The notes under the pieces were generated by a model. It was not told the DNA's origin. It saw only the letters and a program-made list of their open reading frames with translations, and made no database searches. This document shows positions 1-64,000 of a stretch of 64,000 nt of DNA, piece after piece. The stretch is taken from the NCBI GenBank assembly GCA_964347265.1, contig CAYFXV010000003.1, positions 3,001 to 67,000 of the forward strand, given 5' to 3'. A program made the position numbers and the translations under genes. Numbering within the stretch: position 1 is the first letter of the stretch; the number at the start of each line of letters is the position of its first letter. Source of the DNA: an uncultured archaeon (GTDB lineage: Archaea; Aenigmatarchaeota; Aenigmatarchaeia; Aenigmatarchaeales; Aenigmatarchaeaceae).

Positions 1-80
1 TCTGGAGGTTTTATATTCTCATTTTTCTTTAATTCTTCTGAAAGTTTTCCTATAAGCTTTTGTGGAGGAACATCTCTCAT
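1..80 (-). CDS. rps19e: Ribosomal protein S19e, N-terminal part; the gene runs off the window start
   Basis: Minus-strand translation from the ATG at 80-78 gives MRDVPPQKLIGKLSEELKKNENIKPP. This matches the conserved S19e N-terminus (DVP..LI..L.EELK....PEW). The ORF is truncated by the window edge. Confidence 0.5.
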   Translation of the reverse strand, partial: MRDVPPQKLIGKLSEELKKNENIKPP

Positions 81-82
81 AA

Positions 83-277
83 TCATACCTTTCTAATATT
101 GTTTTTATCTTTAAAAATCTTTTGTAACCTATATTTTTCTTTTAATCTTTTTATTAGTTGTCTATATCTATTAGCAAATTCAGGCTTTTTTTCTATCATT
201 TTTTCTAATATTTCTATTCTCTCTAATGCTATTTTCTTTCTCTGGTTTTTTATTCTTTTGAATTTGTCATATTTCAT
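83..277 (-). CDS. Small Lys/Arg-rich hypothetical protein (64 aa). Its first 23 codons are duplicated upstream of the radical SAM gene.
   Basis: Listed in the ORF track. The stop lies 2 nt before the S19e start. No recognisable family. Its 5' end is part of a 72-nt direct repeat. Confidence 0.35.
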   Translation of the reverse strand: MKYDKFKRIKNQRKKIALERIEILEKMIEKKPEFANRYRQLIKRLKEKYRLQKIFKDKNNIRKV

Positions 278-279
278 AT
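208..279. repeat. 72-nt direct repeat copy A (downstream flank of the radical SAM gene). It overlaps the start of ORF 83..277.
   Basis: Positions 208-279 and 1766-1837 are identical except for 3 mismatches (read directly from the sequence). Confidence 0.85.
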
Positions 280-281
280 TA

Positions 282-1712
282 TTACCTGTAAGGATAGAAG
301 CCTTCAGTGAAGATTTTAATCAGACGTTTCATAAAAAGAAATGGATTCTTAGATAAGTTCCATGAAATTATTCTTATGTTATATCCTGTTAATAAAGTGA
401 AAATATCTTTTAAAAAATTTAGTCTTAGCAGCCATTTCTTAGAATGAAGTTTATAACTATAATCTATAAAATTTAAAAGTTCTTTTTCTGAAAAGTTGTT
501 ATAATACTTAGATATGCTATGTGCACTCTTCCAATCATTTTTTCTTATTTTGTTATTGTTTTCTAATTTTGACCATAATTCTGCTCCTGGAACTATTCCT
601 AAGGAATTTATTTGAAGGCCAATATGTAAATCAGTAGCAAATTCAAGTGTTTTTAATATGTCTTCCTTAGATTCAATTGGAGAACCTATAATAAATGAGC
701 CTATTACATTTAGTCTGGCTTTTTTTGCATTTCTAACAGCATTTTTTATCTGTTCAACTGTAATGCCTTTTTTATAATAATCTAAAACCTTTTGTAAACC
801 GCTCTCCATTCCAAAATATATGGTAGAAAATCCTGCTCTCTTCATTTCTTTTAAAACTTCCAACGAGGCTTTATCTACCCTTCCTTCACAATTTAAATTC
901 ATCTTTATTTTTCTCTTTTTTATACCTCTACATATTTTAATTACTCTTTTAGAATTCAAAGTAAAATTATCATCAACAACAATACATGTATCATAACCTT
1001 GAGAATAAATTTCTTCTAACTCATCCAAAATATTTTCCACAGATCTTGTTCTCCATCTTCTCTTAAAGAGAGCAGAACAACAACAAAAAGTGCAATTGTG
1101 TGGACAACCTCTAGATGTTAAGAGTGTGGTAAATTTACCAAAACTGAGTTTCAAACCGAACCAACATTGCGCATAATCAATAGACTTCACAAGGCTTCTG
1201 TCTGGAAACGGCAAAGAATCTAGATCCTCAATGAATTCTATTTTGTTATTTACTATTTTATTTTTATAATAAAAAGCAAGCCCTTTAATATTTTTTAATT
1301 TTTTTCTATTGTGTAAATTATTGATCAGTTTATAAAAAGTGATCTCACCTTCACCTTTAACCACAAAGTCTATAAACTTATAATTTTTTAATATCTTTTC
1401 AGCAAAAAAAGTTGCATGAATACCACCTAACACAATTATAACCTCGGGGAACATTTGTTTTATTTTTTTAAGCAATCTCATAGATCTAAGAAATGTATAA
1501 GAGGTACAGCTTAATCCTATCACATCTGGTTTTTCTTTTTTAATTTGATTCAAAAATTGATTTTCTGTCTCATTAGAGCAGTATGCATCTATAACCTTTA
1601 CTTCATGATTACTTTTTGATTTTAGATAAGAAGCTATGTATAATAAACCGATTGGTGGCCAAGAATAATCCAATGTTTCTCCAATTGGTGGTGTACATAA
1701 AACAATTTTCAT
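282..1712 (-). CDS. B12-binding (class B) radical SAM enzyme
   Basis: The N-terminal B12-binding-like region includes (VIGLSC..., GGIHAT). The radical SAM CxxxCxxC motif is GCPHNCTFCC. Length 476 aa. Confidence 0.8.
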   Translation of the reverse strand: MKIVLCTPPIGETLDYSWPPIGLLYIASYLKSKSNHEVKVIDAYCSNETENQFLNQIKKEKPDVIGLSCTSYTFLRSMRLLKKIKQMFPEVIIVLGGIHATFFAEKILKNYKFIDFVVKGEGEITFYKLINNLHNRKKLKNIKGLAFYYKNKIVNNKIEFIEDLDSLPFPDRSLVKSIDYAQCWFGLKLSFGKFTTLLTSRGCPHNCTFCCCSALFKRRWRTRSVENILDELEEIYSQGYDTCIVVDDNFTLNSKRVIKICRGIKKRKIKMNLNCEGRVDKASLEVLKEMKRAGFSTIYFGMESGLQKVLDYYKKGITVEQIKNAVRNAKKARLNVIGSFIIGSPIESKEDILKTLEFATDLHIGLQINSLGIVPGAELWSKLENNNKIRKNDWKSAHSISKYYNNFSEKELLNFIDYSYKLHSKKWLLRLNFLKDIFTLLTGYNIRIISWNLSKNPFLFMKRLIKIFTEGFYPYR

Positions 1713-1765
1713 TCAAATACCTGTTATAATTTTTGGATATCATCTTTCCACAATACTGCCAGCAT

Positions 1766-1837
1766 ATATTTCTATTCTCTCTAATGCTATTTTCTTTCTT
1801 TGATTTTTTATTCTTTTGAATCTGTCATATTTCATAA
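1766..1837. repeat. 72-nt direct repeat copy B (upstream flank of the radical SAM gene). It encodes a truncated duplicate, MKYDRFKRIKNQRKKIALERIEI..., of the small ORF's N-terminus.
   Basis: Near-identical to 208-279. The minus-strand ATG at 1835 gives a 31-aa ORF ending at about 1740, just before the radical SAM start at 1712. Confidence 0.85.
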
Positions 1838-1867
1838 TATCAATATTTATTTTTAACTATCAAATAG

Positions 1868-3103
<1,236 letters not shown>

Positions 3104-3107
3104 TTTT

Positions 3108-3632
3108 CTAAATACCTCTTATTATTCTTGGGTATCCTTTTTCTACAAGACTATTGCTATATATTCCCAAACTCTCAAAAAATTTTCTGATTTTCTTTCT
3201 TCCGTTTTCAATATGATCAGTTATTACTTCAACTTCTATCCAGTTTCCAAAATCTTTAGGTTGAATAAAAGTATCTACATTAATTTCGAAATCATTTAAA
3301 GTAAAACATTTCCTTATTTTTTCAATTATTAACCATTCATAGAATTTTGATTCTAATAATATTTTTCTTGTTTGCTCTGGATCACTTATCTTTGTTTCAA
3401 ATTCTTTCCAAACACCATCTGTATCTGTTAATTCTTTATAAGTTAATTTATGGTCTTTTTTATCTTCTGATCTTATACGAAGAATAAATTTCTTTTTTGA
3501 ATTTAATGGTTTGAAAATAACATCTTTTTGTTGAACTTCATATTTAAATTTAGAATTCAGTTTTTTGATTTTATTTAAAACAATATTAATATCATCAAGC
3601 TTTGCTCTTAGTTCTACTTCCATAATTATCAC
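3108..3632 (-). CDS. CYTH-domain protein (triphosphate tunnel metalloenzyme / class IV adenylyl cyclase-like)
   Basis: N-terminal MEVELRAKL (ExExK) and C-terminal acidic ExE-like stretches (FEINVD, WIEVEV) typical of CYTH. Length 174 aa. Confidence 0.5.
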   Translation of the reverse strand: MIIMEVELRAKLDDINIVLNKIKKLNSKFKYEVQQKDVIFKPLNSKKKFILRIRSEDKKDHKLTYKELTDTDGVWKEFETKISDPEQTRKILLESKFYEWLIIEKIRKCFTLNDFEINVDTFIQPKDFGNWIEVEVITDHIENGRKKIRKFFESLGIYSNSLVEKGYPRIIRGI

Positions 3633-3637
3633 TAAAG

Positions 3638-3709
3638 TGCGCCGACCGGGATTTGAACCCGGATCGTGAGCTTGGAAGGCTCATGTCCTAACCATTAGAC
3701 TATCGGCGC
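3638..3709 (-). tRNA. tRNA-Gly (anticodon UCC)
   Basis: Reverse complement GCGCCGATAGTCTAATGGTTAGGACATGAGCCTTCCAAGCTCACGATCCGGGTTCAAATCCCGGTCGGCGCA folds as a cloverleaf. The anticodon loop CTTCCAA gives UCC. There is no intron. Confidence 0.8.
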
Positions 3710-3741
3710 ATAAATAGAATTCATTGAAAGAATTTAAAAAG

Positions 3742-4230
3742 TTATAATTTGTACCCTATTTTTCTTAGAAACTCTTTTCTCTCTTCTACATCGTCTTCAG
3801 ATTCTATTCCTTTGGTGTGTTCACCATCTATTACTCCTAATATTCCTCTTCCCTGTGAAGTTTCTGCTAATATTACTTCAACAGGATTGGCTGTCGCACA
3901 AAATATCTTGCAAACTTCTGGAACATTTTTTATTGCATTAAGGACATTTATTGGATAAAATCCTTTTCCTAACACAATTATAAAGGAATGGCCTGCTCCT
4001 AGGTTTAATGCGTTCTTTTCTGCTATTTTCTTTAATTCATTATCTGTTCCAGTACTTCTCACTAAACAAGGACCTGAAGATTCGCAAAAAGCTAAACCAA
4101 ACTTTATTCCTGGAACATTATTAACTAAGGTTTCATGAATATCTTCCACTGTCTTAATGAAATGTGAATGACCTAAAATTATGTTACAGTCTTTTGGAAA
4201 TTTCAATTTTACAGTTTTTGTTTCTATCAT
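3742..4230 (-). CDS. Conserved archaeal protein, possibly the DUF355 / adenosine-specific-kinase family
   Basis: Uninterrupted 162-aa ORF. The family assignment is from memory of the archaeal ~160-aa family and is not motif-proven. Confidence 0.35.
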
Positions 4231-4244
4231 ATTATCACTTTAAA

Positions 4245-4351
4245 TGGGGTCAGGGAGATTCGAACTCCCATTAGCTGGTTTCTTCATTTCATCTTTTTAT
4301 CAAATCTCCATGTCTGGAGCCAGCTGTCGTACCTGGTTGGACCATAACCCC
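4245..4351 (-). tRNA. tRNA-Trp (CCA) with a ~34-nt intron at the canonical 37/38 position
   Basis: Reverse complement: acceptor GGGGTTA/TGACCCC, T-arm GGGAG-TTCGAAT-CTCCC, anticodon stem GCTGG...CCAGC with loop CTCCAG[intron]A. The intron is ACATGGAGATTTGATAAAAAGATGAAATGAAGAA. Confidence 0.75.
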
Positions 4352-4392
4352 TTGTAAGAAAATATAAGATAAGTATTTTTATATCTTTCTAA

Positions 4393-5022
4393 TTATTCTT
4401 TCTTAAGCATTAATTCAATCTCAAAGGGTATATATGGAATTTTATAAATCAATGGAAGGGGGAAAAAATATCTCTTACTTATGACTTTTAATTTATTTTT
4501 TTTAACAATTTGGAATAATTTATCTTCCTTTAAAATAGAAATGTGAGTTTTATCTTTGTCTAAAAAACCAAAAAATTTTCTAAGCCATGTATCTATTGGC
4601 ACTGATAAAATTAGATATCCTCCTCTCTTTAATTTTTTAACTATTTTTTCAAAGTTTTTTTCAAAGTTTTTTGTATGTTCTAAAACATCTAAAGCAACAA
4701 TACAGTCAAATGATTCATTAGAATATGGCAAAGATTTTTCCAAATCTACAACTTTAAGATTAGCTTTCGGGATTTTTTGTTTTGCTTTTTTAATAGCAAA
4801 TTCTGAAATATCAAATCCATGTAATTCATTAAAAAGGGGGGAAACTTCTTTTAACAACAAACCAAAAGCACAACCAACATCTAAAAATTTACCTCTAATA
4901 TTTTGGTTTTTTATAAAAGAAATTACATTTTTAAATAATTTAGAAGGATTCATTTTTTCATAATCATAATAATTAGATTCTTTAAATCCGTAAAAATAAT
5001 CTCTACCAAATCTTTCTGTCAT
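4393..5022 (-). CDS. Class I SAM-dependent methyltransferase
   Basis: Motif I LDVGCAFGLLL and an acidic post-I residue (FDISE). Length 209 aa. Confidence 0.75.
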   Translation of the reverse strand: MTERFGRDYFYGFKESNYYDYEKMNPSKLFKNVISFIKNQNIRGKFLDVGCAFGLLLKEVSPLFNELHGFDISEFAIKKAKQKIPKANLKVVDLEKSLPYSNESFDCIVALDVLEHTKNFEKNFEKIVKKLKRGGYLILSVPIDTWLRKFFGFLDKDKTHISILKEDKLFQIVKKNKLKVISKRYFFPLPLIYKIPYIPFEIELMLKKE

Positions 5023-5047
5023 AACAATTAATAAAATATAAGTATTT

Positions 5048-5662
5048 TTATATTTTTGCTAAAGCAAAAGAATATCTCGAATATTCAGCGAACTTGACTA
5101 CCTTTAAACCATATTTTTCTAAAACTTTTTTTAGTTCATTTTTACTCATAGCTTTTTCAAATCCAAAAGGCCATTTATTTATTTTTTCTAAAAACCATTT
5201 AGTTATTCTGTAATACCAAGCCGGCCTTGGAACAGTAATAAGAATATAACCATTTTTCTTAACGCATTTTTTATGTGTCTCAATGATTTTTTTCTGTTTT
5301 TCATTCGAGAAATGTTCTATTAAACCTTCTGAATGAACAATATCAAATTTCTTTTTGGGTTTAAATCTAAGTAAATCTCTACAAAGAATTTTTGCTTTAA
5401 AATTATGCTTTTTAAACTTCTCTTCTGCAAGTTTTAAAGCTTCTTTACTATTATCAAGCACTGTTGCAGAACCTCCATACTTTTTTAATATTTTCAATGT
5501 TAACATACCTGAACCACATCCTAGCTCAATCACATTTGGGTTCTTTAAGTTTAGTGAATCGAGAAGTTTTTGATACATTTTAAAAACTAGTTTACGGTGA
5601 GTTCTCATTGCTAACACAAATAAGAAATTAGTGTTTGACCAGAACGAGTCCCACTTATTCAT
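5048..5662 (-). CDS. Class I SAM-dependent methyltransferase
   Basis: Motif I IELGCGSGMLT. Length 204 aa. The stop abuts the upstream GT2 gene. Confidence 0.75.
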   Translation of the reverse strand: MNKWDSFWSNTNFLFVLAMRTHRKLVFKMYQKLLDSLNLKNPNVIELGCGSGMLTLKILKKYGGSATVLDNSKEALKLAEEKFKKHNFKAKILCRDLLRFKPKKKFDIVHSEGLIEHFSNEKQKKIIETHKKCVKKNGYILITVPRPAWYYRITKWFLEKINKWPFGFEKAMSKNELKKVLEKYGLKVVKFAEYSRYSFALAKI

Positions 5663-6702
5663 TATCTTTCAACTCTATACCACATGAATTCTTTATTTTT
5701 ATTTTCATCTATCCATGATTTTATTATTAAAAACAAATGTATATTACTTAAAATAAACCATACTGGAAGAGCTAAAAGATCTCTAAGTGATTCTTTGAAA
5801 AATATTCTAGAATAGATTAATAGTATCATATTAAATATAAACAAGCCAAGAAAAGGTAAAACAATTATATATGGTAATTGTAAATAAAAAACAATTGCTA
5901 AAATTGTTGCTGTTATTAAACCAAATGGTGGAAAATAAAAATATATTCCATGCATACCGTCTGATAAGATATTTCTTAATCCTCGACGTCTTTTAAATTT
6001 GATTAACCTAACTGTACCCCTAGCCCATCTCAAACGTTGTTTTAAAAATGATTTAATAGAAATTGGCTCCTCCTGCCATGTTATAGCATGTGGCTCAAAG
6101 ACTGTCTTATAATTGTATTTTTTCATTCTAATTGACATTTCTATATCTTCTATAAACGTGAATGTATCAAAACCACTAATTTTTTCAAGAATTTTTTTCC
6201 TTATAAATATATTTTTGCCAAGAAAGTGAGTATTTGCTCCTAAACTACTCAAAAAATATTCTATAAACGATGTAAAACTTGTTTCTAAAGAGATTGCCCT
6301 AGCTACCAAACTTTTATTTTTATTATAAGATCTAATAGTACCAGCAACAGCTGCTATTTTCTTGTCAGAAAAATGTTTTACAGCCTTTTTTAAACAATTT
6401 TTATCAACTATGCAATCTGCATCATAGATTGCTACGATTTCTCCATTTGCTATATGTAAAACTTCATTCAAAGCTTCTGCTTTACATTTTTTTGGTTTTG
6501 ATTCTATAACTTTTATTCTAGGTTCATACTTTTTACATATTTCTAAAGTTTTATCAGTGGAACCATCTATAGAAACTATTATTTCTAACTTATCTTTTGG
6601 ATAATTTGAATTCAAAAGACTTTTTATACAATTTTCTATAACTTTTTCTTCATTCTTTGCTGGAACAATAGCCGAAACACTAGGTAACATAATATTAATC
6701 AA
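5662..6702 (-). CDS. Family 2 glycosyltransferase with a C-terminal membrane domain
   Basis: SAIVPAKNEE start, DGSTD and DAD motifs, C-terminal TM helices. Length 346 aa. Confidence 0.8.
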   Translation of the reverse strand: MINIMLPSVSAIVPAKNEEKVIENCIKSLLNSNYPKDKLEIIVSIDGSTDKTLEICKKYEPRIKVIESKPKKCKAEALNEVLHIANGEIVAIYDADCIVDKNCLKKAVKHFSDKKIAAVAGTIRSYNKNKSLVARAISLETSFTSFIEYFLSSLGANTHFLGKNIFIRKKILEKISGFDTFTFIEDIEMSIRMKKYNYKTVFEPHAITWQEEPISIKSFLKQRLRWARGTVRLIKFKRRRGLRNILSDGMHGIYFYFPPFGLITATILAIVFYLQLPYIIVLPFLGLFIFNMILLIYSRIFFKESLRDLLALPVWFILSNIHLFLIIKSWIDENKNKEFMWYRVER

Positions 6703-6802
6703 TGAGAAATCTTACTTATAAACTTTTTCATTCTTTACTATGAAATCCTAAAATTTAAAAAGGTTTTTATAATACTAACTTTATGAACAGTTCAGTGATT
6801 AG

Positions 6803-7039
6803 ATGTTAGAATTTATTTTAATTTTTATATTCGGGTTAATTTTTCAAAGTATGTTACCTAATAAAATAAGAATTTTTTCAATTTATCCAATTGTTCTTAT
6901 TTTAGGCATTTTAGCTAATTTCAATATTTTATTTCTAATATTTGCTTTAGGGATGAGTTCAAGAGCATTAATGGGAGGATTTTGGTTTTGTTTGATACTA
7001 GAACTAATTTTATTATTTTTAGGTTTTTTATTGTTTTGA
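6803..7039 (+). CDS. Small hydrophobic membrane protein (hypothetical)
   Basis: 78-aa ORF with 2-3 predicted TM segments. No family assignment. Confidence 0.3.
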   Translation: MLEFILIFIFGLIFQSMLPNKIRIFSIYPIVLILGILANFNILFLIFALGMSSRALMGGFWFCLILELILLFLGFLLF

Positions 7040-7147
7040 TATAGCTTGATCCTGAAGTTAAGTTACAAGCCTTACTTGAATCATAAATATAAGAAAAATC
7101 AAAACCTTTTTAAATTTCTAAAATATTAGTGTTTTAGAGGTAATAAT

Positions 7148-7450
7148 ATGCCTAGAAAAAAAATAAAGAGAGAACCAACTTGGGATGAAATCGGAGAGGT
7201 CATAGGCAGAAAGATGGAAAAAGAATTCAGGGGATCTAAACGAAGAAAGAAAAACTTCAAATGCGCAGTAAAAGATAGTGTGAGTAGTAGTGGAACTGGA
7301 GGTTGGTTTTACTTTTTGGGATTCATCGCTGCATTGATATATTACATAACTACTGCCCCAACCTTTTGGGATGGAGTTGTAGGATTCTTCAAAGCGATCT
7401 TCTGGCCCGCTTTCCTTGTTTACGGAACAATGGTAACATTAGGATTATAG
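7148..7450 (+). CDS. Small membrane protein with a basic N-terminus (hypothetical)
   Basis: 100 aa: KR-rich N-terminus, two C-terminal TM helices, upstream GAGG SD-like motif. Confidence 0.4.
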   Translation: MPRKKIKREPTWDEIGEVIGRKMEKEFRGSKRRKKNFKCAVKDSVSSSGTGGWFYFLGFIAALIYYITTAPTFWDGVVGFFKAIFWPAFLVYGTMVTLGL

Positions 7451-7528
7451 AAGGATAAAGCAAGTTGTGTTTTTAAAGCAGCCAAATCTTTTTGATTTCC
7501 TTATTTAACTAAATGGCACTGGTAAAGG

Positions 7529-7546
7529 ATCCTCGAGAGGGTTCAT
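7529..7546. repeat. Degenerate copy of the tRNA-Thr 3' end (att-like): GAA-CCCTCTCGAGG on the minus strand
   Basis: Plus-strand cctcgagagggttc at 7531-7544 matches the minus-strand tRNA-Thr 3' end (GAATCCCTCTCGAGGCT) at 14 of 15 positions with a 1-nt deletion, in the same orientation. Confidence 0.5.
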
Positions 7547-7626
7547 CAAACTGGTTGCATAGACTTTCAGCATTCTCATATTTAATAAGTCCCTTATTTT
7601 TTCATCGGTTATTCTGTAAGATAGAA

Positions 7627-7638
7627 AATTATATAAAC
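7627..7638 (+). promoter_or_regulatory. Candidate archaeal TATA box upstream of the giant surface-protein gene
   Basis: ttatataaa lies about 40 nt upstream of the TTG start at 7677. Confidence 0.3.
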
Positions 7639-7676
7639 AGCTTTTTAAATTATATTTTACATAAAGTGGTGTTTTT

Positions 7677-10600
7677 TTGAAAAGAAAATATTTTTTGAGT
7701 ATTTTTATGTTTGTTTTATCAACTTTTCTTATTTCAAGGAGTGCTTCTGCAGCAATCTATTTAAACGCTTACGTTACAGGTTTTACAACGTCTGGAAGTA
7801 ACATAACTATTCAGGGCAATATACAGAATACTACAGTAAGTGATACTATATCAGGTATAAATGTTACAGGCAGTGTTACAGGTAGTTCAAATTCTGGAGT
7901 TACAGGAGCTCCTGGCACATTTAACTTTAATGTCAGTGCACCATCAGCTATAGGCGATTATGATATGACTGTTACAACAAATTCTTCTGCTTTACCAACC
8001 AAAACTATTACAGTTCATATTGGTAATGTTTCAAGCGGTAATATAACATACATTAATAAGAAACCACCATTCGTAGCAGGTAGCACTTTTAACATTAATG
8101 TTACTTTGTTAAATTCAACAGGAGATCCTTTGGTAAATAAAAGTTCTACAGATTTATTAAAAATATTTTCTGCAAATGGCCAAGAAGTTTCTGGATGGAC
8201 TATAACAGCTTTAGATTCTTTATCTGATTCAAATGGGGTTATAAGATATTCAATTGTAATACCGTCAGATGCTGATGGTCCATATATAATTGTTGTTGAA
8301 TATGGTTCTGTATATAGCATTTTCAGTGTTAAATCCAGTTATATAGTTTCTGTTGTTACTCATGATCCTTCTGATGAAAATGAGATTGGTTTTAACTTTG
8401 CTCCTGGTAGTTCTGTAAGTATTTTGGCAAAGGTAAGAGACATTAATGGCAATCCTACAACAGCAACCAGTGTGACAGCATACATAAAGGCTCCGGATAG
8501 TTCAATAACAACTCTTAGTTTAACTGCAAGAGATCAGAACACATATCCTGGTTTTTATAATAATACTTTTACAGCTTCACAGAATGGTAATTATGAGGTC
8601 AGGATCGATGCTGTTGTTGGTAGTTCAACCATTCAGAGTTATACTATGTTTAATACAAAGAGCTTTGCTGTTAGAATAGAATCTGTAAAAGAATTCTTTA
8701 TGGAGTGGGGTGGACAAGCTGCTTTTAAAGCTGGGGATACTGTTGCCTTAAATGTTATTGCAATAAATCTAACAGACGATTCTATAATCCAAAGTCCAAA
8801 CTCACTTAATTGTAGCAATATTACTGTAACAAGCATGTGGAACACAAGTGATAACATCCAATTTACTATTACAAATTCTACTAGCTCAAGTCAATATATG
8901 ATAACTCCTATTTGCAAAATTACTTTTACTGCACCTTCGGTTTCTGGATTATATGGTCTAAGAGCTAATGTAACAATAGGTTCTACAACTGAAATAACAG
9001 AAGGATTCTTTTCCGTTCAAAACTATTTGTTAAAGGCAGCAACTGTTTCTGGAATGGGAGGCGAAATGGACTTTATGCCAATGGCAACCCCAGGGGAAAA
9101 TGCTACTATATCTATAAAAGCATTTAATTTAACTTCAAATGCTGCCATTGATGGTACTCTTATACAAAATATTTCTGTAATAAAAATAATCCCACTTGAG
9201 TTTAAGTTTGGTGCAACTGAAATTACATCTAATATTAATTATACTGTTACTTATGGTTCTAGCCCATATGTTACACTTAACATACCTCAAATAATTAGAG
9301 GACCTGTAATGGTTGAGATTCGGGCAAATATATCAGGAAATATAGTAAGAGGCAGTGCATTTTTTGTTTCTAGTTATGTTTCAGGATTCTTAGGACCTGT
9401 ACAACCTGAAACTGGAGGTGGCCCTGGTCCAGGCGGTGGAGGTGGCCCATCATTTTTATCATGTACAGCAGGTGTATATAATTTTTCTGGAACAGTATAT
9501 GAAACTAAAACAAATAGAGCTGCTAATGGTGTTTCAATTTATTCTATAGCAGAAGTAAGAGAAGAGTTTACAGGCAGAGATGTTTCTGAATATGTTAACT
9601 TATCAGTAACTGGAACAACTGACTCTAATGGAAATGTTAATATAAGTGTAACATTACTTCCAGGATATAATTTCGAAGGTTTCTATTTCATGATTCTTAA
9701 TGTGACTTATAAAGGCAATTATGATGGCGTACCTGCTGGATTCATGTGTAGAAAATTTAACTTTTGGCCAAAAGTCATGTCTATTGGCAGTAATCAAGAT
9801 AACTGGAGAATAGCTCCTGAATCTGGTGTGGTTATTAATGTTGTGAATGCAACTCGTCTTTCAGACAAAAAACTGGTTAATAATCAGACCACGATTTCAT
9901 TAACTAGAATAATGAACTTTAATCCATCAAAAGGCGGCATGAGTCTTTTAGTTAATAACACACCATTAACATTTATTTTTGAACAGACTGGTAATATCAC
10001 TGACCCAACATCAAATAATGTTAGTTTTGTTATTTACCCACAGAACTTTACTTTAGAAGGTAGTGTACTATCAAAATGGCCAAATGGTTTTGTTGAACTA
10101 CAACCAAGGGTTTGTGATTCTACTGTTGGTTGTGATGTATCATTTGGAGGATTTCAAATAGTTCCATTTGATGCTTGGGTTGAGGATTGGCAATGGGGAG
10201 GAACATACTATGCAGGACAGAACATATCTGCAAACATATCTGCAAAAACTAATGTTAGTTCTATAGGTAACTTCACAGTAAAAATAGGAAGGCCTTGGGA
10301 AGGGGAATTACAAACAGCAACAATTATTAATGCAACAAAACTAGAAGATGGTTGGAATAATACAAATGATACAGGAAGGGAATTATGGAATTTAACATTT
10401 ACAATACCTTCTACAATAAGGAAAGGTGGGGCAGAATTAATGATTACAGTTAACTCTTCTGCTAATACAACACCGGGAGAAAAAACTGATCTGCATCTAT
10501 GGTTACAAATTTCAAAATACTCAGTTATAATTCCTTATGAAGAAGGTTTAGGATGGGTAGATGGGTATGCTGTTAATAATACTGAGGCACAACAACAATT

Positions 10601-12119
10601 TGGTTGGAATATGACTTATATTAATGAGACATATAATACTTGGTCTAAAACAGCTGATGGCAGTGTGTGTGCAAAGGATCAATTTAATGTAACAAGATGG
10701 ATGAGCGGATCATCACAAGATGTAGTTTATAACTCTTCAACAAAAGTATTAATAGTTGATAACACAACTGCTGGTATTTATGATACTTTAATATTTAATG
10801 AGAGTGGCACAATAAAAATTGTTGATATCAACAATCGTAATATAACTCCTATAGATGGTTCAGGTTCATTATACCTTTGGAAAATTGATTTTTGCGGTTA
10901 TGTTAGATTAATTAATACATCTACTATTGCTCTTCCGACAGGTGGAAACTGGGGAGGACAATATCAAACCAATAAACAATTTGTTGTTCCATATGTTATT
11001 AAAAAAGCAGACAATTTACAGCCAGGAGTAACAATAAGTGTAAATGGTGTGGCAAAACAAGAATGGGGAGGTTTTGGATTCGAAGAAAAATTAGAAGGAG
11101 AGGAAAATTCAAGTTTAATTGTTCCAATTGGTAAAAATTATACATTTGCTTCTGTTAATACTGATACAAATGGAGTTGCATTTCTAAAAGTTAATATTTC
11201 CCCAAGCGGAAGGTATAATCTATTCTGGAAAATAAACATATCTGGTGATGAAGACATAGCCTCATATGAAAGTGGAACAAATGTAGAAATTAAAAAGTTC
11301 ATGACCAGAGGTGGACCAGCTTATTGGTTGTCCAAAGGTAAAGTTGATCTATACTGGACAAATAACACAATGGGAGAACCAGATGCTCCAGTATGGGGTG
11401 CACACTGTCCTGATCCAGCTGGTTGTGGTGGAAGTGCTTTTGTGCCATTTGTTTACAATGGGACTGTTACTGAAACTGATACATTTGATTTTATTCAAGA
11501 CTCCAATATAACAACACCGTGGTATATTATATGGGCTCCAAATACAAACATGACAAGTATAGACGATGATACTAACATGTCACAGGGCAATGATACAATT
11601 AATGATTATGACTCACTCTATCGTTACATAAACACTAGTTTTGATATTCAATCTACATTTGGTGCAGAGCCAAATACAAGAATTGCTGTGTCCACTTATC
11701 GTAATACTAGCACAGGTCCCACAAATAAAATGACTTTTCTTTTCTATCAACCAGAACCAGAACTTTCACAAATTCAAGAAGTTACAAGCGCAACTGCAAT
11801 TGCCCATGTTAAAATTTGTGCAGAAACATTTGACAAGCCACAACCATTGCCAATAGAAGGAGCAAGTATTGTGTTAAAAGCTGAAAAATTCTTGCCAATG
11901 CAACCACCCACATTAGAATTATTACAGCTTTATGATCCTATTAATGGTAGTGCTGTAAGCAGTGTGTTAACAGGTCCAACAGGTTGTGCTATTGTTAAAG
12001 CAGGTCCGGGAGCCTTAGGCACCTGGCCGATTGGTCAAACTACGTGGATACAAGGCACTATAACAAATGGAACTCAAACAGAAAATGTTTGGGGAGGAGG
12101 AGTTTGGTACTCGGGTTGA
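7677..12119 (+). CDS. Giant secreted surface protein (1480 aa), SlaA-like S-layer/adhesin candidate, heavily N-glycosylation-sequon rich
   Basis: TTG start followed by a textbook signal peptide MKRKYFLSIFMFVLSTFLISRSASA|A. Dozens of N-x-S/T sequons, a Gly-Pro linker (GGGPGPGGGGGP) and no TM anchor. Confidence 0.8.
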   Translation: MKRKYFLSIFMFVLSTFLISRSASAAIYLNAYVTGFTTSGSNITIQGNIQNTTVSDTISGINVTGSVTGSSNSGVTGAPGTFNFNVSAPSAIGDYDMTVTTNSSALPTKTITVHIGNVSSGNITYINKKPPFVAGSTFNINVTLLNSTGDPLVNKSSTDLLKIFSANGQEVSGWTITALDSLSDSNGVIRYSIVIPSDADGPYIIVVEYGSVYSIFSVKSSYIVSVVTHDPSDENEIGFNFAPGSSVSILAKVRDINGNPTTATSVTAYIKAPDSSITTLSLTARDQNTYPGFYNNTFTASQNGNYEVRIDAVVGSSTIQSYTMFNTKSFAVRIESVKEFFMEWGGQAAFKAGDTVALNVIAINLTDDSIIQSPNSLNCSNITVTSMWNTSDNIQFTITNSTSSSQYMITPICKITFTAPSVSGLYGLRANVTIGSTTEITEGFFSVQNYLLKAATVSGMGGEMDFMPMATPGENATISIKAFNLTSNAAIDGTLIQNISVIKIIPLEFKFGATEITSNINYTVTYGSSPYVTLNIPQIIRGPVMVEIRANISGNIVRGSAFFVSSYVSGFLGPVQPETGGGPGPGGGGGPSFLSCTAGVYNFSGTVYETKTNRAANGVSIYSIAEVREEFTGRDVSEYVNLSVTGTTDSNGNVNISVTLLPGYNFEGFYFMILNVTYKGNYDGVPAGFMCRKFNFWPKVMSIGSNQDNWRIAPESGVVINVVNATRLSDKKLVNNQTTISLTRIMNFNPSKGGMSLLVNNTPLTFIFEQTGNITDPTSNNVSFVIYPQNFTLEGSVLSKWPNGFVELQPRVCDSTVGCDVSFGGFQIVPFDAWVEDWQWGGTYYAGQNISANISAKTNVSSIGNFTVKIGRPWEGELQTATIINATKLEDGWNNTNDTGRELWNLTFTIPSTIRKGGAELMITVNSSANTTPGEKTDLHLWLQISKYSVIIPYEEGLGWVDGYAVNNTEAQQQFGWNMTYINETYNTWSKTADGSVCAKDQFNVTRWMSGSSQDVVYNSSTKVLIVDNTTAGIYDTLIFNESGTIKIVDINNRNITPIDGSGSLYLWKIDFCGYVRLINTSTIALPTGGNWGGQYQTNKQFVVPYVIKKADNLQPGVTISVNGVAKQEWGGFGFEEKLEGEENSSLIVPIGKNYTFASVNTDTNGVAFLKVNISPSGRYNLFWKINISGDEDIASYESGTNVEIKKFMTRGGPAYWLSKGKVDLYWTNNTMGEPDAPVWGAHCPDPAGCGGSAFVPFVYNGTVTETDTFDFIQDSNITTPWYIIWAPNTNMTSIDDDTNMSQGNDTINDYDSLYRYINTSFDIQSTFGAEPNTRIAVSTYRNTSTGPTNKMTFLFYQPEPELSQIQEVTSATAIAHVKICAETFDKPQPLPIEGASIVLKAEKFLPMQPPTLELLQLYDPINGSAVSSVLTGPTGCAIVKAGPGALGTWPIGQTTWIQGTITNGTQTENVWGGGVWYSG

Positions 12120-12124
12120 TTTTA

Positions 12125-13657
12125 ATGAACAAAATTTTATTCTTATTAATAATCATAACTTTTCTAGTTTTTACAATACCTGTTTTGGCAACAATAACAG
12201 ATGTATCAACTAGTGCTTCTGTAACAAGAGCAACTACAGGAACAAATGTGGTAGTATCCGTTACTACAACATCAAGCGAAAGTGATACAGCTGATATTCG
12301 TTTGATAGCTCCGTCAGAAATTTCAATTTCTGATCCTTCTGCTCAATATTATCCAAGTGTTTCTGTTACAGGACAGGTAACAAAACCCTTCACAATAACA
12401 GCGGGAACGTCAGGAACTTATAGTAATATTTATGGTCAGGCAACACCTACTGGCCAATCTCCTGTTTCTTCAACACCAATAACAATAGTGTTTGAAGATC
12501 CCAGTGCACTTACTGTTTCTGGATCTCCAAGCTCTACTACAAAAAGTCGCAGCGAATCTTTCACATTATCAATTACAATTTCTAATCCTCAGGCAAATGA
12601 TATAACAACATATTATGCTTTAACCTGTCCTTCAGAAATTAGCTGTAGCGGAGATCTTACATCTAATACAATTACTGTTAGTTCAAGTTCTTCAACAAAT
12701 CTTCAATGGACAGCTACAGTATCTTCGTTAGCAACAGCTGGTGCAAAAACAATAAGTTTTCAATTAGGTGATGCAACAAATGCATTTACAACAACTGTTA
12801 CTGTTTCTGTTCCTTCAGATTCTCCTGGTGGTTCTGGAGCTATTATTGGAGGTGGACCAGTAACCAAAGTTACAGTATCAAAAGGAAATGCAAATATAAC
12901 AATTCCATCAATAGCAGCTAATAAAACAGCAGTTGTTTCAATAACAAAAACAGAAGATGTTGCATTTAGACAGATTAATATTTCTGTTGCAAATTCTGTT
13001 AACAATATAAAAATAGTTATCACTAAAATACCGGGTTTGCCGGCATCTGTAACTCATGAAATTTCTGGAAAAATTTATCATTATATTGAGATTAATAAAG
13101 AAAATATAACTGATGTAAATGTTAACAAAATTTATATTAAATTTGCTGTTAATAAAACGTGGTTAACAGATAACAATGTTGATGCTTTAAACATTGCCCT
13201 TTATAGATGGAATAATGGCCAGTGGAATGAATTAGAAACTGACTATGTTAGTGAAGACGTTTCCGAAGTGTTTTATCAGGCAGAATCTCCTGGATTCTCC
13301 TATTTCTTAATTGGAACCAAAGGAGGTGCACCTGCTGCGCCTACTGGAGCAGCTATTGCCTGCAAAGAAAGTTGGTCTTGTACAGGTTGGTCTTCATGTA
13401 TCAACAACCAACAAACAAGAACATGTACAGATTCAAACAACTGTGGAACAACTGTTAAAAAGCCTGCTGAATCACAAATATGCGAAGTAGGAAAAGCAGA
13501 ATTCGGAATTACAATAACTTCTATTTTAACTTATTTAGCAATAATTGTTATAGCAATAGTAATTTGTGTTTTCATTTTCTTACAAAGAGCTAAAATAAGT
13601 GGTTTTTTGAGAAGTTCAAATAAAAGCACAAAAAAAAAGAATAAAAAAGGAACTTAG
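12125..13657 (+). CDS. Thr/Ser-rich secreted protein with a C-terminal TM anchor (510 aa), SlaB-like partner of the upstream giant protein
   Basis: ATG lies 5 nt after the upstream stop. Signal peptide MNKILFLLIIITFLVFTIPVLA; T/S-rich; Cys-rich module CKESWSCTGWSSC...C...C; C-terminal TM ILTYLAIIVIAIVICVFIFL plus a KKKNKKGT tail. Confidence 0.75.
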   Translation: MNKILFLLIIITFLVFTIPVLATITDVSTSASVTRATTGTNVVVSVTTTSSESDTADIRLIAPSEISISDPSAQYYPSVSVTGQVTKPFTITAGTSGTYSNIYGQATPTGQSPVSSTPITIVFEDPSALTVSGSPSSTTKSRSESFTLSITISNPQANDITTYYALTCPSEISCSGDLTSNTITVSSSSSTNLQWTATVSSLATAGAKTISFQLGDATNAFTTTVTVSVPSDSPGGSGAIIGGGPVTKVTVSKGNANITIPSIAANKTAVVSITKTEDVAFRQINISVANSVNNIKIVITKIPGLPASVTHEISGKIYHYIEINKENITDVNVNKIYIKFAVNKTWLTDNNVDALNIALYRWNNGQWNELETDYVSEDVSEVFYQAESPGFSYFLIGTKGGAPAAPTGAAIACKESWSCTGWSSCINNQQTRTCTDSNNCGTTVKKPAESQICEVGKAEFGITITSILTYLAIIVIAIVICVFIFLQRAKISGFLRSSNKSTKKKNKKGT

Positions 13658-13728
13658 TAAAGAAATCGAAGAAATTGAATAACTCTTAAATCCTCATTTC
13701 TGCTCCCTGCTAATTTGTGAAGAAAATT

Positions 13729-13741
13729 AGCCTCGAGAGGG
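13729..13741. repeat. 13-nt exact copy of the tRNA-Thr 3' end (CCCTCTCGAGGCT on the minus strand), att-like
   Basis: Plus-strand agcctcgagaggg is identical to the T-stem 3' strand plus acceptor 3' strand plus discriminator of tRNA-Thr (17078-17090), in the same orientation. It is followed on the minus strand by an oligo-T run. Confidence 0.55.
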
Positions 13742-13839
13742 GCTCTAATAAAAAAGACAACCTGCGGTTTTCTTCTTTAATCATCTTTCCCTTCATGACT
13801 TATCTAACTCCCTTTTTCGAAAAGCAAGTAATGTTTAAT

Positions 13840-13959
13840 TCAAATATCACGTCCAGTCGCTTGGTATGTATGAAGCTTCCAACCTTTATTTTGCCATTCA
13901 GAAATTGTTTTACCGACATCTCCATGATTACCAAGTTGCACACACATAAACTCTTTCAT
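13840..13959 (-). CDS. Unlisted 39-aa small protein (MKEFMCVQLGNHGDVGKTISEWQNKGWKLHTYQATGRDI)
   Basis: ATG preceded by a GGAGGT SD. Followed on the minus strand by a hairpin plus T-run terminator-like sequence at about 13715-13760. Confidence 0.25.
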   Translation of the reverse strand: MKEFMCVQLGNHGDVGKTISEWQNKGWKLHTYQATGRDI

Positions 13960-13996
13960 TTTTATACCTCCATTATTTTTACATAACAACACTTCT

Positions 13997-14413
13997 CTAA
14001 TTCTTATTGATAATAAATATAGGATTTACTTCTATCTCCTTTACTTTAACAATTTCTATATATCTTTTAGAGTCCCTTTTCTTAAGTTTATTTTTAAGGT
14101 CTTCAAAATCAGAAACAACCTCTTTTTTAGGAATTTTTATTTTGTTTTTTGTAAAGCTTTTTTCAATTTTTCTTTTATTAAATTTATAACATCTTTTTTC
14201 AGATTCTTCCAAAACATAAAGAAGATAAGTGTTAACAGCAGCAACAGGATTCTTATGGGTTTTAAATTTATTTAATTGGGGGTGATTTCTCCAACCTTTG
14301 GTTTTACCTTTAAGCACTTTTCTAGCTAGTAAGGTTTCTCTCCATAATGCAACTAATCCTTTACAATCTAGATATTTGGGGTGAACAATCCAAACTCTCA
14401 TGTTTTTCTCCAA
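13997..14413 (-). CDS. Pyrimidine-dimer DNA glycosylase-like protein (Pyr_excise-like)
   Basis: The N-terminus MRVWIVHPKYLDCKGLVALWRETLLARKVLKGKTKGWRNHPQL matches the family signature (WxxHPKYLD..GLVAxWRE.LLA..VL.G.T.GY.NHPQL) as recalled. Length 138 aa. Confidence 0.5.
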   Translation of the reverse strand: MEKNMRVWIVHPKYLDCKGLVALWRETLLARKVLKGKTKGWRNHPQLNKFKTHKNPVAAVNTYLLYVLEESEKRCYKFNKRKIEKSFTKNKIKIPKKEVVSDFEDLKNKLKKRDSKRYIEIVKVKEIEVNPIFIINKN

Positions 14414-15135
14414 TAATCTTTATTTCTATCTTCCTCGACATCAGCTACTAGTCCTTCAGGATATATGTTGAAGAATGTTTTTTCAAGTAACCTCTTATCA
14501 TTTATTAATATCTTAGAAACTTCTTTTAAAGTCTCAAAACTTATCCTATTTTTCTTGTATTTCTCTAGTATTTGTTCTTTTTCTCCAATAAGTTTTCTGA
14601 AAAATATATATATTTCTTCACTAGATGGAGGTTTTGACATTATCTGTTTAATTATTTCAAAATAATCTTTTTTACTGATGTCCAATTTTTTTGATAGTTT
14701 TGAATTATAAAATTCAAATATTAATTTATTTTTTTCTTGAAATTCCTCTAACCTATTTAGTTTTACCGCATTTCTATATCTTGCAAATAAAAATAATTTT
14801 GTTAGAAAATGTTCTCTTATTTTTTTGTTTCTTAATCTATCATCCTCTTCAATTGGATACCCTTTATATATTTCTGCAATCCTGCTTGCAAAAAATCCTC
14901 CGCATTTATCAATAACTGGAGAGCCTTTCATTCCAGAATAAACTTTAATTCCGGTAATTCCCATAGTTGGAGATTTTGATTTGAATATGAATCCATCAAC
15001 ATCTTTTAATCCATTTATGAATTTTTGTGAAAAACTATTAATATCATCTGTAACATCTCTGTTGGTTTTGTGTTGTATTAGTCTGTATTCATTTCCTACC
15101 TTAACAATCCGTATGGGTTCTCTTGGCACCCCCAA
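14398..15135 (-). CDS. Hypothetical protein (245 aa), overlapping and co-transcribed with the glycosylase-like gene
   Basis: 16-nt overlap with the downstream gene. No recognisable motif. Confidence 0.45.
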   Translation of the reverse strand: MGVPREPIRIVKVGNEYRLIQHKTNRDVTDDINSFSQKFINGLKDVDGFIFKSKSPTMGITGIKVYSGMKGSPVIDKCGGFFASRIAEIYKGYPIEEDDRLRNKKIREHFLTKLFLFARYRNAVKLNRLEEFQEKNKLIFEFYNSKLSKKLDISKKDYFEIIKQIMSKPPSSEEIYIFFRKLIGEKEQILEKYKKNRISFETLKEVSKILINDKRLLEKTFFNIYPEGLVADVEEDRNKDYWRKT

Positions 15136-15301
15136 GCCTATCTCGTATTCAGGGCATACTTTTATGAATTCTACAAAAGGTTTTAAATCCCTAATAATTT
15201 TTGATGGAATAGACTGTCCATTGTATCTGACTTTTTCAAATTCTAGACATGCACTAATCAGTAATATCGGTCTTATTATGTTATCACCATTTCTTTCATA
15301 T

Positions 15302-15958
15302 TTATCGCTTTTTTCTTTTCTTAATAAATCTAAAAATAATATACACTATAGCAATTATTACAACGATTATTACAACTAAAAACAATCCAATTAAGTTAAA
15401 GAATGCAGTATAAGCTGGTTTCCCGAAAAATTCCTCTTTTAGTCTAGGAAGAGTTATTATTGTATTTATGAATTCATCCAAAGGAAATTCCTCTTTTTCT
15501 CCTACTACAAGAACATATTTTCCATCATTATCTTGACTGAAAACTTCAATAATATAAATTCCTTTTTCTGCAGTTGTTTTAAGTTCGGGTCCTTGATAAT
15601 ATGAATCTCCTCCAAATTCTTCATAATAATATGTCCACTCATAATCTGTGCCATTAAGAAAATATTCGATTTCTTCGTGTTCTTCTTCATGCTCATGCTC
15701 TAATATAATTTTAACAGAAACATCCTTATCTATATCTTTAATATCTGGAACCAAAATTCCAAAATAAAGATTAAATTGTTTATCGGAATTAATTTGATAA
15801 TAATCAGAATTTCCTTTAAGATTACCATAAAAAGCTTGAGAAACCTCGGGGTTTCTAATTAAAGTAAATTGTTCAGAAACTAATCTAGGTTGATGAGCAA
15901 AAACAATATCTGAAATAAATAGTAAAAAAATTAAAGACAATAAAAAGAATCTTTTCAT
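15302..15958 (-). CDS. Secreted His/Glu-rich protein with a C-terminal TM anchor (218 aa)
   Basis: Signal peptide MKRFFLLSLIFLLFISDIVFA, an HEHEEEHEE metal-binding-like stretch, and a C-terminal TM plus RFIKKRKKR. Confidence 0.55.
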   Translation of the reverse strand: MKRFFLLSLIFLLFISDIVFAHQPRLVSEQFTLIRNPEVSQAFYGNLKGNSDYYQINSDKQFNLYFGILVPDIKDIDKDVSVKIILEHEHEEEHEEIEYFLNGTDYEWTYYYEEFGGDSYYQGPELKTTAEKGIYIIEVFSQDNDGKYVLVVGEKEEFPLDEFINTIITLPRLKEEFFGKPAYTAFFNLIGLFLVVIIVVIIAIVYIIFRFIKKRKKR

Positions 15959-16012
15959 ATTTAGAGTTTTGTTTTAAAGTTTAAAAATATAGTAAAATCA
16001 GGATTTAGGGGT

Positions 16013-16579
16013 TTATTTTTGAACTTGTCTACACTCATTATCTATACACTTTATTGTCAAGTGACCTGCTATTCCAGTGCAAAAATCAGGACATTGCTTG
16101 CTTTCATCAACATATTTTTCGTTTCCATAAAAACAATCTCCTGTCCTTATATGAACTCCGCAACTGCAGTCTGCATCAACATTGCAATATTTTTCTTCTG
16201 TAACTTCAGAACAATCGCCTTCTAGATAAAATGCAACATTCGGGTTCATGCAAGCAAAACAAGAATTCGAATAGGTTCTTGCATCATTGCCGCAAACTGG
16301 TTTGTATATCTCTATGCATGCATCGACGTTTCTGGATTCATCCGAACATTTGTATCTTGTTCTGTTTGTGTCGTAAGGAAAGCATGGATTGGGCTGTATA
16401 ATATTTCCATTATCGTCAGTATAGGTACAACCTCCTCCAATGTGTCCTGGAATACAGTCTATGCAAATAGCTTCTGGTTGTTTGGAGGTATTAATATAAA
16501 ATGCAATTAATATCAAAACTATTAGTATAAACAAAAGCATTTCAATATTTTTAATCATTTTTTCACTATTTTTTTTCAT
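16013..16579 (-). CDS. Cys-rich secreted/anchored protein with a Kazal-type inhibitor-like domain
   Basis: YKPVCGNDARTYSNSCFAC matches the Kazal core (PVCG.DG.TY.N.C..C), and 22 Cys in all. The ORF track starts at TTG 16588; the ATG at 16579 gives MKKNSEKMIKNIEM plus an N-terminal TM/signal. Confidence 0.6.
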   Translation of the reverse strand: MKKNSEKMIKNIEMLLFILIVLILIAFYINTSKQPEAICIDCIPGHIGGGCTYTDDNGNIIQPNPCFPYDTNRTRYKCSDESRNVDACIEIYKPVCGNDARTYSNSCFACMNPNVAFYLEGDCSEVTEEKYCNVDADCSCGVHIRTGDCFYGNEKYVDESKQCPDFCTGIAGHLTIKCIDNECRQVQK

Positions 16580-16742
16580 TAAAACCAATAAAAAAAAACC
16601 CGATTCCTAAAATAAACGAAACGAGCGCAAACATAAATGGAAAAAAAGCATCAAATTTTAGGAAATAAGGAATTACGAAAAATGCAATAGACACTATAAT
16701 CAATATACTTCCAACAGCAAGACTATAAGTACGTTTATTCAT
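16566..16742 (-). CDS. Unlisted 58-aa membrane mini-protein
   Basis: MNKRTYSLAVGSILIIVSIAFFVIPYFLKFDAFFPFMFALVSFILGIGFFFIGFNEKK has two predicted TM segments. It overlaps the start of the Kazal-like gene. Confidence 0.25.
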   Translation of the reverse strand: MNKRTYSLAVGSILIIVSIAFFVIPYFLKFDAFFPFMFALVSFILGIGFFFIGFNEKK

Positions 16743-17077
16743 TATATTTATTTTGTAAATTAAACTTTATAAATTTTCTAGCTTAGAAAATGTCATATAT
16801 ATTTTTCATGGTGTTATTTTTATCTAGGTAGAGAAAATTTATTATTCTTTTATTTTCCATTTTGTTTTTATATAATTTGCCATTGTTTTGGCTAATTTTC
16901 TTGTTCTGGTTAGTCTATGAATATCTTTACCTTCTGCTGAACAAGTTTCACAAAAACGTAATAATTTATCTTCTATATATTCATCTATTTTCATTCTTGG
17001 TTTTCCCATGTCTAAAATATAGAAAAGCTAGAACAAAAATCTATCTTATTCTGAAGTTTAAAAATATTAAAATATTG

Positions 17078-17199
17078 AGCCTCGAGAGGGATTCGAACCC
17101 TCGACCTACTGCTTACATGCCCTCATTGCGGTAACTCCTTGAGACCAAAAAAATCATTGGGATACAAGGCAGTCGCTCTACCAGCTGAGCTATCGAGGC
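17078..17199 (-). tRNA. tRNA-Thr (UGU) with a 49-nt intron at position 37/38
   Basis: Reverse complement: GCCTCGA acceptor, GCTC-AGCTGGTA-GAGC D-arm, anticodon stem ACTGC/GCAGT with loop CTTGTA[intron]A, T-arm GAGGG-TTCGAAT-CCCTC. Mature length 73 nt. Confidence 0.75.
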
Positions 17200-17239
17200 A
17201 TATTCAATATATAAGTCTTTATTTTAAAAATATTAACTT

Positions 17240-17917
17240 ATGGGAATATCAGTTGTAGTCTGCGCTAAAAATGAGGAAAAATACATAGAAGATTGTTTGA
17301 AATATTTAAAAAATCAAACTTTAAAACCAGAAATAGTAGTAGTAGATGGCCATTCAACTGATAAAACTTTTTCTATAGCAAAAAAGTATGCTGATAAGGT
17401 TGTTAAAGACAATAAAAAAGGAATTGGAGATGCAAGAAATTTGGGTTGGAAAACTGCTAGAGAAGACATAGTAGCTTATTGTGATGCAGATTGTTTACCA
17501 CCAAAAAACTGGGTAGAAAAAATATCAAAACTTATGAAGAATAACATATGCATTTCTGGTCCACTTTATCCTTATGACGGAGACAGTTTAATGAAAATAC
17601 ATTTTAAAGTATGGACGAATCTTGTCACCAGGTTTTTCTCTTCATTAGGTTTTCACTACATTTGGGGACCCAACATGATCTTTAAAAAACATATTCTTAA
17701 AAAACATTCTTTTAGAGTAAATTTTTTAGAAGACTATGAACTATCTAAAAGAATTAGAAGAGTTGGTAAAATAAAAATTTTAAAAGATATCACAATGCCT
17801 GTATCTATTAGACATCTTAAACATGGTTTTTTCTTAAGTGTATTAAAATACTATGGTTCAAACTACCTTAGAATAAAATTAAAACGAAAACAAAAAATTG
17901 GAGATTATTGGAAATAA
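17240..17917 (+). CDS. Family 2 glycosyltransferase (soluble, 225 aa)
   Basis: ISVVVCAKNEEKYIEDCL, VDGHSTD and CDAD motifs typical of GT2. Confidence 0.75.
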   Translation: MGISVVVCAKNEEKYIEDCLKYLKNQTLKPEIVVVDGHSTDKTFSIAKKYADKVVKDNKKGIGDARNLGWKTAREDIVAYCDADCLPPKNWVEKISKLMKNNICISGPLYPYDGDSLMKIHFKVWTNLVTRFFSSLGFHYIWGPNMIFKKHILKKHSFRVNFLEDYELSKRIRRVGKIKILKDITMPVSIRHLKHGFFLSVLKYYGSNYLRIKLKRKQKIGDYWK

Positions 17918-17919
17918 TA

Positions 17920-18026
17920 TGTCGGTGGCGGGATTTGAACCCACGACCTCCGGATTTCATATCATCTTTAAATCAAATCTCATAGATTTTATGAGACCGG
18001 CGCTCCAACCACTGAGCTACACCGAC
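17920..18026 (-). tRNA. tRNA-Met, elongator type (CAU), with a ~34-nt intron
   Basis: Reverse complement: GTCGGTG acceptor (G1-C72), D-arm GCTC-AGTGGTTG-GAGC, anticodon stem CCGGT with loop CTCATA[intron]A, T-arm GTGGG-TTCAAAT-CCCGC. The 31:39 pair is mismatched or wobbled. Confidence 0.7.
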
Positions 18027-18065
18027 TTATTATAATAATAGAATATTAACTTTTTATTTAAAAAA

Positions 18066-18182
18066 TGGGCCCGGTGGGTCTCGAACCCACGACTTCCAGG
18101 TTTCTTCCTGTCATCGCGAAAGCTCAACATGCTTTTATCAACAGATAAAAGCCTGGCACTCTACCAACTGAGTTACGGGCCC
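18066..18182 (-). tRNA. tRNA-Lys (UUU) with a ~44-nt intron
   Basis: Reverse complement: GGGCCCG acceptor, D-arm ACTC-AGTTGGTA-GAGT, anticodon stem CCAGG/CCTGG with loop CTTTTA[intron]A, T-arm GTGGG-TTCGAGA-CCCAC, discriminator A. Confidence 0.75.
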
Positions 18183-18185
18183 AAG

Positions 18186-18257
18186 CGCCCCGGCTGGGAT
18201 TCGAACCCAGGTCACAAGCTCGACAGGCTCGTATACTAACCACTATACTACCGAGGC
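18186..18257 (-). tRNA. tRNA-Asp (GUC), intron-less
   Basis: Reverse complement GCCTCGGTAGTATAGTGGTTAGTATACGAGCCTGTCGAGCTTGTGACCTGGGTTCGAATCCCAGCCGGGGCG. The anticodon loop CTGTCGA gives GUC and the discriminator is G. The D-stem has G-U pairs. Confidence 0.6.
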
Positions 18258-18308
18258 ATATCTATTCTTTTATTTACAATTATATTTAAATACTTTCCAG
18301 AAAATTAG

Positions 18309-18427
18309 TGGTTGCCAACTTTCTGAGCTTCCCATCTTTTCGATAGTACAACCCAGACCGATGAGACGATTCACTACCGTGTTCGAAATGGGAACGGGTC
18401 TTACCATCTCTCTTTGATCGGCAACCA
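18309..18427 (-). rRNA. rrf: 5S ribosomal RNA (stand-alone, not linked to 16S/23S)
   Basis: The reverse complement begins GGTTGCCGATC... and ends ...GTTGGCAACC (helix I). It contains CCCGTTCCCATTTCGAACACGGTAGT, matching the conserved 5S loop B / helix III region. Length about 119 nt. Confidence 0.65.
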
Positions 18428-18493
18428 TTCATTAGTTAATTATTAAATATATTTAAAGGTTTCATTTTTAAGTAGGCTAAATAATTATATAAT

Positions 18494-18868
18494 ATGCTAG
18501 AAAACAAGAAATTAAAAATTTGGCAATGGCTTTTACTACTTTTAATAGGATTCTTATTTCCGATCTATAATATTTTAATAAACAACTTTCTTTTGTTTTT
18601 TAATTTGCAATTAATTTATTATATTATTTCAGTTATGGTATCAACTATTATTTTTTCTTTAGTCCTTTTCCTTATATTTAATTATTTTAGAAAGAGGACA
18701 AAATTTGAAAAAAGAATAGATACTGCTTTTATGCTTTATGTTTTATCTGTTAGTTTTGGTTGTTTTTTCACTGAAAGAACAGGAGGAATTGGAATTTTTG
18801 TATTTCCATTTTTAATAGCATACTATTTAGAAATAAAGAAAATTCTTAATGAGTTCCCAAGAGAATAA
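18494..18868 (+). CDS. Hypothetical polytopic membrane protein (124 aa)
   Basis: Three hydrophobic helices. Sits between the 5S rRNA and tRNA-Tyr. Confidence 0.4.
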   Translation: MLENKKLKIWQWLLLLLIGFLFPIYNILINNFLLFFNLQLIYYIISVMVSTIIFSLVLFLIFNYFRKRTKFEKRIDTAFMLYVLSVSFGCFFTERTGGIGIFVFPFLIAYYLEIKKILNEFPRE

Positions 18869-18873
18869 AATTA

Positions 18874-18987
18874 TCCCGACTGAGGGATTCGCACCCTCAA
18901 CCTATCGGTTTCTGAGCAATTGCTGAGTGAGCAATACTATAAAGTAAAACTCTACAGCCGATCGCTCTACTGTTGAGCTAAGTCGGG
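18874..18987 (-). tRNA. tRNA-Tyr (GUA) with a ~42-nt intron and the archaeal/eukaryal C1-G72 identity pair
   Basis: Reverse complement: acceptor CCCGACT/AGTCGGG (C1-G72), D-arm GCTC-AACAGTA-GAGC, anticodon stem ATCGG/CCGAT with loop CTGTA(G)[intron]A(A), T-arm GAGGG-TGCGAAT-CCCTC, discriminator A. Confidence 0.7.
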
Positions 18988-19028
18988 CTATTCAGAATTA
19001 ATTTTACAAGTATTTAAAAATTTATTCA

Positions 19029-20102
19029 TTAAGTTAAACTTCTTATGGCATCAAAAATTTTAGGATCTTTTGGTGTGTAATCTCTTTTTAGAATTCCAAA
19101 ATGATGTTCTTGAGGCAAAATTGTTTGAAATTTACGTGGGAATTGAGTTATATCATTTAAACAATACCAAGTAGCAACTGGCACGTCTTCACTAGAAATA
19201 ACTTTGGTTGCATCTCTAAAAAACCTAGTTTGTGCTTGAGGTGTATGAGAAGATAATTTTGTTTGTGGATATGCATAAAATCCATACTCAAAAACCCAAA
19301 CATCTATATCTTCATGCCCCAAAGATTTTAGACATTTTCTCGTTTCCCTAATTTTATCTCTCCAAGAATGTGCATTTCCTAGCTCATAACTTCCAGGATA
19401 TGAGTCAAGTCCCAAAACATCAACATGTTTTAATGCTCTTTCATTTTCTAAACTTCTAATAAAGTCAAGTGCACCCCATTGCCAACTAATATTTACAGCA
19501 GCAAGTGCATTAGGGTCTGTTTCATGCATTTTTTTACGTGTTTCTTTGAAAAGATGTGCAAATTCTTCTCGAGAATCTAACCAAAAACCAAACGAATTAG
19601 GCTCATTAAAAACATTGTATACCCCAACCTTTCCTGCATATCTACCAACAACGTCTTCCACATATTCCAAATAATCTCCCATTTTTCTTGGCATTCTCAT
19701 GCTTCCTGTTACCCAATTGCCGATAACAGGCAAAACTTTAATTCCTCTTTTTTGAGCCTCATCAACTATTTTATCAGTTTTTTCAAAATAATTTTTATGT
19801 TTTTTATATGGAAACTCTGTTCTTAACCATCTTCCATTAACATTCTCAATCACATCTAAAGTTTTTGTTATGTCTGTAGAAGAAGAAAACTCTTGTATAA
19901 GTGAACAAAAACCAAACTCAGTTTTAGAATTTTGTCGAGGAAAATGTCTTCTAATTATTTCTCCATTATCTCTATCTGGATAAGAGGACCTTATGCTTCT
20001 AGCTTTTTGATATATAAGATTTGCTACACCGATTGGGAAATAACAACTCTTACCAACTGCGTCTCCCACTTTATGCCTTAAAAAGTCTTGAATCTCATTC
20101 AT
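19029..20102 (-). CDS. Glycoside hydrolase, TIM-barrel clan GH-A (GH5-like), no signal peptide
   Basis: An NEP acid/base motif (YNVFNEPNSFGFW) and an FEYG nucleophile motif (VWVFEYGFYAY). Length 357 aa. Confidence 0.55.
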   Translation of the reverse strand: MNEIQDFLRHKVGDAVGKSCYFPIGVANLIYQKARSIRSSYPDRDNGEIIRRHFPRQNSKTEFGFCSLIQEFSSSTDITKTLDVIENVNGRWLRTEFPYKKHKNYFEKTDKIVDEAQKRGIKVLPVIGNWVTGSMRMPRKMGDYLEYVEDVVGRYAGKVGVYNVFNEPNSFGFWLDSREEFAHLFKETRKKMHETDPNALAAVNISWQWGALDFIRSLENERALKHVDVLGLDSYPGSYELGNAHSWRDKIRETRKCLKSLGHEDIDVWVFEYGFYAYPQTKLSSHTPQAQTRFFRDATKVISSEDVPVATWYCLNDITQFPRKFQTILPQEHHFGILKRDYTPKDPKIFDAIRSLT

Positions 20103-20181
20103 AATAACTACTTAATAGTGGTTATATGATATATTTAAACTTAATTACTCTGAAAGAGAATGAAAAATAAGAAAAAAGTCA

Positions 20182-21582
20182 TTATTTCTTTACTTTCACT
20201 GTAACAAATTTTACTTCTTTTTTTTCTGGGCTCAAAGAAATTTTATTAGATCTTTGATGAACAATTTTCTTTTTTTGAAGTGCCTTTGCGCTTGCTGAAG
20301 GTAATCTCTTTGTTTTAGCTTCTGCTGTTGGTTTAATTGTATAATGTAGAACCCTTTCTTCATGAGGTTTTAATTTACCTACTTTCCAATTAAGCTCTAC
20401 ACCCTTAGCTATTTTTCTTATTACAGGTTTAACAGTTTCGAACTTATCAACAATAGAATATCCAGAAGGGACAACATCTTTTATAACTGCTTTATCAATT
20501 TCCTTTTTCTTGCTTTTTAGATGTAGAGAAACTGAAATGTTTTTTCCAGTTTTGGTTCTTCTTCCACCATGAATAATCTTAGTAAAGTTAAAAGCTGTTG
20601 ACTGCCAATAAGCTAAACCTATAATTGCAACAATAAATAGTATGATAACATATGTTGGCCAATATATTTCTGAATAAGTTATGGTCTTACTCTCATTTGG
20701 TTCTAAACTAACCTTCCAATAATAATGATCAGCAATTGCCATGCCTGTTGGCGAAGGTCCTGAATATATAGAATACCATGTTTGAGGATTAACAGATCTC
20801 AGATCAGCCTCCGAAACACTGTTTCCATTATTTGTTGCAGTTACTGTTACAATGCTTCCAAAAATTGTTGATGAAATGTCTTTATCATAAATTATATTTT
20901 CTATAAAGGGTATTTTAAATGAGGCTGACTCTTCATACATCATCCTTCCTTCAACATCAATTAATTTTGCTTCAACTGTATAATCTCCAGGTTTCCAACC
21001 TACCAAAGAAAAACTAGTTTCAAACTCTTCTTTACCAAATACATTAACAAAGCCTATATGAAGTGTTTTTGTCTGATCTCCTAGTTTAAAAATTATTGAA
21101 AGATCTATTGGATTAGAACCAACATTGTAAACTGTTCCAGAAACATCAACTTTATCAATGCATTCGCTACAACTTAATTTGAAATCTTTTATTATAGCAT
21201 TTGTTATTTGTTTAATCTTTAATAATATAGACTTTTCTAAAACAGAACCTGTACTAATTCTTTTTATTTTAAGAAAATATTGATATGGATAAAGTAATGG
21301 TACAACATCTTTTGGAGGTTCGACTTTTATTCTTGTTTCTTCACTTCCTCCTGTTGAAACCCTCAATGAAAATGTTTCAGCTTCAACCCAATCCTCTGGT
21401 CCTATAAGACCTATTGAAAACCAGTCTTCAAACATTGGATTGTTTATTTTTAAAGTTATATAATCTGTATGAGTTGCAACATAAAAATCTTTTACGTCTA
21501 GATCTATTGAAAAATCTTGAGCAAATGTTATCGGGCTCAATATGAGAAATGTCAAAAGAAATGAAAGTACAATCTTTTTCAT
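20182..21582 (-). CDS. Type I membrane protein with a large extracellular domain (466 aa)
   Basis: Signal peptide MKKIVLSFLLTFLILSPITFA, a TM at about residues 308-328, and a Lys-rich cytoplasmic tail. Confidence 0.5.
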   Translation of the reverse strand: MKKIVLSFLLTFLILSPITFAQDFSIDLDVKDFYVATHTDYITLKINNPMFEDWFSIGLIGPEDWVEAETFSLRVSTGGSEETRIKVEPPKDVVPLLYPYQYFLKIKRISTGSVLEKSILLKIKQITNAIIKDFKLSCSECIDKVDVSGTVYNVGSNPIDLSIIFKLGDQTKTLHIGFVNVFGKEEFETSFSLVGWKPGDYTVEAKLIDVEGRMMYEESASFKIPFIENIIYDKDISSTIFGSIVTVTATNNGNSVSEADLRSVNPQTWYSIYSGPSPTGMAIADHYYWKVSLEPNESKTITYSEIYWPTYVIILFIVAIIGLAYWQSTAFNFTKIIHGGRRTKTGKNISVSLHLKSKKKEIDKAVIKDVVPSGYSIVDKFETVKPVIRKIAKGVELNWKVGKLKPHEERVLHYTIKPTAEAKTKRLPSASAKALQKKKIVHQRSNKISLSPEKKEVKFVTVKVKK

Positions 21583-21605
21583 AACAAAGATTTATACATG
21601 CAAAC

Positions 21606-22064
21606 TTAAATATTTTTATATCCTCGTTTTTTTAGCTTATAAGCTATTATTAATAGTATCAAAATTATAAAGAGAAATATAATTGCATACAAACCGCCTG
21701 ACTCAAAATATGTTAATAAAACAAATACAAATTCAAGTTCTGGAAAAACATCAGATACTGTTCCTGCAATCGAAGTTAATAAGTCAGCAATAAAATAATT
21801 GGAAATCGCAAAAATTATGATAATTCCAATTAGCAGTAAAAAAACAGTATAAATGAGTTCTTTTAAGATTCTAAGGATTACGGGTTGTTTTTTTTGTTGA
21901 GGAACTGTTGGAGTAGTACTTTGGGGTGCAGCAACAGTTTTAGGAGCATGGTCCGAACAATAAATCTTACCTTTGTCTATAAACTTACAATCTGAACATA
22001 CAACTCTATTGCAAACTGAACAAAAATATTCTCCTTCTTTTTTTCCACATCTTTGACATTTCAT
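21606..22064 (-). CDS. Zinc-ribbon (B-box-like) protein with a C-terminal membrane domain
   Basis: N-terminal CxxC..CxxC..CxxC..C..H cluster (MKCQRCGKKEGEYFCSVCNRVVCSDCKF...CSDH) followed by two TM helices. Confidence 0.5.
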   Translation of the reverse strand: MKCQRCGKKEGEYFCSVCNRVVCSDCKFIDKGKIYCSDHAPKTVAAPQSTTPTVPQQKKQPVILRILKELIYTVFLLLIGIIIIFAISNYFIADLLTSIAGTVSDVFPELEFVFVLLTYFESGGLYAIIFLFIILILLIIAYKLKKRGYKNI

Positions 22065-22072
22065 ATTATCAT

Positions 22073-23290
22073 TTAAACAATCTCAGAATAACCAATTAAT
22101 CTCCATCTTTCTGATATTTTCCTGGACAAAACAACTCTATCATTTTTATCAGCACATACTGGTAATTTTAATTCAATTTCTATAATATTTTTTTTCACAT
22201 CTTTAACAATACCTAATGTTCTGCTTGTTCCTACATTTAACATTATTTGTTCCTCTACTTTTATTGGTTCAACTTTTTCCTCAAGTGATTTTTCAAATAA
22301 ATTAACTTTCAAATTTAACTTGTCTAAAATAGGAGGCAATTCAGCTCCTGCAAGAGAACCAGCTAAATAATCGGCTTTGGTAAGGCTTGGATCTAATTCT
22401 GTTAAAACTCCTAACAAACCTCCTGGACCAGCTTTCTCTAAATTCTTTCCTGCTTTTTGCAAACCAGCAACTTTTATTTTTAAAGGAACCCATTTATTTT
22501 TTAAAAAAAATCCAGGTTTTATTTCGATATCATCATTTATTTTTAATTCACCCTCTATCAAAGCGCCTCCAATAACACCTCCTTTTAAATTTTCTATCTC
22601 TGTTCCAGGTTTATTAATATCAAAAGATCTTGCAACCAACATTTTAGTGGGTTTAGAAGTATCTCTTTGAGGTGTTGGTATATTGCTTTGAATAGCTTCT
22701 AAGACAGCTTTAATGTTTATTTTATTTTGTGCAGAAATAGGAATTATTGGAGCATTCTCCGCTACTGTTCCTTTAACAAATTCTTTTATTTTTTTATAGT
22801 GTTCTAAAGCCTCTTCTTTGCTAACTATATCTATTTTAGTTTGAACAATAACTATATTTTTTATTCCAACTATGTTTAGAACCATCATATGTTCTCTTGT
22901 TTGTGGTTGTGGACAATCCTCATTTGCTGCTATAACAAAAAGAATACCATCCATTAAACTTGCTCCTGCCAATACGGTTGCCATTAAAGTTTCATGACCG
23001 GGAGCATCCACAAAAGAAATTGTTCTTTGGGGTTCACATTTTTCAGAACAATTAGAACATTTTTCTGTAGGACAAAAAATATTACATTTATCACATTTAT
23101 ATATTGTCGCATCAGCATAACCAAGTTTTATTGTAATTCCTCTTTTTAATTCTTCAGAATGTACTGCAGGCCATTTTCCAGAAATAGCCTGAACCAAAGT
23201 AGACTTTCCATGATCAACATGACCAAGTGTACCAATGTTAACTTCTGGTATTAATCTTGGGTCTATTTCTTTTTTTGGAATTTTATTCAC
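22073..23290 (-). CDS. eif2g: Translation initiation factor 2 gamma subunit
   Basis: GHVDHGKST G1 motif, a zinc ribbon (CDKCNIFCPTEKCSNCSEKC) and EF-Tu-like domains II and III. Length 405 aa. Confidence 0.9.
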   Translation of the reverse strand: MNKIPKKEIDPRLIPEVNIGTLGHVDHGKSTLVQAISGKWPAVHSEELKRGITIKLGYADATIYKCDKCNIFCPTEKCSNCSEKCEPQRTISFVDAPGHETLMATVLAGASLMDGILFVIAANEDCPQPQTREHMMVLNIVGIKNIVIVQTKIDIVSKEEALEHYKKIKEFVKGTVAENAPIIPISAQNKINIKAVLEAIQSNIPTPQRDTSKPTKMLVARSFDINKPGTEIENLKGGVIGGALIEGELKINDDIEIKPGFFLKNKWVPLKIKVAGLQKAGKNLEKAGPGGLLGVLTELDPSLTKADYLAGSLAGAELPPILDKLNLKVNLFEKSLEEKVEPIKVEEQIMLNVGTSRTLGIVKDVKKNIIEIELKLPVCADKNDRVVLSRKISERWRLIGYSEIV

Positions 23291-23855
23291 CTTCTTTCTT
23301 AGGTTCTTCCTTAACTTCTTTTTTCTCTTCTTTTACTTCTTGTGGTTTTGTTTCAGGTTTTTGTTCCTCTGGCTTTTCTTCTTCCTTTTTCTCTTCAGGT
23401 TTTTTTTCTTCTCTGGGTTCAACTTCTTGTTTTGGTACTTCTTCTTTCTTTTCTTCTTTAGGTTTTATACCTAAAATCATAGGAATATTACCTTCACCCT
23501 CTACAACTTTGCAATTAATCTGGATAATATTTTCGGATATTATATTTCCTCTAATGTATTTTCTTTTTCTCATTCCTTTTCTTTTGTATTTCTTTTTCTT
23601 TATTTTTTTAAATCCTCTAAAACCAATTCCTTTGGTTAACAAAGCTTTTTTTCTTAATGATCCTAGTAAGTCTGGTCTCATAGGAAATCCATCTTTATCA
23701 CTTCCACCAGTTATCTGTAAAGTAAATCCTGATAAACCTATTAAAGAACCATCAAACTTATCTCCAATTTTCTTTCCAATAAAAGAAGGTGCATCTTTTT
23801 CTATTTGCCAAGCTTTCCTAGATTTTGGTTCTGAAATTACAATTTTAAATGCCAT
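23283..23855 (-). CDS. rps6e: Ribosomal protein S6e with a ~55-aa Lys/Glu-rich C-terminal extension
   Basis: MAFKIVISEPKSRKAWQIE...GFTLQITGGSDKDGFPMRPDL matches S6e. There is an 8-nt overlap with the eif2g start. The tail is a KEKE low-complexity stretch. Confidence 0.85.
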   Translation of the reverse strand: MAFKIVISEPKSRKAWQIEKDAPSFIGKKIGDKFDGSLIGLSGFTLQITGGSDKDGFPMRPDLLGSLRKKALLTKGIGFRGFKKIKKKKYKRKGMRKRKYIRGNIISENIIQINCKVVEGEGNIPMILGIKPKEEKKEEVPKQEVEPREEKKPEEKKEEEKPEEQKPETKPQEVKEEKKEVKEEPKKEGE

Positions 23856-23940
23856 AGTTTTTCACCTCCCCAGTTTCTGCTTATTAGGCACATTTCCGGG
23901 TTGTTTAATAATTATAATCAATGCGCAATATATTTAAAGT

Positions 23941-24411
23941 TTGATTTTTTTAACCTTTCTTATGAATAAAGAAAAATTAGTAGATGATATCCTTGAAAAA
24001 ATCAAAAAAGCTAAAGAAACAGGAGATTATGATTTCATATGGAAAGATTCATTGGAAAGAAGACTTACTTGGTATGAAGAAAACAAAGATAAATTAGAAC
24101 TTGATGGCTCTGAAGTTAAGAAAGCATATACAATACTTCTTTTAAATTATATGGGTTTAGATCCAAAAGAGGTTCCTGTCGTTTATGAGGATGAAAAAAA
24201 AATTATTTGGAAATCATTTAGTTGGTGTCCTGTTTTGGAAGCTTGTAAAAAAGGTAATTTTGACACAAGAGAAGTTTGTAAAAAAGGTTGGGAAAAATCT
24301 GTACAAGAGTTTGTTGAAGAAATTAATCCTAAAATAAAATTTTCTAGAAATTATGAAAAGATAAGACCTCATGCTAAATATTGTGAAGAAACTTTTGAAT
24401 TAGTTGAGTGA
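23941..24411 (+). CDS. Hypothetical Cys-containing cytosolic protein
   Basis: 156-aa ORF (likely start MNKEKL at 23962). CPVLEACKKG...CKKGW motif. No confident family. Confidence 0.4.
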   Translation: MIFLTFLMNKEKLVDDILEKIKKAKETGDYDFIWKDSLERRLTWYEENKDKLELDGSEVKKAYTILLLNYMGLDPKEVPVVYEDEKKIIWKSFSWCPVLEACKKGNFDTREVCKKGWEKSVQEFVEEINPKIKFSRNYEKIRPHAKYCEETFELVE

Positions 24412-24445
24412 GTTCTAATTTTAAGTAGAAATACCAAATATTTTT

Positions 24446-25171
24446 ATGAAGAAAAAGAGGTTTTGGGAAATAGATCTTTTACGAGGAATTGCAATAATTA
24501 AGATGGTAATTTTTAACTGGTCCTTTACACTTTTCTATCTTGGTATATATACCTTCACAGAAGGAATGGCATTTCCCGGAGCAGCTGCGGCAGTTTTTAT
24601 TTTTCTAGTTGGTTTGTCCTTAACAATAAGCTACAGCAGAGTTAAGCATAAGAAATCAAAAGAAATTTATAAAAAGTATTTTTCAAGAGGTTTGAAAATA
24701 TTTGGTTATGGTATTTTAATAACTATTATAACGTTTATAACTTTTCCAGAAGCTTTTATAATTTTTGGGATTCTTCATCTTATAGGAGTTTCTGTAATCC
24801 TTGGACAATTCTTTCTAAATTTTAAAAAACTGAATCTTTTCTTAGGATTAATAATTATTGTTTTAGGTCTTTATCTAAGGAATTTTAGTTTTGATTTTTC
24901 ATGGCTTTTATGGTTGGGTTTTACTCCAAAAAACTATTATACATTTGATTACTTTCCAATTTTACCTTGGTTTGGAATTACTCTATTAGGTATATATTTT
25001 GGAAACCTGTTATATAAAAATGGAAAAAGAAGATTTAAAATTAAAGATGTTTCAAATGTTTCTATTGTAAAATTTTTAACATTTTTAGGAAGAAAATCAT
25101 TGATTATTTATCTAGTCCATCAACCTCTATTAGTAATCTTTTTATTAATTCTAGGTTTTAAGGTAATTTGA
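24446..25171 (+). CDS. DUF1624 / HGSNAT-like membrane acyltransferase family protein
   Basis: N-terminal RFWEIDLLRGIAIIKMVIFNW matches the DUF1624 signature (R..EID..RG.AI..MV..H/N). Polytopic. Confidence 0.5.
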   Translation: MKKKRFWEIDLLRGIAIIKMVIFNWSFTLFYLGIYTFTEGMAFPGAAAAVFIFLVGLSLTISYSRVKHKKSKEIYKKYFSRGLKIFGYGILITIITFITFPEAFIIFGILHLIGVSVILGQFFLNFKKLNLFLGLIIIVLGLYLRNFSFDFSWLLWLGFTPKNYYTFDYFPILPWFGITLLGIYFGNLLYKNGKRRFKIKDVSNVSIVKFLTFLGRKSLIIYLVHQPLLVIFLLILGFKVI

Positions 25172-26882
25172 TTTCTTCAGCAAGCTCAATCTCTTCTCTC
25201 ATGTTCAATTCTTTTAAAACTTTCAAATCATCTTCAGTAATAATAGTTGTTAGTTCATCTCCTTCTCTTATATGTCTTCCAACAACAGGTCCTTCAATAG
25301 AAATAGCAACCTTGTCTCCTGTAACAGCTTTTTCTAAAGACTTGTTTTCAGATTGTATTGCCTTTATTTCTCCAATCTCTTTTCCATTTTTCTTTAATTT
25401 ATAACCAGTTTTTATTGTTCCTGCCAAAATCTCTACTCCAACAATTGCTGGATGTGAAACATGGAATGTATGTCCTGGAATAATTTTAATCTTAGCTGGC
25501 AAAGTTATTGTTTCTAATTTTTCTAATCTAATTTTTTCTTGTGTTTCTTTGACAAATTCTTCATAACCTTCAGTAAGTTTGTAGATTATATTATTCTGTA
25601 AAATCTTTATTGACTTATCCTTAGCCTCCTTTGATGCTATTTCATCAATATTAACATTAAAAGCAATTATAAGTTTTTTCATTCTGTCTTTAACAGCTTC
25701 TATTTCAATAACATCTTTTCTCAGTACTTTTCCTGTTTCAGCTTTTCTAATAGGAACTTTGTTTTTAAAAATTCCTATTAATGCTTCTAAACTTCCTAAA
25801 TTGTCTGCTTTAAGAATTATACCTTCTCCTGCTTTTTCAAATTCTATTTCTTCTATTCCTGCTTGCAATTCTTTTTTTATTTCTTCTATTTGACTTCCTT
25901 CATGAACTGAAGCTATAGGACTTCCTGCAATAACATTTTCTAATTCAGGAGCTGCAATTTTTATTCCTGCAGCAGCAGTGGTATAATCAATATTATCAAA
26001 TCGTTTTTCAACTCTTATTTCTTTTAATGGTCTTGGTTTTAACAAAGCCTTTATTTTTGTTACTATTGGTTTTTTTCCTCCAATTATTATCCAATCTCCT
26101 TTTTTTATTTCTCCATCATAAAGAATAACATCAATTGTTGTTCCCAAACCTCTTAATTCTTTAACTTCTAATATAGAACCTCTACCAATTCCTCTAGAAA
26201 CTTCCAATTGTTCTTTAAGAAATGCTTGAGTTAGTCCAGCTAAAACAACTAACAACTCAGAAACGCCTTCTCCTGTTATTCCAGAACAAGGAACAATTGA
26301 AACTGTTTTCTTAAAATCTGTTACTCTGTCAAATCTTTCACATTCAAATCCTCTTTCTGATAATTGCCCTACTAATTTGTAGAATTTTTTATCAAAATTC
26401 TGTTTAACCCAGTCTGGCTGTTTATTAAAACTTTCTAAAAAACATTCTCCCTCATTTTGGATCCAACCTTCTATTCTATCAATCTTTGTAGCAGCAACAA
26501 AAAATGGTGTTTTGAATTCTTTTAAAAATTGTAATGACTCTTCTGTTTGTGCTTGGAATCCTTCGTTTATATCAATAACTAGAATTGCTAAATCTGCAAT
26601 AGAAGATCCTCTTTTTCTTATTGAAGTAAAGGCTTCGTGGCCAGGAGTGTCTATGAATAACAAACCTGGTATTGTAATTTCAATATTTAATTTCTCTAAA
26701 AGAGGACCGCATATTCTTTTTACAACATTTATTGGAATTTCTGTTGCTCCTATTGCTTGAGTTATTCCTCCTGCTTCTTTTGATTGAACAAAAGTTTTTC
26801 TAATCTTGTCTAGCAAAGTCGTTTTTCCATGGTCGACATGACCAATAGTAACTACAATAGGTTGCCTAATCATAAGTATCAA
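25158..26882 (-). CDS. infB: Translation initiation factor aIF5B (IF2 homolog), no intein
   Basis: RQPIVVTIGHVDHGKTTLLDKIR G-domain and the full beta-barrel and C-terminal domains. Length 574 aa. Confidence 0.9.
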   Translation of the reverse strand: MILMIRQPIVVTIGHVDHGKTTLLDKIRKTFVQSKEAGGITQAIGATEIPINVVKRICGPLLEKLNIEITIPGLLFIDTPGHEAFTSIRKRGSSIADLAILVIDINEGFQAQTEESLQFLKEFKTPFFVAATKIDRIEGWIQNEGECFLESFNKQPDWVKQNFDKKFYKLVGQLSERGFECERFDRVTDFKKTVSIVPCSGITGEGVSELLVVLAGLTQAFLKEQLEVSRGIGRGSILEVKELRGLGTTIDVILYDGEIKKGDWIIIGGKKPIVTKIKALLKPRPLKEIRVEKRFDNIDYTTAAAGIKIAAPELENVIAGSPIASVHEGSQIEEIKKELQAGIEEIEFEKAGEGIILKADNLGSLEALIGIFKNKVPIRKAETGKVLRKDVIEIEAVKDRMKKLIIAFNVNIDEIASKEAKDKSIKILQNNIIYKLTEGYEEFVKETQEKIRLEKLETITLPAKIKIIPGHTFHVSHPAIVGVEILAGTIKTGYKLKKNGKEIGEIKAIQSENKSLEKAVTGDKVAISIEGPVVGRHIREGDELTTIITEDDLKVLKELNMREEIELAEEIKLP

Positions 26883-26926
26883 GAATAATTAATTTTAGAA
26901 TTATTTAAAAGGTTATAAAAAAAGAA

Positions 26927-28369
26927 TTAATCTACAAATTCGTAATATCTATAACCTTCATCTACTTTAGAAGTGCCAAGATTAGCAAGAACAAATTCTT
27001 TTTTAGGTTCTAATACGCATTCTTCTATGCCTAAATCTTTTTCATGTAATCTTTCATAATCTTTAAGCGAGAGGTGTCCTTTTCTGTTTCTTTCTCTCTT
27101 ATCTAAACTTTTCAATAGATCAAGTTCTCTTACAACTTCTTTAAAATCTGGTTGTACAATTCCAGTAAATGCTTTGAACATAGAACCACTAGCATAAGAA
27201 CCAAAAACGAACCTCATTCCACTCAAATCAGTACCTTGTTGTGATTCTAATTCTAGCATGCTGCTTAAACCCATATAAAGAGAACCTGTATATGTATTAC
27301 CAGTTCTTTTAGCAGCCACTGCGCCTTTTTCTATTTTTTCAGCAAAGAATTCTTTAAATTGTTCAGTTTCTCTAACCTTTTTTCTAAATATTTTGGTAGC
27401 CTTTACGTCCTCTCTTTTTGGTTCTGGACCAACTACCTTTTCAATTTCTTTCCACATTGGAGTATTTCTTCTTTCGCGTACATACAAAGGTACAGATGCG
27501 TATTCTGCCATTCTATGAAATGGTAGATGAAGTAATATTCTATTCACCTTTTCAGTTAACAATTCTCCGTCTTTAATCAAACCTTGTTTTATTGCTCTTT
27601 TTCTATAGTTTATAAGAGCAGCCTTAGAAGTATCCAAATAACATTCAATAGATAAAGGACCGTCCACAACAGCTGTATGTCTATTTACTGGTCTGAAAAA
27701 ATCTCTTTCATCCCTACTAACTGTTGAAGTGATTTCTGCATTCATATTATTTTCTAATGCTATTAATCTAGGATTCTCTTTAACCAACATTGCAACAGAA
27801 CCAGCGCCTTGAGTAACTTCTTCTCTAGATTCTAAAGGATAAGTTGCAACATCAGTTGCAATCACCACTCCATATTTTCCTCTGTTCTTTCCAGTTTCTA
27901 TCCACTCAGCTAAAAGTTCTAAACCAGCTGTTGCGCCTGCACAAGCAAATTTTAAATCAAGAGGAGTACAATTTATCATCTCTCCTTTTTTACCCATTAA
28001 CCTTTCAACAGCCCCAACAATATACATGGCATTTGGTTTAGAATTATCAACAGGAGATTCAGTTCCAACATAAAATCTGCCTATTTCAGAAAGTTCAAGA
28101 TCATTTTCTTCTATAAGTTTTTTAAAAGACATTGCACCCATTGTGACAGGATCTTGTTTTCCATCAACAAAACCAAACTGATAAGCGCCTATACCTCTAG
28201 CAAGATAAGATGGCAAATTGGTTATATCTTTAAAAACTTCAGCAGATTTTCTTGATCTAGAAAATTCAGTTTCAATATATTCACCATTTACTCTTTCCTC
28301 TGGTACAAGATCTAATAATGTGCTAGGAACATAAGAGGCCATAGCGTCAATGCCAATAGTTTGTTTCAT
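26927..28369 (-). CDS. hmgS: Hydroxymethylglutaryl-CoA synthase, long eukaryote-like form
   Basis: VGTESPVDNSKP, DLKFACAGATAGL (catalytic Cys), GKYGVVIATDVATY and VDGPLSIECYL align block-for-block with eukaryotic HMGCS motifs (VGTETIIDKSKS, NACYGGT, VDGKLSIQCYL). Confidence 0.85.
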   Translation of the reverse strand: MKQTIGIDAMASYVPSTLLDLVPEERVNGEYIETEFSRSRKSAEVFKDITNLPSYLARGIGAYQFGFVDGKQDPVTMGAMSFKKLIEENDLELSEIGRFYVGTESPVDNSKPNAMYIVGAVERLMGKKGEMINCTPLDLKFACAGATAGLELLAEWIETGKNRGKYGVVIATDVATYPLESREEVTQGAGSVAMLVKENPRLIALENNMNAEITSTVSRDERDFFRPVNRHTAVVDGPLSIECYLDTSKAALINYRKRAIKQGLIKDGELLTEKVNRILLHLPFHRMAEYASVPLYVRERRNTPMWKEIEKVVGPEPKREDVKATKIFRKKVRETEQFKEFFAEKIEKGAVAAKRTGNTYTGSLYMGLSSMLELESQQGTDLSGMRFVFGSYASGSMFKAFTGIVQPDFKEVVRELDLLKSLDKRERNRKGHLSLKDYERLHEKDLGIEECVLEPKKEFVLANLGTSKVDEGYRYYEFVD

Positions 28370-28556
28370 TTTATCACCAAAAAATTAATCAGAATAATAT
28401 AAACGTTGAAATATAAATCTAACTACGGCATTTTTAAAAATAAGACAAAAGTCGTAAACAGGATTTAAATTTAAATAATTTTTGTTTTACAATTTTTCAG
28501 TTTTCTTCTTGAGATTTTATAAAGATTTTTTACTACTGCCAAGGTAAAAAAATATT

Positions 28557-28832
28557 TTGTACAAGTTTTCACAAAAAGGTATTATGACTAAAGGAAAATT
28601 CCTTGCAGGAACTGCAACAACTACTGGATATGCATATTTGTACAGCGTGACTGATTTAGCTTCAAAATATTTATTAAAATCAGCTCCAGATGGTTTAATT
28701 GATAAGATTCTTTGGGGAGTAACAAATGCTCCTGCATATTTAGCAATAGGTGCTACTCTTGTAGGTGGTGCTTGGGTTGCTTCAAAATTAATTCCAGGTT
28801 ATCTTAGAAAGAAAAGTGAAGGAGAAAAATAA
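28557..28832 (+). CDS. Small membrane protein (hypothetical, 91 aa)
   Basis: Two hydrophobic helices. No family. Confidence 0.35.
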   Translation: MYKFSQKGIMTKGKFLAGTATTTGYAYLYSVTDLASKYLLKSAPDGLIDKILWGVTNAPAYLAIGATLVGGAWVASKLIPGYLRKKSEGEK

Positions 28833-28846
28833 GGAGTTAGTTTAAT

Positions 28847-29248
28847 ATGTCTACAATAATACCAGTTGAGAAAAATGGAAAAGTTGAGATGGAATCAAGA
28901 CCTCTAAGACAGTATCAAGTAGAACTTTCAACTGAGAAAGGTTATTTAATGGTAAATTGCCCTTGTGGAGGAATAAAAAGAATTAATCCAAAAGCTTACA
29001 TGTTAGAGGGTAAATTGATGGAATCTGTAAGAGAAGAAAAACATACTTGTGGTAGAAAGTTCCAAACATATGTTAAAATGGTTAATGGAAGACCTGACAT
29101 TAGAGTAGCTGTAACAAAACATCACATACCTCTAAGATTATTTGATCTCAATTTTGGAATGGAAGAAATACAAGGTGGTGTAGAGTTCAAAATTGATAAC
29201 AATGGTTCAGATACTCAAATACCGCAAGGACCTGTTAAACTCAGTTAA
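28847..29248 (+). CDS. Hypothetical protein with a CPCGG...H.CG zinc-binding-like motif (133 aa)
   Basis: ORF with an AGGAG-like SD upstream. Cys/His spacing suggests a small Zn site. Confidence 0.4.
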   Translation: MSTIIPVEKNGKVEMESRPLRQYQVELSTEKGYLMVNCPCGGIKRINPKAYMLEGKLMESVREEKHTCGRKFQTYVKMVNGRPDIRVAVTKHHIPLRLFDLNFGMEEIQGGVEFKIDNNGSDTQIPQGPVKLS

Positions 29249-29310
29249 GTTAATAATTGGATCGATTTTTTCCTTTTTTGATCCAATTATAATAATTTAA
29301 AGAACATAAC

Positions 29311-30345
29311 TCAACGGCAAATCAGTTTTCTTTGTTCAGCCCAGTCCTTAATTTCTCCTGTTAAAATATATTTTGCTTTTCTCAATTCTTCTATATTTTT
29401 AGAACCAGTTAGAATCATTGCTGTTTTTAGTTCTTTTTCTATTCTATCAATAAATTCTTCAACACCTTTCTTTCCCTGTTTTTTCAAGACTCTTAGAAAT
29501 GGTAAAGCCATTCCACACATGTCTGCTCCTAAAACAATTGATCTTGCAATATCAATTCCAGACCTAATTCCGCCAGTAGCAATTAATGGTAAGCCAACTT
29601 TACATTCTAAAATTGATATTGGGGTTGGTATGCCCCAGTTTACAAAACTGCTAAAATTATTTCCAGATCTTATTCCATCAACCACAATCCAATTGGTACC
29701 TCCAAATCCTCCCACATCTATTGCTTTTACACCAGCCTCTTTTAGCTTTAGTGCAACCTCTTTACAAATTCCAAAACCAACTTCTTTCCCAATAATAGGA
29801 CATCTCAATTCCATGCACAATTTTTTTAATGAACGGAGAGACCCATTGAAATTAATATCTCCTTCTTTCTGAAATAATTCTTGAGAAGGATTGATATGAA
29901 CAAATAATGCATCTGCTTCCACGTATTCTAGTGCATCTTCAATTTTTTTTGTTCCAAATTCTTTTAACTGATACAGTCCTATGTTACTAAACAGAAAAAT
30001 ATGGGGGGCCACATCTCTTACATAATAAGTTTCTTTTAGTTTGGGGTTTTCTATCATGGCTCTTTGAGACCCTAATGAGAAGCCTATACCTTTTTTTTCT
30101 GCTACTTCTGCTAGATCTTTGTTTATTTGTTCTGCTTCTAATGTTCCTCCTGTCATTGAAGCTATTGTTAAGGGTAAGCTAAATTTTTTTTCCAAGAATG
30201 TTGTTGTTGTATCTATCTCGCTCAAACTCAATTCTGGCAGAGAATTATGAATAAGAATCACGTCTTCAAAACATTTTTTCTGACTTTCAACATCATTATC
30301 TAGACATATTCTTAAGTGATCTCTCTTTCTTTGCTCTGTTGACAT
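29311..30345 (-). CDS. fni: Isopentenyl-diphosphate delta-isomerase, type 2 (FMN-dependent)
   Basis: The TIM-barrel flavoprotein signatures are SMTGGT, GGFGGTNW and GGIRSG. Length 344 aa. Confidence 0.8.
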   Translation of the reverse strand: MSTEQRKRDHLRICLDNDVESQKKCFEDVILIHNSLPELSLSEIDTTTTFLEKKFSLPLTIASMTGGTLEAEQINKDLAEVAEKKGIGFSLGSQRAMIENPKLKETYYVRDVAPHIFLFSNIGLYQLKEFGTKKIEDALEYVEADALFVHINPSQELFQKEGDINFNGSLRSLKKLCMELRCPIIGKEVGFGICKEVALKLKEAGVKAIDVGGFGGTNWIVVDGIRSGNNFSSFVNWGIPTPISILECKVGLPLIATGGIRSGIDIARSIVLGADMCGMALPFLRVLKKQGKKGVEEFIDRIEKELKTAMILTGSKNIEELRKAKYILTGEIKDWAEQRKLICR

Positions 30346-30549
30346 ATTAAAAGAATGAGATGAAATAGTATTTAAATATGTATATTTGGGTACGATGGGA
30401 GTCGAATCAAAAGAATCTTTTTAATATTTTCTCATCAGAAGTTCTAATAAGATCTGGAAGTTCCTTTAAATCTTTTTCTTTATTAAACTTTCTCCAACCT
30501 CTCACCCAAAACCACCAAAGCACTTAAAGATTACTTTACAATTTAGATT

Positions 30550-31431
30550 ATGTTCAAACCAAGAAAAACGAAACCTAGATTTCCAGCACAAAATGAAGTT
30601 TTCTTTTCTGTAAAAAATAATCCTTCAACATATGAAGAAATAAGTCAGAGAACAGGAAAATCAAAAGAGCAACTATACACTCATGTAATCAGTTTAAATA
30701 AAAAGGGTATAGTTGGAACAGTAAACATGAGTTTAGGTAAGAGTGGGAGCAGTTATGGATATTCTTCATATGAACTTGTTGGTAAACTAATAAAAAAATC
30801 AATAATCTATGTTTTGGGAGATGAAACACTTCTTGGTAAAAGAATAATAAGAGATATGCCAGCAGAATTGACTCAAGGAATGAAAAAAGGTATAACCACA
30901 AGATTAATACCTAAACTTCCGTATGATGCTGCTGAAGTTATCCGTGATTATATGCGTGAACATGTTGTTTGTAGATATCCATTTGATACTAAAGAACATG
31001 AAGTGGAGATAGTAAATCCTGGAGGAGAATTTGCTCATGAAAACTTTCCAAAATCAAAGTATGCAACAGACTTTGTCTTACCATTAGGAGCTCCTGTATT
31101 GGCTGCTCATGAAGGGACTGTTATGTCAGCGAAACATGATTCTGATGTTCATTTATCACCAGCAGAAGTAAAACATTTAACCATAGATGAAAAAATAAAT
31201 TTAGCATCAAAATATGCAAATCTTGTAGAAATACGTCATAAAGATGGATTTTTTACTGAATATGCTCATTTAACAAAAAGAGAAGTTGTATCAGAAGAAG
31301 ATGTGAAAGAAGGGGATGTAATAGGTTATGTTGGTATGTCTAGAATAACAAGTTTGTCATATTTACATATCAATGCTTTCAAGATGGAGAATGAAAAACC
31401 TATAAGCATTCCTGTGAAGTTTATTGAGTAA
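30550..31431 (+). CDS. M23 (LytM-type) metallopeptidase with an N-terminal winged-helix domain
   Basis: The C-terminus carries FAHENF..D, AAHEGTV and YAHL....V..G..V..G..IGYVGMS.....YLHINAF, matching the M23 HxxxD / HxH layout. The N-terminus is wHTH-like. Confidence 0.6.
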   Translation: MFKPRKTKPRFPAQNEVFFSVKNNPSTYEEISQRTGKSKEQLYTHVISLNKKGIVGTVNMSLGKSGSSYGYSSYELVGKLIKKSIIYVLGDETLLGKRIIRDMPAELTQGMKKGITTRLIPKLPYDAAEVIRDYMREHVVCRYPFDTKEHEVEIVNPGGEFAHENFPKSKYATDFVLPLGAPVLAAHEGTVMSAKHDSDVHLSPAEVKHLTIDEKINLASKYANLVEIRHKDGFFTEYAHLTKREVVSEEDVKEGDVIGYVGMSRITSLSYLHINAFKMENEKPISIPVKFIE

Positions 31432-31440
31432 ATTCAGGAT

Positions 31441-31944
31441 TTAAGTTTTAATCATACCATTTTCATTTCTTTTAACTAGAATCTTAAAAAAGTCTCTTAT
31501 TGTTAGCTCTTCAAGTAGAGAATAGTCCTTAAAGACAGATGGAATGTCTAGCGTATCATTAAGTTGAAGTATTTTTTTGGCTGCCTTTTTATTGACTTCT
31601 TCTAAAGGCTTTTGTACACACAAACCTAATTCTGGATCTTTTCTATAAGCTCTACATACCCAAGATCTATTATCATATCTTGAACATCGTCCTGAATCAT
31701 TTAAAAATGGACAAAGAAAATATTTCTTATCGTTTCTAAGTTTTTTTGGTTTATTAAAAATATCTACTATTTCTTTTTCAGTTAAATTATCAACTAAGAA
31801 AGCAAATTCTATATAAGTTAGTTTCACATCTTCTATGCAACATTTATGACAATTGGGATCGCATAACTCCGAACCATCTTTCATATTTGCATAAATTTTT
31901 TGTAATTGTCTTTTTTGAAATCTTTTAAGTGGTATTAATTGCAT
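31441..31944 (-). CDS. YkgJ-family (CxxCxxCC) putative Fe-S/Zn-binding protein
   Basis: CDPNCHKCCIE plus FLCPFLNDSGRCSRYDNRSWVCRAY, typical of PF03692-like proteins. Confidence 0.5.
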   Translation of the reverse strand: MQLIPLKRFQKRQLQKIYANMKDGSELCDPNCHKCCIEDVKLTYIEFAFLVDNLTEKEIVDIFNKPKKLRNDKKYFLCPFLNDSGRCSRYDNRSWVCRAYRKDPELGLCVQKPLEEVNKKAAKKILQLNDTLDIPSVFKDYSLLEELTIRDFFKILVKRNENGMIKT

Positions 31945-32004
31945 AATTTAAGAAAGAACACTAAAAAATTTAAACCCTTTGATTAAGAAATTAAAGCTTA
32001 AATT

Positions 32005-32976
32005 CTATTTTTCTACTCTTACTCCCTCTGCATTAAGTTTAACTTCTATAAATGTGCCATGTTCTTTTTCAATTGCATTTACCACATTATTAAAATTCTC
32101 TTTATCAGTTATAGCAATCATACAGTCTCCGCCACCAGCTCCTGATAATTTTGCTCCATACGCTCCTACATTTTTTGATGCAGATATTAATTTTTCTAAT
32201 TCAAGAGAACTAACATCAAGACCTCTTAACAATTCTTGATTAAAATTCATCAATTTACCAACTCTTTTCCAATTATTTTTTTGAATTTCAATTCTAGCTT
32301 CATCTACTATTTTTGCACTGTCATCAAAATTCTTATTAATTGTTTCTGGATTTTCAGCTAATTTTCTATATAGCATTTTTACCAAAGTAGCTGTATCTGC
32401 TTTAATACCAGTATAACCAACAACTAAAGGAAGTTCTTTAATATTAATTGGTTCTATGATTTTTCCTCCAGTAACGAAATATAATGTTCCTCCATATATG
32501 GCAGCTGCCACATCAAATCCTGAACCAACATCTTGAATGTCTAAAACAGTTTTGTAAGAAAGATCAAACAATTCTTTGTTATTAATTTTAATTCCAAACA
32601 GTTCAGACAAACCTTTTAATGTGGAAACAGTAACTGCAGAAGAGCTTCCTAAACCAAATTTACTAGAGAATTCACTTTTAGTTTTTACATCAAGACCACT
32701 TTCAATTTTATATTTCTCAAAAAAATTTTTAATAGCAGTAAGAACAAATCTAACTTTTTTAGGATGTTGCTTTCTCAAATTTCTTATAGAAATTTTATAA
32801 TCTTCAATATTCATGTCAGGAGCATTCAGAAAAATTTTATTATCATTTCTTTTATTCAATGAAACACTTATTCTATGGTCAACAGCAGTAACTATGCAAG
32901 GTCTGTTATGAACAACAGCGTGATCACCAAATAACATTAATTTTCCAGGAGCAGAAACTTTAATCATTTTAATCAT
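32005..32976 (-). CDS. GHMP kinase, mevalonate-kinase-like paralog (candidate phosphomevalonate kinase)
   Basis: N-terminal KVSAPGKLMLFGDHAVV and the GHMP motif SSKFGLGSSSAV. The start overlaps the stop of the MVD-family gene. Confidence 0.65.
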   Translation of the reverse strand: MIKMIKVSAPGKLMLFGDHAVVHNRPCIVTAVDHRISVSLNKRNDNKIFLNAPDMNIEDYKISIRNLRKQHPKKVRFVLTAIKNFFEKYKIESGLDVKTKSEFSSKFGLGSSSAVTVSTLKGLSELFGIKINNKELFDLSYKTVLDIQDVGSGFDVAAAIYGGTLYFVTGGKIIEPINIKELPLVVGYTGIKADTATLVKMLYRKLAENPETINKNFDDSAKIVDEARIEIQKNNWKRVGKLMNFNQELLRGLDVSSLELEKLISASKNVGAYGAKLSGAGGGDCMIAITDKENFNNVVNAIEKEHGTFIEVKLNAEGVRVEK

Positions 32977-34001
32977 TAGAACAAGTGTTTACTTACTGCC
33001 TTGGTATCACCGCCTGGTCGATTGTGAATTGTATTGATGACACCTTCTATTTGATTTAATCTTTTTTCAACTTCTCTTACATATTCAGGTAAGGTGATAA
33101 CATGGACATTTGGACCTGCATCAATAGTCTTGTAAGCTTCTATTCCCTCTTCTCTCCAAGATTGAATTTCATTTATTATTCTAACAGTAGTTGGAGACCA
33201 GTAAACCAAAGGTGGTTTAGTTGTCATCATAACAGAATGTAGAAGGAAACTTTCAAACTCAATTGTTTCTCCTATTTTCTTGAAATCCTTTTCTGCAAGA
33301 CCTTCTTTTATTTTTTTAATATTTATTGAAGACATTTTTACAAAACTGTCATAAAAAGGACATGTCTCCATGCTCATTGCCATTCCTGATCTTGAAGAAA
33401 CCTTTTTTTCTTCAGGTTTAACAATTGCTACAACATCTCTTAAATCAAAATAATTCTCATCATAAAGTTGATGAGCATAAGACTCTTCACTTCTTTTACC
33501 AGAAAACCAATGAACATATCCTCCTTTAATTGATCTAGAAGAAGAACCACTTCCTTTTCTAGAAAGAATTGAAAGTTCTTTTTCATCTAATTCTAGTCCT
33601 AATGCAGCACACCCTGCAACTGTTAGTGCAGCAAAACCAGAAGCAGATGAAGCTAAACCAGCACCTTTTGGAAAATTATTATTTGATACTACTTTTGCTT
33701 TGAGAATAGTGTTTGCATATTTTCTTAGATTGTCTAAATGTCTAATGATTTTTAATAAAGGTTTTCCATTCTGTAATATACCATTAATATAGGCAATATC
33801 TTTTCCATAATGTTTTGAGAATTCAACTGTTGTATGAGTATTTAATTTGTCAACAGTCATTGATAAACTGCTTCTTGTTGGAATAAACAAATGAGGATCT
33901 GCTTTTCCCCAGTATTTAACAAATGCTATGTTTGAATTAGCAATCGCACTTCCTTTCACGTTTCTATTTATGATAAAATTCCTATGGCACTTTGTTACCA
34001 C
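32976..34001 (-). CDS. Mevalonate (di)phosphate decarboxylase family protein
   Basis: AFVKYWGKADPHLFIPTRSSLSMT and PKGAGLASSASGFAALTVA are MVD-family signatures. Confidence 0.75.
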   Translation of the reverse strand: MVTKCHRNFIINRNVKGSAIANSNIAFVKYWGKADPHLFIPTRSSLSMTVDKLNTHTTVEFSKHYGKDIAYINGILQNGKPLLKIIRHLDNLRKYANTILKAKVVSNNNFPKGAGLASSASGFAALTVAGCAALGLELDEKELSILSRKGSGSSSRSIKGGYVHWFSGKRSEESYAHQLYDENYFDLRDVVAIVKPEEKKVSSRSGMAMSMETCPFYDSFVKMSSINIKKIKEGLAEKDFKKIGETIEFESFLLHSVMMTTKPPLVYWSPTTVRIINEIQSWREEGIEAYKTIDAGPNVHVITLPEYVREVEKRLNQIEGVINTIHNRPGGDTKAVSKHLF

Positions 34002-34020
34002 TGCCGGTGGTAAAAAAAGT

Positions 34021-35064
34021 TTATATTAGCTTAACACCTTCTACTCCTATTTTAGCTTGAAAAGAATTGAATCCTTTATCTCTATAGATTTTTATCAAAT
34101 GTTTTGCTTGTTTCTGATCTTTAGCTAAAACAATACAGCAACCACCGCCCCATCCTCCAGTTGGCTTTGCTCCTAAAGCTTTATTTTTAATTGCAATTCC
34201 GATTATTTTGTCTAATTTTTCTGTTGAGATATTGAGTTTTTTCAATTCCAAATAATACTCTAGCATTAAATTTCCTATTAATTCCAAGTTTTGCTCTTTC
34301 AAAGCATCTAAAGATTGAAAAGAAATATCATTTAATCTCTCTAATATTTGATCAACGAATTTTTGATTCTCCTCTCTTTGTTCTCTAATATAAGGAACAG
34401 TATCGCCTGTTCTAGCTGGTTCTCCACTATCTACAAAGATCAAAGGAAGTTCAAAATTAATATTAATGAGTTTTATTCCTTCAGATCTTTTATATTGAAT
34501 ATATTCTCCATGAGTTACAATTGAATTATCAATACCAGATGGCGTACCGCCATGTGCAATTATATCGCCTTCATAAGCAAATTCTGAGATTTTATTTTTA
34601 GATAAACGTTTTCCTAAAAACTTTGAAACTGCTAAAACAAGTGAAGAAAATAAAGAAGAACTTGAACCCAGGTTCTTAGGAACTTTTGTTTCAATTATGA
34701 TTTCAAGTGGTTTAAAGCCATATTTTTTCATCAAGATAGCAATCACAAAAAATAATGCGTTTAATTTATGTTTTTTTCCAATTTCTTTTATTTCATTAAA
34801 TTTGTTCTCTTTTTTCAATTTCTCAATCTTGTCAAAAAATTTGAAAAGTTCATTTTTTGTTAAAGATTTCTTTAAATTCAAATCCTTACTGTTTATCAAA
34901 ACATTTTTAATATTTGAATTAACTGTAATAAAACATCTTTTATCAACACTGGTAGCTATTCCTAATCCATTATAAACTACAGAATGCTCTCCGAATAATA
35001 TAACTTTACCAGGGGCAGAAGCTTTAATTTCCTGCAATTTCTTGGAGCTCCTCTCCACTGACAT
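34021..35064 (-). CDS. mvk: Mevalonate kinase
   Basis: IKASAPGKVILFGEHSVVYNG N-terminus and a GHMP ATP motif (PKNLGSSSS). Length 347 aa. Confidence 0.7.
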   Translation of the reverse strand: MSVERSSKKLQEIKASAPGKVILFGEHSVVYNGLGIATSVDKRCFITVNSNIKNVLINSKDLNLKKSLTKNELFKFFDKIEKLKKENKFNEIKEIGKKHKLNALFFVIAILMKKYGFKPLEIIIETKVPKNLGSSSSLFSSLVLAVSKFLGKRLSKNKISEFAYEGDIIAHGGTPSGIDNSIVTHGEYIQYKRSEGIKLININFELPLIFVDSGEPARTGDTVPYIREQREENQKFVDQILERLNDISFQSLDALKEQNLELIGNLMLEYYLELKKLNISTEKLDKIIGIAIKNKALGAKPTGGWGGGCCIVLAKDQKQAKHLIKIYRDKGFNSFQAKIGVEGVKLI

Positions 35065-35332
35065 AGTAGGTGTCTCCTAAACCATTACAATAAGTGCTAC
35101 CACAATCATGAGACCAACATCTACGTTTTTCTCCTTCATATCTCGTTTTGTTTCCTTCTAAATCAGGTTCTAATCCATCTGTTCCATATCTTCTTCTTAA
35201 TTCACTTTCAATTTTTTTACTAAATTCAGTAAAACCTTCAAAAGGAGAGAACTTTATTGCAACCTCGTCTAAATTTCCTAGAACTTGAATTTTTTCAGAA
35301 GTTAATCTGTTTCCCATTATTTCTTCAGGCAT
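35024..35332 (-). CDS. Hypothetical small Cys-containing protein overlapping the mvk start
   Basis: 102-aa ORF with a CWSHDCGSTYC motif and a 41-nt overlap with mvk. Confidence 0.3.
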   Translation of the reverse strand: MPEEIMGNRLTSEKIQVLGNLDEVAIKFSPFEGFTEFSKKIESELRRRYGTDGLEPDLEGNKTRYEGEKRRCWSHDCGSTYCNGLGDTYYVSGEELQEIAGN

Positions 35333-35401
35333 AATAAAGTCTAATGGAGCTTAGATTGAAAATAAATTTGTTACCACCAAAAGTGGTAAAAGAAATTTAA
35401 A

Positions 35402-36205
35402 TTAAGCTTTGATAACAGTTCCTAAACCTCTTTCTCCTAATAAAGCTCTTTTAAGAAAACCTTCTTTCTCTCCGTTTATTATCTCAGATTCAATTCCAAA
35501 TTTTGTCAATACAAACATTTGATCAACTTTATGGAGCATTCCACCTGTAATATCAATTCCTGCACTTCCTCCAAGATATTCCCTGACCTGCAGATAATTT
35601 TTTGGATTTATTTCTGGTATTAATTTCGCATCTGGATATTTGTTAGGATCTTTATCAAAAACACCATCTGTTATTCCTACAAGAATAATTCTTTTAGAAT
35701 CTAAATCTCTTGATAAAAAATTTAAAATTTCTTCTGTAGAAATTATAGAACAGCCTCTTCTTACATCTATTACCACATCTCCATATACAACAGGAAGCAA
35801 ATTGTATCTCAACATCATTTTCATAGGTTCCAAATACCAATGTTTGATTATACTTTCTTCTGCTATGACAGATGAAGAAGGATTAAAAGAAATGGCGTTT
35901 TCACCAGCTTCTATTAAAGAATCTACAACAATTCTGTTTAGATTTGCTGCTGCATCTTGAACTGCTGCTATTCCTTTGAAGCTCTCTTTATCTATTACTC
36001 CCAAATCTGTTCTGTAATCCTTTGCAGGTTTATGGGGAAATGAACCTCCGCCGTGTCCTATAATCAGTTTCAATTTTTCTTTTTCCTGTCTAGCTTCATA
36101 TATTTCTCCTGCCAATCTTTTAATAACATCCGGTCTAGTAGTGAATGGTTTAGTTTTATCAGTAATTAAACTTCCGCCTAATTTAAGAAGTATGAGATTC
36201 TCCAT
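35402..36205 (-). CDS. ipk: Isopentenyl phosphate kinase (amino-acid-kinase fold)
   Basis: LKLGGSLITDK N-terminus and a His at HGGGSFPHK, typical of IPK. Length 267 aa. Confidence 0.75.
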   Translation of the reverse strand: MENLILLKLGGSLITDKTKPFTTRPDVIKRLAGEIYEARQEKEKLKLIIGHGGGSFPHKPAKDYRTDLGVIDKESFKGIAAVQDAAANLNRIVVDSLIEAGENAISFNPSSSVIAEESIIKHWYLEPMKMMLRYNLLPVVYGDVVIDVRRGCSIISTEEILNFLSRDLDSKRIILVGITDGVFDKDPNKYPDAKLIPEINPKNYLQVREYLGGSAGIDITGGMLHKVDQMFVLTKFGIESEIINGEKEGFLKRALLGERGLGTVIKA

Positions 36206-36241
36206 AATATTACTTTATTAGTATTTTAAAAAATAAGTTTC

Positions 36242-36427
36242 TTAATCCCATCGGGCTTCTGATACTGAATTTTTATATTTCTCAAAAATTTCTTCTCTTC
36301 TGGGATCAGAAGGGTCTAAACTATTATATTCGATCGCTAATCTATTCATTTCTTGATCAGCATAACCTACACGCAATGGCCATGGAGTTACAATTAACTT
36401 ATCAGGTAATTTTTTTTCTTTAGGCAT
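36242..36427 (-). CDS. Hypothetical 61-aa protein
   Basis: Listed in the ORF track only. Confidence 0.25.
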   Translation of the reverse strand: MPKEKKLPDKLIVTPWPLRVGYADQEMNRLAIEYNSLDPSDPRREEIFEKYKNSVSEARWD

Positions 36428-36476
36428 AATATCACTTATTACTATTTAGTTATAAATATTTTTAAAGCTATCCTTT

Positions 36477-37565
36477 TTATATCTTTCTCTCAACCAGGTA
36501 ATCAGCAAAAGCTTTTAGCTTTCTTTTAGCATCTGATTCTGGAAGTAATTTATCAACTCCTTTCCATGCTTCTCTTATCATCTTCCTAGATTTTTCTTTT
36601 GCATATTCTACAGAATTGTATTTCTTAATTATTGCTATTGCCTCGTCTCTTAAATCCTGATCAGTTGTGTGCATGTCAAGAATTTCTAATAATCTTTTTC
36701 TATCTTTTTCATTTGCTTTTCGTAAACTTCTTATAACTGGCAAACTTCTTTTTCCCTCAGTTATATCTTCTCCCAAACCTTTTTTATCAGTGAATTCTCC
36801 TTCAACCAAATTCAAGACATCATCCTGTATCTGAAATGCAATTCCAATTGTTTCAGCATAATTTCCTATTTTTTCTGTTAACTCATCATCTGCACCTGAA
36901 AGTATTGCAGCAATTTTAGCTGACATCCTAGCCAAAGTTCCTGTTTTGAATGCGCACATCTGCAAATATTCTTCTTCAGTTAAATTATCTGCATTACACA
37001 TTCCATTGTGCCATGCTATATCCATTGCTTGGCCTAAACTCAGGTTTGTCATTTCTCTAATATAAGTCTCATGAACTTTAAGCAGAGTTTCTGAATCAAA
37101 TTTATCTCTATGTTTAAGCAAAGGTAACATTGGGAGGTAGTACATCATATTTCCAGTATTAATAGTTACATCTAAACCATAAATTTTGTAAGTGCATGGT
37201 TTGCCTCTTCTTAGTTCACTTCTGTCTTCAATATCATCTATAAATAATGTCCCATTGTGAATGATCTCTGGTATTACAACAAAATCAAAAACTTTATCCT
37301 TATCTCCTCCTAAAGCTTCAACAGTTAACAAAAATAAACTTGGTCTCCATCTTTTTCCACCCCTGTCCAAGAATTCCCATATAGGTTCGGTGATGGTTTT
37401 GTTTACACAATCTAGATTGAACTTATACTTAGGTTCTCCAAAAACAAATTTCATGAAATCCATGTCAAATTTTTTAGGAATCCACCTTTCAATTCTTTTG
37501 TCTATGGTAGGTTTTTTTTCTGCTAATAGTTTTTTAATATCAATCTCAGACATTTTTACAACCAC
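36477..37565 (-). CDS. Polyprenyl (geranylgeranyl) diphosphate synthase
   Basis: First DDxxD motif LFIDDIEDRSELRRGKP, second FQIQDDVLN. Confidence 0.8.
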   Translation of the reverse strand: MVVKMSEIDIKKLLAEKKPTIDKRIERWIPKKFDMDFMKFVFGEPKYKFNLDCVNKTITEPIWEFLDRGGKRWRPSLFLLTVEALGGDKDKVFDFVVIPEIIHNGTLFIDDIEDRSELRRGKPCTYKIYGLDVTINTGNMMYYLPMLPLLKHRDKFDSETLLKVHETYIREMTNLSLGQAMDIAWHNGMCNADNLTEEEYLQMCAFKTGTLARMSAKIAAILSGADDELTEKIGNYAETIGIAFQIQDDVLNLVEGEFTDKKGLGEDITEGKRSLPVIRSLRKANEKDRKRLLEILDMHTTDQDLRDEAIAIIKKYNSVEYAKEKSRKMIREAWKGVDKLLPESDAKRKLKAFADYLVERKI

Positions 37566-37637
37566 TTAAAAATTAACTTATTTTAAGTAGATAACTGATG
37601 TTTATAAATGTTATATGTCTATTCGACAATAAGTTAA

Positions 37638-38405
37638 TCATTTTCTAAAAGGTTCTGCACGTTTCCACAAAAATTCATAATAGGATTTTACCAAATTTAT
37701 TAAGGCTGGGTTATTCGACCATATGAATTCAGAGTCATGTTCATTATCTACTCTTAAACAAATTTCTTTGTCATCAACTAAGCAAATACGTGGTTGAATT
37801 TTCAGTGGCATCATTTTTATTTTAACATTGTGTGAAGAATACCACTCTGCTCTTGCTGAATTTAGTTTTTTAAGTCCATTTGTTATACTTAATAATCTAA
37901 CATCAATTCCTCTTTTGGCAGTATTTATGATTTGTTGATCCAAATCTGGAATCCTAGAAAATTCCTTGGTCATGCCGTAAGCATAATTTCTTGCATTTTT
38001 TAACATGATTGAAACTTTTTCCAAAAAATTCTTTTTGCCTTGACATATCCATATGCTTCCCAAAGGTTGTTGTTTTGTGGTTCTTTTTTTAATTTTTTTC
38101 AAAACTTCTCCTGCTTTTTTTTCTAAAGTATTAACATTTTCCTTTTTTTTCTTAATTATTTTTTTCACAATATGAGAAGCATCTAAAACTTTGTATTTTT
38201 TATATTTACCATTTAAAGAAATTTCTAGTATTGATTTTGATTCAAGTTTGTTTAATATTTCATAAACTTTGGAATATGGAATTTCAGTATTTTTACTTAT
38301 ATCTGAAGCTGTTAATGGTCCTTTTGTAGATAAAACTAAAAAAACCCTTGCCTCATAATCACTAAATCCAAATTCAATTAAATCGTTAACAAGATTTTTA
38401 TCCAT
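37638..38405 (-). CDS. TrmB-family transcriptional regulator
   Basis: N-terminal wHTH (FGFSDYEARVFLVLSTKGPLTASDISKNTEIPYSKVYEILNKLESKSILE) plus a C-terminal sensor domain. Confidence 0.65.
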   Translation of the reverse strand: MDKNLVNDLIEFGFSDYEARVFLVLSTKGPLTASDISKNTEIPYSKVYEILNKLESKSILEISLNGKYKKYKVLDASHIVKKIIKKKKENVNTLEKKAGEVLKKIKKRTTKQQPLGSIWICQGKKNFLEKVSIMLKNARNYAYGMTKEFSRIPDLDQQIINTAKRGIDVRLLSITNGLKKLNSARAEWYSSHNVKIKMMPLKIQPRICLVDDKEICLRVDNEHDSEFIWSNNPALINLVKSYYEFLWKRAEPFRK

Positions 38406-38407
38406 AT

Positions 38408-39235
38408 TTATCCTCTCCTTACTAAAGGTGTTACAACATTAAGATTGGTTATTGGAAGTGGTACTTCTCTTGCATCAGTATTTAAGAATTTTTTAAATTC
38501 TTTTGCTAAATCTTTTCTATCAATGTATTTTACATTTCCTTCTACGCGTCCAATTTGATATGCAGTTGCAGGTCCTCTCAAAAGATATGAAGCTGTTGGA
38601 TATCTTAAGAAAGGTAAATCAGTTAGTTTCTTATCTCCAGCCCCACAAGAAAGTTTATCAAATTTATTAAAAATAAATTCTCTAGTTTCATTAGCCCTTT
38701 CTTCAGCATCCCATAAAGGTTCTATTATATCACCTGTAAAATAACCTCTTCCATCAGTTCCTAATACAGTTCCATGAACTTCAATTTCTACATTAGGTAT
38801 ATGCTGAGCTATTTTATTTTTAACATATAACTTTGCAGCACTTTCTTCACCGCCTGTAAAAATTTTAAATTTTGCTGCTGGAACTTTTTGAAGAATTTTC
38901 AAAAAATTTTTTGTTGGTTTATCTAATTCTGTTTCTTTCACCACTTTAAGCGTAGCACTATGCCAATCAAAAGTTCTTACAGCAAAATCACATAAATTTT
39001 GAGTTATTTCTTCTATTGTATTTCTATATCCAATTCCAGTTTTTTCTAAACTGTTCAAAACTTCTCTTAAGAGACATTTATATCTACCATATTTTCCACT
39101 TCTATCTAGGTAATCTATATTGGCTACAGAAAGATTCTTATATTTAGGATTAACTAAAGTACCATCAAAATCAAAGACCCCATGCAGTTTATTTCTATTA
39201 TAATTTAGGATATCAATAACTTTAAATTCCCACAT
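38408..39235 (-). CDS. HAD-superfamily hydrolase
   Basis: Motif I FDFDGTL and motif IV-like GAGDKKLTD. Confidence 0.55.
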   Translation of the reverse strand: MWEFKVIDILNYNRNKLHGVFDFDGTLVNPKYKNLSVANIDYLDRSGKYGRYKCLLREVLNSLEKTGIGYRNTIEEITQNLCDFAVRTFDWHSATLKVVKETELDKPTKNFLKILQKVPAAKFKIFTGGEESAAKLYVKNKIAQHIPNVEIEVHGTVLGTDGRGYFTGDIIEPLWDAEERANETREFIFNKFDKLSCGAGDKKLTDLPFLRYPTASYLLRGPATAYQIGRVEGNVKYIDRKDLAKEFKKFLNTDAREVPLPITNLNVVTPLVRRG

Positions 39236-39306
39236 ATTTTACCACTTACAAATAGTTATAAACTAATCTTTAAAAAGCTTATTTCTTTTTAAAAATAACA
39301 TATTTT

Positions 39307-40413
39307 ATGAAATTCAGAAAAATCCAAGAAGGAAAGATAAATTTTTATGTTCCTAAAGGAAGAATCTACGATGCTCCTGTATTTTTCAATCCAGAAGCGG
39401 AGTTAACCAGGGACATCTCAATTTCAGCAATCCAGGTCTTTCAAAAACAATTCAAAAACAAAATAACAATCTGTGATGCATTAGCAGGAACAGGAATAAG
39501 AGGCTTAAGATATGCAAAAGAAATAACAGGAATTAAAAAAGTCATTTTAAATGATAAAAACCCGAAAGCAGTAAAACTAATAAAGAAAAACATCAGAGAA
39601 AACAAGCTTTCTAGAAAATGCATATCAAGTAAAGAAGATGCAAACATATTATTAAGAAAGAATGTTTTTGTTGTAATTGATTTAGATCCTTTTGGTTCTC
39701 CTAATATTTTCATGGATTCTGCTGCAAGATCTATTTATCATAAAGGATTTTTATGCGTAACAGCAACTGATCAATCAGCTTTAGCAGGAACTTATCCAGA
39801 ATCTTGTTTAAGAAAATATGGAATAAAATCAATTAAAACTGAATTTTATAATGAATTGGGAGTTAGAATCTTGATTTCTTTTATAATATTAAATCTAGCA
39901 AGATATGACAGAGCTTTCATACCTTTGTTATCTTTTTCTACAAAGCATTATTACAGAGTTTTTGGAAGAGTTGAACATGCAGGAAAAATAGCAAATCTGT
40001 TAAAAGATTTTGGTTATGTTAATTATTGTCCCAAATGTTTGGAAAGAAAGATTGGAAATATTGAAAAAATTGATAGTAAAAAGCATGTTTTTGAAAATTG
40101 TGGTTTGATTTATTTAGGAAAAATATTAAATAAAAAATTCTGCAAAAAAGTCTTAGCTGATATAAGAAAAAGGGATTTTAGATTGAAAAAAGACGAGGAA
40201 AAATTATTAAAAATGTTAATAGAAGAAGCTGAAATGCCTGCTTTTTATTATGATTTGCATTCTTTGGCTAAAAAATTAAAAACAAATATTCCTAAAACGG
40301 AAGTTTTAATTAAAAAACTTAAAAAAAGGGGTTTTAAAGCATCAAGAACTCATTTTTGCTCAACTGCAGTAAAAACTGATGCTGGTTATAAGAAGTTTTG
40401 TAAATTAACATAG
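39307..40413 (+). CDS. trm1: tRNA (guanine26-N2)-dimethyltransferase Trm1
   Basis: INFYVPKG..., FFNPEAELTRDISI, DALAGTGIRGLRYAKE and a C-terminal Zn-like CPKC...C module. Confidence 0.85.
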   Translation: MKFRKIQEGKINFYVPKGRIYDAPVFFNPEAELTRDISISAIQVFQKQFKNKITICDALAGTGIRGLRYAKEITGIKKVILNDKNPKAVKLIKKNIRENKLSRKCISSKEDANILLRKNVFVVIDLDPFGSPNIFMDSAARSIYHKGFLCVTATDQSALAGTYPESCLRKYGIKSIKTEFYNELGVRILISFIILNLARYDRAFIPLLSFSTKHYYRVFGRVEHAGKIANLLKDFGYVNYCPKCLERKIGNIEKIDSKKHVFENCGLIYLGKILNKKFCKKVLADIRKRDFRLKKDEEKLLKMLIEEAEMPAFYYDLHSLAKKLKTNIPKTEVLIKKLKKRGFKASRTHFCSTAVKTDAGYKKFCKLT

Positions 40414-40417
40414 TTCT

Positions 40418-40624
40418 CTATTTTGCTGTAAAATGAACCTTTTTTCTATTTTTTAGTCTATTAAAAATAGGACAATTTCCCACTTTAGTCCAAAAGCACA
40501 AAGGCCCTAAACAAGTTTTGGTTCCTTTGTAATAAAAACAAGTCTTAACAGTATCCCTAATTCTTATTACAGTAGGTCTTTGAGGTTTTAGTTTTCTAAA
40601 CACGAAATCACCCTGAGGAAACAT
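40418..40624 (-). CDS. Doubtful small Cys-rich ORF (68 aa)
   Basis: Listed in the ORF track only. C..C...C...C spacing could be a zinc ribbon. Confidence 0.2.
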   Translation of the reverse strand: MFPQGDFVFRKLKPQRPTVIRIRDTVKTCFYYKGTKTCLGPLCFWTKVGNCPIFNRLKNRKKVHFTAK

Positions 40625-40701
40625 AATAAATCACTTTATCACTTATCCGTAATGAATATATAGATAGAAAGATTTATAAAACTATCGTTCAGTAGTAAAA
40701 A

Positions 40702-40974
40702 CTAAAAAGAAATTAAAAACCTTTTTAAATCAATTTTGCCTTGTTTTATTTCTATTCCTTCTTTTTTAAGCAATTTAATATGCTTGCTAACTACTCTTCC
40801 ATCAGAGTATACAACTCTATAACAAGGATATTTTTCTGGAAAAGGATTCTTACTTAAAAATCTTCCAGCAGTTCTTGGATGAATTCTTAGCTTTTTGGCA
40901 ACAATCTTATATGTAGTAACCTTACCTTTAGGAATTTTTGTTAATAGAATTTGCAGTTCTCTCATTTTATCCAT
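40702..40974 (-). CDS. MGMT-type DNA-binding domain protein (stand-alone Ogt C-terminal domain, PCYRVV active-site-like)
   Basis: IPKGKVTTYKIVAKKL...PCYRVVYSDGRV mirrors the Ogt/Ada C-terminal domain with PC(H/Y)RVV. No N-terminal domain. Length 90 aa. Confidence 0.5.
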   Translation of the reverse strand: MDKMRELQILLTKIPKGKVTTYKIVAKKLRIHPRTAGRFLSKNPFPEKYPCYRVVYSDGRVVSKHIKLLKKEGIEIKQGKIDLKRFLISF

Positions 40975-41535
40975 TTAGAATCTCCTAACAGGTCCAGCAA
41001 CAAATAATCTATATCTAATATTATTCCCTTCTAATTCTTCCATAATTCTTTTAATAACAGCACTTTTAGGATCTGGCATTAATTTTATTCTTTTCTTAAT
41101 ATCTTCAAAACTCTTAAATTCTCCATTCTTCCTCTCTTTTATTACATCCCACATATGCTTCTTGCCAACTCCAGGTAATAGCTCTAATTGGTGTAATCTT
41201 GTGGATATTGGACGTGCATTATTAAAGAAATTAACAAATCTCTTCTCATTGTCTTTAACTAATTTTTCAACTAAAAAAGGCAATTCTGACTTAGCAAAGC
41301 TTGTTAGGTCTTTAACAGTTATTCTTCTCTTAATATGATCAATATGGTCTCTTTTTGAGTTTCCAATGTAAACTGTATCATTGGGTTTTAATGTAACATC
41401 TCTTTTAACCACAACCTCTAAAAGAGAGAAATGTTTGATGCCTAAAACTTGGGCTAGTGGTTCCTGCCTACCACTAGCATGCCCTCTTGGAAGGAAATCC
41501 AATACTATAACGTTTTCATCTTTTAGAATTGGCAT
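40975..41535 (-). CDS. DUF655-family archaeal protein with an HhH motif
   Basis: ENVIVLDFLPRGH N-terminus and an HhH (LLPGVGKKHMWDVI). Adjacency to rpoF is typical of this family. Confidence 0.45.
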   Translation of the reverse strand: MPILKDENVIVLDFLPRGHASGRQEPLAQVLGIKHFSLLEVVVKRDVTLKPNDTVYIGNSKRDHIDHIKRRITVKDLTSFAKSELPFLVEKLVKDNEKRFVNFFNNARPISTRLHQLELLPGVGKKHMWDVIKERKNGEFKSFEDIKKRIKLMPDPKSAVIKRIMEELEGNNIRYRLFVAGPVRRF

Positions 41536-41544
41536 AAGCCATCA

Positions 41545-41874
41545 CTATTTAGAATATTTTTTAACTATTTCCAGTATTTTTTTAATTTCCTTATCTTTTA
41601 GACTAAATTTCTCCCTTGCAAATATCATTCTTAATTCATCTGGAGTTTTGGGGGTTAGATCAAGGATTTTAACCATAGTCTCATCAGACATTCTAAGAAC
41701 TTGTGACAATTCTTCTAAAAACTTCTTAGCATCAGAAGCAGATATTTTAGAAAATTTATTTAAATGATCTAAAGCAAGTTTTTGCTCATAACTTAGCTCT
41801 TTTTTCTTCTCACGACTAAGCATAATCTTCTTTGCTTCAGACATTCCTGTTGGTTTTACTTTTATTACCTTCAT
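41545..41874 (-). CDS. rpoF: RNA polymerase subunit Rpo4 (F)
   Basis: 109-aa helical protein (LALDHLNKFSK...AKKFLEEL...KILDLTP...E) in a conserved position next to DUF655. Confidence 0.5.
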   Translation of the reverse strand: MKVIKVKPTGMSEAKKIMLSREKKKELSYEQKLALDHLNKFSKISASDAKKFLEELSQVLRMSDETMVKILDLTPKTPDELRMIFAREKFSLKDKEIKKILEIVKKYSK

Positions 41875-41923
41875 AATTATCTTATTAAAGTTAGAGACCG
41901 AAGTTTTTAAATATTAGAGTAAG

Positions 41924-42217
41924 TCATTTTCTTAGGTGTTTTTTTCTAACACTCTTTCCGGGTTTAACAACTCTTCTAAATCTAGCACAGCTTGGACAAA
42001 CATATATTTTTCTGCTAAACATGTGAACATTATATCTTTTGATTTGTTTTCTTAATACTGGGTCAGATATTCTAAATCCTTTATGTTTTATAAAAGCTTT
42101 CCATCGAGGAACACTTTTTCCACAAAAACCACATTTAACAAAACCTTCTTTCCCTCTTCTTTTAGTATGGGCATAAGATCTTTTGTATGGTGCTGTGCTT
42201 ATTGGCAAGAAAATCAC
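41924..42217 (-). CDS. rps26e: Ribosomal protein S26e
   Basis: KRRGKEGFVKCGFCGKSVPRWKAF and YVCPSCARFRRVV match the two S26e Cys pairs (IRCTNCARCVPKDKAI / YCVSCAIHSKVV). Confidence 0.65.
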   Translation of the reverse strand: MIFLPISTAPYKRSYAHTKRRGKEGFVKCGFCGKSVPRWKAFIKHKGFRISDPVLRKQIKRYNVHMFSRKIYVCPSCARFRRVVKPGKSVRKKHLRK

Positions 42218-42286
42218 CTCTATATTAATAGCATAATAGACTTTATAAAAGTAAAATTTAAAATCTTTAAAAAGAATGAAGAAAAA

Positions 42287-43741
42287 ATGTTGAATATGTT
42301 AAAAGAAAGATTGAAAAAAATTGGCCCCTGTTTATGGGAATTGCCTAAAGCAGCAAAACCAGGAATGAAAGTTCCAGCTTGGTTATTCCTGTCAGAAAAA
42401 CTATTAAAAAATGTTGAAGAAGGAGCAGTTGAACAAGTTGCAAATGTCGCATTTTTACCAGGAATATATAAGCATTCAATAGCTCTTCCAGACATGCATT
42501 TCGGATATGGATTTCCTATTGGAGGAGTTGCTGCTCTGGATTATGAAAATGGAGGATTATCACCAGGAGGAATTGGCTTTGATATTAACTGTGGTGTAAG
42601 ATTATTAAGAACTAACTTGAATGCAGAACAAATTAAATCAAAAACACAAGAATTATTAGAATCTATTTTTAGAAATGTTCCTTCTGGAGTAGGAAGAAGT
42701 GGAAAAATTAGATTAAGTACATCTCAATTAGATGAAGTTTTGGCTAATGGAGCAAAATGGGCAGTTGAAAATGGTTATGGTTTAGAAAAAGATTTAAATC
42801 ATTTGGAAGAGAATGGAAAAATGGAACAAGCAAACCCAGAAAAAGTTTCAATGAACGCAAAAAGAAGAGGGGCTCCCCAGTTAGGTACTCTAGGTGCAGG
42901 AAATCATTTTCTAGAAATTCAAAAAGTTGATAAAATATTCTTGCCAGAAGTAGCAAGAGTTTTTGGAATAGAAAAAGAAGGACAAGTAACAGTAATGATT
43001 CACTCAGGAAGTAGAGGATTGGGTCATCAAGTTTGTACTGATTATATAAAATTATTAGAAAGTAGGTTTCGTGACTTATTAAAAAAATTGCCAGATAGAG
43101 AATTGGTCTATGCACCTTCAGGAACAAAAGAATGTGATGATTATTTTTCTGCCATGTCATGTGCTGCTAACTTTGCTTTTACAAACAGACATATGATAAT
43201 GCATTGGGTAAGAGAAAGTTTTGTTAAAACTTTAGGAATGAAACTAGATGATATGGGATTAGATTTGATTTATGGTTTGTGTCATAATATTGGAAAAATA
43301 GAAGAGCATCAAATAAATGGAGAAAAAATAAAAGTTTATATTCATCGTAAAGGAGCTACCAGAGCATTCCCACCTGGTCATTTAGAAATACCAGAAGATT
43401 ATCGAAACGTAGGACAACCTGTTCTGCTTCCAGGCTCTATGGGTTCTGCAAGTTATGTTTTAGTAGGATCCGAAACTGCAAAAGAGACTTTCTATTCTAC
43501 AGCACATGGAGCTGGAAGAGTTATGTCAAGACGCGGAGCTTTGAAAAGATTTAGAGGAGAAAAGGTTAAAGCATCGTTAGCTCAAAAAGGAATTTTGGTA
43601 AGAGCTGCAAGTTGGAAAGTTATAGCAGAAGAAGCACCTTCGGTCTATAAAGAAATAGATGAAGTAGCAAAAGTAACAGAAGATTCTGGAATAAGTAAAC
43701 GTGTTGTAAGATTATTACCTTTAGGTGTTGTAAAGGGTTAA
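42287..43741 (+). CDS. rtcB: RNA-splicing ligase RtcB (no intein)
   Basis: ATG at 42287 (MLNMLKER...). FLPGIYKHS, GAGNHFLE, HSGSRGLGHQ and AHGAGR motifs. The ORF track's upstream extension from 42083 has no support. Confidence 0.9.
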   Translation: MLNMLKERLKKIGPCLWELPKAAKPGMKVPAWLFLSEKLLKNVEEGAVEQVANVAFLPGIYKHSIALPDMHFGYGFPIGGVAALDYENGGLSPGGIGFDINCGVRLLRTNLNAEQIKSKTQELLESIFRNVPSGVGRSGKIRLSTSQLDEVLANGAKWAVENGYGLEKDLNHLEENGKMEQANPEKVSMNAKRRGAPQLGTLGAGNHFLEIQKVDKIFLPEVARVFGIEKEGQVTVMIHSGSRGLGHQVCTDYIKLLESRFRDLLKKLPDRELVYAPSGTKECDDYFSAMSCAANFAFTNRHMIMHWVRESFVKTLGMKLDDMGLDLIYGLCHNIGKIEEHQINGEKIKVYIHRKGATRAFPPGHLEIPEDYRNVGQPVLLPGSMGSASYVLVGSETAKETFYSTAHGAGRVMSRRGALKRFRGEKVKASLAQKGILVRAASWKVIAEEAPSVYKEIDEVAKVTEDSGISKRVVRLLPLGVVKG

Positions 43742-44154
43742 ATATCAACTATCACTCTAGCTTTCCATGTATCATTTTTTTCTATTTCCATTTTATGATA
43801 AGTAGCAGCCTTCACTTCTGCTCTAGTTTCATGTTTATCTGGGTTTATTTGTTCTCCCCAACAAGTTGCATCTAATTTGAAATTCTTCTCATCTATTACT
43901 ACTTCAAATTTAGAAAAGGCCAGATTTTCTGCACCATAAAAAACCAAAAGCTCATTAAGCCATTCAAACAACAAACCTTTCAAGTCATCTGCTTGTGCCT
44001 CAACTTTTCTTTTAACTTCAGGTTTTATTTGTTTTGTATTTATCATAACTTCAAACATTGCCAAAGCAGAACTAGCAAAAAGTTCATTTAAGTCTTTTCC
44101 AGTTGCTTCAAATGCGCTATCAGATGTTGTTATATCTAAAAATCTAAATGACAT
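43738..44154 (-). CDS. Archease (RtcB activator)
   Basis: MSFRFLDITTSDSAFEATGKDLNELFASSALAMFEVM matches the archease N-terminus. Convergent with and 4 nt overlapping rtcB. Confidence 0.8.
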   Translation of the reverse strand: MSFRFLDITTSDSAFEATGKDLNELFASSALAMFEVMINTKQIKPEVKRKVEAQADDLKGLLFEWLNELLVFYGAENLAFSKFEVVIDEKNFKLDATCWGEQINPDKHETRAEVKAATYHKMEIEKNDTWKARVIVDI

Positions 44155-44186
44155 AAGAATAGAATTGTTTTTTTAATTTTTAATAA

Positions 44187-44783
44187 TTACTCAGTCCAGT
44201 TTACAATCCAGTGTTCAGTAACAGTATGATCCGAATCCATTAATACTTCACAGCCAAAAAAAGGCGGGTAACATGAAGAAGATATGCATTCCTCACCATC
44301 TTTTGTCCACTTTAAAGTTCCACTGCCTCTTAATTCATAAGCTAAAACACAAGCAACTGAATTACTATCAACTTCTAAAGAAAAAGGAGCCATTTGTGTT
44401 ATATTGGATACAATTCCATTAATATTGTAATTAACAAAAACTGATAAATTAGAAGGATCAGATTGTATACGTAATGTGTATATTAGTGGCCCCGTTGGAG
44501 TAGTTTCTTCACCTCCACCACTTCCTCCACTTCCACCTTCTCCGCCTCCTTCACCACCTTCTTCTGGTCCAGCACCCTCAGTTCCAGATGATTCTTGTGG
44601 AGACCAAGGAAAGGTAAGGTTTCCAGGAGTTTCTGTTTCACCTTCTCCATCTTGTTGTTCGGGAGAGATAATGGGAACAGTTTGTGCAGGCAAAGAAGGA
44701 TATAAAAAGTAAAAAATTATTAAATCTACACAAACAAAAAGTATAATAAAAATAATCCAATGTTTCTTTTTCATAATATTCAA
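44187..44783 (-). CDS. Signal-anchored secreted protein with a Gly/Glu-rich linker
   Basis: N-terminal TM, a GGEGGGEGGSGGSGGGEE linker and a Cys-containing C-terminal domain. Confidence 0.5.
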   Translation of the reverse strand: MNIMKKKHWIIFIILFVCVDLIIFYFLYPSLPAQTVPIISPEQQDGEGETETPGNLTFPWSPQESSGTEGAGPEEGGEGGGEGGSGGSGGGEETTPTGPLIYTLRIQSDPSNLSVFVNYNINGIVSNITQMAPFSLEVDSNSVACVLAYELRGSGTLKWTKDGEECISSSCYPPFFGCEVLMDSDHTVTEHWIVNWTE

Positions 44784-44813
44784 TTATATTTTCTGGTTAT
44801 TAAAAGAAATATA

Positions 44814-45884
44814 TTAATCAGTTTTTAAAGAATGAGTTTGTAAACGAGGATTTTCTAGAGGAGGGAGTTCTGGTAATTTTAATTCTTCTAATACTCTTTT
44901 AGAGCTTATAACAGTTTCCCTGACTTCGTCTCCAAGACTTAGTCCTAAAACATCTTTTGCGTATGTTTCAAAAACTTTAACTTGACTTGCCAAGTTTCTA
45001 GGCAAACCTGTCAAATTTTGGTATTTGGCTAACTCTTCTTTCAAATCTCTACCAACATCTCCAAGATAAATAAGTGAATTTCTTCCTGTTTCAAAGATAT
45101 CACGCAAAGGCCATTCTGAAATCCTCCGTCTAGGTTCGATAATCACAGTTGCTCTTCTTCTCTTCTCTCTAGAGGGAGACATATGGATATGAGTAACTGT
45201 CACAGGTACTCGCTTAGTAAATATCCTTACACTTTCAGAAGTCTTATCAACTTCTACATTTATAGGATTATCAGAATTAGGTGTTGGCACATAACTTTTT
45301 CCATAAGGAAAAGTCTCAACTATTTTACGTTGTTCTTTTACTTTACTCAAAAATTCGTCCTCTTTGAAAACGTAATCAGGGCGGAAATCAAAATATTTTT
45401 GTATTTCTATATCTCTAAAGAAGGGCTGATCTGAAATTTCTTCTCTAAACCTTTGTTGTAGAGCATTTAACACACTATTTGTAAAAACATTTCTATCTTC
45501 TACAAAATTAGCAACTCCTACTAAATCGAAATCTTTATGACCTTTTTCACCAAAACGAGAATTTGTTTGTGTTAATATTTCTTTGTAAGTTTCTTCATTT
45601 AATCTTCTACCCTTTTTTTTAAGTCCTTCCTTAAGCTTAAAATAATCTGGTACATGACCATAACCGCCATCTCTCGATGGGTTATGCATATCTCCTACGC
45701 CAAATATCAAACTGAAATTATAATCTTCTCCAACCTCTTGGACAACCTTTACAGCAAAAGGCCAGGTTGAAACTTTTTTTGATTCTATTGATAGTTTATT
45801 TCTAAAATCGCTTAATACATTTTTGTGTGAATATCCTCGAAACATTTTTTTCACCGAAAATATATTTTGATTAATCCTTCTCAA
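44814..45884 (-). CDS. Hypothetical protein (356 aa), possible phosphoesterase-like GDxH motif
   Basis: FGVGDMHNPSRDGGYGHV is the only motif. Weak. Confidence 0.4.
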   Translation of the reverse strand: MRRINQNIFSVKKMFRGYSHKNVLSDFRNKLSIESKKVSTWPFAVKVVQEVGEDYNFSLIFGVGDMHNPSRDGGYGHVPDYFKLKEGLKKKGRRLNEETYKEILTQTNSRFGEKGHKDFDLVGVANFVEDRNVFTNSVLNALQQRFREEISDQPFFRDIEIQKYFDFRPDYVFKEDEFLSKVKEQRKIVETFPYGKSYVPTPNSDNPINVEVDKTSESVRIFTKRVPVTVTHIHMSPSREKRRRATVIIEPRRRISEWPLRDIFETGRNSLIYLGDVGRDLKEELAKYQNLTGLPRNLASQVKVFETYAKDVLGLSLGDEVRETVISSKRVLEELKLPELPPLENPRLQTHSLKTD

Positions 45885-45987
45885 AGAGTAAAAAATTAGG
45901 TATTTTCTATTAGAATGCTAAACTTTAAATAAGTTTCACAAAAACTATAGTTATTTACTTTAAATAATTAATTGTTTTACGATTAAT

Positions 45988-46797
45988 TTGGTGAAAAATA
46001 TGCAGGAAGCCGAAATAGAAGCATTATTAAAACATTTGGGATTTACAGAATATGAAGCAAAGGCTTATTTAACTTTAATTATTTATGGAACTCTAAATGC
46101 TGAAAAGATATCAAGAGTCGGTAATATACCATTACCACGTGTTTACGATACGATGGGAGGACTAGCAGACCGTGGATTAGTTTTTGTTTCAAAAACAAGA
46201 CCGCAAGAATTCAAAGTTGTAAATCCAAAACAACTTCTTAGTCTATTAAAAGAAGATGAAAAGAAAAAAATGGAAAAGAAAATTGAAAAAATTGAAACTA
46301 TTATGCCACAGCTCCTACGTTCAATACCTGCTAAACCAATAAAAGGTGAGGTCGAATCAGAAGAAGTTATAGCCACAGTTAAAAGAAAATTAAACATGGA
46401 GAAACTTTGGTTTGATTTTCTTTCAGAAACAAAATACGAAATCTTAGTATTTGCGGGTGATCTTTCATGGGTAGAGAAAACTTCTACAATTATTAAAAAA
46501 TCGATTAAGAGAGGTGTTAAGTACAAAATTTTATGGTGTAGAACTGGAAAAAAGATTATTTCTAGAGTTAAAAAACTAATGAAAATGGATATTGAATTAC
46601 GTTATGTTGATACAGGTGATATAAGAGGAGTAATACTAGATAATAAAAAAATATCTTTAGTTCAAAAAATTGATTCTGAAAGGGATCTTACAACTATTAT
46701 AATAACCAATAGACTGATAACAAACATTTTTAGGAGATACTTCATGCATTTATGGGATAAAGGAATGCCTTTAAAAAAGTTCTTGAAAAAAAGTTAA
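45988..46797 (+). CDS. TrmB-like transcriptional regulator
   Basis: N-terminal LGFTEYEAKAYLTLIIYGTLNAEKISRVGNIPLPRVYDTMGGLADRGLVFV wHTH. Confidence 0.55.
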   Translation: MVKNMQEAEIEALLKHLGFTEYEAKAYLTLIIYGTLNAEKISRVGNIPLPRVYDTMGGLADRGLVFVSKTRPQEFKVVNPKQLLSLLKEDEKKKMEKKIEKIETIMPQLLRSIPAKPIKGEVESEEVIATVKRKLNMEKLWFDFLSETKYEILVFAGDLSWVEKTSTIIKKSIKRGVKYKILWCRTGKKIISRVKKLMKMDIELRYVDTGDIRGVILDNKKISLVQKIDSERDLTTIIITNRLITNIFRRYFMHLWDKGMPLKKFLKKS

Positions 46798-46901
46798 ATA
46801 AATTACTAATCGTTCTTTGTCGAATATATCTATACATTTACTACTGGTAACGAGTAAGTTTATAAAACAAAAAAACAATAATATTATATTGTGGCATTAC
46901 T

Positions 46902-47408
46902 ATGGAACGCAGTAAAAAAATTATTTTTGTATCTCATTGTCTTTTAAACCAAAATGCAAGAGCTCTAGGAAGGGAGAAATTTGCTGGATCATTTAAAGAC
47001 TTGTTAGAGTTATTTGCAGCATCTGGCGTAGGAATAGTTCAATTACCCTGTCCTCAATTAGATTTTAATGGTGGATTAAATAGAAGAGTAAGTTCAAAAT
47101 CTTTTTATGAGTCAAATGGATACAGAAAACAATGTCATAAATTATCTATTAATCTTATAAATCAGATAGAAAATTATCTTAGAAATAATTATCTTGTAGT
47201 TGCTATTTTAGGTGTAGAGCTCTCTGCCACTTGTGCTGTTCACCAGGTAAAAAGCGGTAGAAAGAATGTTCCTGGAAAAGGAATCTTGATAGAAGAAATA
47301 GAAATGGAAATGCAAAAAAAGAATTTTCAAGTCCCGATAATAGGGATTAATATTGATAATATTTACAGTTCTATAGAAAAGGTTCAATCCTTATTAGATT
47401 TTTCTTAA
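46902..47408 (+). CDS. DUF523 family protein (TudS-like putative [4Fe-4S] desulfidase fold), paralog 1
   Basis: IIFVSHCLLNQNAR...GVGIVQLPCPQ...C matches the DUF523 pattern. 45% identical to ORF 59457..59930. Confidence 0.55.
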   Translation: MERSKKIIFVSHCLLNQNARALGREKFAGSFKDLLELFAASGVGIVQLPCPQLDFNGGLNRRVSSKSFYESNGYRKQCHKLSINLINQIENYLRNNYLVVAILGVELSATCAVHQVKSGRKNVPGKGILIEEIEMEMQKKNFQVPIIGINIDNIYSSIEKVQSLLDFS

Positions 47409-47409
47409 T

Positions 47410-49068
47410 TCACATTTTTTCTAGAATAGGTATGCCTAACAATTTTAGACCAGTTTCTAAAACTGTTTTTACTGCATCTACAAGTTTTAATCTTGCATTC
47501 TTTAAATTTTCTTCAGAGTTTAAAACTGGTAAAGTTTGATAAAATCTATTAAAAGCATCTGACAATTCATACAAATAATTTGCTACATAATGTGGTTTTA
47601 ATTCTTTCAAAACTTTTTCTAAAATTTGTGGATATCTTGAAAGTAATTTTAAGATTTCTTTTTCTTTTTCATCTTTTAGATATTTTGAATCAAAATGTTT
47701 TATCTTTGCTTTTTTTAATATAGAGTTTGCTCTTGCATATGTGTATTGAAGATAGGGGCCTGTATTGCCATCAAATTTTAAAACTTCGTCCCAAACAAAT
47801 ATAACATTTTTTTCAGGACTAACTTTTACTACACTATATCTAACAGCTCCAACAGCAACTTTTTTTGCTCTTTTTTCTTTTTCATCTTTAGACAATTTTG
47901 GATATCTTTTTTCAATTTCTTTTAAAGCTTTTTCATAAACTTCTTTAATAAAATCTCTTAATAATACTAGTTCTCCTTTTCTAGTACTCATCTTTCCTGT
48001 TGGTAATAAAACAAAAGAATAATGAGTAACTTTCGGTGGTTCGTATCCTAAAATTTTAAGAGCTGCTGATAATTGTTTAAAATAAAGTTTATGATCTTCT
48101 CCCAAAATAACTATGTTAAGATCTTTTGCTCTTTTAATTTTGTCTATAGTATATGCTATATCTTTCAAATTATACAAACTTGTTCCGTCCGACCTTAATA
48201 AAACAAAGGCAGGAGATTCCATTGGTATGTCAAAACCTTTTAAATCAAGAACTTTTCTACCATTTTCATCTGTGAATATCTTATCTGTTTTTTCAAGTTT
48301 TTCTAAAACCTCATCAGTCTTTTTATTAATGATATAGTCACTTTCATAATCAAAATAATCATAATTTATACCCAGTTCAGATAATATATCTGCCTGACCT
48401 TTAACGCATAAAGAAACTATTCTCTTAAACAAATCCATAGTTTCTTTGTGTCCTTTCTCAAATTTTAAAAGGATTTCAAAAACTTTTTTTTCATCTTCAG
48501 GATTTTCTTCTACTTTTTTACTTGTTTTAATATATATTTCCAACAAATCTTCAAACTTTAATTTTTTAATATCTTCACTCATAGCACCATAAACTAAAGT
48601 AGCTATTTGTTTTCCAACATCATTAACAAGATAATGAACTTCTGTCTCATAACCTAGAAATTTAATTAACCTAACCAAAGAGTCTCCAATAATAGCGTTT
48701 CTTGCTCTACCAACATGTGGGGAAGCATTGGGATTTATACTTGTATGTTCAATTAAAGCTTTCTTATCTTTTATTGTAAATCCTCCATATTTCTCATCTA
48801 TAATTTTTAATAATTCCTGACCAAATTCTTTCCAATCAACATAAAAATTTATATAAGACCTCATAGCCTCTATCTTTTCAATATGTTTTACCTTTAATTT
48901 TTTAGCTAATTCTTTAGCTAATTCTTTAGGGTCTTTTTTTAATCTTTTAGATAGAGAAAAGCAAGGATAAGCAAAATCTCCATATCTTTCTGGTTCTTCT
49001 ATTTCGTCTATACTTACATCTAATGTTTTTGCTATTTCTTGTTTTAAAGATAACCATAGGTTTTGCAT
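47410..49068 (-). CDS. argS: Arginyl-tRNA synthetase
   Basis: Class I HIGH-like motif (PNASPHVGRARN) and a KMSTRKG (KMSK) motif. Length 552 aa. Confidence 0.85.
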   Translation of the reverse strand: MQNLWLSLKQEIAKTLDVSIDEIEEPERYGDFAYPCFSLSKRLKKDPKELAKELAKKLKVKHIEKIEAMRSYINFYVDWKEFGQELLKIIDEKYGGFTIKDKKALIEHTSINPNASPHVGRARNAIIGDSLVRLIKFLGYETEVHYLVNDVGKQIATLVYGAMSEDIKKLKFEDLLEIYIKTSKKVEENPEDEKKVFEILLKFEKGHKETMDLFKRIVSLCVKGQADILSELGINYDYFDYESDYIINKKTDEVLEKLEKTDKIFTDENGRKVLDLKGFDIPMESPAFVLLRSDGTSLYNLKDIAYTIDKIKRAKDLNIVILGEDHKLYFKQLSAALKILGYEPPKVTHYSFVLLPTGKMSTRKGELVLLRDFIKEVYEKALKEIEKRYPKLSKDEKEKRAKKVAVGAVRYSVVKVSPEKNVIFVWDEVLKFDGNTGPYLQYTYARANSILKKAKIKHFDSKYLKDEKEKEILKLLSRYPQILEKVLKELKPHYVANYLYELSDAFNRFYQTLPVLNSEENLKNARLKLVDAVKTVLETGLKLLGIPILEKM

Positions 49069-49140
49069 AAAAATCCTATAATATTATTGATTTTAACTAA
49101 ATAAGTAATCTTTTTCTTAAAGGTTTAACAATTTTTACCT

Positions 49141-49548
49141 ATGAAAGGACAGACTGGTTTTGAGTACTTAATGATTTTTTCAATAGTTATAGTCTTAGTA
49201 TTAATTTTAGTAACTTTTGCTGGACAACTTACTGAAAGAAATAAAGAAGAAATAAGAATATCAAATGCTATGGCAGTAGTAAATGAAATAGTAGACACGG
49301 CAAACATAGTGAACACACAGGGAAAACCCACGTCTCTGACATTAACATCTGTTTATATTCCCGAAGGAGTAGAATCAATAGATATTACTGGTAAAACTAT
49401 TTTAATGAAAATTAGAATAGGTGGTGGCATAAGTGATATTTTTGCAACATCAAAGGCAAATTTACAAGGTTCTATATCAAGCACTCAAGGAATAAAGAGG
49501 ATAAAAATAAAAGCAGAGGATAATTATGTTAACATCACAGAAGTCTGA
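49141..49548 (+). CDS. Type IV pilin (class III signal peptide MKG|QTGFEYLMIF)
   Basis: Short MKG leader, Q+1/E+5 and a hydrophobic helix. Paralog of 57872..58345 (same first 14 nt). Confidence 0.65.
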   Translation: MKGQTGFEYLMIFSIVIVLVLILVTFAGQLTERNKEEIRISNAMAVVNEIVDTANIVNTQGKPTSLTLTSVYIPEGVESIDITGKTILMKIRIGGGISDIFATSKANLQGSISSTQGIKRIKIKAEDNYVNITEV

Positions 49549-49936
49549 AGTTTCAATAGAATTTATTAGTTTAGTTGGTTTTATATTAATTATTTTTATT
49601 GTTATTTTAATTACTGTTGGTCTTAAAAACGATGAAATAGCTGAATCAACTGTTTTTTCAGATGCACAAAAAATTGCTAATTTAATAGCAAATGAAATTA
49701 ATTTTGCAGCTAGTATAGAAGGCTATTACAGAGAGTTTACACTACCTTCAAAACTTATAGACAATATAGAATATAATGTTTCTATTAATACAAATTTGAG
49801 GTTTGTTGAAGTTAAATGGAATGGTAAAAATGCTGTTTCTCGCATAATTACAGAAAATATTAATGGAGAAGTAAAACCTGGATTGAATAGAATTAGAATT
49901 AAAAATGATGAGGGGTTGGTCTTAATTGAAAGCTGA
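49526..49936 (+). CDS. Pilin-like protein (divergent class III signal)
   Basis: MLTSQKSEVSIEFISLVGFILIIF N-terminus. Overlaps its neighbours. Confidence 0.4.
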   Translation: MLTSQKSEVSIEFISLVGFILIIFIVILITVGLKNDEIAESTVFSDAQKIANLIANEINFAASIEGYYREFTLPSKLIDNIEYNVSINTNLRFVEVKWNGKNAVSRIITENINGEVKPGLNRIRIKNDEGLVLIES

Positions 49937-50414
49937 ATTATTCTCCTCGGATTTTGTTATGGGATTATTCATATTTTTAATAGGAATAGTTATATTTGAG
50001 GTATTTTATAGTAACCTTTACGCAGAAATAAACGATTATGGGATTCGTGATGACATACAAGCAAAACTTAATAGCATAGCAGATTTTTTGGCAACAAGTA
50101 CTGGTTATCCAGAATACTGGGACAATAATACTGTAAAAGTTATAGGACTTTTTAATTCTGGTTTAATAAACTTAACTAAATTTAATGAACTTCAAAAAAT
50201 AGAATACCACACTGTAAAAAAAATGATGGGTGCTGGAAGTTATGAAATTTATATTGAAGTTCAAAATGAGACGGGAGACCTTATAAATGATTATAAATAT
50301 GGTACCAAAGAAGGTGAAAATGCTAATCAAGTTTTTTATGTAAAAAGATTAGGTTTGATCGATTGGAATGGCAATGTAACAAAGGCTATTTTAAATGTTG
50401 GTGTTTGGTTATGA
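49926..50414 (+). CDS. Pilin-like / FlaF-FlaG-like N-terminally anchored protein
   Basis: MKAELFSSDFVMGLFIFLIGIVIF N-terminal helix. Length 162 aa. Confidence 0.4.
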   Translation: MKAELFSSDFVMGLFIFLIGIVIFEVFYSNLYAEINDYGIRDDIQAKLNSIADFLATSTGYPEYWDNNTVKVIGLFNSGLINLTKFNELQKIEYHTVKKMMGAGSYEIYIEVQNETGDLINDYKYGTKEGENANQVFYVKRLGLIDWNGNVTKAILNVGVWL

Positions 50415-52294
50415 GAGGTATTATTTTTACTTTAGATGCTTTGATAGCCCTTGGCATAATAATAGGACTAATAACTGGTTTAATTTTCTTCAGAACAAAG
50501 ATAGCATCACCTTATCTAGCTTCCCAACAACTACATTTCATATCAGAGGATGTATTAACAGTTTTTTCTAACTCTAAACTCAGAGATGTTGTTGATAATC
50601 AAACTTTATTGGATCAATATATATCAGATGGTATTTTAAATCAAAGTGATTTAGATGAAAAAACAATAGATGTTATAGGTGCTCTATGGTCTGCTGGAAA
50701 TGTATCTGAAGCAGCAAATCTAACAAAAGATATTTTAGATGATTTTATTCCAAGTAATATTGGTTATGAATTTCTGATAGACAATGATCCCATTTACAAT
50801 TCTTCAGACACAACAAGACCAAGTTATGGAGATTCAACAATAGAAATTTCTTCTGGTAGAATTGTTTCTGGTTATGAAAAAGGTAAAGCTACAAGAGGAT
50901 ATGTTGCAAGAGCTATAGCAAGAAGAATAAATAAAAATAATACGCTTGTTGTAATGGGCGATCTCATAACTACTAGTGTAGCAAGTGCCCAAAATAAAAT
51001 AAATATAAGTTATATTGCAGACCTGCCAGATGATGCTACTATTCTAGATACTTATTGGTTTATAGAAGCTACTTGGGGAATTAAAAATAAATTTAGTTGT
51101 TGGATGAATGGTGAAAAAATAGATGGATGTGAAGGAGCAATAGGTAATACAAAATTAGAATCTGGAGATTATATAGACCTTCTACAGCCTGGACACAATA
51201 TAGGTAAAATAGTTTATAGAAAATTCTCGGATGAACCAACTGCTGGTGATGATGGAGCAACACATTTAGTTATAACGTATAACACCTCTCAATTATCAAC
51301 TCTCCAAGAATTTGGAAAACAATATTTTCAAACTACGATTTCAGAAGCACCTATAGAATATAAAAAACCAATATTCACAATTAATGATATTTATAACATG
51401 AGTATTCATATTAATCTTACCAATACAACAGAAGTTAAAAATGTGACGTTAAAGTTCATGTGGAATGGACAAGGTTATAATATAAGTATAAAAAATGTTA
51501 CAAACGGCACAGTAGATTGGAATGATACAGAAATAAAAAGTGTTTTGAACTCTAATGGAATTTCATATGATCTCTTGACTGGCAGATATTTCTGGTTTAT
51601 TGTTGAAATTGATCCTTATAGGGGAGATGAAACAATGAGTTATGAAAGAAAAATAGTTGGTGAAGATTCTTATGTAAGTCTCAATTATTCTAAAATTCTC
51701 GACATAGGAGCAATATATAATTATATTGATATGACAAGAACACTTACAGATTATATTGCTGAAGATGTTGATCCTAACTTTGGGATGTCGGGTTTTTATA
51801 GGTATATCAGATGGGACTTTAATTTAACAAGTAAAATTCCTTTAATGGCTAGATGGCAATATCCATGGGGCCATTGGGCTGGGTGGGATCCATTACAACT
51901 TGTAAGAGCAAATAACATTACGATTTATAATCACGACCCAACTAATGCATCGAGTGATCCTTTTATGAAGGCATTTGTTAGATTTGGTTATAATGCTAAT
52001 CCATATGGTGTTCTTATTAGTGATGATAATAAATTTGAACTTAATTTCAGTGATGGTTATTCCATTAATCCTGCAGATTCTTTTGGAGATACTACATTTT
52101 TAGTACCAGCATCTGTAGGTTATGGCGATTTATTTGAAAATGAAACTGATGCAGTTGATGATGCAGTCCAACGGTTGCAGGACGTATTAGGTGAAGACAT
52201 TTCAGTTATGGAATTGATCGTAGATGCTGTTAGAATTGGTGGTGTTCCTTATATGTGGGGACCAGTTAGTGCAAGAGTTAAAACGTGGGTGTAG
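50411..52294 (+). CDS. Large pilin-like protein (628 aa), candidate minor pilin / tip adhesin
   Basis: ATG at 50411 overlaps the upstream stop (ATGA). The N-terminus MRG|IIFTLDALIALGIIIGLI resembles a prepilin F-T-L-(I/D) motif. The remainder is an N-x-T/S-rich extracellular domain. Confidence 0.55.
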   Translation: MRGIIFTLDALIALGIIIGLITGLIFFRTKIASPYLASQQLHFISEDVLTVFSNSKLRDVVDNQTLLDQYISDGILNQSDLDEKTIDVIGALWSAGNVSEAANLTKDILDDFIPSNIGYEFLIDNDPIYNSSDTTRPSYGDSTIEISSGRIVSGYEKGKATRGYVARAIARRINKNNTLVVMGDLITTSVASAQNKINISYIADLPDDATILDTYWFIEATWGIKNKFSCWMNGEKIDGCEGAIGNTKLESGDYIDLLQPGHNIGKIVYRKFSDEPTAGDDGATHLVITYNTSQLSTLQEFGKQYFQTTISEAPIEYKKPIFTINDIYNMSIHINLTNTTEVKNVTLKFMWNGQGYNISIKNVTNGTVDWNDTEIKSVLNSNGISYDLLTGRYFWFIVEIDPYRGDETMSYERKIVGEDSYVSLNYSKILDIGAIYNYIDMTRTLTDYIAEDVDPNFGMSGFYRYIRWDFNLTSKIPLMARWQYPWGHWAGWDPLQLVRANNITIYNHDPTNASSDPFMKAFVRFGYNANPYGVLISDDNKFELNFSDGYSINPADSFGDTTFLVPASVGYGDLFENETDAVDDAVQRLQDVLGEDISVMELIVDAVRIGGVPYMWGPVSARVKTWV

Positions 52295-52296
52295 TG

Positions 52297-53526
52297 ATGA
52301 GAGGTTTGCTTTATAGTATAATGGCGGCTTTGATTATTATTCCATTATTCAGTATCATATTTTTCTATTCTCAAATAGGACAAGAAAACATTGACATTAG
52401 TATAAGAGCTAATGAACTTAAATATTTTGTAGACAGTATTGAAGCTGATTTAAATAGGTTCATGGAAATAACAGGAAAAAGAGCTTTAATATCAGCTGTA
52501 TCTAATATTACGGTTAGTGGAATTCCTCTTGATGACGCACAAATAAGACTGAGGGAGTTAATAGAAAACGGAACCTTAAAGGGCGCACCTTCTCCACTTG
52601 TTGATACAGATAATTTAAATACATGGGAAGGAAAAATTGGAACATTGGCAAGTAATTCTGGTTTTTATCTGACTTTTGAAGTTTTAGAAATGAATGTAAC
52701 ACAAAATGATAGTTTTAATATTTTATTTGAAATTAAGGGTTTTGTAAATATTTCTGACCTGAATGCAAAAATGGGTGTTATAAGAAATATAACCGCAACA
52801 TCTATTGTTTCTATAGATAATATAGAAGATCCTCTATTCCCATTAAATACATTAGGCAGAGTATTTAGAGTAATAAGGTATTATAATTTTACTAATTATG
52901 CAAAAGATATAGTCCAAGGAACCAATGCTTCCCTTACTTCTGTTAGTGGAAATGCAACAATAATTAATTCATCCGATCTTACTGTTTCAGACGCTGATAA
53001 AATTCTTGTAACAGATATTATTGCGGACAGTAAAATAGGTATTATTATTGGATTTAAAGGAGTTGTCGCAGAAAGTGATTATGTTCCTGCTGGATTTTCA
53101 AAACCATATATTGTCGGAGCACCAAACGCAATGTCTTTAATTCAAGAAAACGAAAGAATATATTTAGATCCTAGACTATACACAAAAAAAGTTTGGGATT
53201 TGCAAAACTTAACTTCAGCTATACGAAATGGTTATTACAAATCTTCTGATAAAGGACCAAGTTTTTTAGACAGATTGGAAGGTAGATTAAGTCTTTCAGA
53301 CAAATATAATAATTATGGTTTAGAATCATTTGTTGACTTACCAGAAATATCTCAAGCAAATTTAGAAGTAGATTATACATTAAGTTGTGTTGATTATGAA
53401 TATTGGAAAAATACTACAGGTAGATCTATAAGAAATGGAGCTCCAGGCGATCCTTATGATCCGGTATTTAATTGGTTTAAAATAGATCTATTTCATCAAA
53501 ATATTTATGGTGTAAATGAACTATAA
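52297..53526 (+). CDS. Large pilin-like protein (409 aa)
   Basis: ATG lies 3 nt after the upstream stop. N-terminus MRG|LLYSIMAALIIIPLF. Confidence 0.5.
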   Translation: MRGLLYSIMAALIIIPLFSIIFFYSQIGQENIDISIRANELKYFVDSIEADLNRFMEITGKRALISAVSNITVSGIPLDDAQIRLRELIENGTLKGAPSPLVDTDNLNTWEGKIGTLASNSGFYLTFEVLEMNVTQNDSFNILFEIKGFVNISDLNAKMGVIRNITATSIVSIDNIEDPLFPLNTLGRVFRVIRYYNFTNYAKDIVQGTNASLTSVSGNATIINSSDLTVSDADKILVTDIIADSKIGIIIGFKGVVAESDYVPAGFSKPYIVGAPNAMSLIQENERIYLDPRLYTKKVWDLQNLTSAIRNGYYKSSDKGPSFLDRLEGRLSLSDKYNNYGLESFVDLPEISQANLEVDYTLSCVDYEYWKNTTGRSIRNGAPGDPYDPVFNWFKIDLFHQNIYGVNEL

Positions 53527-53543
53527 TTTGAATAGGGAATTAA

Positions 53544-54383
53544 ATGGTTAATATTAAAGAAATGATTATTGAAACCCCAATAGATAAACTTATAAGATTA
53601 GTTAAAGAGAGGGAAAAAATAACTTTTAGTGAAGCAGCTGAAGCTCTCGGTGTTAATCAAAAACAAATAGAACAATGGGTAAGAGTTCTAGAAGAACGTG
53701 ATTTCGTAGAATTAAGATATCCAGCAATTGGAGAACCGATTATAGTTCTCAAAAAAATTAAAGAAAAGAAAATAGCTAAGAAAATTGAGAAGGAGAGGGA
53801 AAAAATTGAGAAAAAGACAGAAAAATTTGAAGAAAAAATAATAGAAACTGAAAAGAAAATAGAGGTATCGCACAAGAGTGTCTCCAAATTAGAAAAGGAG
53901 TTGCATAAAAAATTAGAGGGTGTAGAAAAAAATCTTAAATTTTTAGAATCTTTAGAGGGCAAAAAACAGGAAGTGATAAAAGGAACAAAAGAAATAGAAG
54001 ATGTAACAAAAAATGTAACAAAAAGCTTTGAAGAATTAAAATCAAGCGTAGAAAAGATGGACCAACAAATAAATGAAAAAATTAAATTTATAGAAGCTCA
54101 TGAAGACCAAATAAAAAATTTGGAAGAGTTCAGAAATGAAATAAAAGAGGATATAGAAAAGCTGGATGCAGAAATTAAACTAACAAAACTTATTTTAAAA
54201 GGTAAAAAAATGCCTTCTGTAAATCCATTAAAAAGATTATTCGGAAAGCATGGTAAAAAAACTGAAAAAGTGAAAAACAAACATAAAAAACTGCACAAAA
54301 AAGTTTCCAATATGAAAGAAAAAGTAAAAAAGAAGAAAAATAAAGCCAAGAAAAGGTCAAGTATTTATAAGGATTTTTGGTGA
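53544..54383 (+). CDS. wHTH plus long coiled-coil protein with a basic tail, embedded in the pilus locus
   Basis: N-terminal LIRLVKEREKITFSEAAEALGVNQKQIEQWVRVLEERDFVELRYP, then about 150 aa of KE-rich heptads. Confidence 0.5.
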   Translation: MVNIKEMIIETPIDKLIRLVKEREKITFSEAAEALGVNQKQIEQWVRVLEERDFVELRYPAIGEPIIVLKKIKEKKIAKKIEKEREKIEKKTEKFEEKIIETEKKIEVSHKSVSKLEKELHKKLEGVEKNLKFLESLEGKKQEVIKGTKEIEDVTKNVTKSFEELKSSVEKMDQQINEKIKFIEAHEDQIKNLEEFRNEIKEDIEKLDAEIKLTKLILKGKKMPSVNPLKRLFGKHGKKTEKVKNKHKKLHKKVSNMKEKVKKKKNKAKKRSSIYKDFW

Positions 54384-54396
54384 ATTTGGTGAATAA

Positions 54397-55947
54397 ATGG
54401 TAAAAGATATAATCGATAATTATCAGATAGAATCAGACAAAGTACCTGCAAAGATTAGTATAATAAAAAGACCAGAAGAATATACCCCTGTTTATGAAGT
54501 CAAGTTCCCAACAATAGAGCCTGCAACAAGAGCAATATTAGATTCTATAAAAGAAAAACTAATAGAAATTGTAAAAATAGAAATAAGCGAGATTTTAGAT
54601 CCTAAAGCCATGGAAAGCATTAAAAAGAGGTTCTTAGAGAGTGCTATTGAAACCATTTCTAAAGAAATGCCTAAAGTTTCAGACGAAGAGAAAAACATAT
54701 TGGCTGGATATCTTGTTCATGAAATGCTTGGTTTAGGAAGGCTTGAGGTTGTATTAAATGATGACAACTTAGAAGAACTAGTTATAAACAATTCTACTGA
54801 ATGCGCTTGGGTATTTCATAAAAAATTTGGATGGTTAAAAACAAACATAATGATTCCATCAGAGGAACAAATATACAATTATGCAAGTCTAATTGGAAGA
54901 AAAATTGGTAGAGAGATAACTAATTTAAGTCCATTAATGGATGCTCATTTAATAACTGGAGATAGAGTTAATGCTACTCTGTTTCCGATATCAACAAAAG
55001 GAAATACCATAACAATAAGAAAATTTAGAAGAGAGCCTTGGACAATGATAGATTTCATAGACCCTATGTATAAAACACTTACAATGGAAATAGCTGCCCT
55101 GTTATGGTTATGCATGCAGTATGAATTAAACATATTAGTTGCTGGTGGAACTGCTTCAGGAAAAACTTCAGTATTAAATGCTTTAATGCCATTCATACCA
55201 CCAAACCACAGAATAATCTCAATAGAAGATACAAGAGAATTAAGACTTCCAGATTTCTTGCACTGGATTCCTTTAACAACAAGAGAACCGAATCCAGAAG
55301 GAAGAGGGGAAATAAAAATGTTAGATCTATTAGTGAATTCATTAAGAATGAGGCCTGATAGAGTTGTTGTAGGAGAGATAAGAAGACAAGCAGAAGCTGA
55401 AGTTTTATTTGAGGCAATGCATACTGGCCATAGTGTTTATGCAACTTTACATGCTGATACAGCTGAGCAAGTAATAAGAAGACTAACTAATCCACCTATT
55501 GATCTACCAGAAACTTTGTTAGAAGCTTTGCATTTAGTTATAGTTCAATTTAGACATAGAAGAAGAGGAATAAGAAGAACATTACAAGTAGCAGAATTAC
55601 TTCCAGGAGGTGCAAGAGGTGAAGCTAAGGCAAGATTGGAAACATTATACAGGTGGAAACCTCAAACTGATAAAATAGTAAAAGTTAGGGACAGTATGAG
55701 GTTGATAGATGAAATAAGAATGCACACAGGAATGACAGACGAAGAAATGGAAAAAGATTTGGGGGAAAAGGAAACAGTCCTACAGTGGATGTTAGAAAAT
55801 AAAATAAATACTGTAAATACTGTAGGAAAAGTTATTGCTGATTATTATCATGATAAAGAAAAAGTATTAAAAATAATTAATATAAAAGGTAAACCCGAGG
55901 AAATTCTTGGACCAAGCTTTATGAAAGAACTTAAAAAGGCTGTTTAA
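54397..55947 (+). CDS. Type IV pilus / secretion assembly ATPase (FlaI/TadA/GspE family)
   Basis: Walker A LVAGGTASGKTS, Asp box, Walker B RPDRVVVGEIR and His box ATLHAD. Confidence 0.9.
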   Translation: MVKDIIDNYQIESDKVPAKISIIKRPEEYTPVYEVKFPTIEPATRAILDSIKEKLIEIVKIEISEILDPKAMESIKKRFLESAIETISKEMPKVSDEEKNILAGYLVHEMLGLGRLEVVLNDDNLEELVINNSTECAWVFHKKFGWLKTNIMIPSEEQIYNYASLIGRKIGREITNLSPLMDAHLITGDRVNATLFPISTKGNTITIRKFRREPWTMIDFIDPMYKTLTMEIAALLWLCMQYELNILVAGGTASGKTSVLNALMPFIPPNHRIISIEDTRELRLPDFLHWIPLTTREPNPEGRGEIKMLDLLVNSLRMRPDRVVVGEIRRQAEAEVLFEAMHTGHSVYATLHADTAEQVIRRLTNPPIDLPETLLEALHLVIVQFRHRRRGIRRTLQVAELLPGGARGEAKARLETLYRWKPQTDKIVKVRDSMRLIDEIRMHTGMTDEEMEKDLGEKETVLQWMLENKINTVNTVGKVIADYYHDKEKVLKIINIKGKPEEILGPSFMKELKKAV

Positions 55948-55948
55948 A

Positions 55949-56824
55949 ATGATAATTCCTTTTGTTCCATTTCCACCTAAAAAAATGGCAAAAGAAGCAG
56001 TAACACATTTCTCAAAATTCGGAGATATAATATGTAAATCTTTTCCATCTTTAAAACTAACTCTTTATCAAGCTAAAATTGGGCTAAGACCAAGAGAATA
56101 TGCATCCATGATTGTATTAACAAGTATTTTTTATTTTATATTATTGACACCCTTAATTTTTTGGATAGGTTTAGTTGCTGGCAAAATAGATTTTTTTCTT
56201 CCTTTTGTAGTCGGTGGTGTTTTTTCTCTTTTCATTTTCTTTTATTTAATACAATATCCAAGACTTGTTGCTAGCAGAAGAATGAGAATTTTAGAATCAG
56301 ATTTATTAAATTCTTTACAACACATGTTAATAGAAATTAAATCGGGTGTTCCACTCTTTAATTCAATGATAAGCATAAGTATTGGTTATGGAGAAATAAG
56401 TGAAGAATTTAAAAAAGTAGTAAGAGAGATAAATGCTGGGAAACCTGAAATAAAAGCTTTAGAAGAGGCATCAAGAAGAAACCCTTCCCTATACTTTAGA
56501 AGAACTTTATGGCAATTAACAAACTCGATTAAAGCTGGAAGTGATGTTGGTGACGCTCTTGAAGCTATTGTTCACAATTTAACACAAGAACAGATAATAG
56601 CAATAAGAAAGTATGGCCGAGAATTAAGTCCCTACACATTAATTTACATGTTAATTGCAATAATTATGCCAACATTAGGAATAACATTTTTAATTATATT
56701 ATCTTCTTTTGCAGGTATTGACATTCCGAAACTAATATTTCCTTTAATAGTAATTGCTTTAGCTGTATTCCAATACTTTTACATGGGAATAATAAAAACT
56801 AAAAGGCCTTTAATGGTGAGGTAA
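55949..56824 (+). CDS. T2SSF-domain platform protein (TadB-like half of a split FlaJ)
   Basis: A single T2SSF-like domain (LLNSLQHMLIEIKSGVPLFNSM...) plus TM helices. Confidence 0.65.
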   Translation: MIIPFVPFPPKKMAKEAVTHFSKFGDIICKSFPSLKLTLYQAKIGLRPREYASMIVLTSIFYFILLTPLIFWIGLVAGKIDFFLPFVVGGVFSLFIFFYLIQYPRLVASRRMRILESDLLNSLQHMLIEIKSGVPLFNSMISISIGYGEISEEFKKVVREINAGKPEIKALEEASRRNPSLYFRRTLWQLTNSIKAGSDVGDALEAIVHNLTQEQIIAIRKYGRELSPYTLIYMLIAIIMPTLGITFLIILSSFAGIDIPKLIFPLIVIALAVFQYFYMGIIKTKRPLMVR

Positions 56825-57817
56825 TTGAAAGATATTTACTATTTAACTCCGAAAAGATATAGAGATTTTTTCAAGAAACAAATAAGGTATGCTGGAGTAA
56901 AAGAGTCTACTACAAACAGAATAGTTGGAATCTCATATTTCTTATCAATATTACTAGCTATTAATTTTTCTTTTATTTTCTTACTATTTGGTTTCGGCCC
57001 TCTAGGATTTTTAATGGGTTTGGGAATTGGTTTTGGTGTTATAATTTGCACTTATTTAATTTTCATGTTTGTTGCAGATTCAAGGGCCAATCAAATTGAA
57101 AAGGTTTTGCCTGATGCTTTGTTATTAATGTCTGCAAACATTAGAGCTGGAATGACTGTTGACAGGGCAATATGGCTCTCTGCAAGACCAGAATTTGGGG
57201 TTCTTGAAGAAGAAATTAAAAAGGTTGGTGCAAGAACAATGGGAGGAAAACCATTGAAAATAGCACTGACTGAAATGACAAAAAACATTAAATCAAAAAT
57301 ACTAAATAGGACAGTAAAATTATTATTAGAAGGAATTAAATCTGGGGGCGAGATAGCTCATTTATTAGAAGAAACTGCAAATAATATAAGAATCAATCAA
57401 ACTCTTAAAAAAGAGATAAAGTCATCAGTAATGACTTACTCTATATTTATACTTTTTGCTGCTGTAATTGCAGCTCCGTTTTTATTTTCAATAAGTCTTT
57501 TCTTTGTTGATACAATGACAAGTCTTTGGGGTTCAGCAAGTTTTGGTGCAGGAGTAACAGGAACAACAATGGGCGTGGGAGGTCCATTCCAGAAAGCTAG
57601 AGGACCTCAAATAAATGTAGCTGATTTATTATGGTTTTCAATATCAACATTAGCTGTAACAGCATTCTTTGGTTCTCTATCAATAGGATTAATTCAAAGT
57701 GGTAAAGAAAAGAATGGATTAAAATTTATTCCAGTTTTACTCATAGGATCAATATCAGTATTATTGATATCTCAAATTGTTGTAAAGATGTTATTTGGAA
57801 GCTTTTTTGCTCTATAG
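56825..57817 (+). CDS. T2SSF-domain platform protein (TadC-like half)
   Basis: T2SSF-like domain (LLLMSANIRAGMTVDRAIWLS...) plus TM helices. The start abuts the previous stop. Confidence 0.65.
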   Translation: MKDIYYLTPKRYRDFFKKQIRYAGVKESTTNRIVGISYFLSILLAINFSFIFLLFGFGPLGFLMGLGIGFGVIICTYLIFMFVADSRANQIEKVLPDALLLMSANIRAGMTVDRAIWLSARPEFGVLEEEIKKVGARTMGGKPLKIALTEMTKNIKSKILNRTVKLLLEGIKSGGEIAHLLEETANNIRINQTLKKEIKSSVMTYSIFILFAAVIAAPFLFSISLFFVDTMTSLWGSASFGAGVTGTTMGVGGPFQKARGPQINVADLLWFSISTLAVTAFFGSLSIGLIQSGKEKNGLKFIPVLLIGSISVLLISQIVVKMLFGSFFAL

Positions 57818-57842
57818 TAATCTTTAAGTATCAAGTTAACAA

Positions 57843-57866
57843 AATAAAATATAAAATAGGAGGTAT
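57843..57866 (+). promoter_or_regulatory. TATA-like box plus GGAGGT Shine-Dalgarno upstream of the terminal pilin gene
   Basis: aaaatataaaataggaggtattaaaa immediately 5' of the ATG at 57872. Confidence 0.35.
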
Positions 57867-57871
57867 TAAAA

Positions 57872-58345
57872 ATGAAAGGACAGACAGCAGTTGAGTACCT
57901 TATGACTTATGGATGGGCAATTTTGATAATTTTAATAGTAGCTGGAGTTTTAGCATACTACGGTATATTTGCACCAGGATCATTTGTGGGACCAAGTAAA
58001 AAGGGATTCGCAACAGTAGATATTATATCACCTTGGGACTTAGATTCATCGGATGTGCTAAGATTAACATTTGAAAATAGAGTTGGTGAAGCAATAAATA
58101 TAACTAGTGTTTCTGCTGATGAAGGCACCACAGCACCAACTACGCCTACAGCTTGTGGTGGTTTGCCAGCTGGTGGTATACAAATAGCTGCAGGTGCTCG
58201 TTCAACTGTGACTTCATTCACATGTGGAGGCGCAAATGCAGGATCTACAGGACAACCGTATCAATTATACGTTATTGTAACTTATGACGCGGGAGCCATG
58301 ACAGATTTGAAAAGTACAGGTACTCTGAGTGGATCAGTAAGCTAA
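57872..58345 (+). CDS. Type IV pilin, major-pilin candidate (class III signal MKG|QTAVEYLMTY)
   Basis: MKG leader, Q+1, E+5, a hydrophobic helix and a Gly/Thr/Ala-rich globular part (157 aa). Confidence 0.7.
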   Translation: MKGQTAVEYLMTYGWAILIILIVAGVLAYYGIFAPGSFVGPSKKGFATVDIISPWDLDSSDVLRLTFENRVGEAINITSVSADEGTTAPTTPTACGGLPAGGIQIAAGARSTVTSFTCGGANAGSTGQPYQLYVIVTYDAGAMTDLKSTGTLSGSVS

Positions 58346-58386
58346 TAGTTTTCAATTATTTTAAATTTATTTTTTTATTGTTTTTT
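58346..58386. terminator. Bidirectional oligo-T termination zone between the convergent pilin gene and the mini-gene operon
   Basis: Several T5-T7 runs on both strands. Confidence 0.35.
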
Positions 58387-58647
58387 CTATTTCTTTTTAT
58401 GAATTCTTTTTTTCCATTTTTCTAATTTTTTGAAATAGTCTTCAAATAGATAATACCACATACCTTTTGGCCAATTATCGCTTTTATATTCTCTTTCTAT
58501 TTCTTTATCTGAATTATAAGCATGTTTTGCTTTTCCCAATTTCTTTCTGTTCTTATATCCATCAACATTAACGTCAAAGTCCTTTAATCTCACATCTCTC
58601 TTTTCCTTATCTATAACAATTGTTGAACTGATTTTTGATTGATACAT
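58387..58647 (-). CDS. Mini-gene E (86 aa from ATG 58647; the ORF track starts at 58701), Lys-rich divergent member
   Basis: The gene D stop TAA is followed by a TAATATG junction. The C-terminus is basic (KKLEKWKKRIHKKK). Confidence 0.4.
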   Translation of the reverse strand: MYQSKISSTIVIDKEKRDVRLKDFDVNVDGYKNRKKLGKAKHAYNSDKEIEREYKSDNWPKGMWYYLFEDYFKKLEKWKKRIHKKK

Positions 58648-58648
58648 A

Positions 58649-58837
58649 TTATCTCCTTCTCTGTAAGTCATAAGTATAGAAATTGGCCTTATCAAGCACA
58701 TCAGGCAGTCTATGCGATAAATCTCTTGCTATTCCTAAATCATTTGACTTAGTAGAACCTCTACCATGTATAGCTGAGAAATATTTGTTATTAGTGCACA
58801 CAGAAGTGACGCTCATTTTACCATAATATTCGGGCAT
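58649..58837 (-). CDS. Mini-gene D (62 aa from ATG 58837): MPEYYGKMSV...GRGSTKSNDLGIARDL
   Basis: About 30% identical to C. Uses the TAATG overlap with C. The ORF track begins at GTG 58846. Confidence 0.5.
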   Translation of the reverse strand: MPEYYGKMSVTSVCTNNKYFSAIHGRGSTKSNDLGIARDLSHRLPDVLDKANFYTYDLQRRR

Positions 58838-59034
58838 TATTTCCACCCCATGGACCTTTTATGAGCCTCATATGCTATTTGATTTGCTCTACTCACAGAA
58901 TCAGCCAAACCCTCTGAAATTGTTATTGCTATATCTCTATCATTTGACCTGGCAGAACCCAGACCTTCTAATTTTGTGTAATCTTTTCTTGTTGTTATTG
59001 TACTTTTATTATGAAGTTTTCCATAATACGACAT
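58837..59034 (-). CDS. Mini-gene C (65 aa): MSYYGK...GLGSARSNDRDIAITISEGLADSVSRANQI
   Basis: TAATG stop/start overlaps on both sides. NDRDIAITISEGLADSVSRAN resembles the DUF1508/YegP core (NGEvIAsSEGYaSkasAenGI). Confidence 0.5.
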   Translation of the reverse strand: MSYYGKLHNKSTITTRKDYTKLEGLGSARSNDRDIAITISEGLADSVSRANQIAYEAHKRSMGWK

Positions 59035-59195
59035 TACATCACCTCGCTTTGCACATAAGAAGCTGTATATTTTACATGATCTTTGTCTTTTCCCACAACT
59101 TTTAGACTTCTTTCAAAAGTTGTAGAATTTTTATTTCCACGTAAACTTCTATAGAATTCACTTTTTACATAATACGGAGATCTTTTATTTACCAT
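59034..59195 (-). CDS. Mini-gene B (53 aa from ATG 59195; the ORF track extends it to 59270)
   Basis: MVNKRSPYYVKSEF... The ATG lies 4 nt after the gene A stop. Its stop overlaps the gene C start (TAATG). Confidence 0.45.
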   Translation of the reverse strand: MVNKRSPYYVKSEFYRSLRGNKNSTTFERSLKVVGKDKDHVKYTASYVQSEVM

Positions 59196-59199
59196 AAAA

Positions 59200-59445
59200 T
59201 CACAGAGGACTGAAATATCCTTGGTCTCTTCCATATTTTTTCTTAATTTGTCTGTCAAAGTCTTCTTCAAGAGAAGCAGTTACACTACAATAGTCTTTTG
59301 AAGCCTTTGTTTCTTTTATACCAAATGAATTCATAGCACCTATCAATCCTCTATTTCTATGAACTATAGAATGGTCAACCTGAGACCCACCATAATCTGT
59401 TTCAACTGTTGTTTTACCTCTTTCTGATCTAACTCTCATAGTCAT
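59200..59445 (-). CDS. Mini-gene A (81 aa) of the five-gene paralogous array, dodecin/DUF1508-like
   Basis: GGAGGTG SD 6 nt upstream. Contains DYGG...GLIGAMNSFGI, related to the YYGK...G.GS..SND..IA repeat. Confidence 0.5.
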   Translation of the reverse strand: MTMRVRSERGKTTVETDYGGSQVDHSIVHRNRGLIGAMNSFGIKETKASKDYCSVTASLEEDFDRQIKKKYGRDQGYFSPL

Positions 59446-59456
59446 TTTAACACCTC

Positions 59457-59930
59457 CTAAGAATTTTTTAAAAGAAGATCAAGCTTTTCTAAAGTTGAAA
59501 AAACGTTGTTTAAATTGGTTGAAATTATTGGAACTTGGAAATTTCTTTTTTGCATTTCGTTTTCAATTCCTTTTATTAAGATTCCTCTTCCAGGAATGTT
59601 CTTCCTACCATTGTTAATTCTATAAACACCACATATTGGAGAAAATTCTACTCCAAGAATTCCTAGAACTTTAAAATTCGCATCTAAATATTTCTTAATT
59701 GTATTTACAATAAAAGAAGAAGTTTTTTTACAATAATTCTTACAAATTTTAGCATTATTTTCATTTCTTATAAACCTTCCATTACATTCTATTTTTGGAC
59801 AGGGTAATTGAACTATTCCTACGCCAGATTCAGTAAACAACCCTACTAATTCTTTTATTTTAGAGAATTTTTCTTTTCTTATACTCTGATTTAATATACA
59901 ATGTGAGACAAAAATTATTTTTTCACTCAT
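59457..59930 (-). CDS. DUF523 family protein, paralog 2, first gene of the mini-gene operon
   Basis: IIFVSHCILNQSIR...GVGIVQLPCPK...C. 11-nt spacing to mini-gene A. Confidence 0.55.
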   Translation of the reverse strand: MSEKIIFVSHCILNQSIRKEKFSKIKELVGLFTESGVGIVQLPCPKIECNGRFIRNENNAKICKNYCKKTSSFIVNTIKKYLDANFKVLGILGVEFSPICGVYRINNGRKNIPGRGILIKGIENEMQKRNFQVPIISTNLNNVFSTLEKLDLLLKNS

Positions 59931-60003
59931 AAATCAAATATGGAAATAAATATGGCATATAGAATTCTGACTACTAGGGGTTGTAAAAAATAATTAAAAG
60001 AAA

Positions 60004-60621
60004 CTAAAAGAAGCTACCTGAGAGTGGCCCACCAACAAAAGCTCCTATTAGAAACATGAATGCAAGACCTACTAATATAACTATGAGCACTGTTACAATA
60101 CCAACTGGTACTAACCATGTAAGAACTGCTCTTCCTGTTGTATAATTATGGGCTTCCTTTAATGCCATTGTTAAAAGATACAAACCATAAGCCATAACTA
60201 TAAGTGCTAAGAATATACCTGCAAGGGGAATCAAAAATAATATTGATGTTATAATACTCAATGGTGCATAGTAAATAGCATAAAGGTAAGATTGGGTTGT
60301 ATAACTTCCTTTTCCACCGAACAACATAGCAAATATGTATAGTACACCTGATACTATTAACCAGTATAAAACAGCCATTATTGGTGCAAATATTAAAGTT
60401 GCTAAAAATACTATAGGACCTGTAAAAGCTGAAGCAATAGGAGAGAATTGACCTGCTAATACTGAACCAAAGACCATATCAATTAAACCTGTTATGAATC
60501 CTGTTATAAGACCTGCCACAGCCATGTGTAGAGCGCCTTCACCAAGATTTGCATTTTTCTTTTCTTTTTTAAATGTTTCTAAAGGCTTTGTTAAGCTGCC
60601 TATCCACAAATTAAAATTCAA
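60004..60621 (-). CDS. Yip1/DUF1282-like five-TM membrane protein
   Basis: Cytosolic N-terminus then five hydrophobic helices, with topology and size like the Yip1 family. Confidence 0.4.
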   Translation of the reverse strand: MNFNLWIGSLTKPLETFKKEKKNANLGEGALHMAVAGLITGFITGLIDMVFGSVLAGQFSPIASAFTGPIVFLATLIFAPIMAVLYWLIVSGVLYIFAMLFGGKGSYTTQSYLYAIYYAPLSIITSILFLIPLAGIFLALIVMAYGLYLLTMALKEAHNYTTGRAVLTWLVPVGIVTVLIVILVGLAFMFLIGAFVGGPLSGSFF

Positions 60622-60665
60622 ATAATCACCCTATTCTATTAAATATAGTAATCCTCTTATAAAAC

Positions 60666-61442
60666 TTACTTTTTATGTCTTTTTTCCAGATATACAGAAG
60701 TGTAAGAAAGAAGAAGCAAAGGCGTTGTTACAAAAGCTTCTAAAACTGAGCCAATGAATGAAAAAACAGTAGTTAGTCCTGAATTTATTAGAATGAAAAT
60801 TATCATTAAACCCAAAATTGTCAAATAGCTTTTCTTTGAAACTTCAAAACTCTTACCAATAGAATCAATTGCTTTTAGATTGTCAATTACTATTGCCTGA
60901 TTAATAAAAACAAAGAAAATACTAATTAAAACTAAAAGTATTGAACCCAGGGCCACTATTAAAAAAATAGTAATTAACGGAACCAAAGAAGATCCTCCAG
61001 CAAATAATGTTGGAAAGCCTGTCAACAAAAATAAAGGAGAGAATACAGCAATAAAAATAATGAAGAAAATTAAAACAAAAAGTGAATTAGCTCCAATTAT
61101 TGTCCAGAATTTTTCTTTAGCTGTTTTTAACATTGTTTCATATTTTGTTTTTCTTCTCAAAGCTTCATAAAGCATTTTTACAAAACCACCAGTCAAAGCA
61201 ATTGATATCAAAAATCCTATTACGAACATTACTATAGAAAATGAAAGAAGACCTAAATTAGATAGAAAAAGTGTTGATAAATCAACGCCTTTAGAAAATA
61301 AGAAAATAAAAATCCAAGGTAGAACACCAATTAAAAATGGTATGCCAGCAAGTATAAATTGTAGAATCATGGCTGTTAAAATAGGCCAGAAATTCTTTCT
61401 GTAGGCCTTCCAAGATTTTTCTATGTGTTCTATTACCATCAA
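60666..61442 (-). CDS. Polytopic membrane protein (hypothetical, 258 aa)
   Basis: Six or more TM helices. No family. Confidence 0.45.
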   Translation of the reverse strand: MMVIEHIEKSWKAYRKNFWPILTAMILQFILAGIPFLIGVLPWIFIFLFSKGVDLSTLFLSNLGLLSFSIVMFVIGFLISIALTGGFVKMLYEALRRKTKYETMLKTAKEKFWTIIGANSLFVLIFFIIFIAVFSPLFLLTGFPTLFAGGSSLVPLITIFLIVALGSILLVLISIFFVFINQAIVIDNLKAIDSIGKSFEVSKKSYLTILGLMIIFILINSGLTTVFSFIGSVLEAFVTTPLLLLSYTSVYLEKRHKK

Positions 61443-61475
61443 TAATAATTGTAAAAACGGGCTTATAAATTATAT

Positions 61476-61634
61476 CTAAAACAAAGAAAACAGTAATATT
61501 TCTAAAAATATTATTGCAATAGCAATAAAAACAATGATTTTTGGCTCTAACTTTATTCTACTTTCTGTATCTTCTTCATATCTTACTAATCCTGCCATCC
61601 CTGTTGGCGCTCTTAATTTTTTCTTATCAGCCAT
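61476..61634 (-). CDS. secG: Preprotein translocase subunit Sec61-beta (archaeal SecG), not in the ORF track
   Basis: MADKKKLRAPTGMAGLVRYEEDTESRIKLEPKIIVFIAIAIIFLEILLFSLF matches the Sec61-beta signature (..AGL.RY.DE.......P..V.. then a single TM). Confidence 0.6.
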   Translation of the reverse strand: MADKKKLRAPTGMAGLVRYEEDTESRIKLEPKIIVFIAIAIIFLEILLFSLF

Positions 61635-61676
61635 AATAACCAATACTCATTACTATATCTAAAAATTATTTAAAGA

Positions 61677-62006
61677 CTACCTTCTCTTTTTTCTTCTTGG
61701 TTTCTTTTTAACTATCTTCTTCTTTGGTTTTATTTTAACTGGTTGTTTAACTGGCTGCTTCTTCTCTTCTTGGACACTAAGTAAAGCCAAATATATTAAA
61801 ACTGTCCAAATGATTATGTCTGTCAAAAAATAAATCCATAAAATTTCAAAAGGTGCTCCTGGATAAACTACACTTCTCATCCATGGTAAAAGATAACCCC
61901 TATAACTAACTCCTAGTAAAAAGACATTTGGAAAAAATCCTGTAATCAAAGTAATGATTATTCCAGTTAATAAAGAACAAATTGGTATTTTATATTGCTT
62001 ACACAT
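61677..62006 (-). CDS. Small membrane protein with a basic C-terminal tail (109 aa)
   Basis: Three TM helices, then KKQPVKQPVKIKPKKKIVKKKPRRKKRR. Confidence 0.4.
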   Translation of the reverse strand: MCKQYKIPICSLLTGIIITLITGFFPNVFLLGVSYRGYLLPWMRSVVYPGAPFEILWIYFLTDIIIWTVLIYLALLSVQEEKKQPVKQPVKIKPKKKIVKKKPRRKKRR

Positions 62007-62038
62007 AATAATTCATGATAACTTCTATTATATAAAAA

Positions 62039-62866
62039 TTATTGTGTTTTATATATTCTTTCTATTCTTTCTTCATTTATAGCTCTTTTTATACTTCTCA
62101 ATATATTAAAGTATTCTTGAGTTCCATCAAAGACCGAGCTTAACGACAAATTAAAAACATCAGAGGCTTTTTTCCTAGGACATTGAGAACAATGTTCATT
62201 TGGTTGTTCGGGTGAACAATTTATTTTTTTCAGATTTAAGGAAATATTGATATTTCTTATTTCTTCTGTTGTTTTTAATTCCAATTCAAAATTATCTTTA
62301 TATTCTTTTTCAGTTGGAAATATTTCTCTTGTGACCTCATCAATTAGGCTATCTTTTAAAACATGTTCTATCCCTTTTTCTTCTGCTATTTTTTTTAATA
62401 TTTCTACCAAAATATCATCGACCTTAGAAAATTCAAAATATAAATTATTTAATTTTTTCATTTTTTCCAATTTATTTAAATAATCGGTTCCTGGTTTTAA
62501 ACCTTCTAAATTTTTTCTAAGTTTTTCATAATTTTTTTCTCGTTCTATTTTTCTAGATTTTGCATTTTTAAAAAATTTTTTTTCTGCTTTTTCTAACAGA
62601 GCATCATAAGAAAGTAAGCTTGATATATAAAACACAAAAGGTGTTAAATTATCTGTAGCTTCTTTTCGTATTTTTTCCTTTTCGTCTTGATTAACACAAA
62701 CTCTTGATAATGCTCTTTCAACTGATTTCATAACATGTTCTTCATAAATTTGACTTGCTCTATAGAAACGAGCTTGTAAATCTGTATGTCTTGATGCATA
62801 ATTTACAATATCTCTTTTTTCTCTTTGTCCTAAACCTAATCTAATTTGCTGTTCAAGAGACTTCAT
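62039..62866 (-). CDS. Hypothetical protein with a C-terminal C..HCSQC zinc motif (275 aa)
   Basis: Helical, KE-rich, with CSPEQPNEHCSQCPRK. No family recognised. Confidence 0.45.
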   Translation of the reverse strand: MKSLEQQIRLGLGQREKRDIVNYASRHTDLQARFYRASQIYEEHVMKSVERALSRVCVNQDEKEKIRKEATDNLTPFVFYISSLLSYDALLEKAEKKFFKNAKSRKIEREKNYEKLRKNLEGLKPGTDYLNKLEKMKKLNNLYFEFSKVDDILVEILKKIAEEKGIEHVLKDSLIDEVTREIFPTEKEYKDNFELELKTTEEIRNINISLNLKKINCSPEQPNEHCSQCPRKKASDVFNLSLSSVFDGTQEYFNILRSIKRAINEERIERIYKTQ

Positions 62867-63027
62867 TTTACCACATAATTTATAAAAAATATTAAATATT
62901 TAAATCAATAAATTTCTACAGAAATAATTATTCTAAAAATCACAATACAACATCAAAACAAGAGTGTGTGCTGGGCACGCTTGGAGTTGTTAAGATGGTG
63001 TGTTATGGAGGTTTGTATCAGTAAGTT

Positions 63028-64000
63028 TTACCATCTTCTTCTAGATTTTCCTCTAAATCTTTTTCTAAATGGTCTTCTATTTCTAAAATTTCTGTTTCTA
63101 TTAGGTTGATATTTTTTAAATGGTAAAATTTTGAAATTTGTAATTTTCATTTTTTCAATATCATAAGAAAAGGTTTTTATTATTCTTGTAAACGAACCAT
63201 GATCATCTCTGCTCAAAAGCGATATTGCTTTTCCTGATTTCCCTGCTCTAGCTGTTCTTCCTATTCTGTTTGGATAAACTTCTATATCATTTGGTATATC
63301 ATAGTTGAAAATGTGAGTTACGTTTTTTATGTCTAATCCTCTTGCAGCCACATCTGTTGCAACTAAAATTTTTGTTATTCCTTTATGAAAGTTTTCCATT
63401 ACTTTTTCTCTTCTTGCTTGTGACAGCCCACCATGCAAAGCTGTAGCATTTATGCCATTGTCCTTAAGGTTTCTGGAAACTGCATCTACCATTTTTCTAG
63501 TATTGCAGAAAGTAATTGAGAGTCCTGGTTTTTCTTGTTTAATTAAATGAACTAACAAAGAAAATTTTGTTTTTTGATTAACATCACGATAATATTGTTT
63601 TAAAACATCATCACTGACTTTGGTTTTTGTTTTAATTTTTTTTGCATTTTTTGTAAAACTGTCTCTAATTTTTATCAAACTATCTGACATGGTTGCACTA
63701 AACAGTAATGTTTGTCTATTTTTTGGAATATTTTTTTCAATGGTCTTTATGTCTTCAATAAAGCCCATATCAATCATTTCATCTGCTTCATCCAAAACAA
63801 ATATTTTCAAATTACTGGTATTTAATGTTCTTCGTCTCATATGATCTAGAATTCTGCCTGGTGTTCCAATAACTATCTCAGCTTTTCTTAGAGCATAAAT
63901 CTGGGGGTGTATAGAAACTCCTCCATAAACTGTTTGTATATGAAGTTTTTTAGAACGCGAGAATTTCTTAAGATCACTTGCTATTTGTCTGACCAATTCT
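63028..64000 (-). CDS. DEAD-box RNA helicase (C-terminal about 320 aa; the N-terminus lies beyond the window) with an Arg-rich tail
   Basis: TPGR, DEAD (VLDEADEM), SAT, HGGLSQ..R, ARGLD and HRIGRTARAG motifs, plus an RNRNFRNRRPFRKRFRGKSRRRW tail. Confidence 0.85.
   Translation of the reverse strand, partial: ELVRQIASDLKKFSRSKKLHIQTVYGGVSIHPQIYALRKAEIVIGTPGRILDHMRRRTLNTSNLKIFVLDEADEMIDMGFIEDIKTIEKNIPKNRQTLLFSATMSDSLIKIRDSFTKNAKKIKTKTKVSDDVLKQYYRDVNQKTKFSLLVHLIKQEKPGLSITFCNTRKMVDAVSRNLKDNGINATALHGGLSQARREKVMENFHKGITKILVATDVAARGLDIKNVTHIFNYDIPNDIEVYPNRIGRTARAGKSGKAISLLSRDDHGSFTRIIKTFSYDIEKMKITNFKILPFKKYQPNRNRNFRNRRPFRKRFRGKSRRRW

Follow-up and report, generated by a model that had tools for sequence, protein, structure and literature searches.

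A direct repeat flanking a class-B radical SAM gene in an Aenigmarchaeota genome: probably the scar left when two versions of one locus recombined

The direct repeat that brackets a class-B radical SAM gene (rSAM) in this DPANN archaeon is probably the scar of a recombination event which joined two versions of one Aenigmarchaeota locus and thereby returned rSAM to its place before a small RNase-P-like gene. The junction between rSAM and the small gene that follows it is native, a related genome (L033) has the locus without rSAM, and the end of a CYTH-domain gene survives as a relic on the other side of rSAM; together these observations point to one illegitimate junction, of a purA|small arrangement with a CYTH'-rSAM-small arrangement. 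The event is of an ordinary kind, and it can be reconstructed in detail.

The repeat and its surroundings

The window is the whole stretch of DNA that was analysed (64 kb). The features discussed below are the following; L-numbers designate the loci and contigs compared.

1..82, minus strand: 5' part of the S19e gene (start codon 82..80), which continues beyond the window edge
83..277, minus strand: small gene, intact, 64 aa, with an Rpp21/RPR2-like N-terminal two-helix domain and no zinc ribbon
208..279, no strand: repeat copy A, the ATG and codons 1-23 of the intact small gene, with a weak extension to 282
278..281, minus strand: 4-nt spacer from the rSAM stop to the small-gene ATG, a native junction (2 nt in L024-L026)
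282..1712, minus strand: rSAM, class-B (B12-binding), 476 aa, intact, with the CX3CX2C motif CPHNCTFC
1713..1769, minus strand: relic of a CYTH gene, its last ~18 codons and stop (…IYAGSIVER*YPKIITGI*), the stop abutting the rSAM ATG
1740..1835, minus strand: chimeric ORF of 31 aa, MKYDRFKRIKNQRKKIALERIEIYAGSIVER, made of 23 small-gene codons and 8 CYTH-relic codons, with a stop from GGA>TGA
1766..1770, minus strand: proposed illegitimate junction at a 5-nt microhomology (AATAT), small-gene codon 23 to CYTH' codon ~157, in frame
1766..1837, no strand: repeat copy B, the ATG and 23 small-gene codons, with K5R and two synonymous differences
1836..1873, no strand: divergent 38-nt spacer between purA and copy B, its first ~31 nt homologous to that part of the 102-nt purA|small spacer in L033 which lies next to purA
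1874..3103, plus strand: purA, adenylosuccinate synthetase (PF00709, E 8e-150)
3108..3632, minus strand: intact CYTH-domain gene (PF01928; homologues P0164-P0170), the parent family of the relic
3637..3709, minus strand: tRNA-Gly(TCC), a conserved left landmark (ARAGORN, Rfam)
3742..4230, minus strand: adenosine-specific kinase, AdoK (PF04008), a left flank common to L012, L029, L030 and L033

A repeat search over the 64 kb returns one two-copy family, 208-282 versus 1766-1840 (75 nt, 71/75 identical, 95%). The near-perfect direct repeat around rSAM that was described in the first-pass annotation is thereby confirmed, and the ORFs (the 64-aa ORF, the 31-aa ORF and rSAM) are laid out as it said; its count of 3 mismatches in 72 nt has to be corrected, since reading the sequence gives 4/72 between 208-279 and 1766-1837 (at 242/1800, 245/1803, 264/1822 and 279/1837), with 3/70 in coding nucleotides. 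The initial 34 nt (208-241 and 1766-1799) contain no mismatch at all. Similarity past the end of the repeat, which consists of tatcat motifs, is not in register and was left out of account. Even when as many as 3 mismatches are tolerated, either half of the repeat occurs at only two sites in the window (0 expected from 100 shuffles). The repeat is therefore not a dispersed promoter element, and the genome-wide element that the annotation had named as the finding that would overturn it does not appear within these 64 kb.

For each of the three coding differences between the copies, the state of copy B is present in other lineages (L030 has 3/3, and R5 is the majority state), and L008-L011 have the 34-nt core unchanged. 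To judge from the sequences compared, two alleles of a gene start under very strong conservation account for this pattern better than a fresh in-genome copy does.

The CYTH relic and the junction

The segment between copy B and rSAM derives from the end of a CYTH gene. A tblastn search places CYTH residues 141-174 on window positions 1811..1716 (E 9e-5), and the relic matches the end of the window's own CYTH gene (3164..3108) at 41/57 nt, with the stop codons aligned and the reading frame of copy B kept. The next best match in the 64 kb is 34/57, and the background has a mean of 16.5 +/- 3.5, which gives a z of about 7. A second tblastn match of CYTH, at 58647-58480 (E 5e-4), is Lys-rich low complexity and was discarded. 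In blastn the relic also finds the CYTH ends of L029 (84%, E 5e-9), L012 (E 2e-7) and L030 (E 2e-7). Its distance to each of four CYTH ends (window, L012, L029, L030) is equally large, 15-17/57, and these ends differ among themselves by 3-14. The relic also contains an AGGT Shine-Dalgarno-like motif for rSAM.

What would be expected of a scar is a single novel junction at a microhomology, all other boundaries being native. The AATAT at 1770..1766 sits in a 22-nt patch with 14 matches between the parent genes, as a three-way display of copy A, copy B/relic and CYTH makes visible, while the boundaries between relic stop and rSAM ATG and between rSAM stop and small-gene ATG are native. No gene is called at the chimeric 31-aa ORF in the public metagenome-assembled genome (MAG).

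Comparison with related genomes

In L024, L025 and L026, 2 nt separate the rSAM orthologues (68% identity) from the small gene downstream of them, which is followed by S19e. The rSAM-to-small junction is thus native, since an orthologous rSAM already stands directly before the small gene elsewhere. In L023 (rSAM 69%) the order is rSAM-Sua5-small-S19e. The window rSAM is one codon shorter at its end than its homologues (...PYR* versus ...PFRE* or ...PFRQ*).

L033 has AdoK, CYTH, purA in the reverse orientation, then the small gene and S19e, with one intact small ORF and no rSAM, which is the window minus a 1558-nt block. A blastn comparison of the window with L033 gives a single HSP, 4285..1843 to 7-2472 (72%), and resumes at 265..1 (2550-2815), the block 1842..266 being missing. 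On this alignment, L033 is a true empty site. The search for an empty site in related genomes that the annotation had recommended is therefore positive, and many other relatives besides L033 carry the small gene without rSAM. The purA gene of L033 has the same position and orientation as in the window, at 62% amino acid identity. L033 and the window are collinear from AdoK as far as the purA|small spacer, so that the CYTH-purA(rev)|small arrangement is the older one.

The window CYTH is closest to that of L029 (85%), which has no purA, and purA is common to the window and the distant L033 (CYTH 64%, purA 62%); as judged from these identities, the locus is a mosaic. Elsewhere, rSAM is gained or lost exactly from ATG to ATG, and in L012, L029 and L030 the CYTH stop is followed by the ATG of the small gene at zero spacing. 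A scan of genome contigs with the small-protein alignment brought up 7 loci only, L012 being the useful one.

Proposed origin of the repeat

We propose that two versions of the locus were joined. Version X, extant in L033, would consist of AdoK, tRNA-Gly, CYTH, purA in the reverse orientation, the small gene and S19e, and version Y of CYTH', rSAM, the small gene and S19e. We infer the existence of version Y from the relic alone, and the direction of transfer is likewise deduced; an extant genome in which CYTH is directly followed by rSAM was not found among the relatives examined. The halves of version Y are seen separately: rSAM-small in L024-L026, and CYTH|small at zero spacing in L012, L029 and L030.

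A single illegitimate crossover would have made an in-frame fusion of small-gene codon 23 from X with CYTH' codon ~157 from Y, at AATAT in the partly similar patch, and the other end would have been resolved by ordinary homology, in or downstream of the small gene. Version Y had its own intact small-gene start right after rSAM, and the product therefore carries that start twice. Copy B, upstream, would have stayed beside the promoter-bearing purA spacer, where it is now a 31-aa chimeric stub, and copy A, downstream, would head the intact gene.

Three routes would account for this, and the data favour none of them over the others. A linear fragment could have entered by homology-facilitated illegitimate recombination (HFIR), a [CYTH'3'-rSAM-small5'] fragment closed into a circle could have undergone Campbell-type integration, or two chromosome copies could have crossed over unequally. 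HFIR fixes incoming DNA, whether foreign or allelic, through homology at one end and a short microhomology junction at the other, and Campbell integration leaves the homologous segment behind as direct repeats on both sides of the insert, which is what the window shows. HFIR was described experimentally in bacteria, whereas its operation in DPANN archaea is deduced here from sequence only, and what these two mechanisms would treat as "foreign" DNA is in the present case another version of the same locus.

The consequences of such an event would be as follows. The 38-nt spacer is assigned, by eye and in a genome of 30% GC, as carrying the putative promoter(s) of purA and of a small'-rSAM-small-S19e operon, so that rSAM may be transcribed from the promoter region which earlier served the small gene-S19e operon. 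rSAM and the small gene would each be translated from AGGT Shine-Dalgarno-like motifs, and S19e would still be coupled to the small gene by the ATGA overlap. Excision of rSAM through the repeat, which the first-pass annotation suggested, is possible in principle: a crossover between copies A and B would remove rSAM and leave the gene order of L033.

Tandem duplication within the genome

The best of the other explanations, which we nevertheless regard as unlikely, is a tandem duplication in this genome of the 1558-nt segment that runs from the CYTH 3' end through rSAM to the start of the small gene, with slippage or an unequal exchange at AATAT as its cause; the first rSAM would then have been lost or replaced, and gene conversion would have kept the two small-gene starts alike. 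Such a duplication gives exactly the observed junction (small codon 23 to CYTH codon 157), the relic shares Tyr157 and its terminal Ile with the window's own CYTH only, and gene conversion is possible between direct repeats 1.5 kb apart. However, it requires that purA replaced the first rSAM precisely, in the place and orientation that it has in L033. We downgraded the pure form of this scenario, duplication then purA replacement, since L033 shows that CYTH-purA(rev)|small is old. Moreover, the relic differs from the window CYTH at 16/57 positions and is no nearer to it than to L029, L012 or L030 (15-17/57).

The two pairs of segments would be of equal age after a tandem duplication, yet copies A and B differ at 3/70 positions, against 16/57 between relic and intact CYTH end (Fisher p = 2.6e-4, or p = 0.014 without a 6-nt cluster), a contrast which demands added conversion or selection under this explanation, and which is to be read with the shortness of the segments (70 and 57 nt) in mind, gene conversion or selection on copy B being able to yield it also.

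Support from independent assemblies

Logan contigs L002 (ERR2564004) and L003 (ERR2564001) match the window exactly over 1795..212 and 1795..248, respectively. The agreement of two independent Logan assemblies confirms the copyB-spacer-rSAM and rSAM-copyA junctions; the small'::CYTH' junction lies inside both contigs and is therefore present in raw-read assemblies. L002 and L003 terminate at positions where the 34 nt common to both copies would be expected to interrupt a k=31 graph. The window is also identical across 11.7 kb to contig WVZI01000047.1 of the public MAG GCA_011772535.1. That purA and the initial ~40 nt of copy B are linked to the junction is seen in the MAG assembly only, the Logan contigs starting at 1795.

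It could be argued that the small'::CYTH' junction is real while purA and the 5' part of copy B were misjoined, through the 34-nt stretch, from a co-occurring purA|small strain. The start of the Logan contigs at 1795, within copy B, leaves the purA-to-junction linkage outside them, and the end of L003 at 248 rather than 212 hints at population heterogeneity near the repeat. We consider such a chimera quite improbable, since MAG assemblers rely on k-mers or read pairs longer than 34 nt, copy B has three variants of its own, the contig is collinear for 64 kb, and the sequence is identical in contigs of 55.9 and 71.5 kb. Even if it were true, a partial small-gene start fused to a CYTH relic upstream of rSAM would remain.

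Mobile element

The first-pass annotation proposed that rSAM was inserted into the small gene with a long target duplication, and a cassette transposed or site-specifically integrated in this way, leaving a 72-nt target-site duplication, would explain the direct repeats around the inserted gene, the empty site in L033 and the clean presence or absence of rSAM across several lineages. The closest rSAM homologue (L022, 73%) is moreover surrounded by GC-rich foreign flanks. On the contrary, ORF, Pfam and repeat searches found no transposase, no integrase and no inverted repeats at the block ends between the repeats. The block contains only rSAM and the CYTH relic, and the ends of a transposable element should be unrelated to the host locus: here the left end is homologous to a neighbouring chromosomal gene, CYTH, and at the right end stands a native gene junction that L024-L026 share, so that the duplication is better explained by the joining of two versions of one locus. 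A recent insertion of rSAM is rejected for the right junction by its native adjacency to the small gene in L023-L026. Viral contigs carry no relatives of rSAM, the repeat occurs nowhere else in the window, and it consists of ~70 nt of coding sequence, unlike what transposons and insertion sequences leave. Known target-site duplications are far shorter than 70 nt. We consider a mobile element very improbable; a gene may be flanked by a direct repeat that is neither the footprint of a transposon nor the leader of a ribosomally produced, modified peptide (RiPP).

The small gene

The small gene is a conserved Aenigmarchaeota gene, translationally coupled to S19e: the S19e ATG overlaps the TGA of the small ORF as ATGA. 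The full S19e gene is present in L001 at 11633-12043, where it is called PF01090 (Ribosomal_S19e). There are 43 homologues of the small gene (38-74 aa, full-length members 52-64 aa), some of which carry the JGI name "RNase P subunit RPR2". A tblastn match of the small protein at 53583-53813 (E 0.003) is Lys-rich low complexity and was not retained.

The link to Rpp21 comes from NCBIfam and from a search of the family profile against the PDB. The small protein matches NF003045 (RNase P component 4) with E 1.3e-3, its residues 5-52 on positions 6-57 of 121 of the profile, at 18.8 bits, which is below the curated cutoff of 162. The top three PDB matches of the family profile are all Rpp21 (2k3r, 5.7e-4; 1x0t, 2e-3; 6k0a, 1.1e-2), and the alignment covers the N-terminal helices only (residues 5-58 over the three chains). 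In Pfam, the small ORF and 19 family members give only sub-threshold coiled-coil-type noise (Mod_r, MTR4_beta-barrel), and Rpr2 (PF04032) matches 1/19 members, with E 0.14.

The invariant residues of the family, A17, E19, R20, L24 and Y38, align with A14, E16, R17, L21 and Y39 of Pfu Rpp21, which are reported to hold the helices together and to contact RPP29 (PMC4919917); the N-terminal two-helix arm with its conserved A, E, R, L and Y is thus found throughout the family. The C-terminal zinc ribbon of Rpp21, with its four cysteines, is described as universally conserved and functionally required (PMC4919917), whereas the 64-aa protein and all homologues of 52-64 aa contain zero cysteine and end before the ribbon. 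The two-helix arm and the ribosomal-protein neighbourhood are what the family has in common with archaeal Rpp21/RPR2 (PF04032, NF003045; 2K3R, 1X0T, 6K0A), from which it differs by its size of just 52-64 aa, the missing zinc ribbon and scores far under curated cutoffs. By these alignments, the small protein is Rpp21-like and of a housekeeping type.

The idea, also put forward in the first-pass annotation, that the class-B rSAM acts on the Lys/Arg-rich small ORF and its truncated form as precursors or leaders is the least credible of all, for although the small ORF adjoins a class-B rSAM in several genomes and some class-B rSAMs are RiPP C-methyltransferases (with ApyD at 164 and TIGR03975 at 127 bits, far under cutoff), the small protein is homologous to the N-terminal helices of Rpp21 with invariant RPP29-contact residues, its gene overlaps S19e and is often found without rSAM (L005/6, L007, L008-11, L012, L029, L030-32, L033 and L015-18, at least 7 lineages) where a precursor should accompany its maturase, copy B, which continues into a pseudogene relic, is a chimeric leftover with no gene call of its own, and other RiPP genes are absent nearby.

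The B12-radical-SAM gene

The product of rSAM has an N-terminal B12-binding domain (PF02310, residues 10-129, 99.2 bits versus a cutoff of 32.1) and a radical SAM core with its CX3CX2C motif (PF04055, residues 199-359, 102.3 bits versus 29.5), like the class-B enzymes BchE, HpnJ, OxsB and TokK; its PDB matches are OxsB (1.9e-21), TokK (8e-19), AprD4 and CysS. It differs from them in being far under every subfamily cutoff. The models scored were BchE, HpnJ, HpnR, ApyD, the Mcr Gln C-methyltransferase, the RiPP C-methyltransferase TIGR03975 and the ladderane-type TIGR04072, and none of the 7 reached its NCBIfam cutoff (bits versus cutoff: BchE 215 vs 481, HpnJ 193 vs 578, ApyD 164 vs 750, TIGR04014 139 vs 360, HpnR 135 vs 650, TIGR03975 127 vs 282, TIGR04072 118 vs 360). 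The kinship to hopanoid or RiPP class-B families that had been entertained is accordingly not borne out by HpnJ, HpnR, ApyD or TIGR03975. The class-B rSAMs of archaeal lipids, GrsA/GrsB and Hgm, and also Tes are experimentally defined families, described in bioRxiv 10.1101/2023.10.20.563219.

Full-length homologues of rSAM are 61-73% identical, and proteins from Thermoplasmata and Methanomassiliicoccales MAGs 43-48%; by these similarities, rSAM belongs to a widespread, uncharacterised archaeal clade. The closest homologue being merely 73% identical, no donor lineage can be named. A scan of viral contigs with rSAM returned nothing, and one of metagenome contigs only 22-30% identical proteins, which are uninformative.

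Wider readings

If the proposed recombination is correct, the window provides a base-resolved example of how a compact DPANN genome gains or regains a single metabolic gene without mobile-element machinery, by recombination between divergent versions of one locus, a chimeric stub and a pseudogene relic being the evidence that is left. Two by-products are perhaps more interesting than the repeat: a zinc-ribbon-less Rpp21-like family in Aenigmarchaeota, and an uncharacterised class-B rSAM clade gained and lost exactly ORF by ORF beside the small gene.

A more speculative reading, to which we give little weight, is that the ultra-conserved first ~70 nt of the small gene and the ATGAAA with which both rSAM and the small gene start serve as a natural anchor through which Aenigmarchaeota lineages exchange single-gene "cassettes", reversibly and with no recombinase. 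The genes seen at the head of the S19e operon (rSAM, purA, Sua5, CYTH, HIT, VIT1 and a ~230-aa ORF) may be such cassettes, and the window would then have caught rSAM in a metastable, excisable state. A second reading, independent of this one and given as little weight, is that rSAM, the Rpp21-like gene and S19e stay linked because the class-B rSAM has tRNA, RNase P or the ribosome as its target.

Last, we note that tRNA-Gly(TCC) lies directly upstream of rSAM in L023 and L024 and directly upstream of the small gene in L005, and that the tRNA spacer before the small gene of L005 resembles the pre-rSAM spacer of L023 and L024.

The repeated locus

We favour the view, from sequence comparison, that the repeat is a recombination scar between lineages or versions of the locus, an ordinary explanation that calls upon a known kind of event. 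A repeat search of the window gives a single two-copy family, 208-282 versus 1766-1840 (75 nt, 95% identity). The location (copy A, 208-279, and copy B, 1766-1837) and the ORFs are as described in the first-pass annotation, but its count of three mismatches in 72 nt has to be raised to four (242/1800, 245/1803, 264/1822 and 279/1837 on base-by-base reading), three of them in the 70 coding nucleotides. The 34 nt at the front of the repeat are identical in both copies. No further copy exists beyond the two sites when each half is searched over the 64 kb with up to 3 mismatches, and none is expected by chance.

Gene order of the locus (window-based coordinates)
4230..3742, minus strand: adenosine kinase (AdoK)
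3709..3637, minus strand: tRNA-Gly(TCC)
3632..3108, minus strand: CYTH gene
1874..3103, plus strand, opposite to the rest of the locus: purA
between purA and copy B: 38-nt spacer
1835..1740, minus strand: copy B with its 31-aa ORF
1712..282, minus strand: class-B (B12-binding) radical SAM gene (rSAM)
between rSAM and the 64-aa ORF: 4-nt spacer
277..83, minus strand: 64-aa ORF (small gene), which starts in copy A
from 82, minus strand: S19e, in ATGA overlap with the small gene

Five tRNA matches in the window are 107-122 nt long (4245-4351, 17078-17199, 17920-18026, 18066-18182 and 18874-18987), and these genes presumably contain introns; four of the five cluster with the 5S rRNA gene (18310-18425).

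A CYTH relic in front of rSAM

When the proteins of the locus were compared with the DNA by tblastn, the C-terminal 34 residues of CYTH unexpectedly matched the region upstream of rSAM. The frame of the 31-aa ORF reads ...RIEI/YAGSIVER*YPKIITGI*/ATG(rSAM), and the C-terminus of CYTH ...SLGI/YSNSLVEKGYPRIIRGI*. Of the 57 nt that precede the rSAM ATG (1713..1769, the relic), 41 are identical to the end of the window's own CYTH gene, with the stop codon in register; the second-best 57-mer of the window, both strands considered, reaches 34, for a background of 16.5 +/- 3.5. The CYTH ends of the related loci L029, L012 and L030 also match the relic (blastn). Since the relic lies directly before rSAM, the latter once stood immediately behind a CYTH gene, stop abutting start, and this zero spacing is the one now seen between CYTH and the small gene in L012, L029 and L030.

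Only one junction of the structure is novel: codon 23 of the small gene continues in frame into CYTH codon ~157, at the pentanucleotide AATAT (1770..1766), in a 22-nt patch of which 14 positions agree between the parent genes. Over 1740-1835 the small-gene fragment shares its reading frame with the relic, where a single GGA>TGA change closes it. The resulting 31-aa chimeric ORF is unannotated in the public MAG.

Relatives with and without rSAM

In L024, L025 and L026 (rSAM 68% identical), the order is HIT - tRNA-Gly - rSAM - (2 nt) - small gene - S19e - PDCD5-like, and in L023 (69%) it is HIT - tRNA-Gly - rSAM - Sua5 - small gene - S19e. That rSAM adjoins the small gene in relatives shows that the right boundary, where rSAM meets copy A, is a long-standing junction between genes rather than an insertion boundary. 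In many other lineages the small gene is present without rSAM.

Loci with the small gene and no rSAM
L005/L006: HIT - tRNA-Gly - small gene
L007: VIT1 - small gene
L008-L011: Sua5 fragment running into the start of the small gene
L012, L029, L030-L032: AdoK - ... - CYTH stop / ATG of the small gene, zero spacing
L033: AdoK - CYTH -> <- purA / 102-nt spacer / small gene (55 aa) - S19e

Window positions 4285..1843 align with L033 7-2472 in a single blastn HSP (72%), and the match picks up again at window 265..1; from this gap it follows that L033 is devoid of exactly the coding part of copy B, the spacer and rSAM. We regard L033, on these alignments, as the decisive empty site: it is an rSAM-less relative with a single intact small ORF, of the kind that the first-pass annotation had proposed to look for.

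The rSAM ORF is missing from ATG to ATG in two contexts, after CYTH (L012, L029, L030) and after tRNA-Gly (L005), and the spacer before the small-gene ATG in L005 resembles that before rSAM in L023 and L024. We suggest that the ATGAAA start shared by rSAM and the small gene could mediate repeated precise deletions.

The core formed by the small gene, S19e and the PDCD5-like gene is constant, while what stands directly in front of it changes with nearly every lineage compared (L005, L007, L008, L012, L015-L018, L023, L024, L029, L030, L033): rSAM, Sua5, tRNA-Gly, VIT1, CYTH, purA, a ~230-aa ORF and others are found there, often with junctions exactly at the ATG. This region looks like a rearrangement hotspot. 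In L008 (4312-4735) and L009-L011, the small gene has lost its ATG, and its opening codons contain the end of a 117-aa Sua5/YrdC fragment (the protein has 190 aa in L023); gene callers begin at Met27 (38 aa). Relative to L023, rSAM and the Sua5 N-terminus seem to have been deleted. Between AdoK and CYTH, at the position of the window's tRNA-Gly, a reverse-strand LAGLIDADG homing-endonuclease ORF of 245 aa occurs in L030 (792-1529), L031 (853-1590) and L032 (83-820), and a NUDIX gene in L012.

Origin of the duplication

According to the recombination that we propose, a purA/small-gene locus similar to L033 would have been joined to a CYTH'-rSAM-small-gene locus at small-gene codon 23 :: CYTH ~157; the start of the small gene is present twice because the second locus carries its own immediately after rSAM. 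Candidate routes are homology-facilitated illegitimate recombination, unequal crossover and the Campbell-type integration of a circularised fragment.

The main rival is a tandem duplication, within the genome, of the unit formed by the CYTH 3' end, rSAM and the small-gene 5' end, with gene conversion. By itself, such a duplication would yield an identical junction, but it requires that purA replace the first rSAM copy exactly at the position purA has in L033, and it predicts that the duplicated pieces are of equal age, whereas copies A and B differ at 3 of 70 nt and the relic differs from the intact CYTH end at 16 of 57 (Fisher p = 2.6e-4). The relic lies at an equal distance (15-17/57) from each of the four CYTH orthologues compared, and these differ from one another by 3-14; wherever copies A and B disagree, the state in copy B is known from other lineages; L008-L011 are also identical over the 34-nt core; and the locus is a mosaic, its CYTH being closest to that of the purA-less L029 (85%) and its purA being shared with the distant L033. 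Taken together, these four observations fit a pair of alleles of one very conserved start, with a CYTH allele that came from outside the local clade.

A false link between purA and the junction, made by the assembler across the 34-nt core, is a residual possibility, but even this would leave the duplication in place. Two Logan assemblies, each from its own sequencing run (L002, ERR2564004; L003, ERR2564001), contain both junctions between the repeats; they match window 1795..212 and 1795..248 exactly and end where the 34-nt identical core is bound to interrupt a k=31 graph. A stretch of 11.7 kb of the window is identical to WVZI01000047.1, from MAG GCA_011772535.1, labelled Candidatus Aenigmarchaeota. 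L003 ends 36 nt before the core-forced break at 212 seen in L002, which may reflect polymorphism near variable sites 242/245 in the ERR2564001 sample.

The transposon-type target duplication that had been envisaged at first is not supported: the block has no recombinase or terminal repeats, its ends are homologous to chromosomal neighbours, and a search of viral contigs gave no relatives of rSAM.

Proposed present-day operation of the locus

Because the inverted purA cuts the operon off from CYTH, the promoter of the small gene-S19e operon is predicted to be in the 38-nt spacer between purA and copy B, which is conserved in part with L033 (blastn). The transcript would then comprise the 31-aa chimeric stub, rSAM, the small gene and S19e. 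An AGGT motif lies 8 nt upstream of rSAM, within the relic, that of the small gene is within the final rSAM codons, and the ATGA overlap of S19e is retained. Recombination of copy A with copy B through their homology would be expected to excise rSAM and restore the L033 arrangement.

The small protein and the radical SAM protein

The small ORF belongs, judging from its 43 homologues (P0121-P0163), to an Aenigmarchaeota family and is no orphan; full-length homologues have 52-64 aa, and several homologues bear the name 'RNase P subunit RPR2' at JGI. Its match to the NCBIfam model of RNase P component 4 is weak (E 1.3e-3) and limited to the N-terminal half. The top three PDB matches of a 19-member family profile are Rpp21 from Pyrococcus furiosus, P. 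horikoshii and Methanocaldococcus jannaschii (E 5.7e-4, 2e-3 and 1.1e-2), and the N-terminal two-helix arm is aligned in all three. The invariant columns A17, E19, R20, L24 and Y38 of the family align with Rpp21 A14, E16, R17, L21 and Y39, which are reported to hold the helices together and contact RPP29 (PMC4919917). The likeness thus concerns the RPP29-contacting N-terminal helices; unlike Rpp21, the small protein and its 52-64 aa family are devoid of the zinc ribbon, which is described as universally conserved and required in the RNase P literature (PMC4919917), and the protein is therefore termed Rpp21-like rather than a full member. A RiPP leader, the other function initially considered, is not supported: the peptide is Rpp21-like, widespread without rSAM and coupled to S19e, and copy B is a pseudogene chimera. 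This zinc-ribbon-less family may merit a separate study.

In the rSAM protein, a B12-binding domain and a radical SAM core both score above Pfam cutoffs, and a CPHNCTFC motif is present; the stop is one codon earlier than in homologues. The protein reaches no cutoff among the NCBIfam subfamily models (best BchE, 215 versus 481 bits, and HpnJ, 193 versus 578), and the nearest solved structures are those of the generic class-B enzymes OxsB, TokK, AprD4 and CysS. Members of the wider family (43-48% identity) are frequent in MAGs of Thermoplasmata and Methanomassiliicoccales. The uncharacterised clade of class-B enzymes tied to the Rpp21-like family may also merit its own study. The closest homologue of the window's rSAM (L022 248-1675, 73% identity, 40% GC) is flanked by membrane-protein genes of 51-53% GC on a JGI contig, which suggests that this rSAM was transferred into an unrelated organism.

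Follow-up and report, generated by a model that had tools for sequence, protein, structure and literature searches.

The 3′ end of a tRNA-Thr gene in an Aenigmatarchaeota MAG probably serves as the attB of a tyrosine-recombinase-type integration system, with two events recorded in the 64-kb window (the whole stretch of DNA that was analysed). Site-specific integration is well supported for the island next to the tRNA gene (13742-17077), with all its genes on the minus strand, that of the tRNA, and is plausible for the distal island beyond it (7542-13728), which consists of two plus-strand genes only, an S-layer-like pair. Tandem islands linked to a tRNA gene are of a known kind; here they occur without any integrase gene and in a DPANN archaeon.

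Copies of the tRNA-Thr 3′ end in the window and in relatives

The tRNA-Thr(UGU) gene lies at 17078-17199 on the minus strand and has a 49-nt intron at 17114-17162 (position 37/38). ARAGORN in its default bacterial mode missed this gene, which was identified with Rfam (62 bits) and aragorn -i, the latter agreeing with our own reading of the sequence. Its last 13 nt, CCCTCTCGAGGCT (17078-17090, minus strand), which comprise the T-stem 3′ strand, the acceptor 3′ strand and the discriminator, form the putative attL-type core. A search of the window confirmed the recurrence of this 13-mer claimed in the first-pass annotation, with an exact match (13/13) at 13729-13741 on the minus strand, extendable to 17 of 20 nt of the tRNA-Thr 3′ end. 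The distal copy, CCCTCTCGAGGAT (7529-7541, minus strand), matches at 12 of 13 positions with one mismatch; the degenerate form described earlier, GAA ahead of a core with a 1-nt deletion, is indeed there, but it spans 7531-7544 and not 7531-7546. The core is thus 11-13 nt long, with similarity reaching 16-20 nt, and every copy lies 3′ of the tRNA gene and shares its strand, as had been stated. Allowing up to two mismatches, no further copies were found on either strand of the 64-kb window, so that with its three occurrences the 13-mer is not a frequent motif there.

The core contains the palindrome CTCGAG and its internal copy sits between convergent genes, both of which could suggest a regulatory element or terminator hairpin, or a coincidence, in what would be ordinary gene neighbourhoods. 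This is almost certainly not the case. The expected number of matches by chance is 0.19, and three matches arose in none of 100 dinucleotide shuffles, in line with the earlier judgement that chance is an improbable source; moreover, the 3′ 13-mers of the other six tRNAs in the window lack such copies, save for a single match with two mismatches, and copies at related loci are confined almost entirely to the downstream side of the tRNA. We regard the repeats as non-random and as specific to tRNA-Thr. Terminators and hairpins were also sought directly: there was no terminator-like site at either copy, and fold z-scores were unremarkable (-1.1 to +2.6).

Among relatives, 13 copies of the tRNA 3′ end were found downstream of the gene and on its strand, while the other strand has one and the upstream side has none, and direct repeats of this end bound segments in relatives as they do in the window. 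In L091, tandem mini-islands are parted by such copies, and the trailer of the internal one, TTCCTAAA, is identical to the tRNA trailer of L100, L101 and L108. The trailer of the internal copy in the window, AATTTTCTTCAC, resembles in turn the integrase-side tRNA trailer CATTTTCTTAAC of L003, L093 and L106. The distal copy is conserved in position, being 73-79 nt after a 100-aa gene in both the window and L084, whose version, AGCTTCGAGAGGGATT, is nearer to the tRNA of the window than to its own; L082 has a copy 67 nt after the same gene, of uncertain orthology. The core was not found at other S-layer loci or at the TudS loci L175-L177, and one further copy forms the attP-like core in L174 described below.

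Conserved flanks and variable content in related loci

The left flank of the two islands consists of genes for a methyltransferase, a GT2 glycosyltransferase and the 100-aa membrane protein (7148-7450, plus strand; 90% amino acid identity in L084, by tblastn and blastn), and the right flank of tRNA-Thr and another GT2 glycosyltransferase (17240-17917, plus strand; Pfam 5e-27). In the comparison with relatives, all of them MAG or metagenome contigs, linkage of tRNA-Thr to the GT2 gene was found in ~30 related loci, several of which retain the left flank also. The flanks are conserved and the intervening DNA differs from lineage to lineage, with a span from left flank to tRNA of 1.1-10.4 kb and unrelated content in every lineage. 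In L084 and L082, homology to the window breaks off 58-70 nt ahead of the distal copy, the DNA that follows is different, and homology returns at the tRNA, so that presence or absence changes at the att-like sites. The distal island is missing between the same flanks in these two relatives, and the proximal island is not at this site in L001, L082 or L084. An exact empty site, with attB followed by the outer flank of the S-layer island, was not recovered for either island, and three contigs with identical GT2 genes showed no excision polymorphism.

Flanks of this kind, rich in glycosyltransferases and methyltransferases, would also suit an envelope-variable locus, like those for O-antigen or capsule, whose content changes through homologous recombination in the flanks, with the tRNA-end copies as unrelated old scars. 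The native codon composition of the islands, the absence of an integrase and the old, positionally conserved distal copy all favour such exchange, yet we consider it unlikely, since it leaves unexplained the exact internal copy at 13729 and the strictness with which the copies keep to one strand and one side at the various loci, as well as three features of L174: the permuted gene order, the attP-like junction and the location of the block between tRNA-Asn-end copies.

The two islands and a permuted copy of the proximal one

L174, a close relative, carries the whole proximal island at ~90-92% nucleotide identity in a circularly permuted form, the order of gene blocks being B-C-att-A as against A-B-C in the window. 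The attP predicted from the window, made up of the attR left arm, the core and the attL right arm, can be aligned over its entire length with L174 4250-4470, an attP relationship found for the proximal island only. The block in L174 lies exactly between two tRNA-Asn 3′-end copies (0/200 shuffles). This copy, too, is part of a chromosome, and it has Asn-type ends in place of Thr-type ones, so that the history of the block must go beyond a single simple event. At the A|B junction, the differences between window and L174 fall in T-rich microhomologies. No integrase or other mobility gene was found in L174, and the 335-aa protein beside its tRNA-Asn had no family match in Pfam or PHROGs.

Site-specific integration at the tRNA-Thr 3′ end is thus supported by the conserved flanks with their variable content, by the tRNA-end copies and by the attP-like junction in L174. 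The original reading of the copies as att-type scars of successive integrations is supported by the flanks, the copies in relatives, the L174 permutation and a recombinase fragment discussed below. Under this reading, each integration would rebuild the tRNA end from the incoming DNA and push the prior tRNA-end copy, plus whatever lay behind it, further downstream. The older event would have brought in 7542-13728 with the S-layer-like gene pair, and the younger one 13742-17077, presumably by way of a circular intermediate, with a UV-damage module (TudS-like protein and pyrimidine-dimer glycosylase) and small secreted and membrane proteins. The internal copy at 13729-13741 would then be at once the attR of the proximal island and the former tRNA end beside the S-layer island.

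The proximal island encodes a 55-aa protein, a 58-aa membrane protein, a Kazal-like secreted protein (Kazal_1, 3e-8), a His/Glu-rich 218-aa protein with a signal peptide and a C-terminal anchor, a TudS/DUF1722-like protein, a pyrimidine-dimer glycosylase (Pyr_excise, 9e-22) and a 39-aa ORF. This agrees with the content first reported, which had overlooked the gene for TudS (2-thiouracil desulfurase, DUF523) plus DUF1722-like protein at 14398-15342 (minus strand; Pfam 8e-15). Relative to L174, the canonical start of this gene and the TspO gene upstream of it are both gone, which suggests that it is decaying. The 55-aa ORF, which is beside tRNA-Thr, had no family match in Pfam or PHROGs. At the other end of the island, 13765-13797 (minus strand) is a relic of a 187-aa gene, corresponding to its 3′ end (..EGKDD stop); in L083/L084 this gene adjoins tRNA-Thr. 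Translation and alignment concur, with 29-32 nt at 100% identity to L084/L083. The relic is ~30 nt before the att core, in L174 as in the window. The full 187-aa protein of L084, which is HTH/Cys-rich, had no family match in Pfam, PHROGs or PDB sequences.

The distal island carries a gene for a 1480-aa secreted glycoprotein-like product (7677-12119, plus strand) and one for its 517-aa C-terminally anchored partner (12104-13657, plus strand). The claim that a giant surface-protein pair is the sole distal cargo stands, whereas its designation as SlaA/SlaB-like is no more than an analogy: a phmmer search of all PDB sequences gave no relevant match to support SlaA/SlaB homology, an MG2 domain match in Pfam was below the cut-off, and the likeness to the SlaA/SlaB of Sulfolobales is one of architecture, namely a large secreted protein and a smaller partner with a C-terminal anchor, the two being conserved together. 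Homologous pairs occur in other genomes with no linkage to a tRNA, a finding that the first-pass annotation had named as counting against its interpretation. These homologues share only 35-44% identity and belong to genomes of 37-54% GC, and therefore do not refute it. GC in the clade of close relatives is 30-33%. No convincing direct repeats were found around the S-layer pairs in other genomes. One 11-mer repeat is present near the pair in L172, where the locus has 54% GC. The pair in the window may itself have been delivered by an element.

As regards composition, profiling of the islands against their flanks, proposed as a check on their origin, revealed no island signal in GC or GC3. GC3 of island genes (0.14-0.26) matches the window mean (0.185 +/- 0.045), and the raised GC at 7.5-13.7 kb is due to the amino acid make-up of the S-layer-like genes, not to GC3. 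TudS and the pyrimidine-dimer glycosylase, the core cargo of the proximal island, have graded, vertical-looking orthologues in relatives, with those of TudS (90, 84, 81, 76% and so on) in ordinary chromosomal contexts, which marks the cargo as host-like. Neither island showed foreign composition or mobile-element hallmark genes: the single PHROGs match among island ORFs, of unknown function, was to the TudS-like gene, relatives of island genes in IMG/VR were limited to distant phage PDGs, and searches of viral contigs returned nothing for the 218-aa protein, the 187-aa protein of L084 or the pattern of att core plus trailer. Native GC3 and vertical-looking orthologues together suggest shuffled blocks of host type rather than foreign viruses or plasmids.

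Recombinase candidates and known systems

No integrase or other mobility gene was detected in either island or in the 64-kb window, Pfam giving no Phage_integrase match in the island ORFs and the integrase family HMM nothing at E<=1 in six frames of the whole window, which bears out the integrase-less character first noted. With no integrase in either segment, the islands would be remnants in decay, or else non-autonomous blocks whose integrase is supplied in trans. For an enzyme, perhaps acting in trans, the strongest candidate is a zinc-ribbon tyrosine recombinase family, of which a truncated gene (Phage_integrase/Zn-ribbon) lies directly 3′ of tRNA-Thr in one clade, in L003, L093 and L094. 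Databases contain >180 relatives of this fragment, a good many at full length. The two full-length relatives inspected, L164 (located between tRNA-Arg and tRNA-Leu) and L165, yielded no tRNA-end repeats, and the link between this family and the site is accordingly indirect. In silico circularisation of the L003, L093, L095 and L091 islands, carried out with an SSV-type split integrase in mind, restored no integrase ORF; the L003 and L093 circles yielded no longer ORF, and the window has no integrase sequence from which Int(N) and Int(C) could be drawn.

A scheme with no dedicated integrase might account for some of these data. Either tRNA-end microhomologies used in illegitimate or short-homology recombination, or a chromosomal Xer-type recombinase acting off target, could shuffle host blocks between tRNA loci in the absence of any mobile element. 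Host-like cargo, the lack of an integrase in cis and the T-rich microhomologies at the A|B junction are compatible with such shuffling, which we nevertheless judge distinctly improbable: it does not explain the origin of tRNA-end copies that are always downstream and direct, the integrase fragment beside tRNA-Thr in L003, L093 and L094 speaks against it, and the overall pattern fits the classical attL/attR/attP geometry of site-specific integration.

Crenarchaeal integration of the SSV and pNOB8 types at tRNA genes was reportedly described by She et al. A survey of Thaumarchaeota found cryptic integrated elements and tandem arrays at tRNA genes, with mesophilic att sites of 8-26 bp; archaeal att sites can be as short as 8 bp, and arrays result from re-use of one site (PMC6563490). 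The window shares with archaeal tRNA-integrated elements the direct repeats, identical to the tRNA 3′ part, that flank the insert, the tandem elements expected from site re-use and the short att scars left by decay. It differs from them in having no integrase, replication or virion genes, and in its host-type cargo of native composition; unlike SSV-type elements, it has no split Int(N)/Int(C) halves, and its host is a DPANN archaeon (Aenigmatarchaeota).

Prochlorococcus tycheposons are tRNA-adjacent islands in which new integrations push older ones outward, leaving partial tRNA copies between them; fragmented integrases and stray partial tRNAs mark the older events, and the cargo is adaptive and of host type (bioRxiv 10.1101/2020.12.28.424599). 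Adjacency to a tRNA, outward displacement, partial tRNA copies and host-type cargo are all shared with the islands in the window, but tycheposons are bacterial and active ones carry their own tyrosine recombinase and replication module, neither of which is in the window islands. CIMEs, known from the Streptococcus ICESt-family sites, are att-flanked segments without recombination genes. Their proposed movement involves an integrase-bearing element that occupies the same site, with which they would undergo accretion or which would act on them in trans. CIMEs resemble the window islands as att-bounded segments lacking an integrase, and differ in being bacterial, in their location, the 3′ end of the protein-coding gene fda, and in their ties to conjugative elements. 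The mini-islands of 0.5-1.2 kb in L091 and L095 also recall integron cassette arrays and CALINs, small promoter-poor blocks without a recombinase of their own and with short recombination sites between them. Integrons, however, have IntI and structured attC-type sites, neither of which is present in the window, where the sites derive from the tRNA 3′ end and the inter-island 11-13-mers have no significant fold.

Blocks seen at these loci include UV-repair modules, TBP, inositol monophosphatase, regulators and the S-layer gene pair. As a tentative extension, possible rather than probable, Aenigmatarchaeota may practise a form of cassette shuffling in which integrase-less blocks of host type, each with at least one tRNA-end core, are excised as circles and re-inserted at tRNA-Thr or tRNA-Asn by a trans-acting zinc-ribbon tyrosine recombinase.

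Islands linked to tRNA genes are classic, and the tiny genomes of DPANN archaea presumably evolve for the most part through loss; to our knowledge, such islands have hardly been documented in this group. Here, a single tRNA gene anchors a hypervariable region clade-wide, which may hold the main envelope genes of the organism, and two close relatives carry the same integrase-less block, each of them at a different tRNA. Mobilisation of the blocks in trans, if it occurs, would provide a route for the exchange of surface-antigen and stress genes in episymbiotic archaea, and tRNA-end copies would be a practical marker for islands in integrase-less MAGs. Were cassette shuffling to operate as suggested, symbionts with reduced genomes would be able to swap surface and stress genes.

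Copies of the tRNA-Thr 3' end and the islands between them

The window, which has the same sequence as a contig of Aenigmatarchaeota MAG GCA_011772535.1, contains eight RNA genes according to Rfam, one of which, at 17078–17199 (−), was identified as tRNA-Thr(UGU) by reading the sequence and by aragorn with introns allowed. Its 49-nt intron (17114–17162) occupies the canonical 37/38 position and is absent from the closest relatives (L001, L081, L082 and L084, as we label related loci from MAG or metagenome contigs); the tRNA-Thr introns of the L003 clade measure 12–14 nt and lie at another position. A dense RNA gene cluster at 17920–18987 (−) comprises tRNA-Ser, an intron-bearing tRNA, tRNA-Asp, 5S rRNA and tRNA-Tyr; most of its tRNAs have introns, and aragorn mis-calls one of these as 'Stop(tta)'.

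The last 13 nt of tRNA-Thr, CCCTCTCGAGGCT, recur exactly at 13729–13741 (internal copy) and with one mismatch at 7529–7541 (distal copy), both on the tRNA strand and downstream of the tRNA, and no further copy was found at ≤2 mismatches across the 64 kb. The chance expectation is 0.19, and three copies were reached in 0 of 100 shuffles. When extended, the internal copy is identical to the tRNA end at 17 of 20 positions, and the distal copy additionally has GAA, with a 1-nt deletion. For the other six tRNAs in the window, no comparable 3'-end copies were found. The repeats reported in the first-pass annotation are therefore confirmed, as 13/13 and 12/13 matches and with trivial slack in their coordinates.

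The distal segment between these copies (7542–13728, +) holds only two genes, encoding a 1480-aa protein with a signal peptide and many N-X-S/T sequons and its 517-aa partner with a C-terminal anchor. Their GC3 is native, and the earlier description of the pair as SlaA/SlaB-like stands as an analogy only. The proximal segment (13742–17077, −), which adjoins the tRNA, holds seven ORFs, every one on the tRNA strand. They comprise a 55-aa ORF and genes for a membrane protein of 58 aa, a secreted Kazal-like protein rich in Cys, an anchored 218-aa protein rich in His and Glu, a DUF523 (TudS)/DUF1722-like protein (14398–15342, −) and a pyrimidine-dimer DNA glycosylase, plus a 39-aa ORF (13840–13992, −). 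No integrase was found in either island or elsewhere in the window, including with the HMM of a zinc-ribbon integrase family, which also had no match in the close relative L174; the absence of an integrase noted at first reading is thus borne out.

Variable DNA between conserved flanks in related loci

About 40 related loci were fetched using as anchor the glycosyltransferase gene GT2 (17240–17917, +) that adjoins tRNA-Thr. tRNA-Thr(UGU) followed by GT2 is kept in about 30 of them, and several also keep the left flank (methyltransferase and GT2 genes and, in the closest loci, the 100-aa membrane gene found at 7148–7450 (+) in the window). The distance from left flank to tRNA is 1.1 kb in L082 and L089, 2.3 kb in L084, 3–5 kb in L003, L086, L091, L093 and L095, and 10.4 kb in the window, whose island genes occur at the tRNA-Thr site in none of the related loci. 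For L084 and L082, with GT2 82% identical to that of the window, the nucleotide match ends at 7462–7471 and restarts at the tRNA, the DNA between being unrelated. Pure homologous-recombination swapping between the conserved flanks accounts for such variable content but leaves the exact internal copy unexplained. In L001, L089 and L102, relatives without tRNA-end copies, the 3' end of tRNA-Thr is abutted by a convergent radical-SAM/SPASM gene (L001 5757–6631, L089 1902–2942, L102 2443–3450), possibly the ancestral state of an unoccupied site.

Every locus was scanned with the 3' 13-mer of its own tRNA. On the tRNA strand this yielded 13 copies downstream and none upstream, and the opposite strand gave a single poor match; a terminator or regulatory motif as the source of the repeats is not supported. 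The L084 counterpart of the distal copy, AGCTTCGAGAGGGATT, lies 73–79 nt past the 100-aa gene, positioned as in the window, and is nearer to the window tRNA than to that of L084 itself; a copy of uncertain orthology lies at a comparable distance (67 nt) in L082. The L003/L091/L093/L095/L099 clade has a conserved distal copy, CTTTCGAGGCTCACTTCAC, after EamA genes, and the islands between it and the tRNA measure 0.47, 1.15, 1.9 or 1.2 + 0.9 kb. L091 contains a tandem pair of mini-islands, of which one holds TBP and a 71-aa ORF and the other inositol monophosphatase, and the trailer of its internal copy is the tRNA trailer of L100, L101 and L108, as sequential integration predicts. TBP and inositol monophosphatase (L091 7764–9887), each enclosed by copies of the tRNA-Thr 3' end in a segment of ~1 kb, are housekeeping-type genes inside cassette-like islands. 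L106, where an 18-nt copy (6245–6262) lies just 19 nt past the tRNA and is preceded by the trailer CATTTTCTTAG, as at the integrase side in L003, looks like the near-complete deletion footprint of an island.

Directly 3' of tRNA-Thr and on the same strand, L003, L093 and L094 have an ORF of 154–201 aa that combines the C-terminal catalytic portion of a tyrosine recombinase (including HxxR) with a C-terminal zinc ribbon; its relatives in the database number more than 180, many of them 300–350 aa long. Because in silico circularisation of L003/L093-type islands restored no full gene, the ORF is a decayed copy and not an SSV-type split gene. In the window, the trailer AATTTTCTTCAC of the internal copy resembles the tRNA trailer CATTTTCTTAAC that runs into this fragment in L003 and L093.

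A permuted copy of the proximal island in L174

The TudS-like protein belongs to a graded orthologue series with its 90% member on L174, which matches the whole proximal island at ~90–92% nucleotide identity in rotated order. Segment A (last 11 nt of tRNA-Thr, trailer, 55-aa and 58-aa ORFs and Kazal-like gene; window 17088–15988) corresponds to L174 4367–5467, segment B (218-aa gene; 15991–15290) to 1569–2270, and segment C (TudS, glycosylase, small ORF and a relic; 15250–13776) to 2865–4338; the order tRNA-A-B-C-core of the window is B-C-core-A in L174, with an extra TspO gene after B. When attR left arm, core and attL right arm of the window are joined in that order, the resulting junction aligns full-length with L174 4250–4470. 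Judged by this alignment, the L174 junction has the attL/attR/attP geometry expected from a putative circle integrating through the core CTCTCGAGGCT.

L174 has a tRNA-Asn(GTT) gene at 3–76, with the permuted block 1.1 kb downstream and exactly between two same-strand copies of the tRNA-Asn 3' 13-mer (1180–1192 and 5493–5505; one and two mismatches), a number reached in 0 of 200 shuffles. The copies bound a 335-aa gene without assigned family and then the block, forming a second tRNA-anchored array. One and the same integrase-less block is thus docked at tRNA-Thr in the window and in the tRNA-Asn array in L174. Flank recombination leaves both the permutation with its attP-like junction and the Asn-flanked copy unexplained, and microhomology shuffling without an integrase, which might serve for individual steps, does not explain the origin of directly oriented tRNA-end copies.

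The window copy of this docked block is more decayed than that of L174. TspO and the TudS start codon (594 nt in L174) are replaced by 39 nt (15251–15289), the small ORF has a premature stop (39 aa as annotated versus 62 aa read through in L174, …GRDIWIKHYLLFEKGS), and the 93-aa gene and Asn-type core of the L174 block are missing. The TudS/DUF1722-like gene has no ATG, GTG or TTG at its true N-terminus, the public annotation starting it at ATT, and may be a decaying copy or use a non-canonical start. In L174–L179 the TudS-like gene always adjoins a UV-damage enzyme, which varies (pyrimidine-dimer glycosylase in the window and L174–L177, photolyase in L177, UvdE in L178/L179), often with TspO nearby.

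The relic in segment C, a stretch of 29–32 nt from 13765 to 13796/13797, shares 100% identity with the 3' end of a gene that adjoins tRNA-Thr in L083 and L084 and encodes a 187-aa HTH/Cys-rich protein (motif at L084 2243–2271, L083 620–651, L082 33–60 and L174 4318–4338). In both the window and L174 it precedes the core by ~30 nt; in L082 it is found between the left flank and the att copy. The 187-aa protein had no match in Pfam, PHROGs or PDB sequences, and the stretch may be what is left of a DNA-binding factor encoded by an element.

The S-layer island and comparison with known elements

The distal, S-layer island is less firm as an integrated element than the proximal one. The distal and internal copies delimit it, L082 and L084 lack it between the conserved flanks, and at its tRNA-proximal end it is similar to the junction on the integrase side of L003-type elements. 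Full-length homologues of the gene pair, at 35–44% identity, occur elsewhere, mostly within a conserved cluster (L160, L163 and L172/L173) in which an Mrr-like gene, the genes for the large protein and its partner, an HTH_11 gene and a 65-aa ORF are accompanied by a giant CarboxypepD_reg protein of 2100–2500 aa. L162 has part of the cluster, with the Mrr-like and HTH_11 genes upstream of the pair; this context is missing in the window. The four homologue loci scanned (two with full 10-kb flanks, one nearly full) contain no tRNA gene. The homologue loci (GC 37–54%) belong to distant lineages, and acquisition of the window pair is neither proved nor refuted by them.

The anatomy of the window matches that of archaeal tRNA-linked integrated elements and tandem arrays, with att sites of 8–26 bp and re-use of one site (PMC6563490), and that of Prochlorococcus tRNA-proximal islands, in which successive, often degenerate elements are separated by partial tRNAs (bioRxiv 10.1101/2020.12.28.424599). 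Unlike both, the window islands have no integrase in cis and carry host-type cargo of native composition, and one block has Thr-type and Asn-type cores. They are reminiscent of CIMEs, att-flanked, integrase-less elements that can be mobilised in cis or in trans. We would give only a small chance to the broader reading that cassettes of this kind are mobilised in trans and shuffled among tRNA sites in DPANN archaea.

Follow-up and report, generated by a model that had tools for sequence, protein, structure and literature searches.

The closest described parallel to the locus analysed here is the SlaA/SlaB pair of the Sulfolobales, in which SlaA diverges much faster than SlaB. Aenigmatarchaeota cells are believed to make a living through surface contact with hosts and, to our knowledge, no cell-envelope protein has been characterized in this phylum. 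According to a preprint of 2023 on Nanobdella, experiments have yet to determine any S-layer protein of the DPANN; the same work proposes MJ1_0160 and MJ1_0707 of Nanobdella aerobiophila (DPANN) as SlaA-like and SlaB-like proteins, respectively (bioRxiv 10.1101/2023.10.27.564410). Aenigmatarchaeota S-layers have been predicted in silico from MSTP-like proteins of 745 and 794 residues; these S-layer proteins (SLPs) are orthologous across the DPANN, and hexagonal lattices are predicted for them (Johnston et al., bioRxiv 10.1101/2024.05.28.596244).

The window, a stretch of 64,000 nucleotides from the metagenome-assembled genome of an uncultured Aenigmatarchaeota archaeon, carries two adjoining genes, A and B. 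We consider it fairly probable that their products form a two-part membrane-tethered surface glycoprotein complex of the Aenigmatarchaeota (DPANN) cell, analogous to SlaA/SlaB and of independent origin, with an accessory outer structure or one for host or substrate contact being likelier than the primary S-layer lattice.

Gene A (7677–12119, forward strand) was read as an open reading frame for a 1480-residue product with a TTG start at 7677. NCBI NIM47037.1 (hypothetical protein) has the same start; another copy, P0001, begins at M11. The gene and its upstream region comprise

7629–7637, forward strand: TATA-box-like TTATATAAA after a purine-rich stretch, a candidate archaeal promoter of the A–B operon (read from the sequence)
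7650–7659: a second TATA-like run, 5' of gene A (read from the sequence)
7668–7671, forward strand: Shine–Dalgarno-like GGTG, 5 nt before the TTG of gene A; the alternative ATG at 7707 lacks such a motif
7677–7751, forward strand: signal peptide of A, residues 1–25, with a KRK n-region and cleavage between ASA and A (sequence; the N-termini of homologues are hydrophobic too)
7752–9413, forward strand: N-arm of A, about five tandem β-sandwich (macroglobulin-like) domains (AF2, Foldseek, Pfam MG2)
9414–9449, forward strand: Gly/Pro hinge GGGPGPGGGGGP of A, residues 580–591, Gly-rich in 10/10 homologues and disordered in both AF2 models (pLDDT < 35)
9450–12116, forward strand: C-body of A, about eight more β-rich domains (AF2, conservation)

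The element at 7629–7637 could be the promoter of the A–B operon; a sigma-70 scan is inapplicable to archaea. The N-terminus, MKRKYFLSIFMFVLSTFLISRSASA preceding the A at the cleavage site, is the sole hydrophobic segment of A, which is therefore anchorless; the C-body carries neither a TM helix nor a sorting signal. The protein is acidic (120 D+E versus 85 K+R) and contains 65 N-x-S/T sequons where its composition predicts 24, a density of 4.4 per 100 residues; ORFs of 150 residues or longer in the window, A and B included, average 1.0. The original prediction of a secreted, anchorless giant of 1480 residues, with a TTG start, a signal peptide cleaved at ASA, dozens of sequons and a hinge, is borne out in each of these respects.

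The predicted fold of A, from alignments of only ten sequences, consists of about 13 β-sandwich (macroglobulin/Ig-like) domains. The AF2 models, built on these ten sequences, have pLDDT values of about 71–73 and pTM values of 0.43–0.55; that of the N-arm (m492719da964a) is all-β with a pLDDT of 72.6 and that of the C-body (meca336a50966) has a pLDDT of 70.7 and a pTM of 0.55. The most conserved motifs of the family (NFNP..GG, YPQNF, WPNGF, DTGFGGFQVVPFDAW, GRPWEGEL and DGWN) are located in the C-body. A profile search placed A in a closed family of type-I giants comprising 91 clusters. The Pfam MG2 match in A itself is weak (residues 243–311, 8403–8609), and ten of ten family members match MG2, with a best E-value of 3.7e-11. 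Foldseek returned as top matches the MG arrays of C3, C5, A2M, CD109 and TEP1 with E-values of 1e-15 to 1e-12. These MG2 and Foldseek matches would suit a protease trap of the α2-macroglobulin type acting at the membrane, like bacterial A2M, but the TM-scores are just 0.1–0.3, none of the 22 giants examined has the CxEQ thioester motif, and the helices in the models of A are short (no longer than eight residues), with no helical thioester domain. As the thioester domain is missing, a protease trap is effectively refuted.

Gene B (12125–13657, forward strand) encodes a 510-residue protein, 13.5% Thr and 12.9% Ser, listed by NCBI as NIM47036.1, a PGF-pre-PGF domain-containing protein. The TGA stop codon of A (12117–12119) and the ATG of B at 12125 are separated by 5 nt, a gap which implies that translation of the two genes would be coupled. 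The parts of B are

12125–12190, forward strand: signal peptide of B, residues 1–22, cleaved between VLA and T (sequence)
12191–12859, forward strand: N-half of B, residues 23–245, two Thr/Ser-rich Ig-like (CARDB/filamin-type) domains (weak Ig/CARDB matches)
12947–13312, forward strand: PGF-pre-PGF domain (TIGR04213), residues 275–396 (92.1 bits; cut-off 28)
13361–13483, forward strand: six-Cys module, residues 413–453, C-x3-W-x-C-x2-WS-x-C...QTRTCTD.N.CGT...KP.E...C (CKESWSCTGWSSC...C...C...C)
13508–13582, forward strand: C-terminal TM helix, residues ~462–486 (hydropathy 3.2)
13583–13654, forward strand: basic cytoplasmic tail (sequence)

This agrees with what had been proposed for the second gene, namely a Thr/Ser-rich product starting 5 nt on, with a Cys-rich module just before a C-terminal TM anchor. 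The PGF-pre-PGF domain is 68–78% identical to that of the partners of unrelated giants. It also ends single-chain surface proteins of 600–2100 residues in several archaeal phyla, most of which add a TM helix at the C-terminus and some the Cys module; this identifies the domain as a generic membrane-proximal anchor. The six-Cys module occurs in 20 of 50 B homologues and in single-chain PGF-pre-PGF proteins of Aenigmatarchaeota and Woesearchaeota. No NCBIfam match to PGF-CTERM (TIGR04126) was obtained for B at E ≤ 1, and the C-terminus (...GITITSILTYLAIIVIAIVICVFIFLQRAK...) contains no PGF.

With its signal peptide, β-sandwich ectodomain, single C-terminal TM helix and position right after the gene for the large subunit, B has the topology of SlaB. 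It does not have the long C-terminal coiled coil that in SlaB connects the β-sandwich to the TM helix. The PGF-pre-PGF domain is separated from the TM helix (interval 397–461) by only 58 Pro/Gly/Cys-rich residues (TKGGAPAAPTGAAIACKESWSC...), and so short a segment of this composition leaves no possibility of a heptad stretch or a coiled-coil stalk.

The pair recurs. In at least 20 Aenigmatarchaeota loci a B homologue of 448–534 residues with a C-terminal TM helix starts −4 to +12 nt after a giant of 1314–2531 residues; co-occurrence in relatives had been put forward as a check on the original prediction. Because these loci come from different Aenigmatarchaeota, the pairing is not a matter of chance; it is a phylum-wide two-gene module, previously uncharacterized. 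At least three to four classes of giants can be told apart, with no mutual similarity or only that of weak MG repeats (the giant of the window and that of locus L005 give a BLASTP E-value of 0.86 and an hhalign probability of 0.2%), and B is nevertheless kept. One genome holds two giant–pedestal pairs (L022 and L023), tandem extra pairs are present at L001 and L003, and the genomic position of the pair varies between lineages.

The two halves of B behave differently. Over 190 locus pairs, which are phylogenetically non-independent so that the p-value of the co-variation is not to be taken literally, the Spearman correlation of giant similarity with B identity is 0.67 for the N-half and 0.14 for the C-half. 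The N- and C-halves are, for example, 23 and 78% identical in P0015 and 53 and 33% identical in P0079. B of the window is uniquely chimeric, with an N-half of type I and a C-half of the alpha type. Since the N-half co-varies with the giant, it may well be the adaptor that binds it. Were A instead untethered, it would be a released extracellular protein serving in a matrix, in binding or in scavenging, and B an unrelated, co-regulated membrane protein. The missing anchor of A would fit such a role, but the tight or overlapping junctions are kept across unrelated giant classes and the giant co-varies with the N-half of B, and we regard the idea as improbable.

Topology, domain content, sequon enrichment, the conserved adjacency and the co-variation of the N-half of B with A are direct observations; binding between A and B, glycosylation and function are inferred. 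In the tethered complex that we favour, Sec signal peptides would export both proteins. A, a chain of about 160 kDa with some 13 β-sandwich domains, a Gly hinge and presumed heavy N-glycosylation but no membrane anchor, would be held non-covalently by the two N-terminal Ig-like domains of B, a type-I membrane protein with its PGF-pre-PGF domain, six-Cys module, TM helix and basic tail at the membrane. The giant would be the exposed, fast-diversifying part and B the modular pedestal. The predicted division of labour pairs a distal giant, variable and covered with glycans, with a modular pedestal, the N-half of which is matched to that giant, and the module supplies concrete targets for envelope work in enrichment cultures.

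All giants, whatever their class, have 2–2.7 times as many sequons as expected, and at least eight of ten type-I members share each of 33 sequon columns. In four loci of other lineages the pair adjoins genes for AglB/STT3, a flippase and GT2 enzymes. Close to A in the window are

5662–6702, reverse strand: family-2 glycosyltransferase (GT2), upstream of A and transcribed divergently from it
4393–5662: two SAM methyltransferases behind the GT2 gene

The GT2 and SAM methyltransferase genes possibly provide a context of glycan synthesis, and the sequons suggest that A is glycosylated.

Could the pair be a true S-layer, convergent with SlaA/SlaB, in which A forms a two-dimensional lattice canopy raised above the membrane on stalks formed by B? 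The pair fits the SlaA/SlaB layout in gene order, sizes and topology, A is acidic and sequon-rich, AglB and a flippase adjoin the pair in the four loci just mentioned, and a multi-Ig/β-sandwich make-up is typical of archaeal S-layer proteins. The pair is also kept across the phylum with a hypervariable large subunit, and a scheme of SlaA-like and SlaB-like proteins has been proposed for the DPANN archaeon Nanobdella (bioRxiv 10.1101/2023.10.27.564410). Homology points the other way, in that neither SlaA, SlaB nor any solved S-layer protein is related in sequence to A or B, whether single sequences or profiles were used. Searching all PDB chains with A (phmmer and the family profile) gave no match at E ≤ 10; deposited SlaA structures were presumably among these chains. 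The corresponding searches with B found no SlaB and only weak Ig-type matches, and there was no profile match to the Methanosarcina tile protein in the PDB. Neither protein matched the S-layer families of Pfam and NCBIfam or the S-layer tile domain (Pfam S-layer/DUF1608 type) at E ≤ 1. SlaA is missing from the top 50 Foldseek matches of A, which are generic macroglobulin/Ig arrays, in a comparison that cannot separate lattice-forming β-sandwich arrays from those of adhesin type.

Apart from homology, B has no coiled-coil stalk, some genomes hold two or more giant-plus-pedestal pairs, and the hexagonal lattices predicted for Aenigmatarchaeota are made of other, MSTP-like proteins of 745–794 residues (Johnston et al., bioRxiv 10.1101/2024.05.28.596244). 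These last two observations indicate that the pair is probably not the primary S-layer, and we consider a true S-layer unlikely. Of the two roles suggested in the original prediction, an S-layer is accordingly less likely than a host-contact surface organelle. The different S-layer gene that the prediction named as counter-evidence is found at the level of the phylum only, through those in silico predictions; no gene for an MSTP-like S-layer protein was found within the 64 kb window. The tempting label `S-layer' is thereby corrected, as the literature assigns the lattice of the phylum to another protein.

The operon had also been described as lying inside an att-bounded island. Repeats do exist: the window contains exactly three copies of CCTCGAGAGGG, all in the same orientation, against a chance expectation of 0.08.

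7531–7541, forward strand: CCTCGAGAGGG copy 1, 136 nt upstream of A
13731–13741, forward strand: CCTCGAGAGGG copy 2, 74 nt downstream of B
17080–17090, forward strand: CCTCGAGAGGG copy 3, the 3' acceptor/T-arm end of an intron-containing tRNA gene (17078–17199, reverse strand)

That two copies bracket exactly A and B and the third coincides with a tRNA 3' end invites the explanation that site-specific recombination at a tRNA-derived att site inserted the operon as a cassette, the cargo of an integrated or formerly mobile element that serves surface variation (such as host range or virus evasion); the chimeric B and the lineage-dependent position of the pair are in keeping with it. However, neither an integrase nor any other mobility gene lies between the repeats, their identity stops at 11–13 nt, flanking repeats are absent at six other pair loci and relatives of B are absent from viral contigs. 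The GC3 values of A (0.185) and B (0.145) fall within the range of the host genes (0.175 ± 0.031) and thus give no hint of recent import. On this evidence such a cassette is very improbable. A broader speculation, for which we hold out somewhat more but still little hope, is that the pairs constitute an exchangeable outer coat. The giant and the N-half of B would move together between lineages as a cassette, by recombination within the Gly-rich linker that B has around residue 246 and, here, by use of the tRNA-derived CCTCGAGAGGG; the symbiont would swap a canopy for host recognition or virus evasion while keeping a conserved pedestal, and the giant might form a second, outermost ordered layer convergent with SlaA/SlaB.

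Returning to the membrane-tethered complex, several known systems invite comparison. The domains of A, tandem MG-type β-sandwiches by Pfam and Foldseek, are those of the α2-macroglobulin/complement C3 superfamily, from which A differs in having no thioester domain, CxEQ motif or bait region. B shares a bona fide membrane-proximal PGF-pre-PGF domain with the PGF-pre-PGF/PGF-CTERM surface glycoproteins (TIGR04213/TIGR04126), the substrates of archaeosortase A, but ends with a plain TM helix and basic tail in place of the PGF-CTERM signal, and the mass on display is carried by a different polypeptide, A.

The nanohaloarchaeal SPEARE proteins, likewise large, Ig-rich and extracellular, belong to small symbiotic archaea and are thought to serve in host contact; they are, however, 8,900–9,400 residues long, are described as membrane-anchored or cell-bound and contain a VirB4/TraG-like ATPase domain (PMC10266531), whereas A is anchorless, has no enzymatic domain and would depend on a separate pedestal. 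The MSTP-like SLPs (A0A842Q7F5 and A0A8T5PKF4) are, like A and B, secreted β-sandwich envelope proteins of the Aenigmatarchaeota, but they are single chains of 745–794 residues with the MSTP fold and predicted hexamer-plus-dimer (6+2) lattices. MJ1_0160 and MJ1_0707 also combine, in a DPANN envelope, an anchorless Ig-rich, sequon-rich protein with a TM-anchored Ig-rich one. Their locus numbers (0160 and 0707) are distant and they are not described as an adjacent or conserved pair; MJ1_0160, of 1000 residues, is weakly similar to NEQ300 and Micr_00292, and we found no relation to the family of A.

The nearest counterpart in layout is SlaA/SlaB. Both systems have the large-subunit gene followed by the small one in a single operon, a secreted and anchorless multi-β-sandwich large subunit of about 1400–1500 residues with heavy N-glycosylation (for A, as suggested by its sequons), a Ser/Thr-rich small subunit of about 450–500 residues with N-terminal β-sandwich domains and a C-terminal TM helix, and a large subunit that diverges much faster than the anchor. 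They differ in that there is no sequence relation, the phyla are distinct, a long trimeric coiled coil in SlaB takes the place of the PGF-pre-PGF domain and Cys module of B, and several giant–pedestal pairs can occur in a genome. Of the likeness originally drawn to SlaA/SlaB, the gene order, sizes, topology and co-transcribed type-I partner therefore stand, while a sequence relation, a place for SlaA among the top 50 Foldseek matches and a coiled-coil stalk are all wanting. The comparisons indicate that the resemblance is one of layout only, not of ancestry, and that the pair arose independently: a two-subunit design of canopy plus anchor would then have arisen outside the Sulfolobales from unrelated proteins.

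The window is archaeal, with intron-containing tRNA genes, 5S rRNA and a G+C content of about 30%. The giant protein A and its small membrane-anchored partner B are encoded by adjacent genes, which are listed here with the associated elements.

7531–7541 (+), first copy of the 11-mer CCTCGAGAGGG
7677–12119 (+), gene A; start codon TTG with GGTG 5 nt 5' of it, stop codon 12117–12119
12125–13657 (+), gene B; start codon ATG at 12125; signal peptide, six-Cys module, TM helix at about residues 462–486 and basic tail
about 12860 (+), chimera breakpoint in B, near codon 246
13361–13483 (+), six-Cys module of B (residues 413–453), W-x-C-x2-WS-x-C ... QTRTC ... CGT
13731–13741 (+), second copy of CCTCGAGAGGG
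17080–17090 (+), third copy of CCTCGAGAGGG

A is identical to NIM47037.1 (locus tag GTN40_02660, hypothetical protein, 1480 aa) and B to NIM47036.1 (PGF-pre-PGF domain-containing protein, 510 aa), both from the same 'Candidatus Aenigmarchaeota archaeon' MAG at NCBI. The sole hydrophobic stretch in A is its N-terminus, MKRKYFLSIFMFVLSTFLISRSASA/A, and residues 580–591 form a Gly/Pro run. Its 65 N-x-S/T sequons compare with 24 predicted from composition, and their density is 4.4 per 100 aa as against a mean of 1.0 for window ORFs of at least 150 aa. Ser and Thr make up 26% of B. The original prediction had described the start and signal peptide of A, its sequons and Gly/Pro run, and the Cys module and TM helix of B correctly throughout.

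Residues 275–396 of B form a PGF-pre-PGF domain (TIGR04213, 92 bits), preceded by two Ig-like domains with weak CARDB, filamin and PKD matches across the family; no PGF-CTERM signal was found in B. The PGF-pre-PGF domain also terminates single-chain surface proteins of 600–2100 aa in Aenigmat-, Woese- and Nanoarchaeota and Methanosarcinales, most of which also have a C-terminal TM helix and some of which have the Cys module; this distribution fits a general role in anchoring. The six-Cys module loosely recalls a thrombospondin type-1 repeat; no TSP_1 match for B was found in Pfam at E values up to 1. Surface proteins of Aenigmat- and Woesearchaeota likewise have the module ahead of their TM anchor, and short 8–10% matches in CPR (Paceibacterota) proteins, returned by the homolog search, presumably cover it. 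Many B homologs of the beta/delta groups without the Cys module (e.g. at loci L008, L014, L015 and L021) share a conserved cytoplasmic end, GWD(D/E)LK(K/R)KY(S/K)(R/K), unlike window B, which ends in SSNKSTKKKNKKGT.

Pair loci were located through the contigs of B relatives, of which there are more than 100, and by a scan of one genome per GTDB species. The same arrangement was found at no fewer than 20 loci, where the gap between a giant of 1314–2531 aa and the B homolog after it (448–534 aa, with a C-terminal TM helix) is −4 to +12 nt. The pair thus co-occurs in relatives, which the original prediction had suggested as a check. The giants fall into the following classes.

Type I, the window type, 1480–1560 aa
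Type II, 1774–1804 aa
Type III, a looser class, 1621–2531 aa
One further singleton

Giants of every class lack an anchor and show a 2–2.7-fold sequon enrichment; 33 sequon positions are each shared by at least eight of ten type-I members. A word-indexed search found only ten full-length relatives of A (35–44% identity), with no gain from a profile over the single sequence. With HMMER run exhaustively from a C-half profile of A, 91 clusters were recovered, mostly of 1400–1800 aa and with the same architecture, and no bridge from the A family to another. Similarity between type-I and type-II giants was undetectable (BLASTP E = 0.86, hhalign probability 0.2%). Common ancestry of all B-paired giants is unsupported, the sole link being a weak alignment between the type-I N-terminal repeats and the type-III giant of locus L046 (23% identity over 650 aa).

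B is modular, and its N-half varies with the giant that it accompanies. Partners of type-II giants (e.g. P0015) share 21–26% identity with window B in residues 30–245 and 68–78% in residues 248–400, whereas partners of type-I giants share 39–53% in the N-half and only 33–58% in the C-half; in one of these, P0079, the values are 53 and 33%. Over 190 locus pairs the Spearman coefficient between giant similarity and B identity is 0.67 for the N-half and 0.14 for the C-half, and since the pairs are non-independent only the contrast between these values carries meaning. The simplest reading of these sequence comparisons is that the N-half of B serves as a giant-specific adaptor and the C-half as an interchangeable membrane-proximal pedestal. 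Window B itself is a recombinant, because it alone among 50 aligned sequences combines a type-I N-half with a Cys-module ('alpha') C-half. The GT2 genes neighbouring the pair are only 31–35% identical between the window and the lineage whose B C-half is 70–78% identical.

AlphaFold2 models of the two halves of A, calculated separately from a ten-sequence alignment, are almost purely beta (N-half, pLDDT 72.6, pTM 0.43; C-half, pLDDT 70.7, pTM 0.55). They place about five beta-sandwich domains in the N-half, then a disordered Gly hinge and about eight more beta-rich domains. Foldseek searches of the PDB with these models returned only tandem macroglobulin/Ig arrays (C3, C5, alpha-2-macroglobulin, CD109, TEP1, titin and PrgB) with TM-scores of 0.1–0.3. 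The only curated-family match of A is a sub-threshold MG2 (macroglobulin) domain, which is matched in all ten close homologs. A is nevertheless not an alpha-2-macroglobulin, and a protease trap of that kind is rejected as scarcely credible, because the thioester motif is absent, as is the helical thioester domain from the models.

The window neighbours of the pair are housekeeping genes (purA, adenosine kinase, eIF2-gamma, aIF5B, HMG-CoA synthase, tRNAs and 5S rRNA), with one family-2 glycosyltransferase and two methyltransferase genes lying divergently upstream. At four type-II loci a GT2-GT2-AglB(STT3)-flippase gene set lies divergently to the pair, and at L007 PMT, GT2 and sugar-nucleotide genes come after it; this proximity of glycosylation genes supports A as a putative major N-glycosylation substrate. 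The locally higher G+C at the pair stems from second codon positions, that is, from amino-acid composition. A scan for bacterial promoters and terminators carries no information here, the DNA being archaeal.

The window contains precisely three copies of the G+C-rich 11-mer CCTCGAGAGGG (0.08 expected), all on the + strand. The first two flank the A–B operon and nothing else, and the last coincides with the 3' end of an intron-containing tRNA gene, 17078–17199 (−), a layout that would suit a mobile cassette with the pair as cargo. However, no integrase was found between the copies, no flanking repeats were found at six other pair loci, and the GC3 of A and B is host-typical and so gives no support to a recent foreign origin of the operon; we regard the cassette as highly improbable. 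Identity around the copies is limited to 11–13 nt, and relatives of B were not found on viral contigs. Between the second and third copies lie genes for a pyrimidine-dimer glycosylase, a 2-thiouracil desulfurase-like protein and, at 16013–16588 (−), a 191-aa secreted protein, rich in Cys, whose Kazal-type protease-inhibitor domain (E = 3e-8) is unusual for an archaeon.

Two further window regions are noted. A pilus/archaellum-like cluster at 49926–57817 (+) includes a T2SSE/PilB-type ATPase gene (54397–55947), ahead of which are two ORFs of 643 and 413 aa that could not be annotated; the longer of them is probably the ORF that measures 627 aa from its first ATG and has 3.5 sequons per 100 aa. 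Although the archaeon is without murein, 30550–31431 (+) encodes a peptidase M23 of the peptidoglycan endopeptidase type, which might target a bacterial partner or prey.

Additional surface-protein genes accompany the pair at other loci.

L003, 1876–7892, giant of 1696 aa then PGF-pre-PGF protein of 306 aa, in tandem with a type-I pair
L001, 16928–24479, giant of 2127 aa then PGF-pre-PGF protein of 383 aa, in tandem with a type-I pair
L005, 9854–13672, and L088, 11628–14117, type-II lineage, sequon-rich protein (829–1272 aa) with the C-terminal module of B, directly after B
L008, 440–2032; L010, 7–1608; L013, 1671–3230; L014, 1872–3458; L015, 1816–3360; L021, 999–2591, conserved protein of 514–533 aa containing an Ig-like (CARDB/NPCBM_assoc) domain, encoded immediately before the giant

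The last of these, seen at six GTDB loci, may be a third component of the system; it has no counterpart at the corresponding position in the window, whose 466-aa surface ORF is unrelated. Locus L085 (uncultured archaeon SRP216583_co2_141) has eIF2-gamma and aIF5B in common with window 22–27 kb (59–60% identity) and a 1192-aa PGF-pre-PGF protein among these genes, where the window has only small ORFs.

We consider it reasonably probable that A and B constitute a two-part, membrane-tethered and heavily N-glycosylated surface complex, probably an accessory outer or contact structure and not the primary lattice. The pedestal protein B would hold the anchorless A through its N-terminal Ig-like domains; this binding, the glycosylation of A and the function of the complex are what we infer, and the analysis directly shows the topology, the domain content, the adjacency kept across loci and the co-variation. 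By its own topology A could be an untethered secreted protein, which, beside its conserved adjacency to an anchored partner, we judge very unlikely. The A and B families are uncharacterised. Full-text literature searches for 'PGF-pre-PGF' and for Aenigmarchaeota/Aenigmatarchaeota 'S-layer' returned no such pair in titles or abstracts and, as far as this literature shows, a modular pedestal with exchangeable giants is undescribed.

The original prediction had likened the pair to SlaA/SlaB of the Sulfolobales and proposed that it may be an S-layer or a host-contact surface organelle. The layout bears out the likeness, whereas homology and a coiled coil are lacking. Homology to SlaA/SlaB is rejected: comparison with every PDB chain sequence, by single sequence and by profile, revealed no relationship of A or B to these two or to another S-layer protein of solved structure. 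SlaA was absent from the top 50 Foldseek matches for either half of A, for which the fold evidence is generic. SlaB has a coiled-coil stalk; in B only about 60 Pro/Gly/Cys-rich residues separate the PGF-pre-PGF domain from the TM helix, which rules out such a stalk. No rival S-layer gene was recognised within the window, nor next to the pair at other loci, but at the phylum level Johnston et al. (bioRxiv 10.1101/2024.05.28.596244) predict lattices with hexameric and dimeric contacts from two proteins of Aenigmarchaeota (accessions A0A842Q7F5 and A0A8T5PKF4; lengths 745 and 794 aa), members of an MSTP-like family that these authors find orthologous across DPANN; the expectation that no different S-layer gene exists is contradicted to the extent of these predictions. 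Nor is the module unique in a genome: the assembly JACPAE01 holds both a type-II pair (L022) and a type-III pair (L023), and L003 and L001 have tandem modules. Because SlaA/SlaB membership is not borne out, MSTP-like proteins are predicted for the phylum and several modules can share a genome, we do not assign the pair as the S-layer; a true S-layer convergent with SlaA/SlaB, to which the analogous layout and the recurrence of the pair would point, is unlikely.

Large Ig-rich surface proteins with a presumed role in host contact are a recognised feature of DPANN genomes (PMC10266531), and a SlaA-like/SlaB-like scheme was proposed earlier for Nanobdella (bioRxiv 10.1101/2023.10.27.564410). The general design, an anchorless glycoprotein with a separate TM anchor, is already known, and in layout A and B are a good analogue of SlaA and SlaB.
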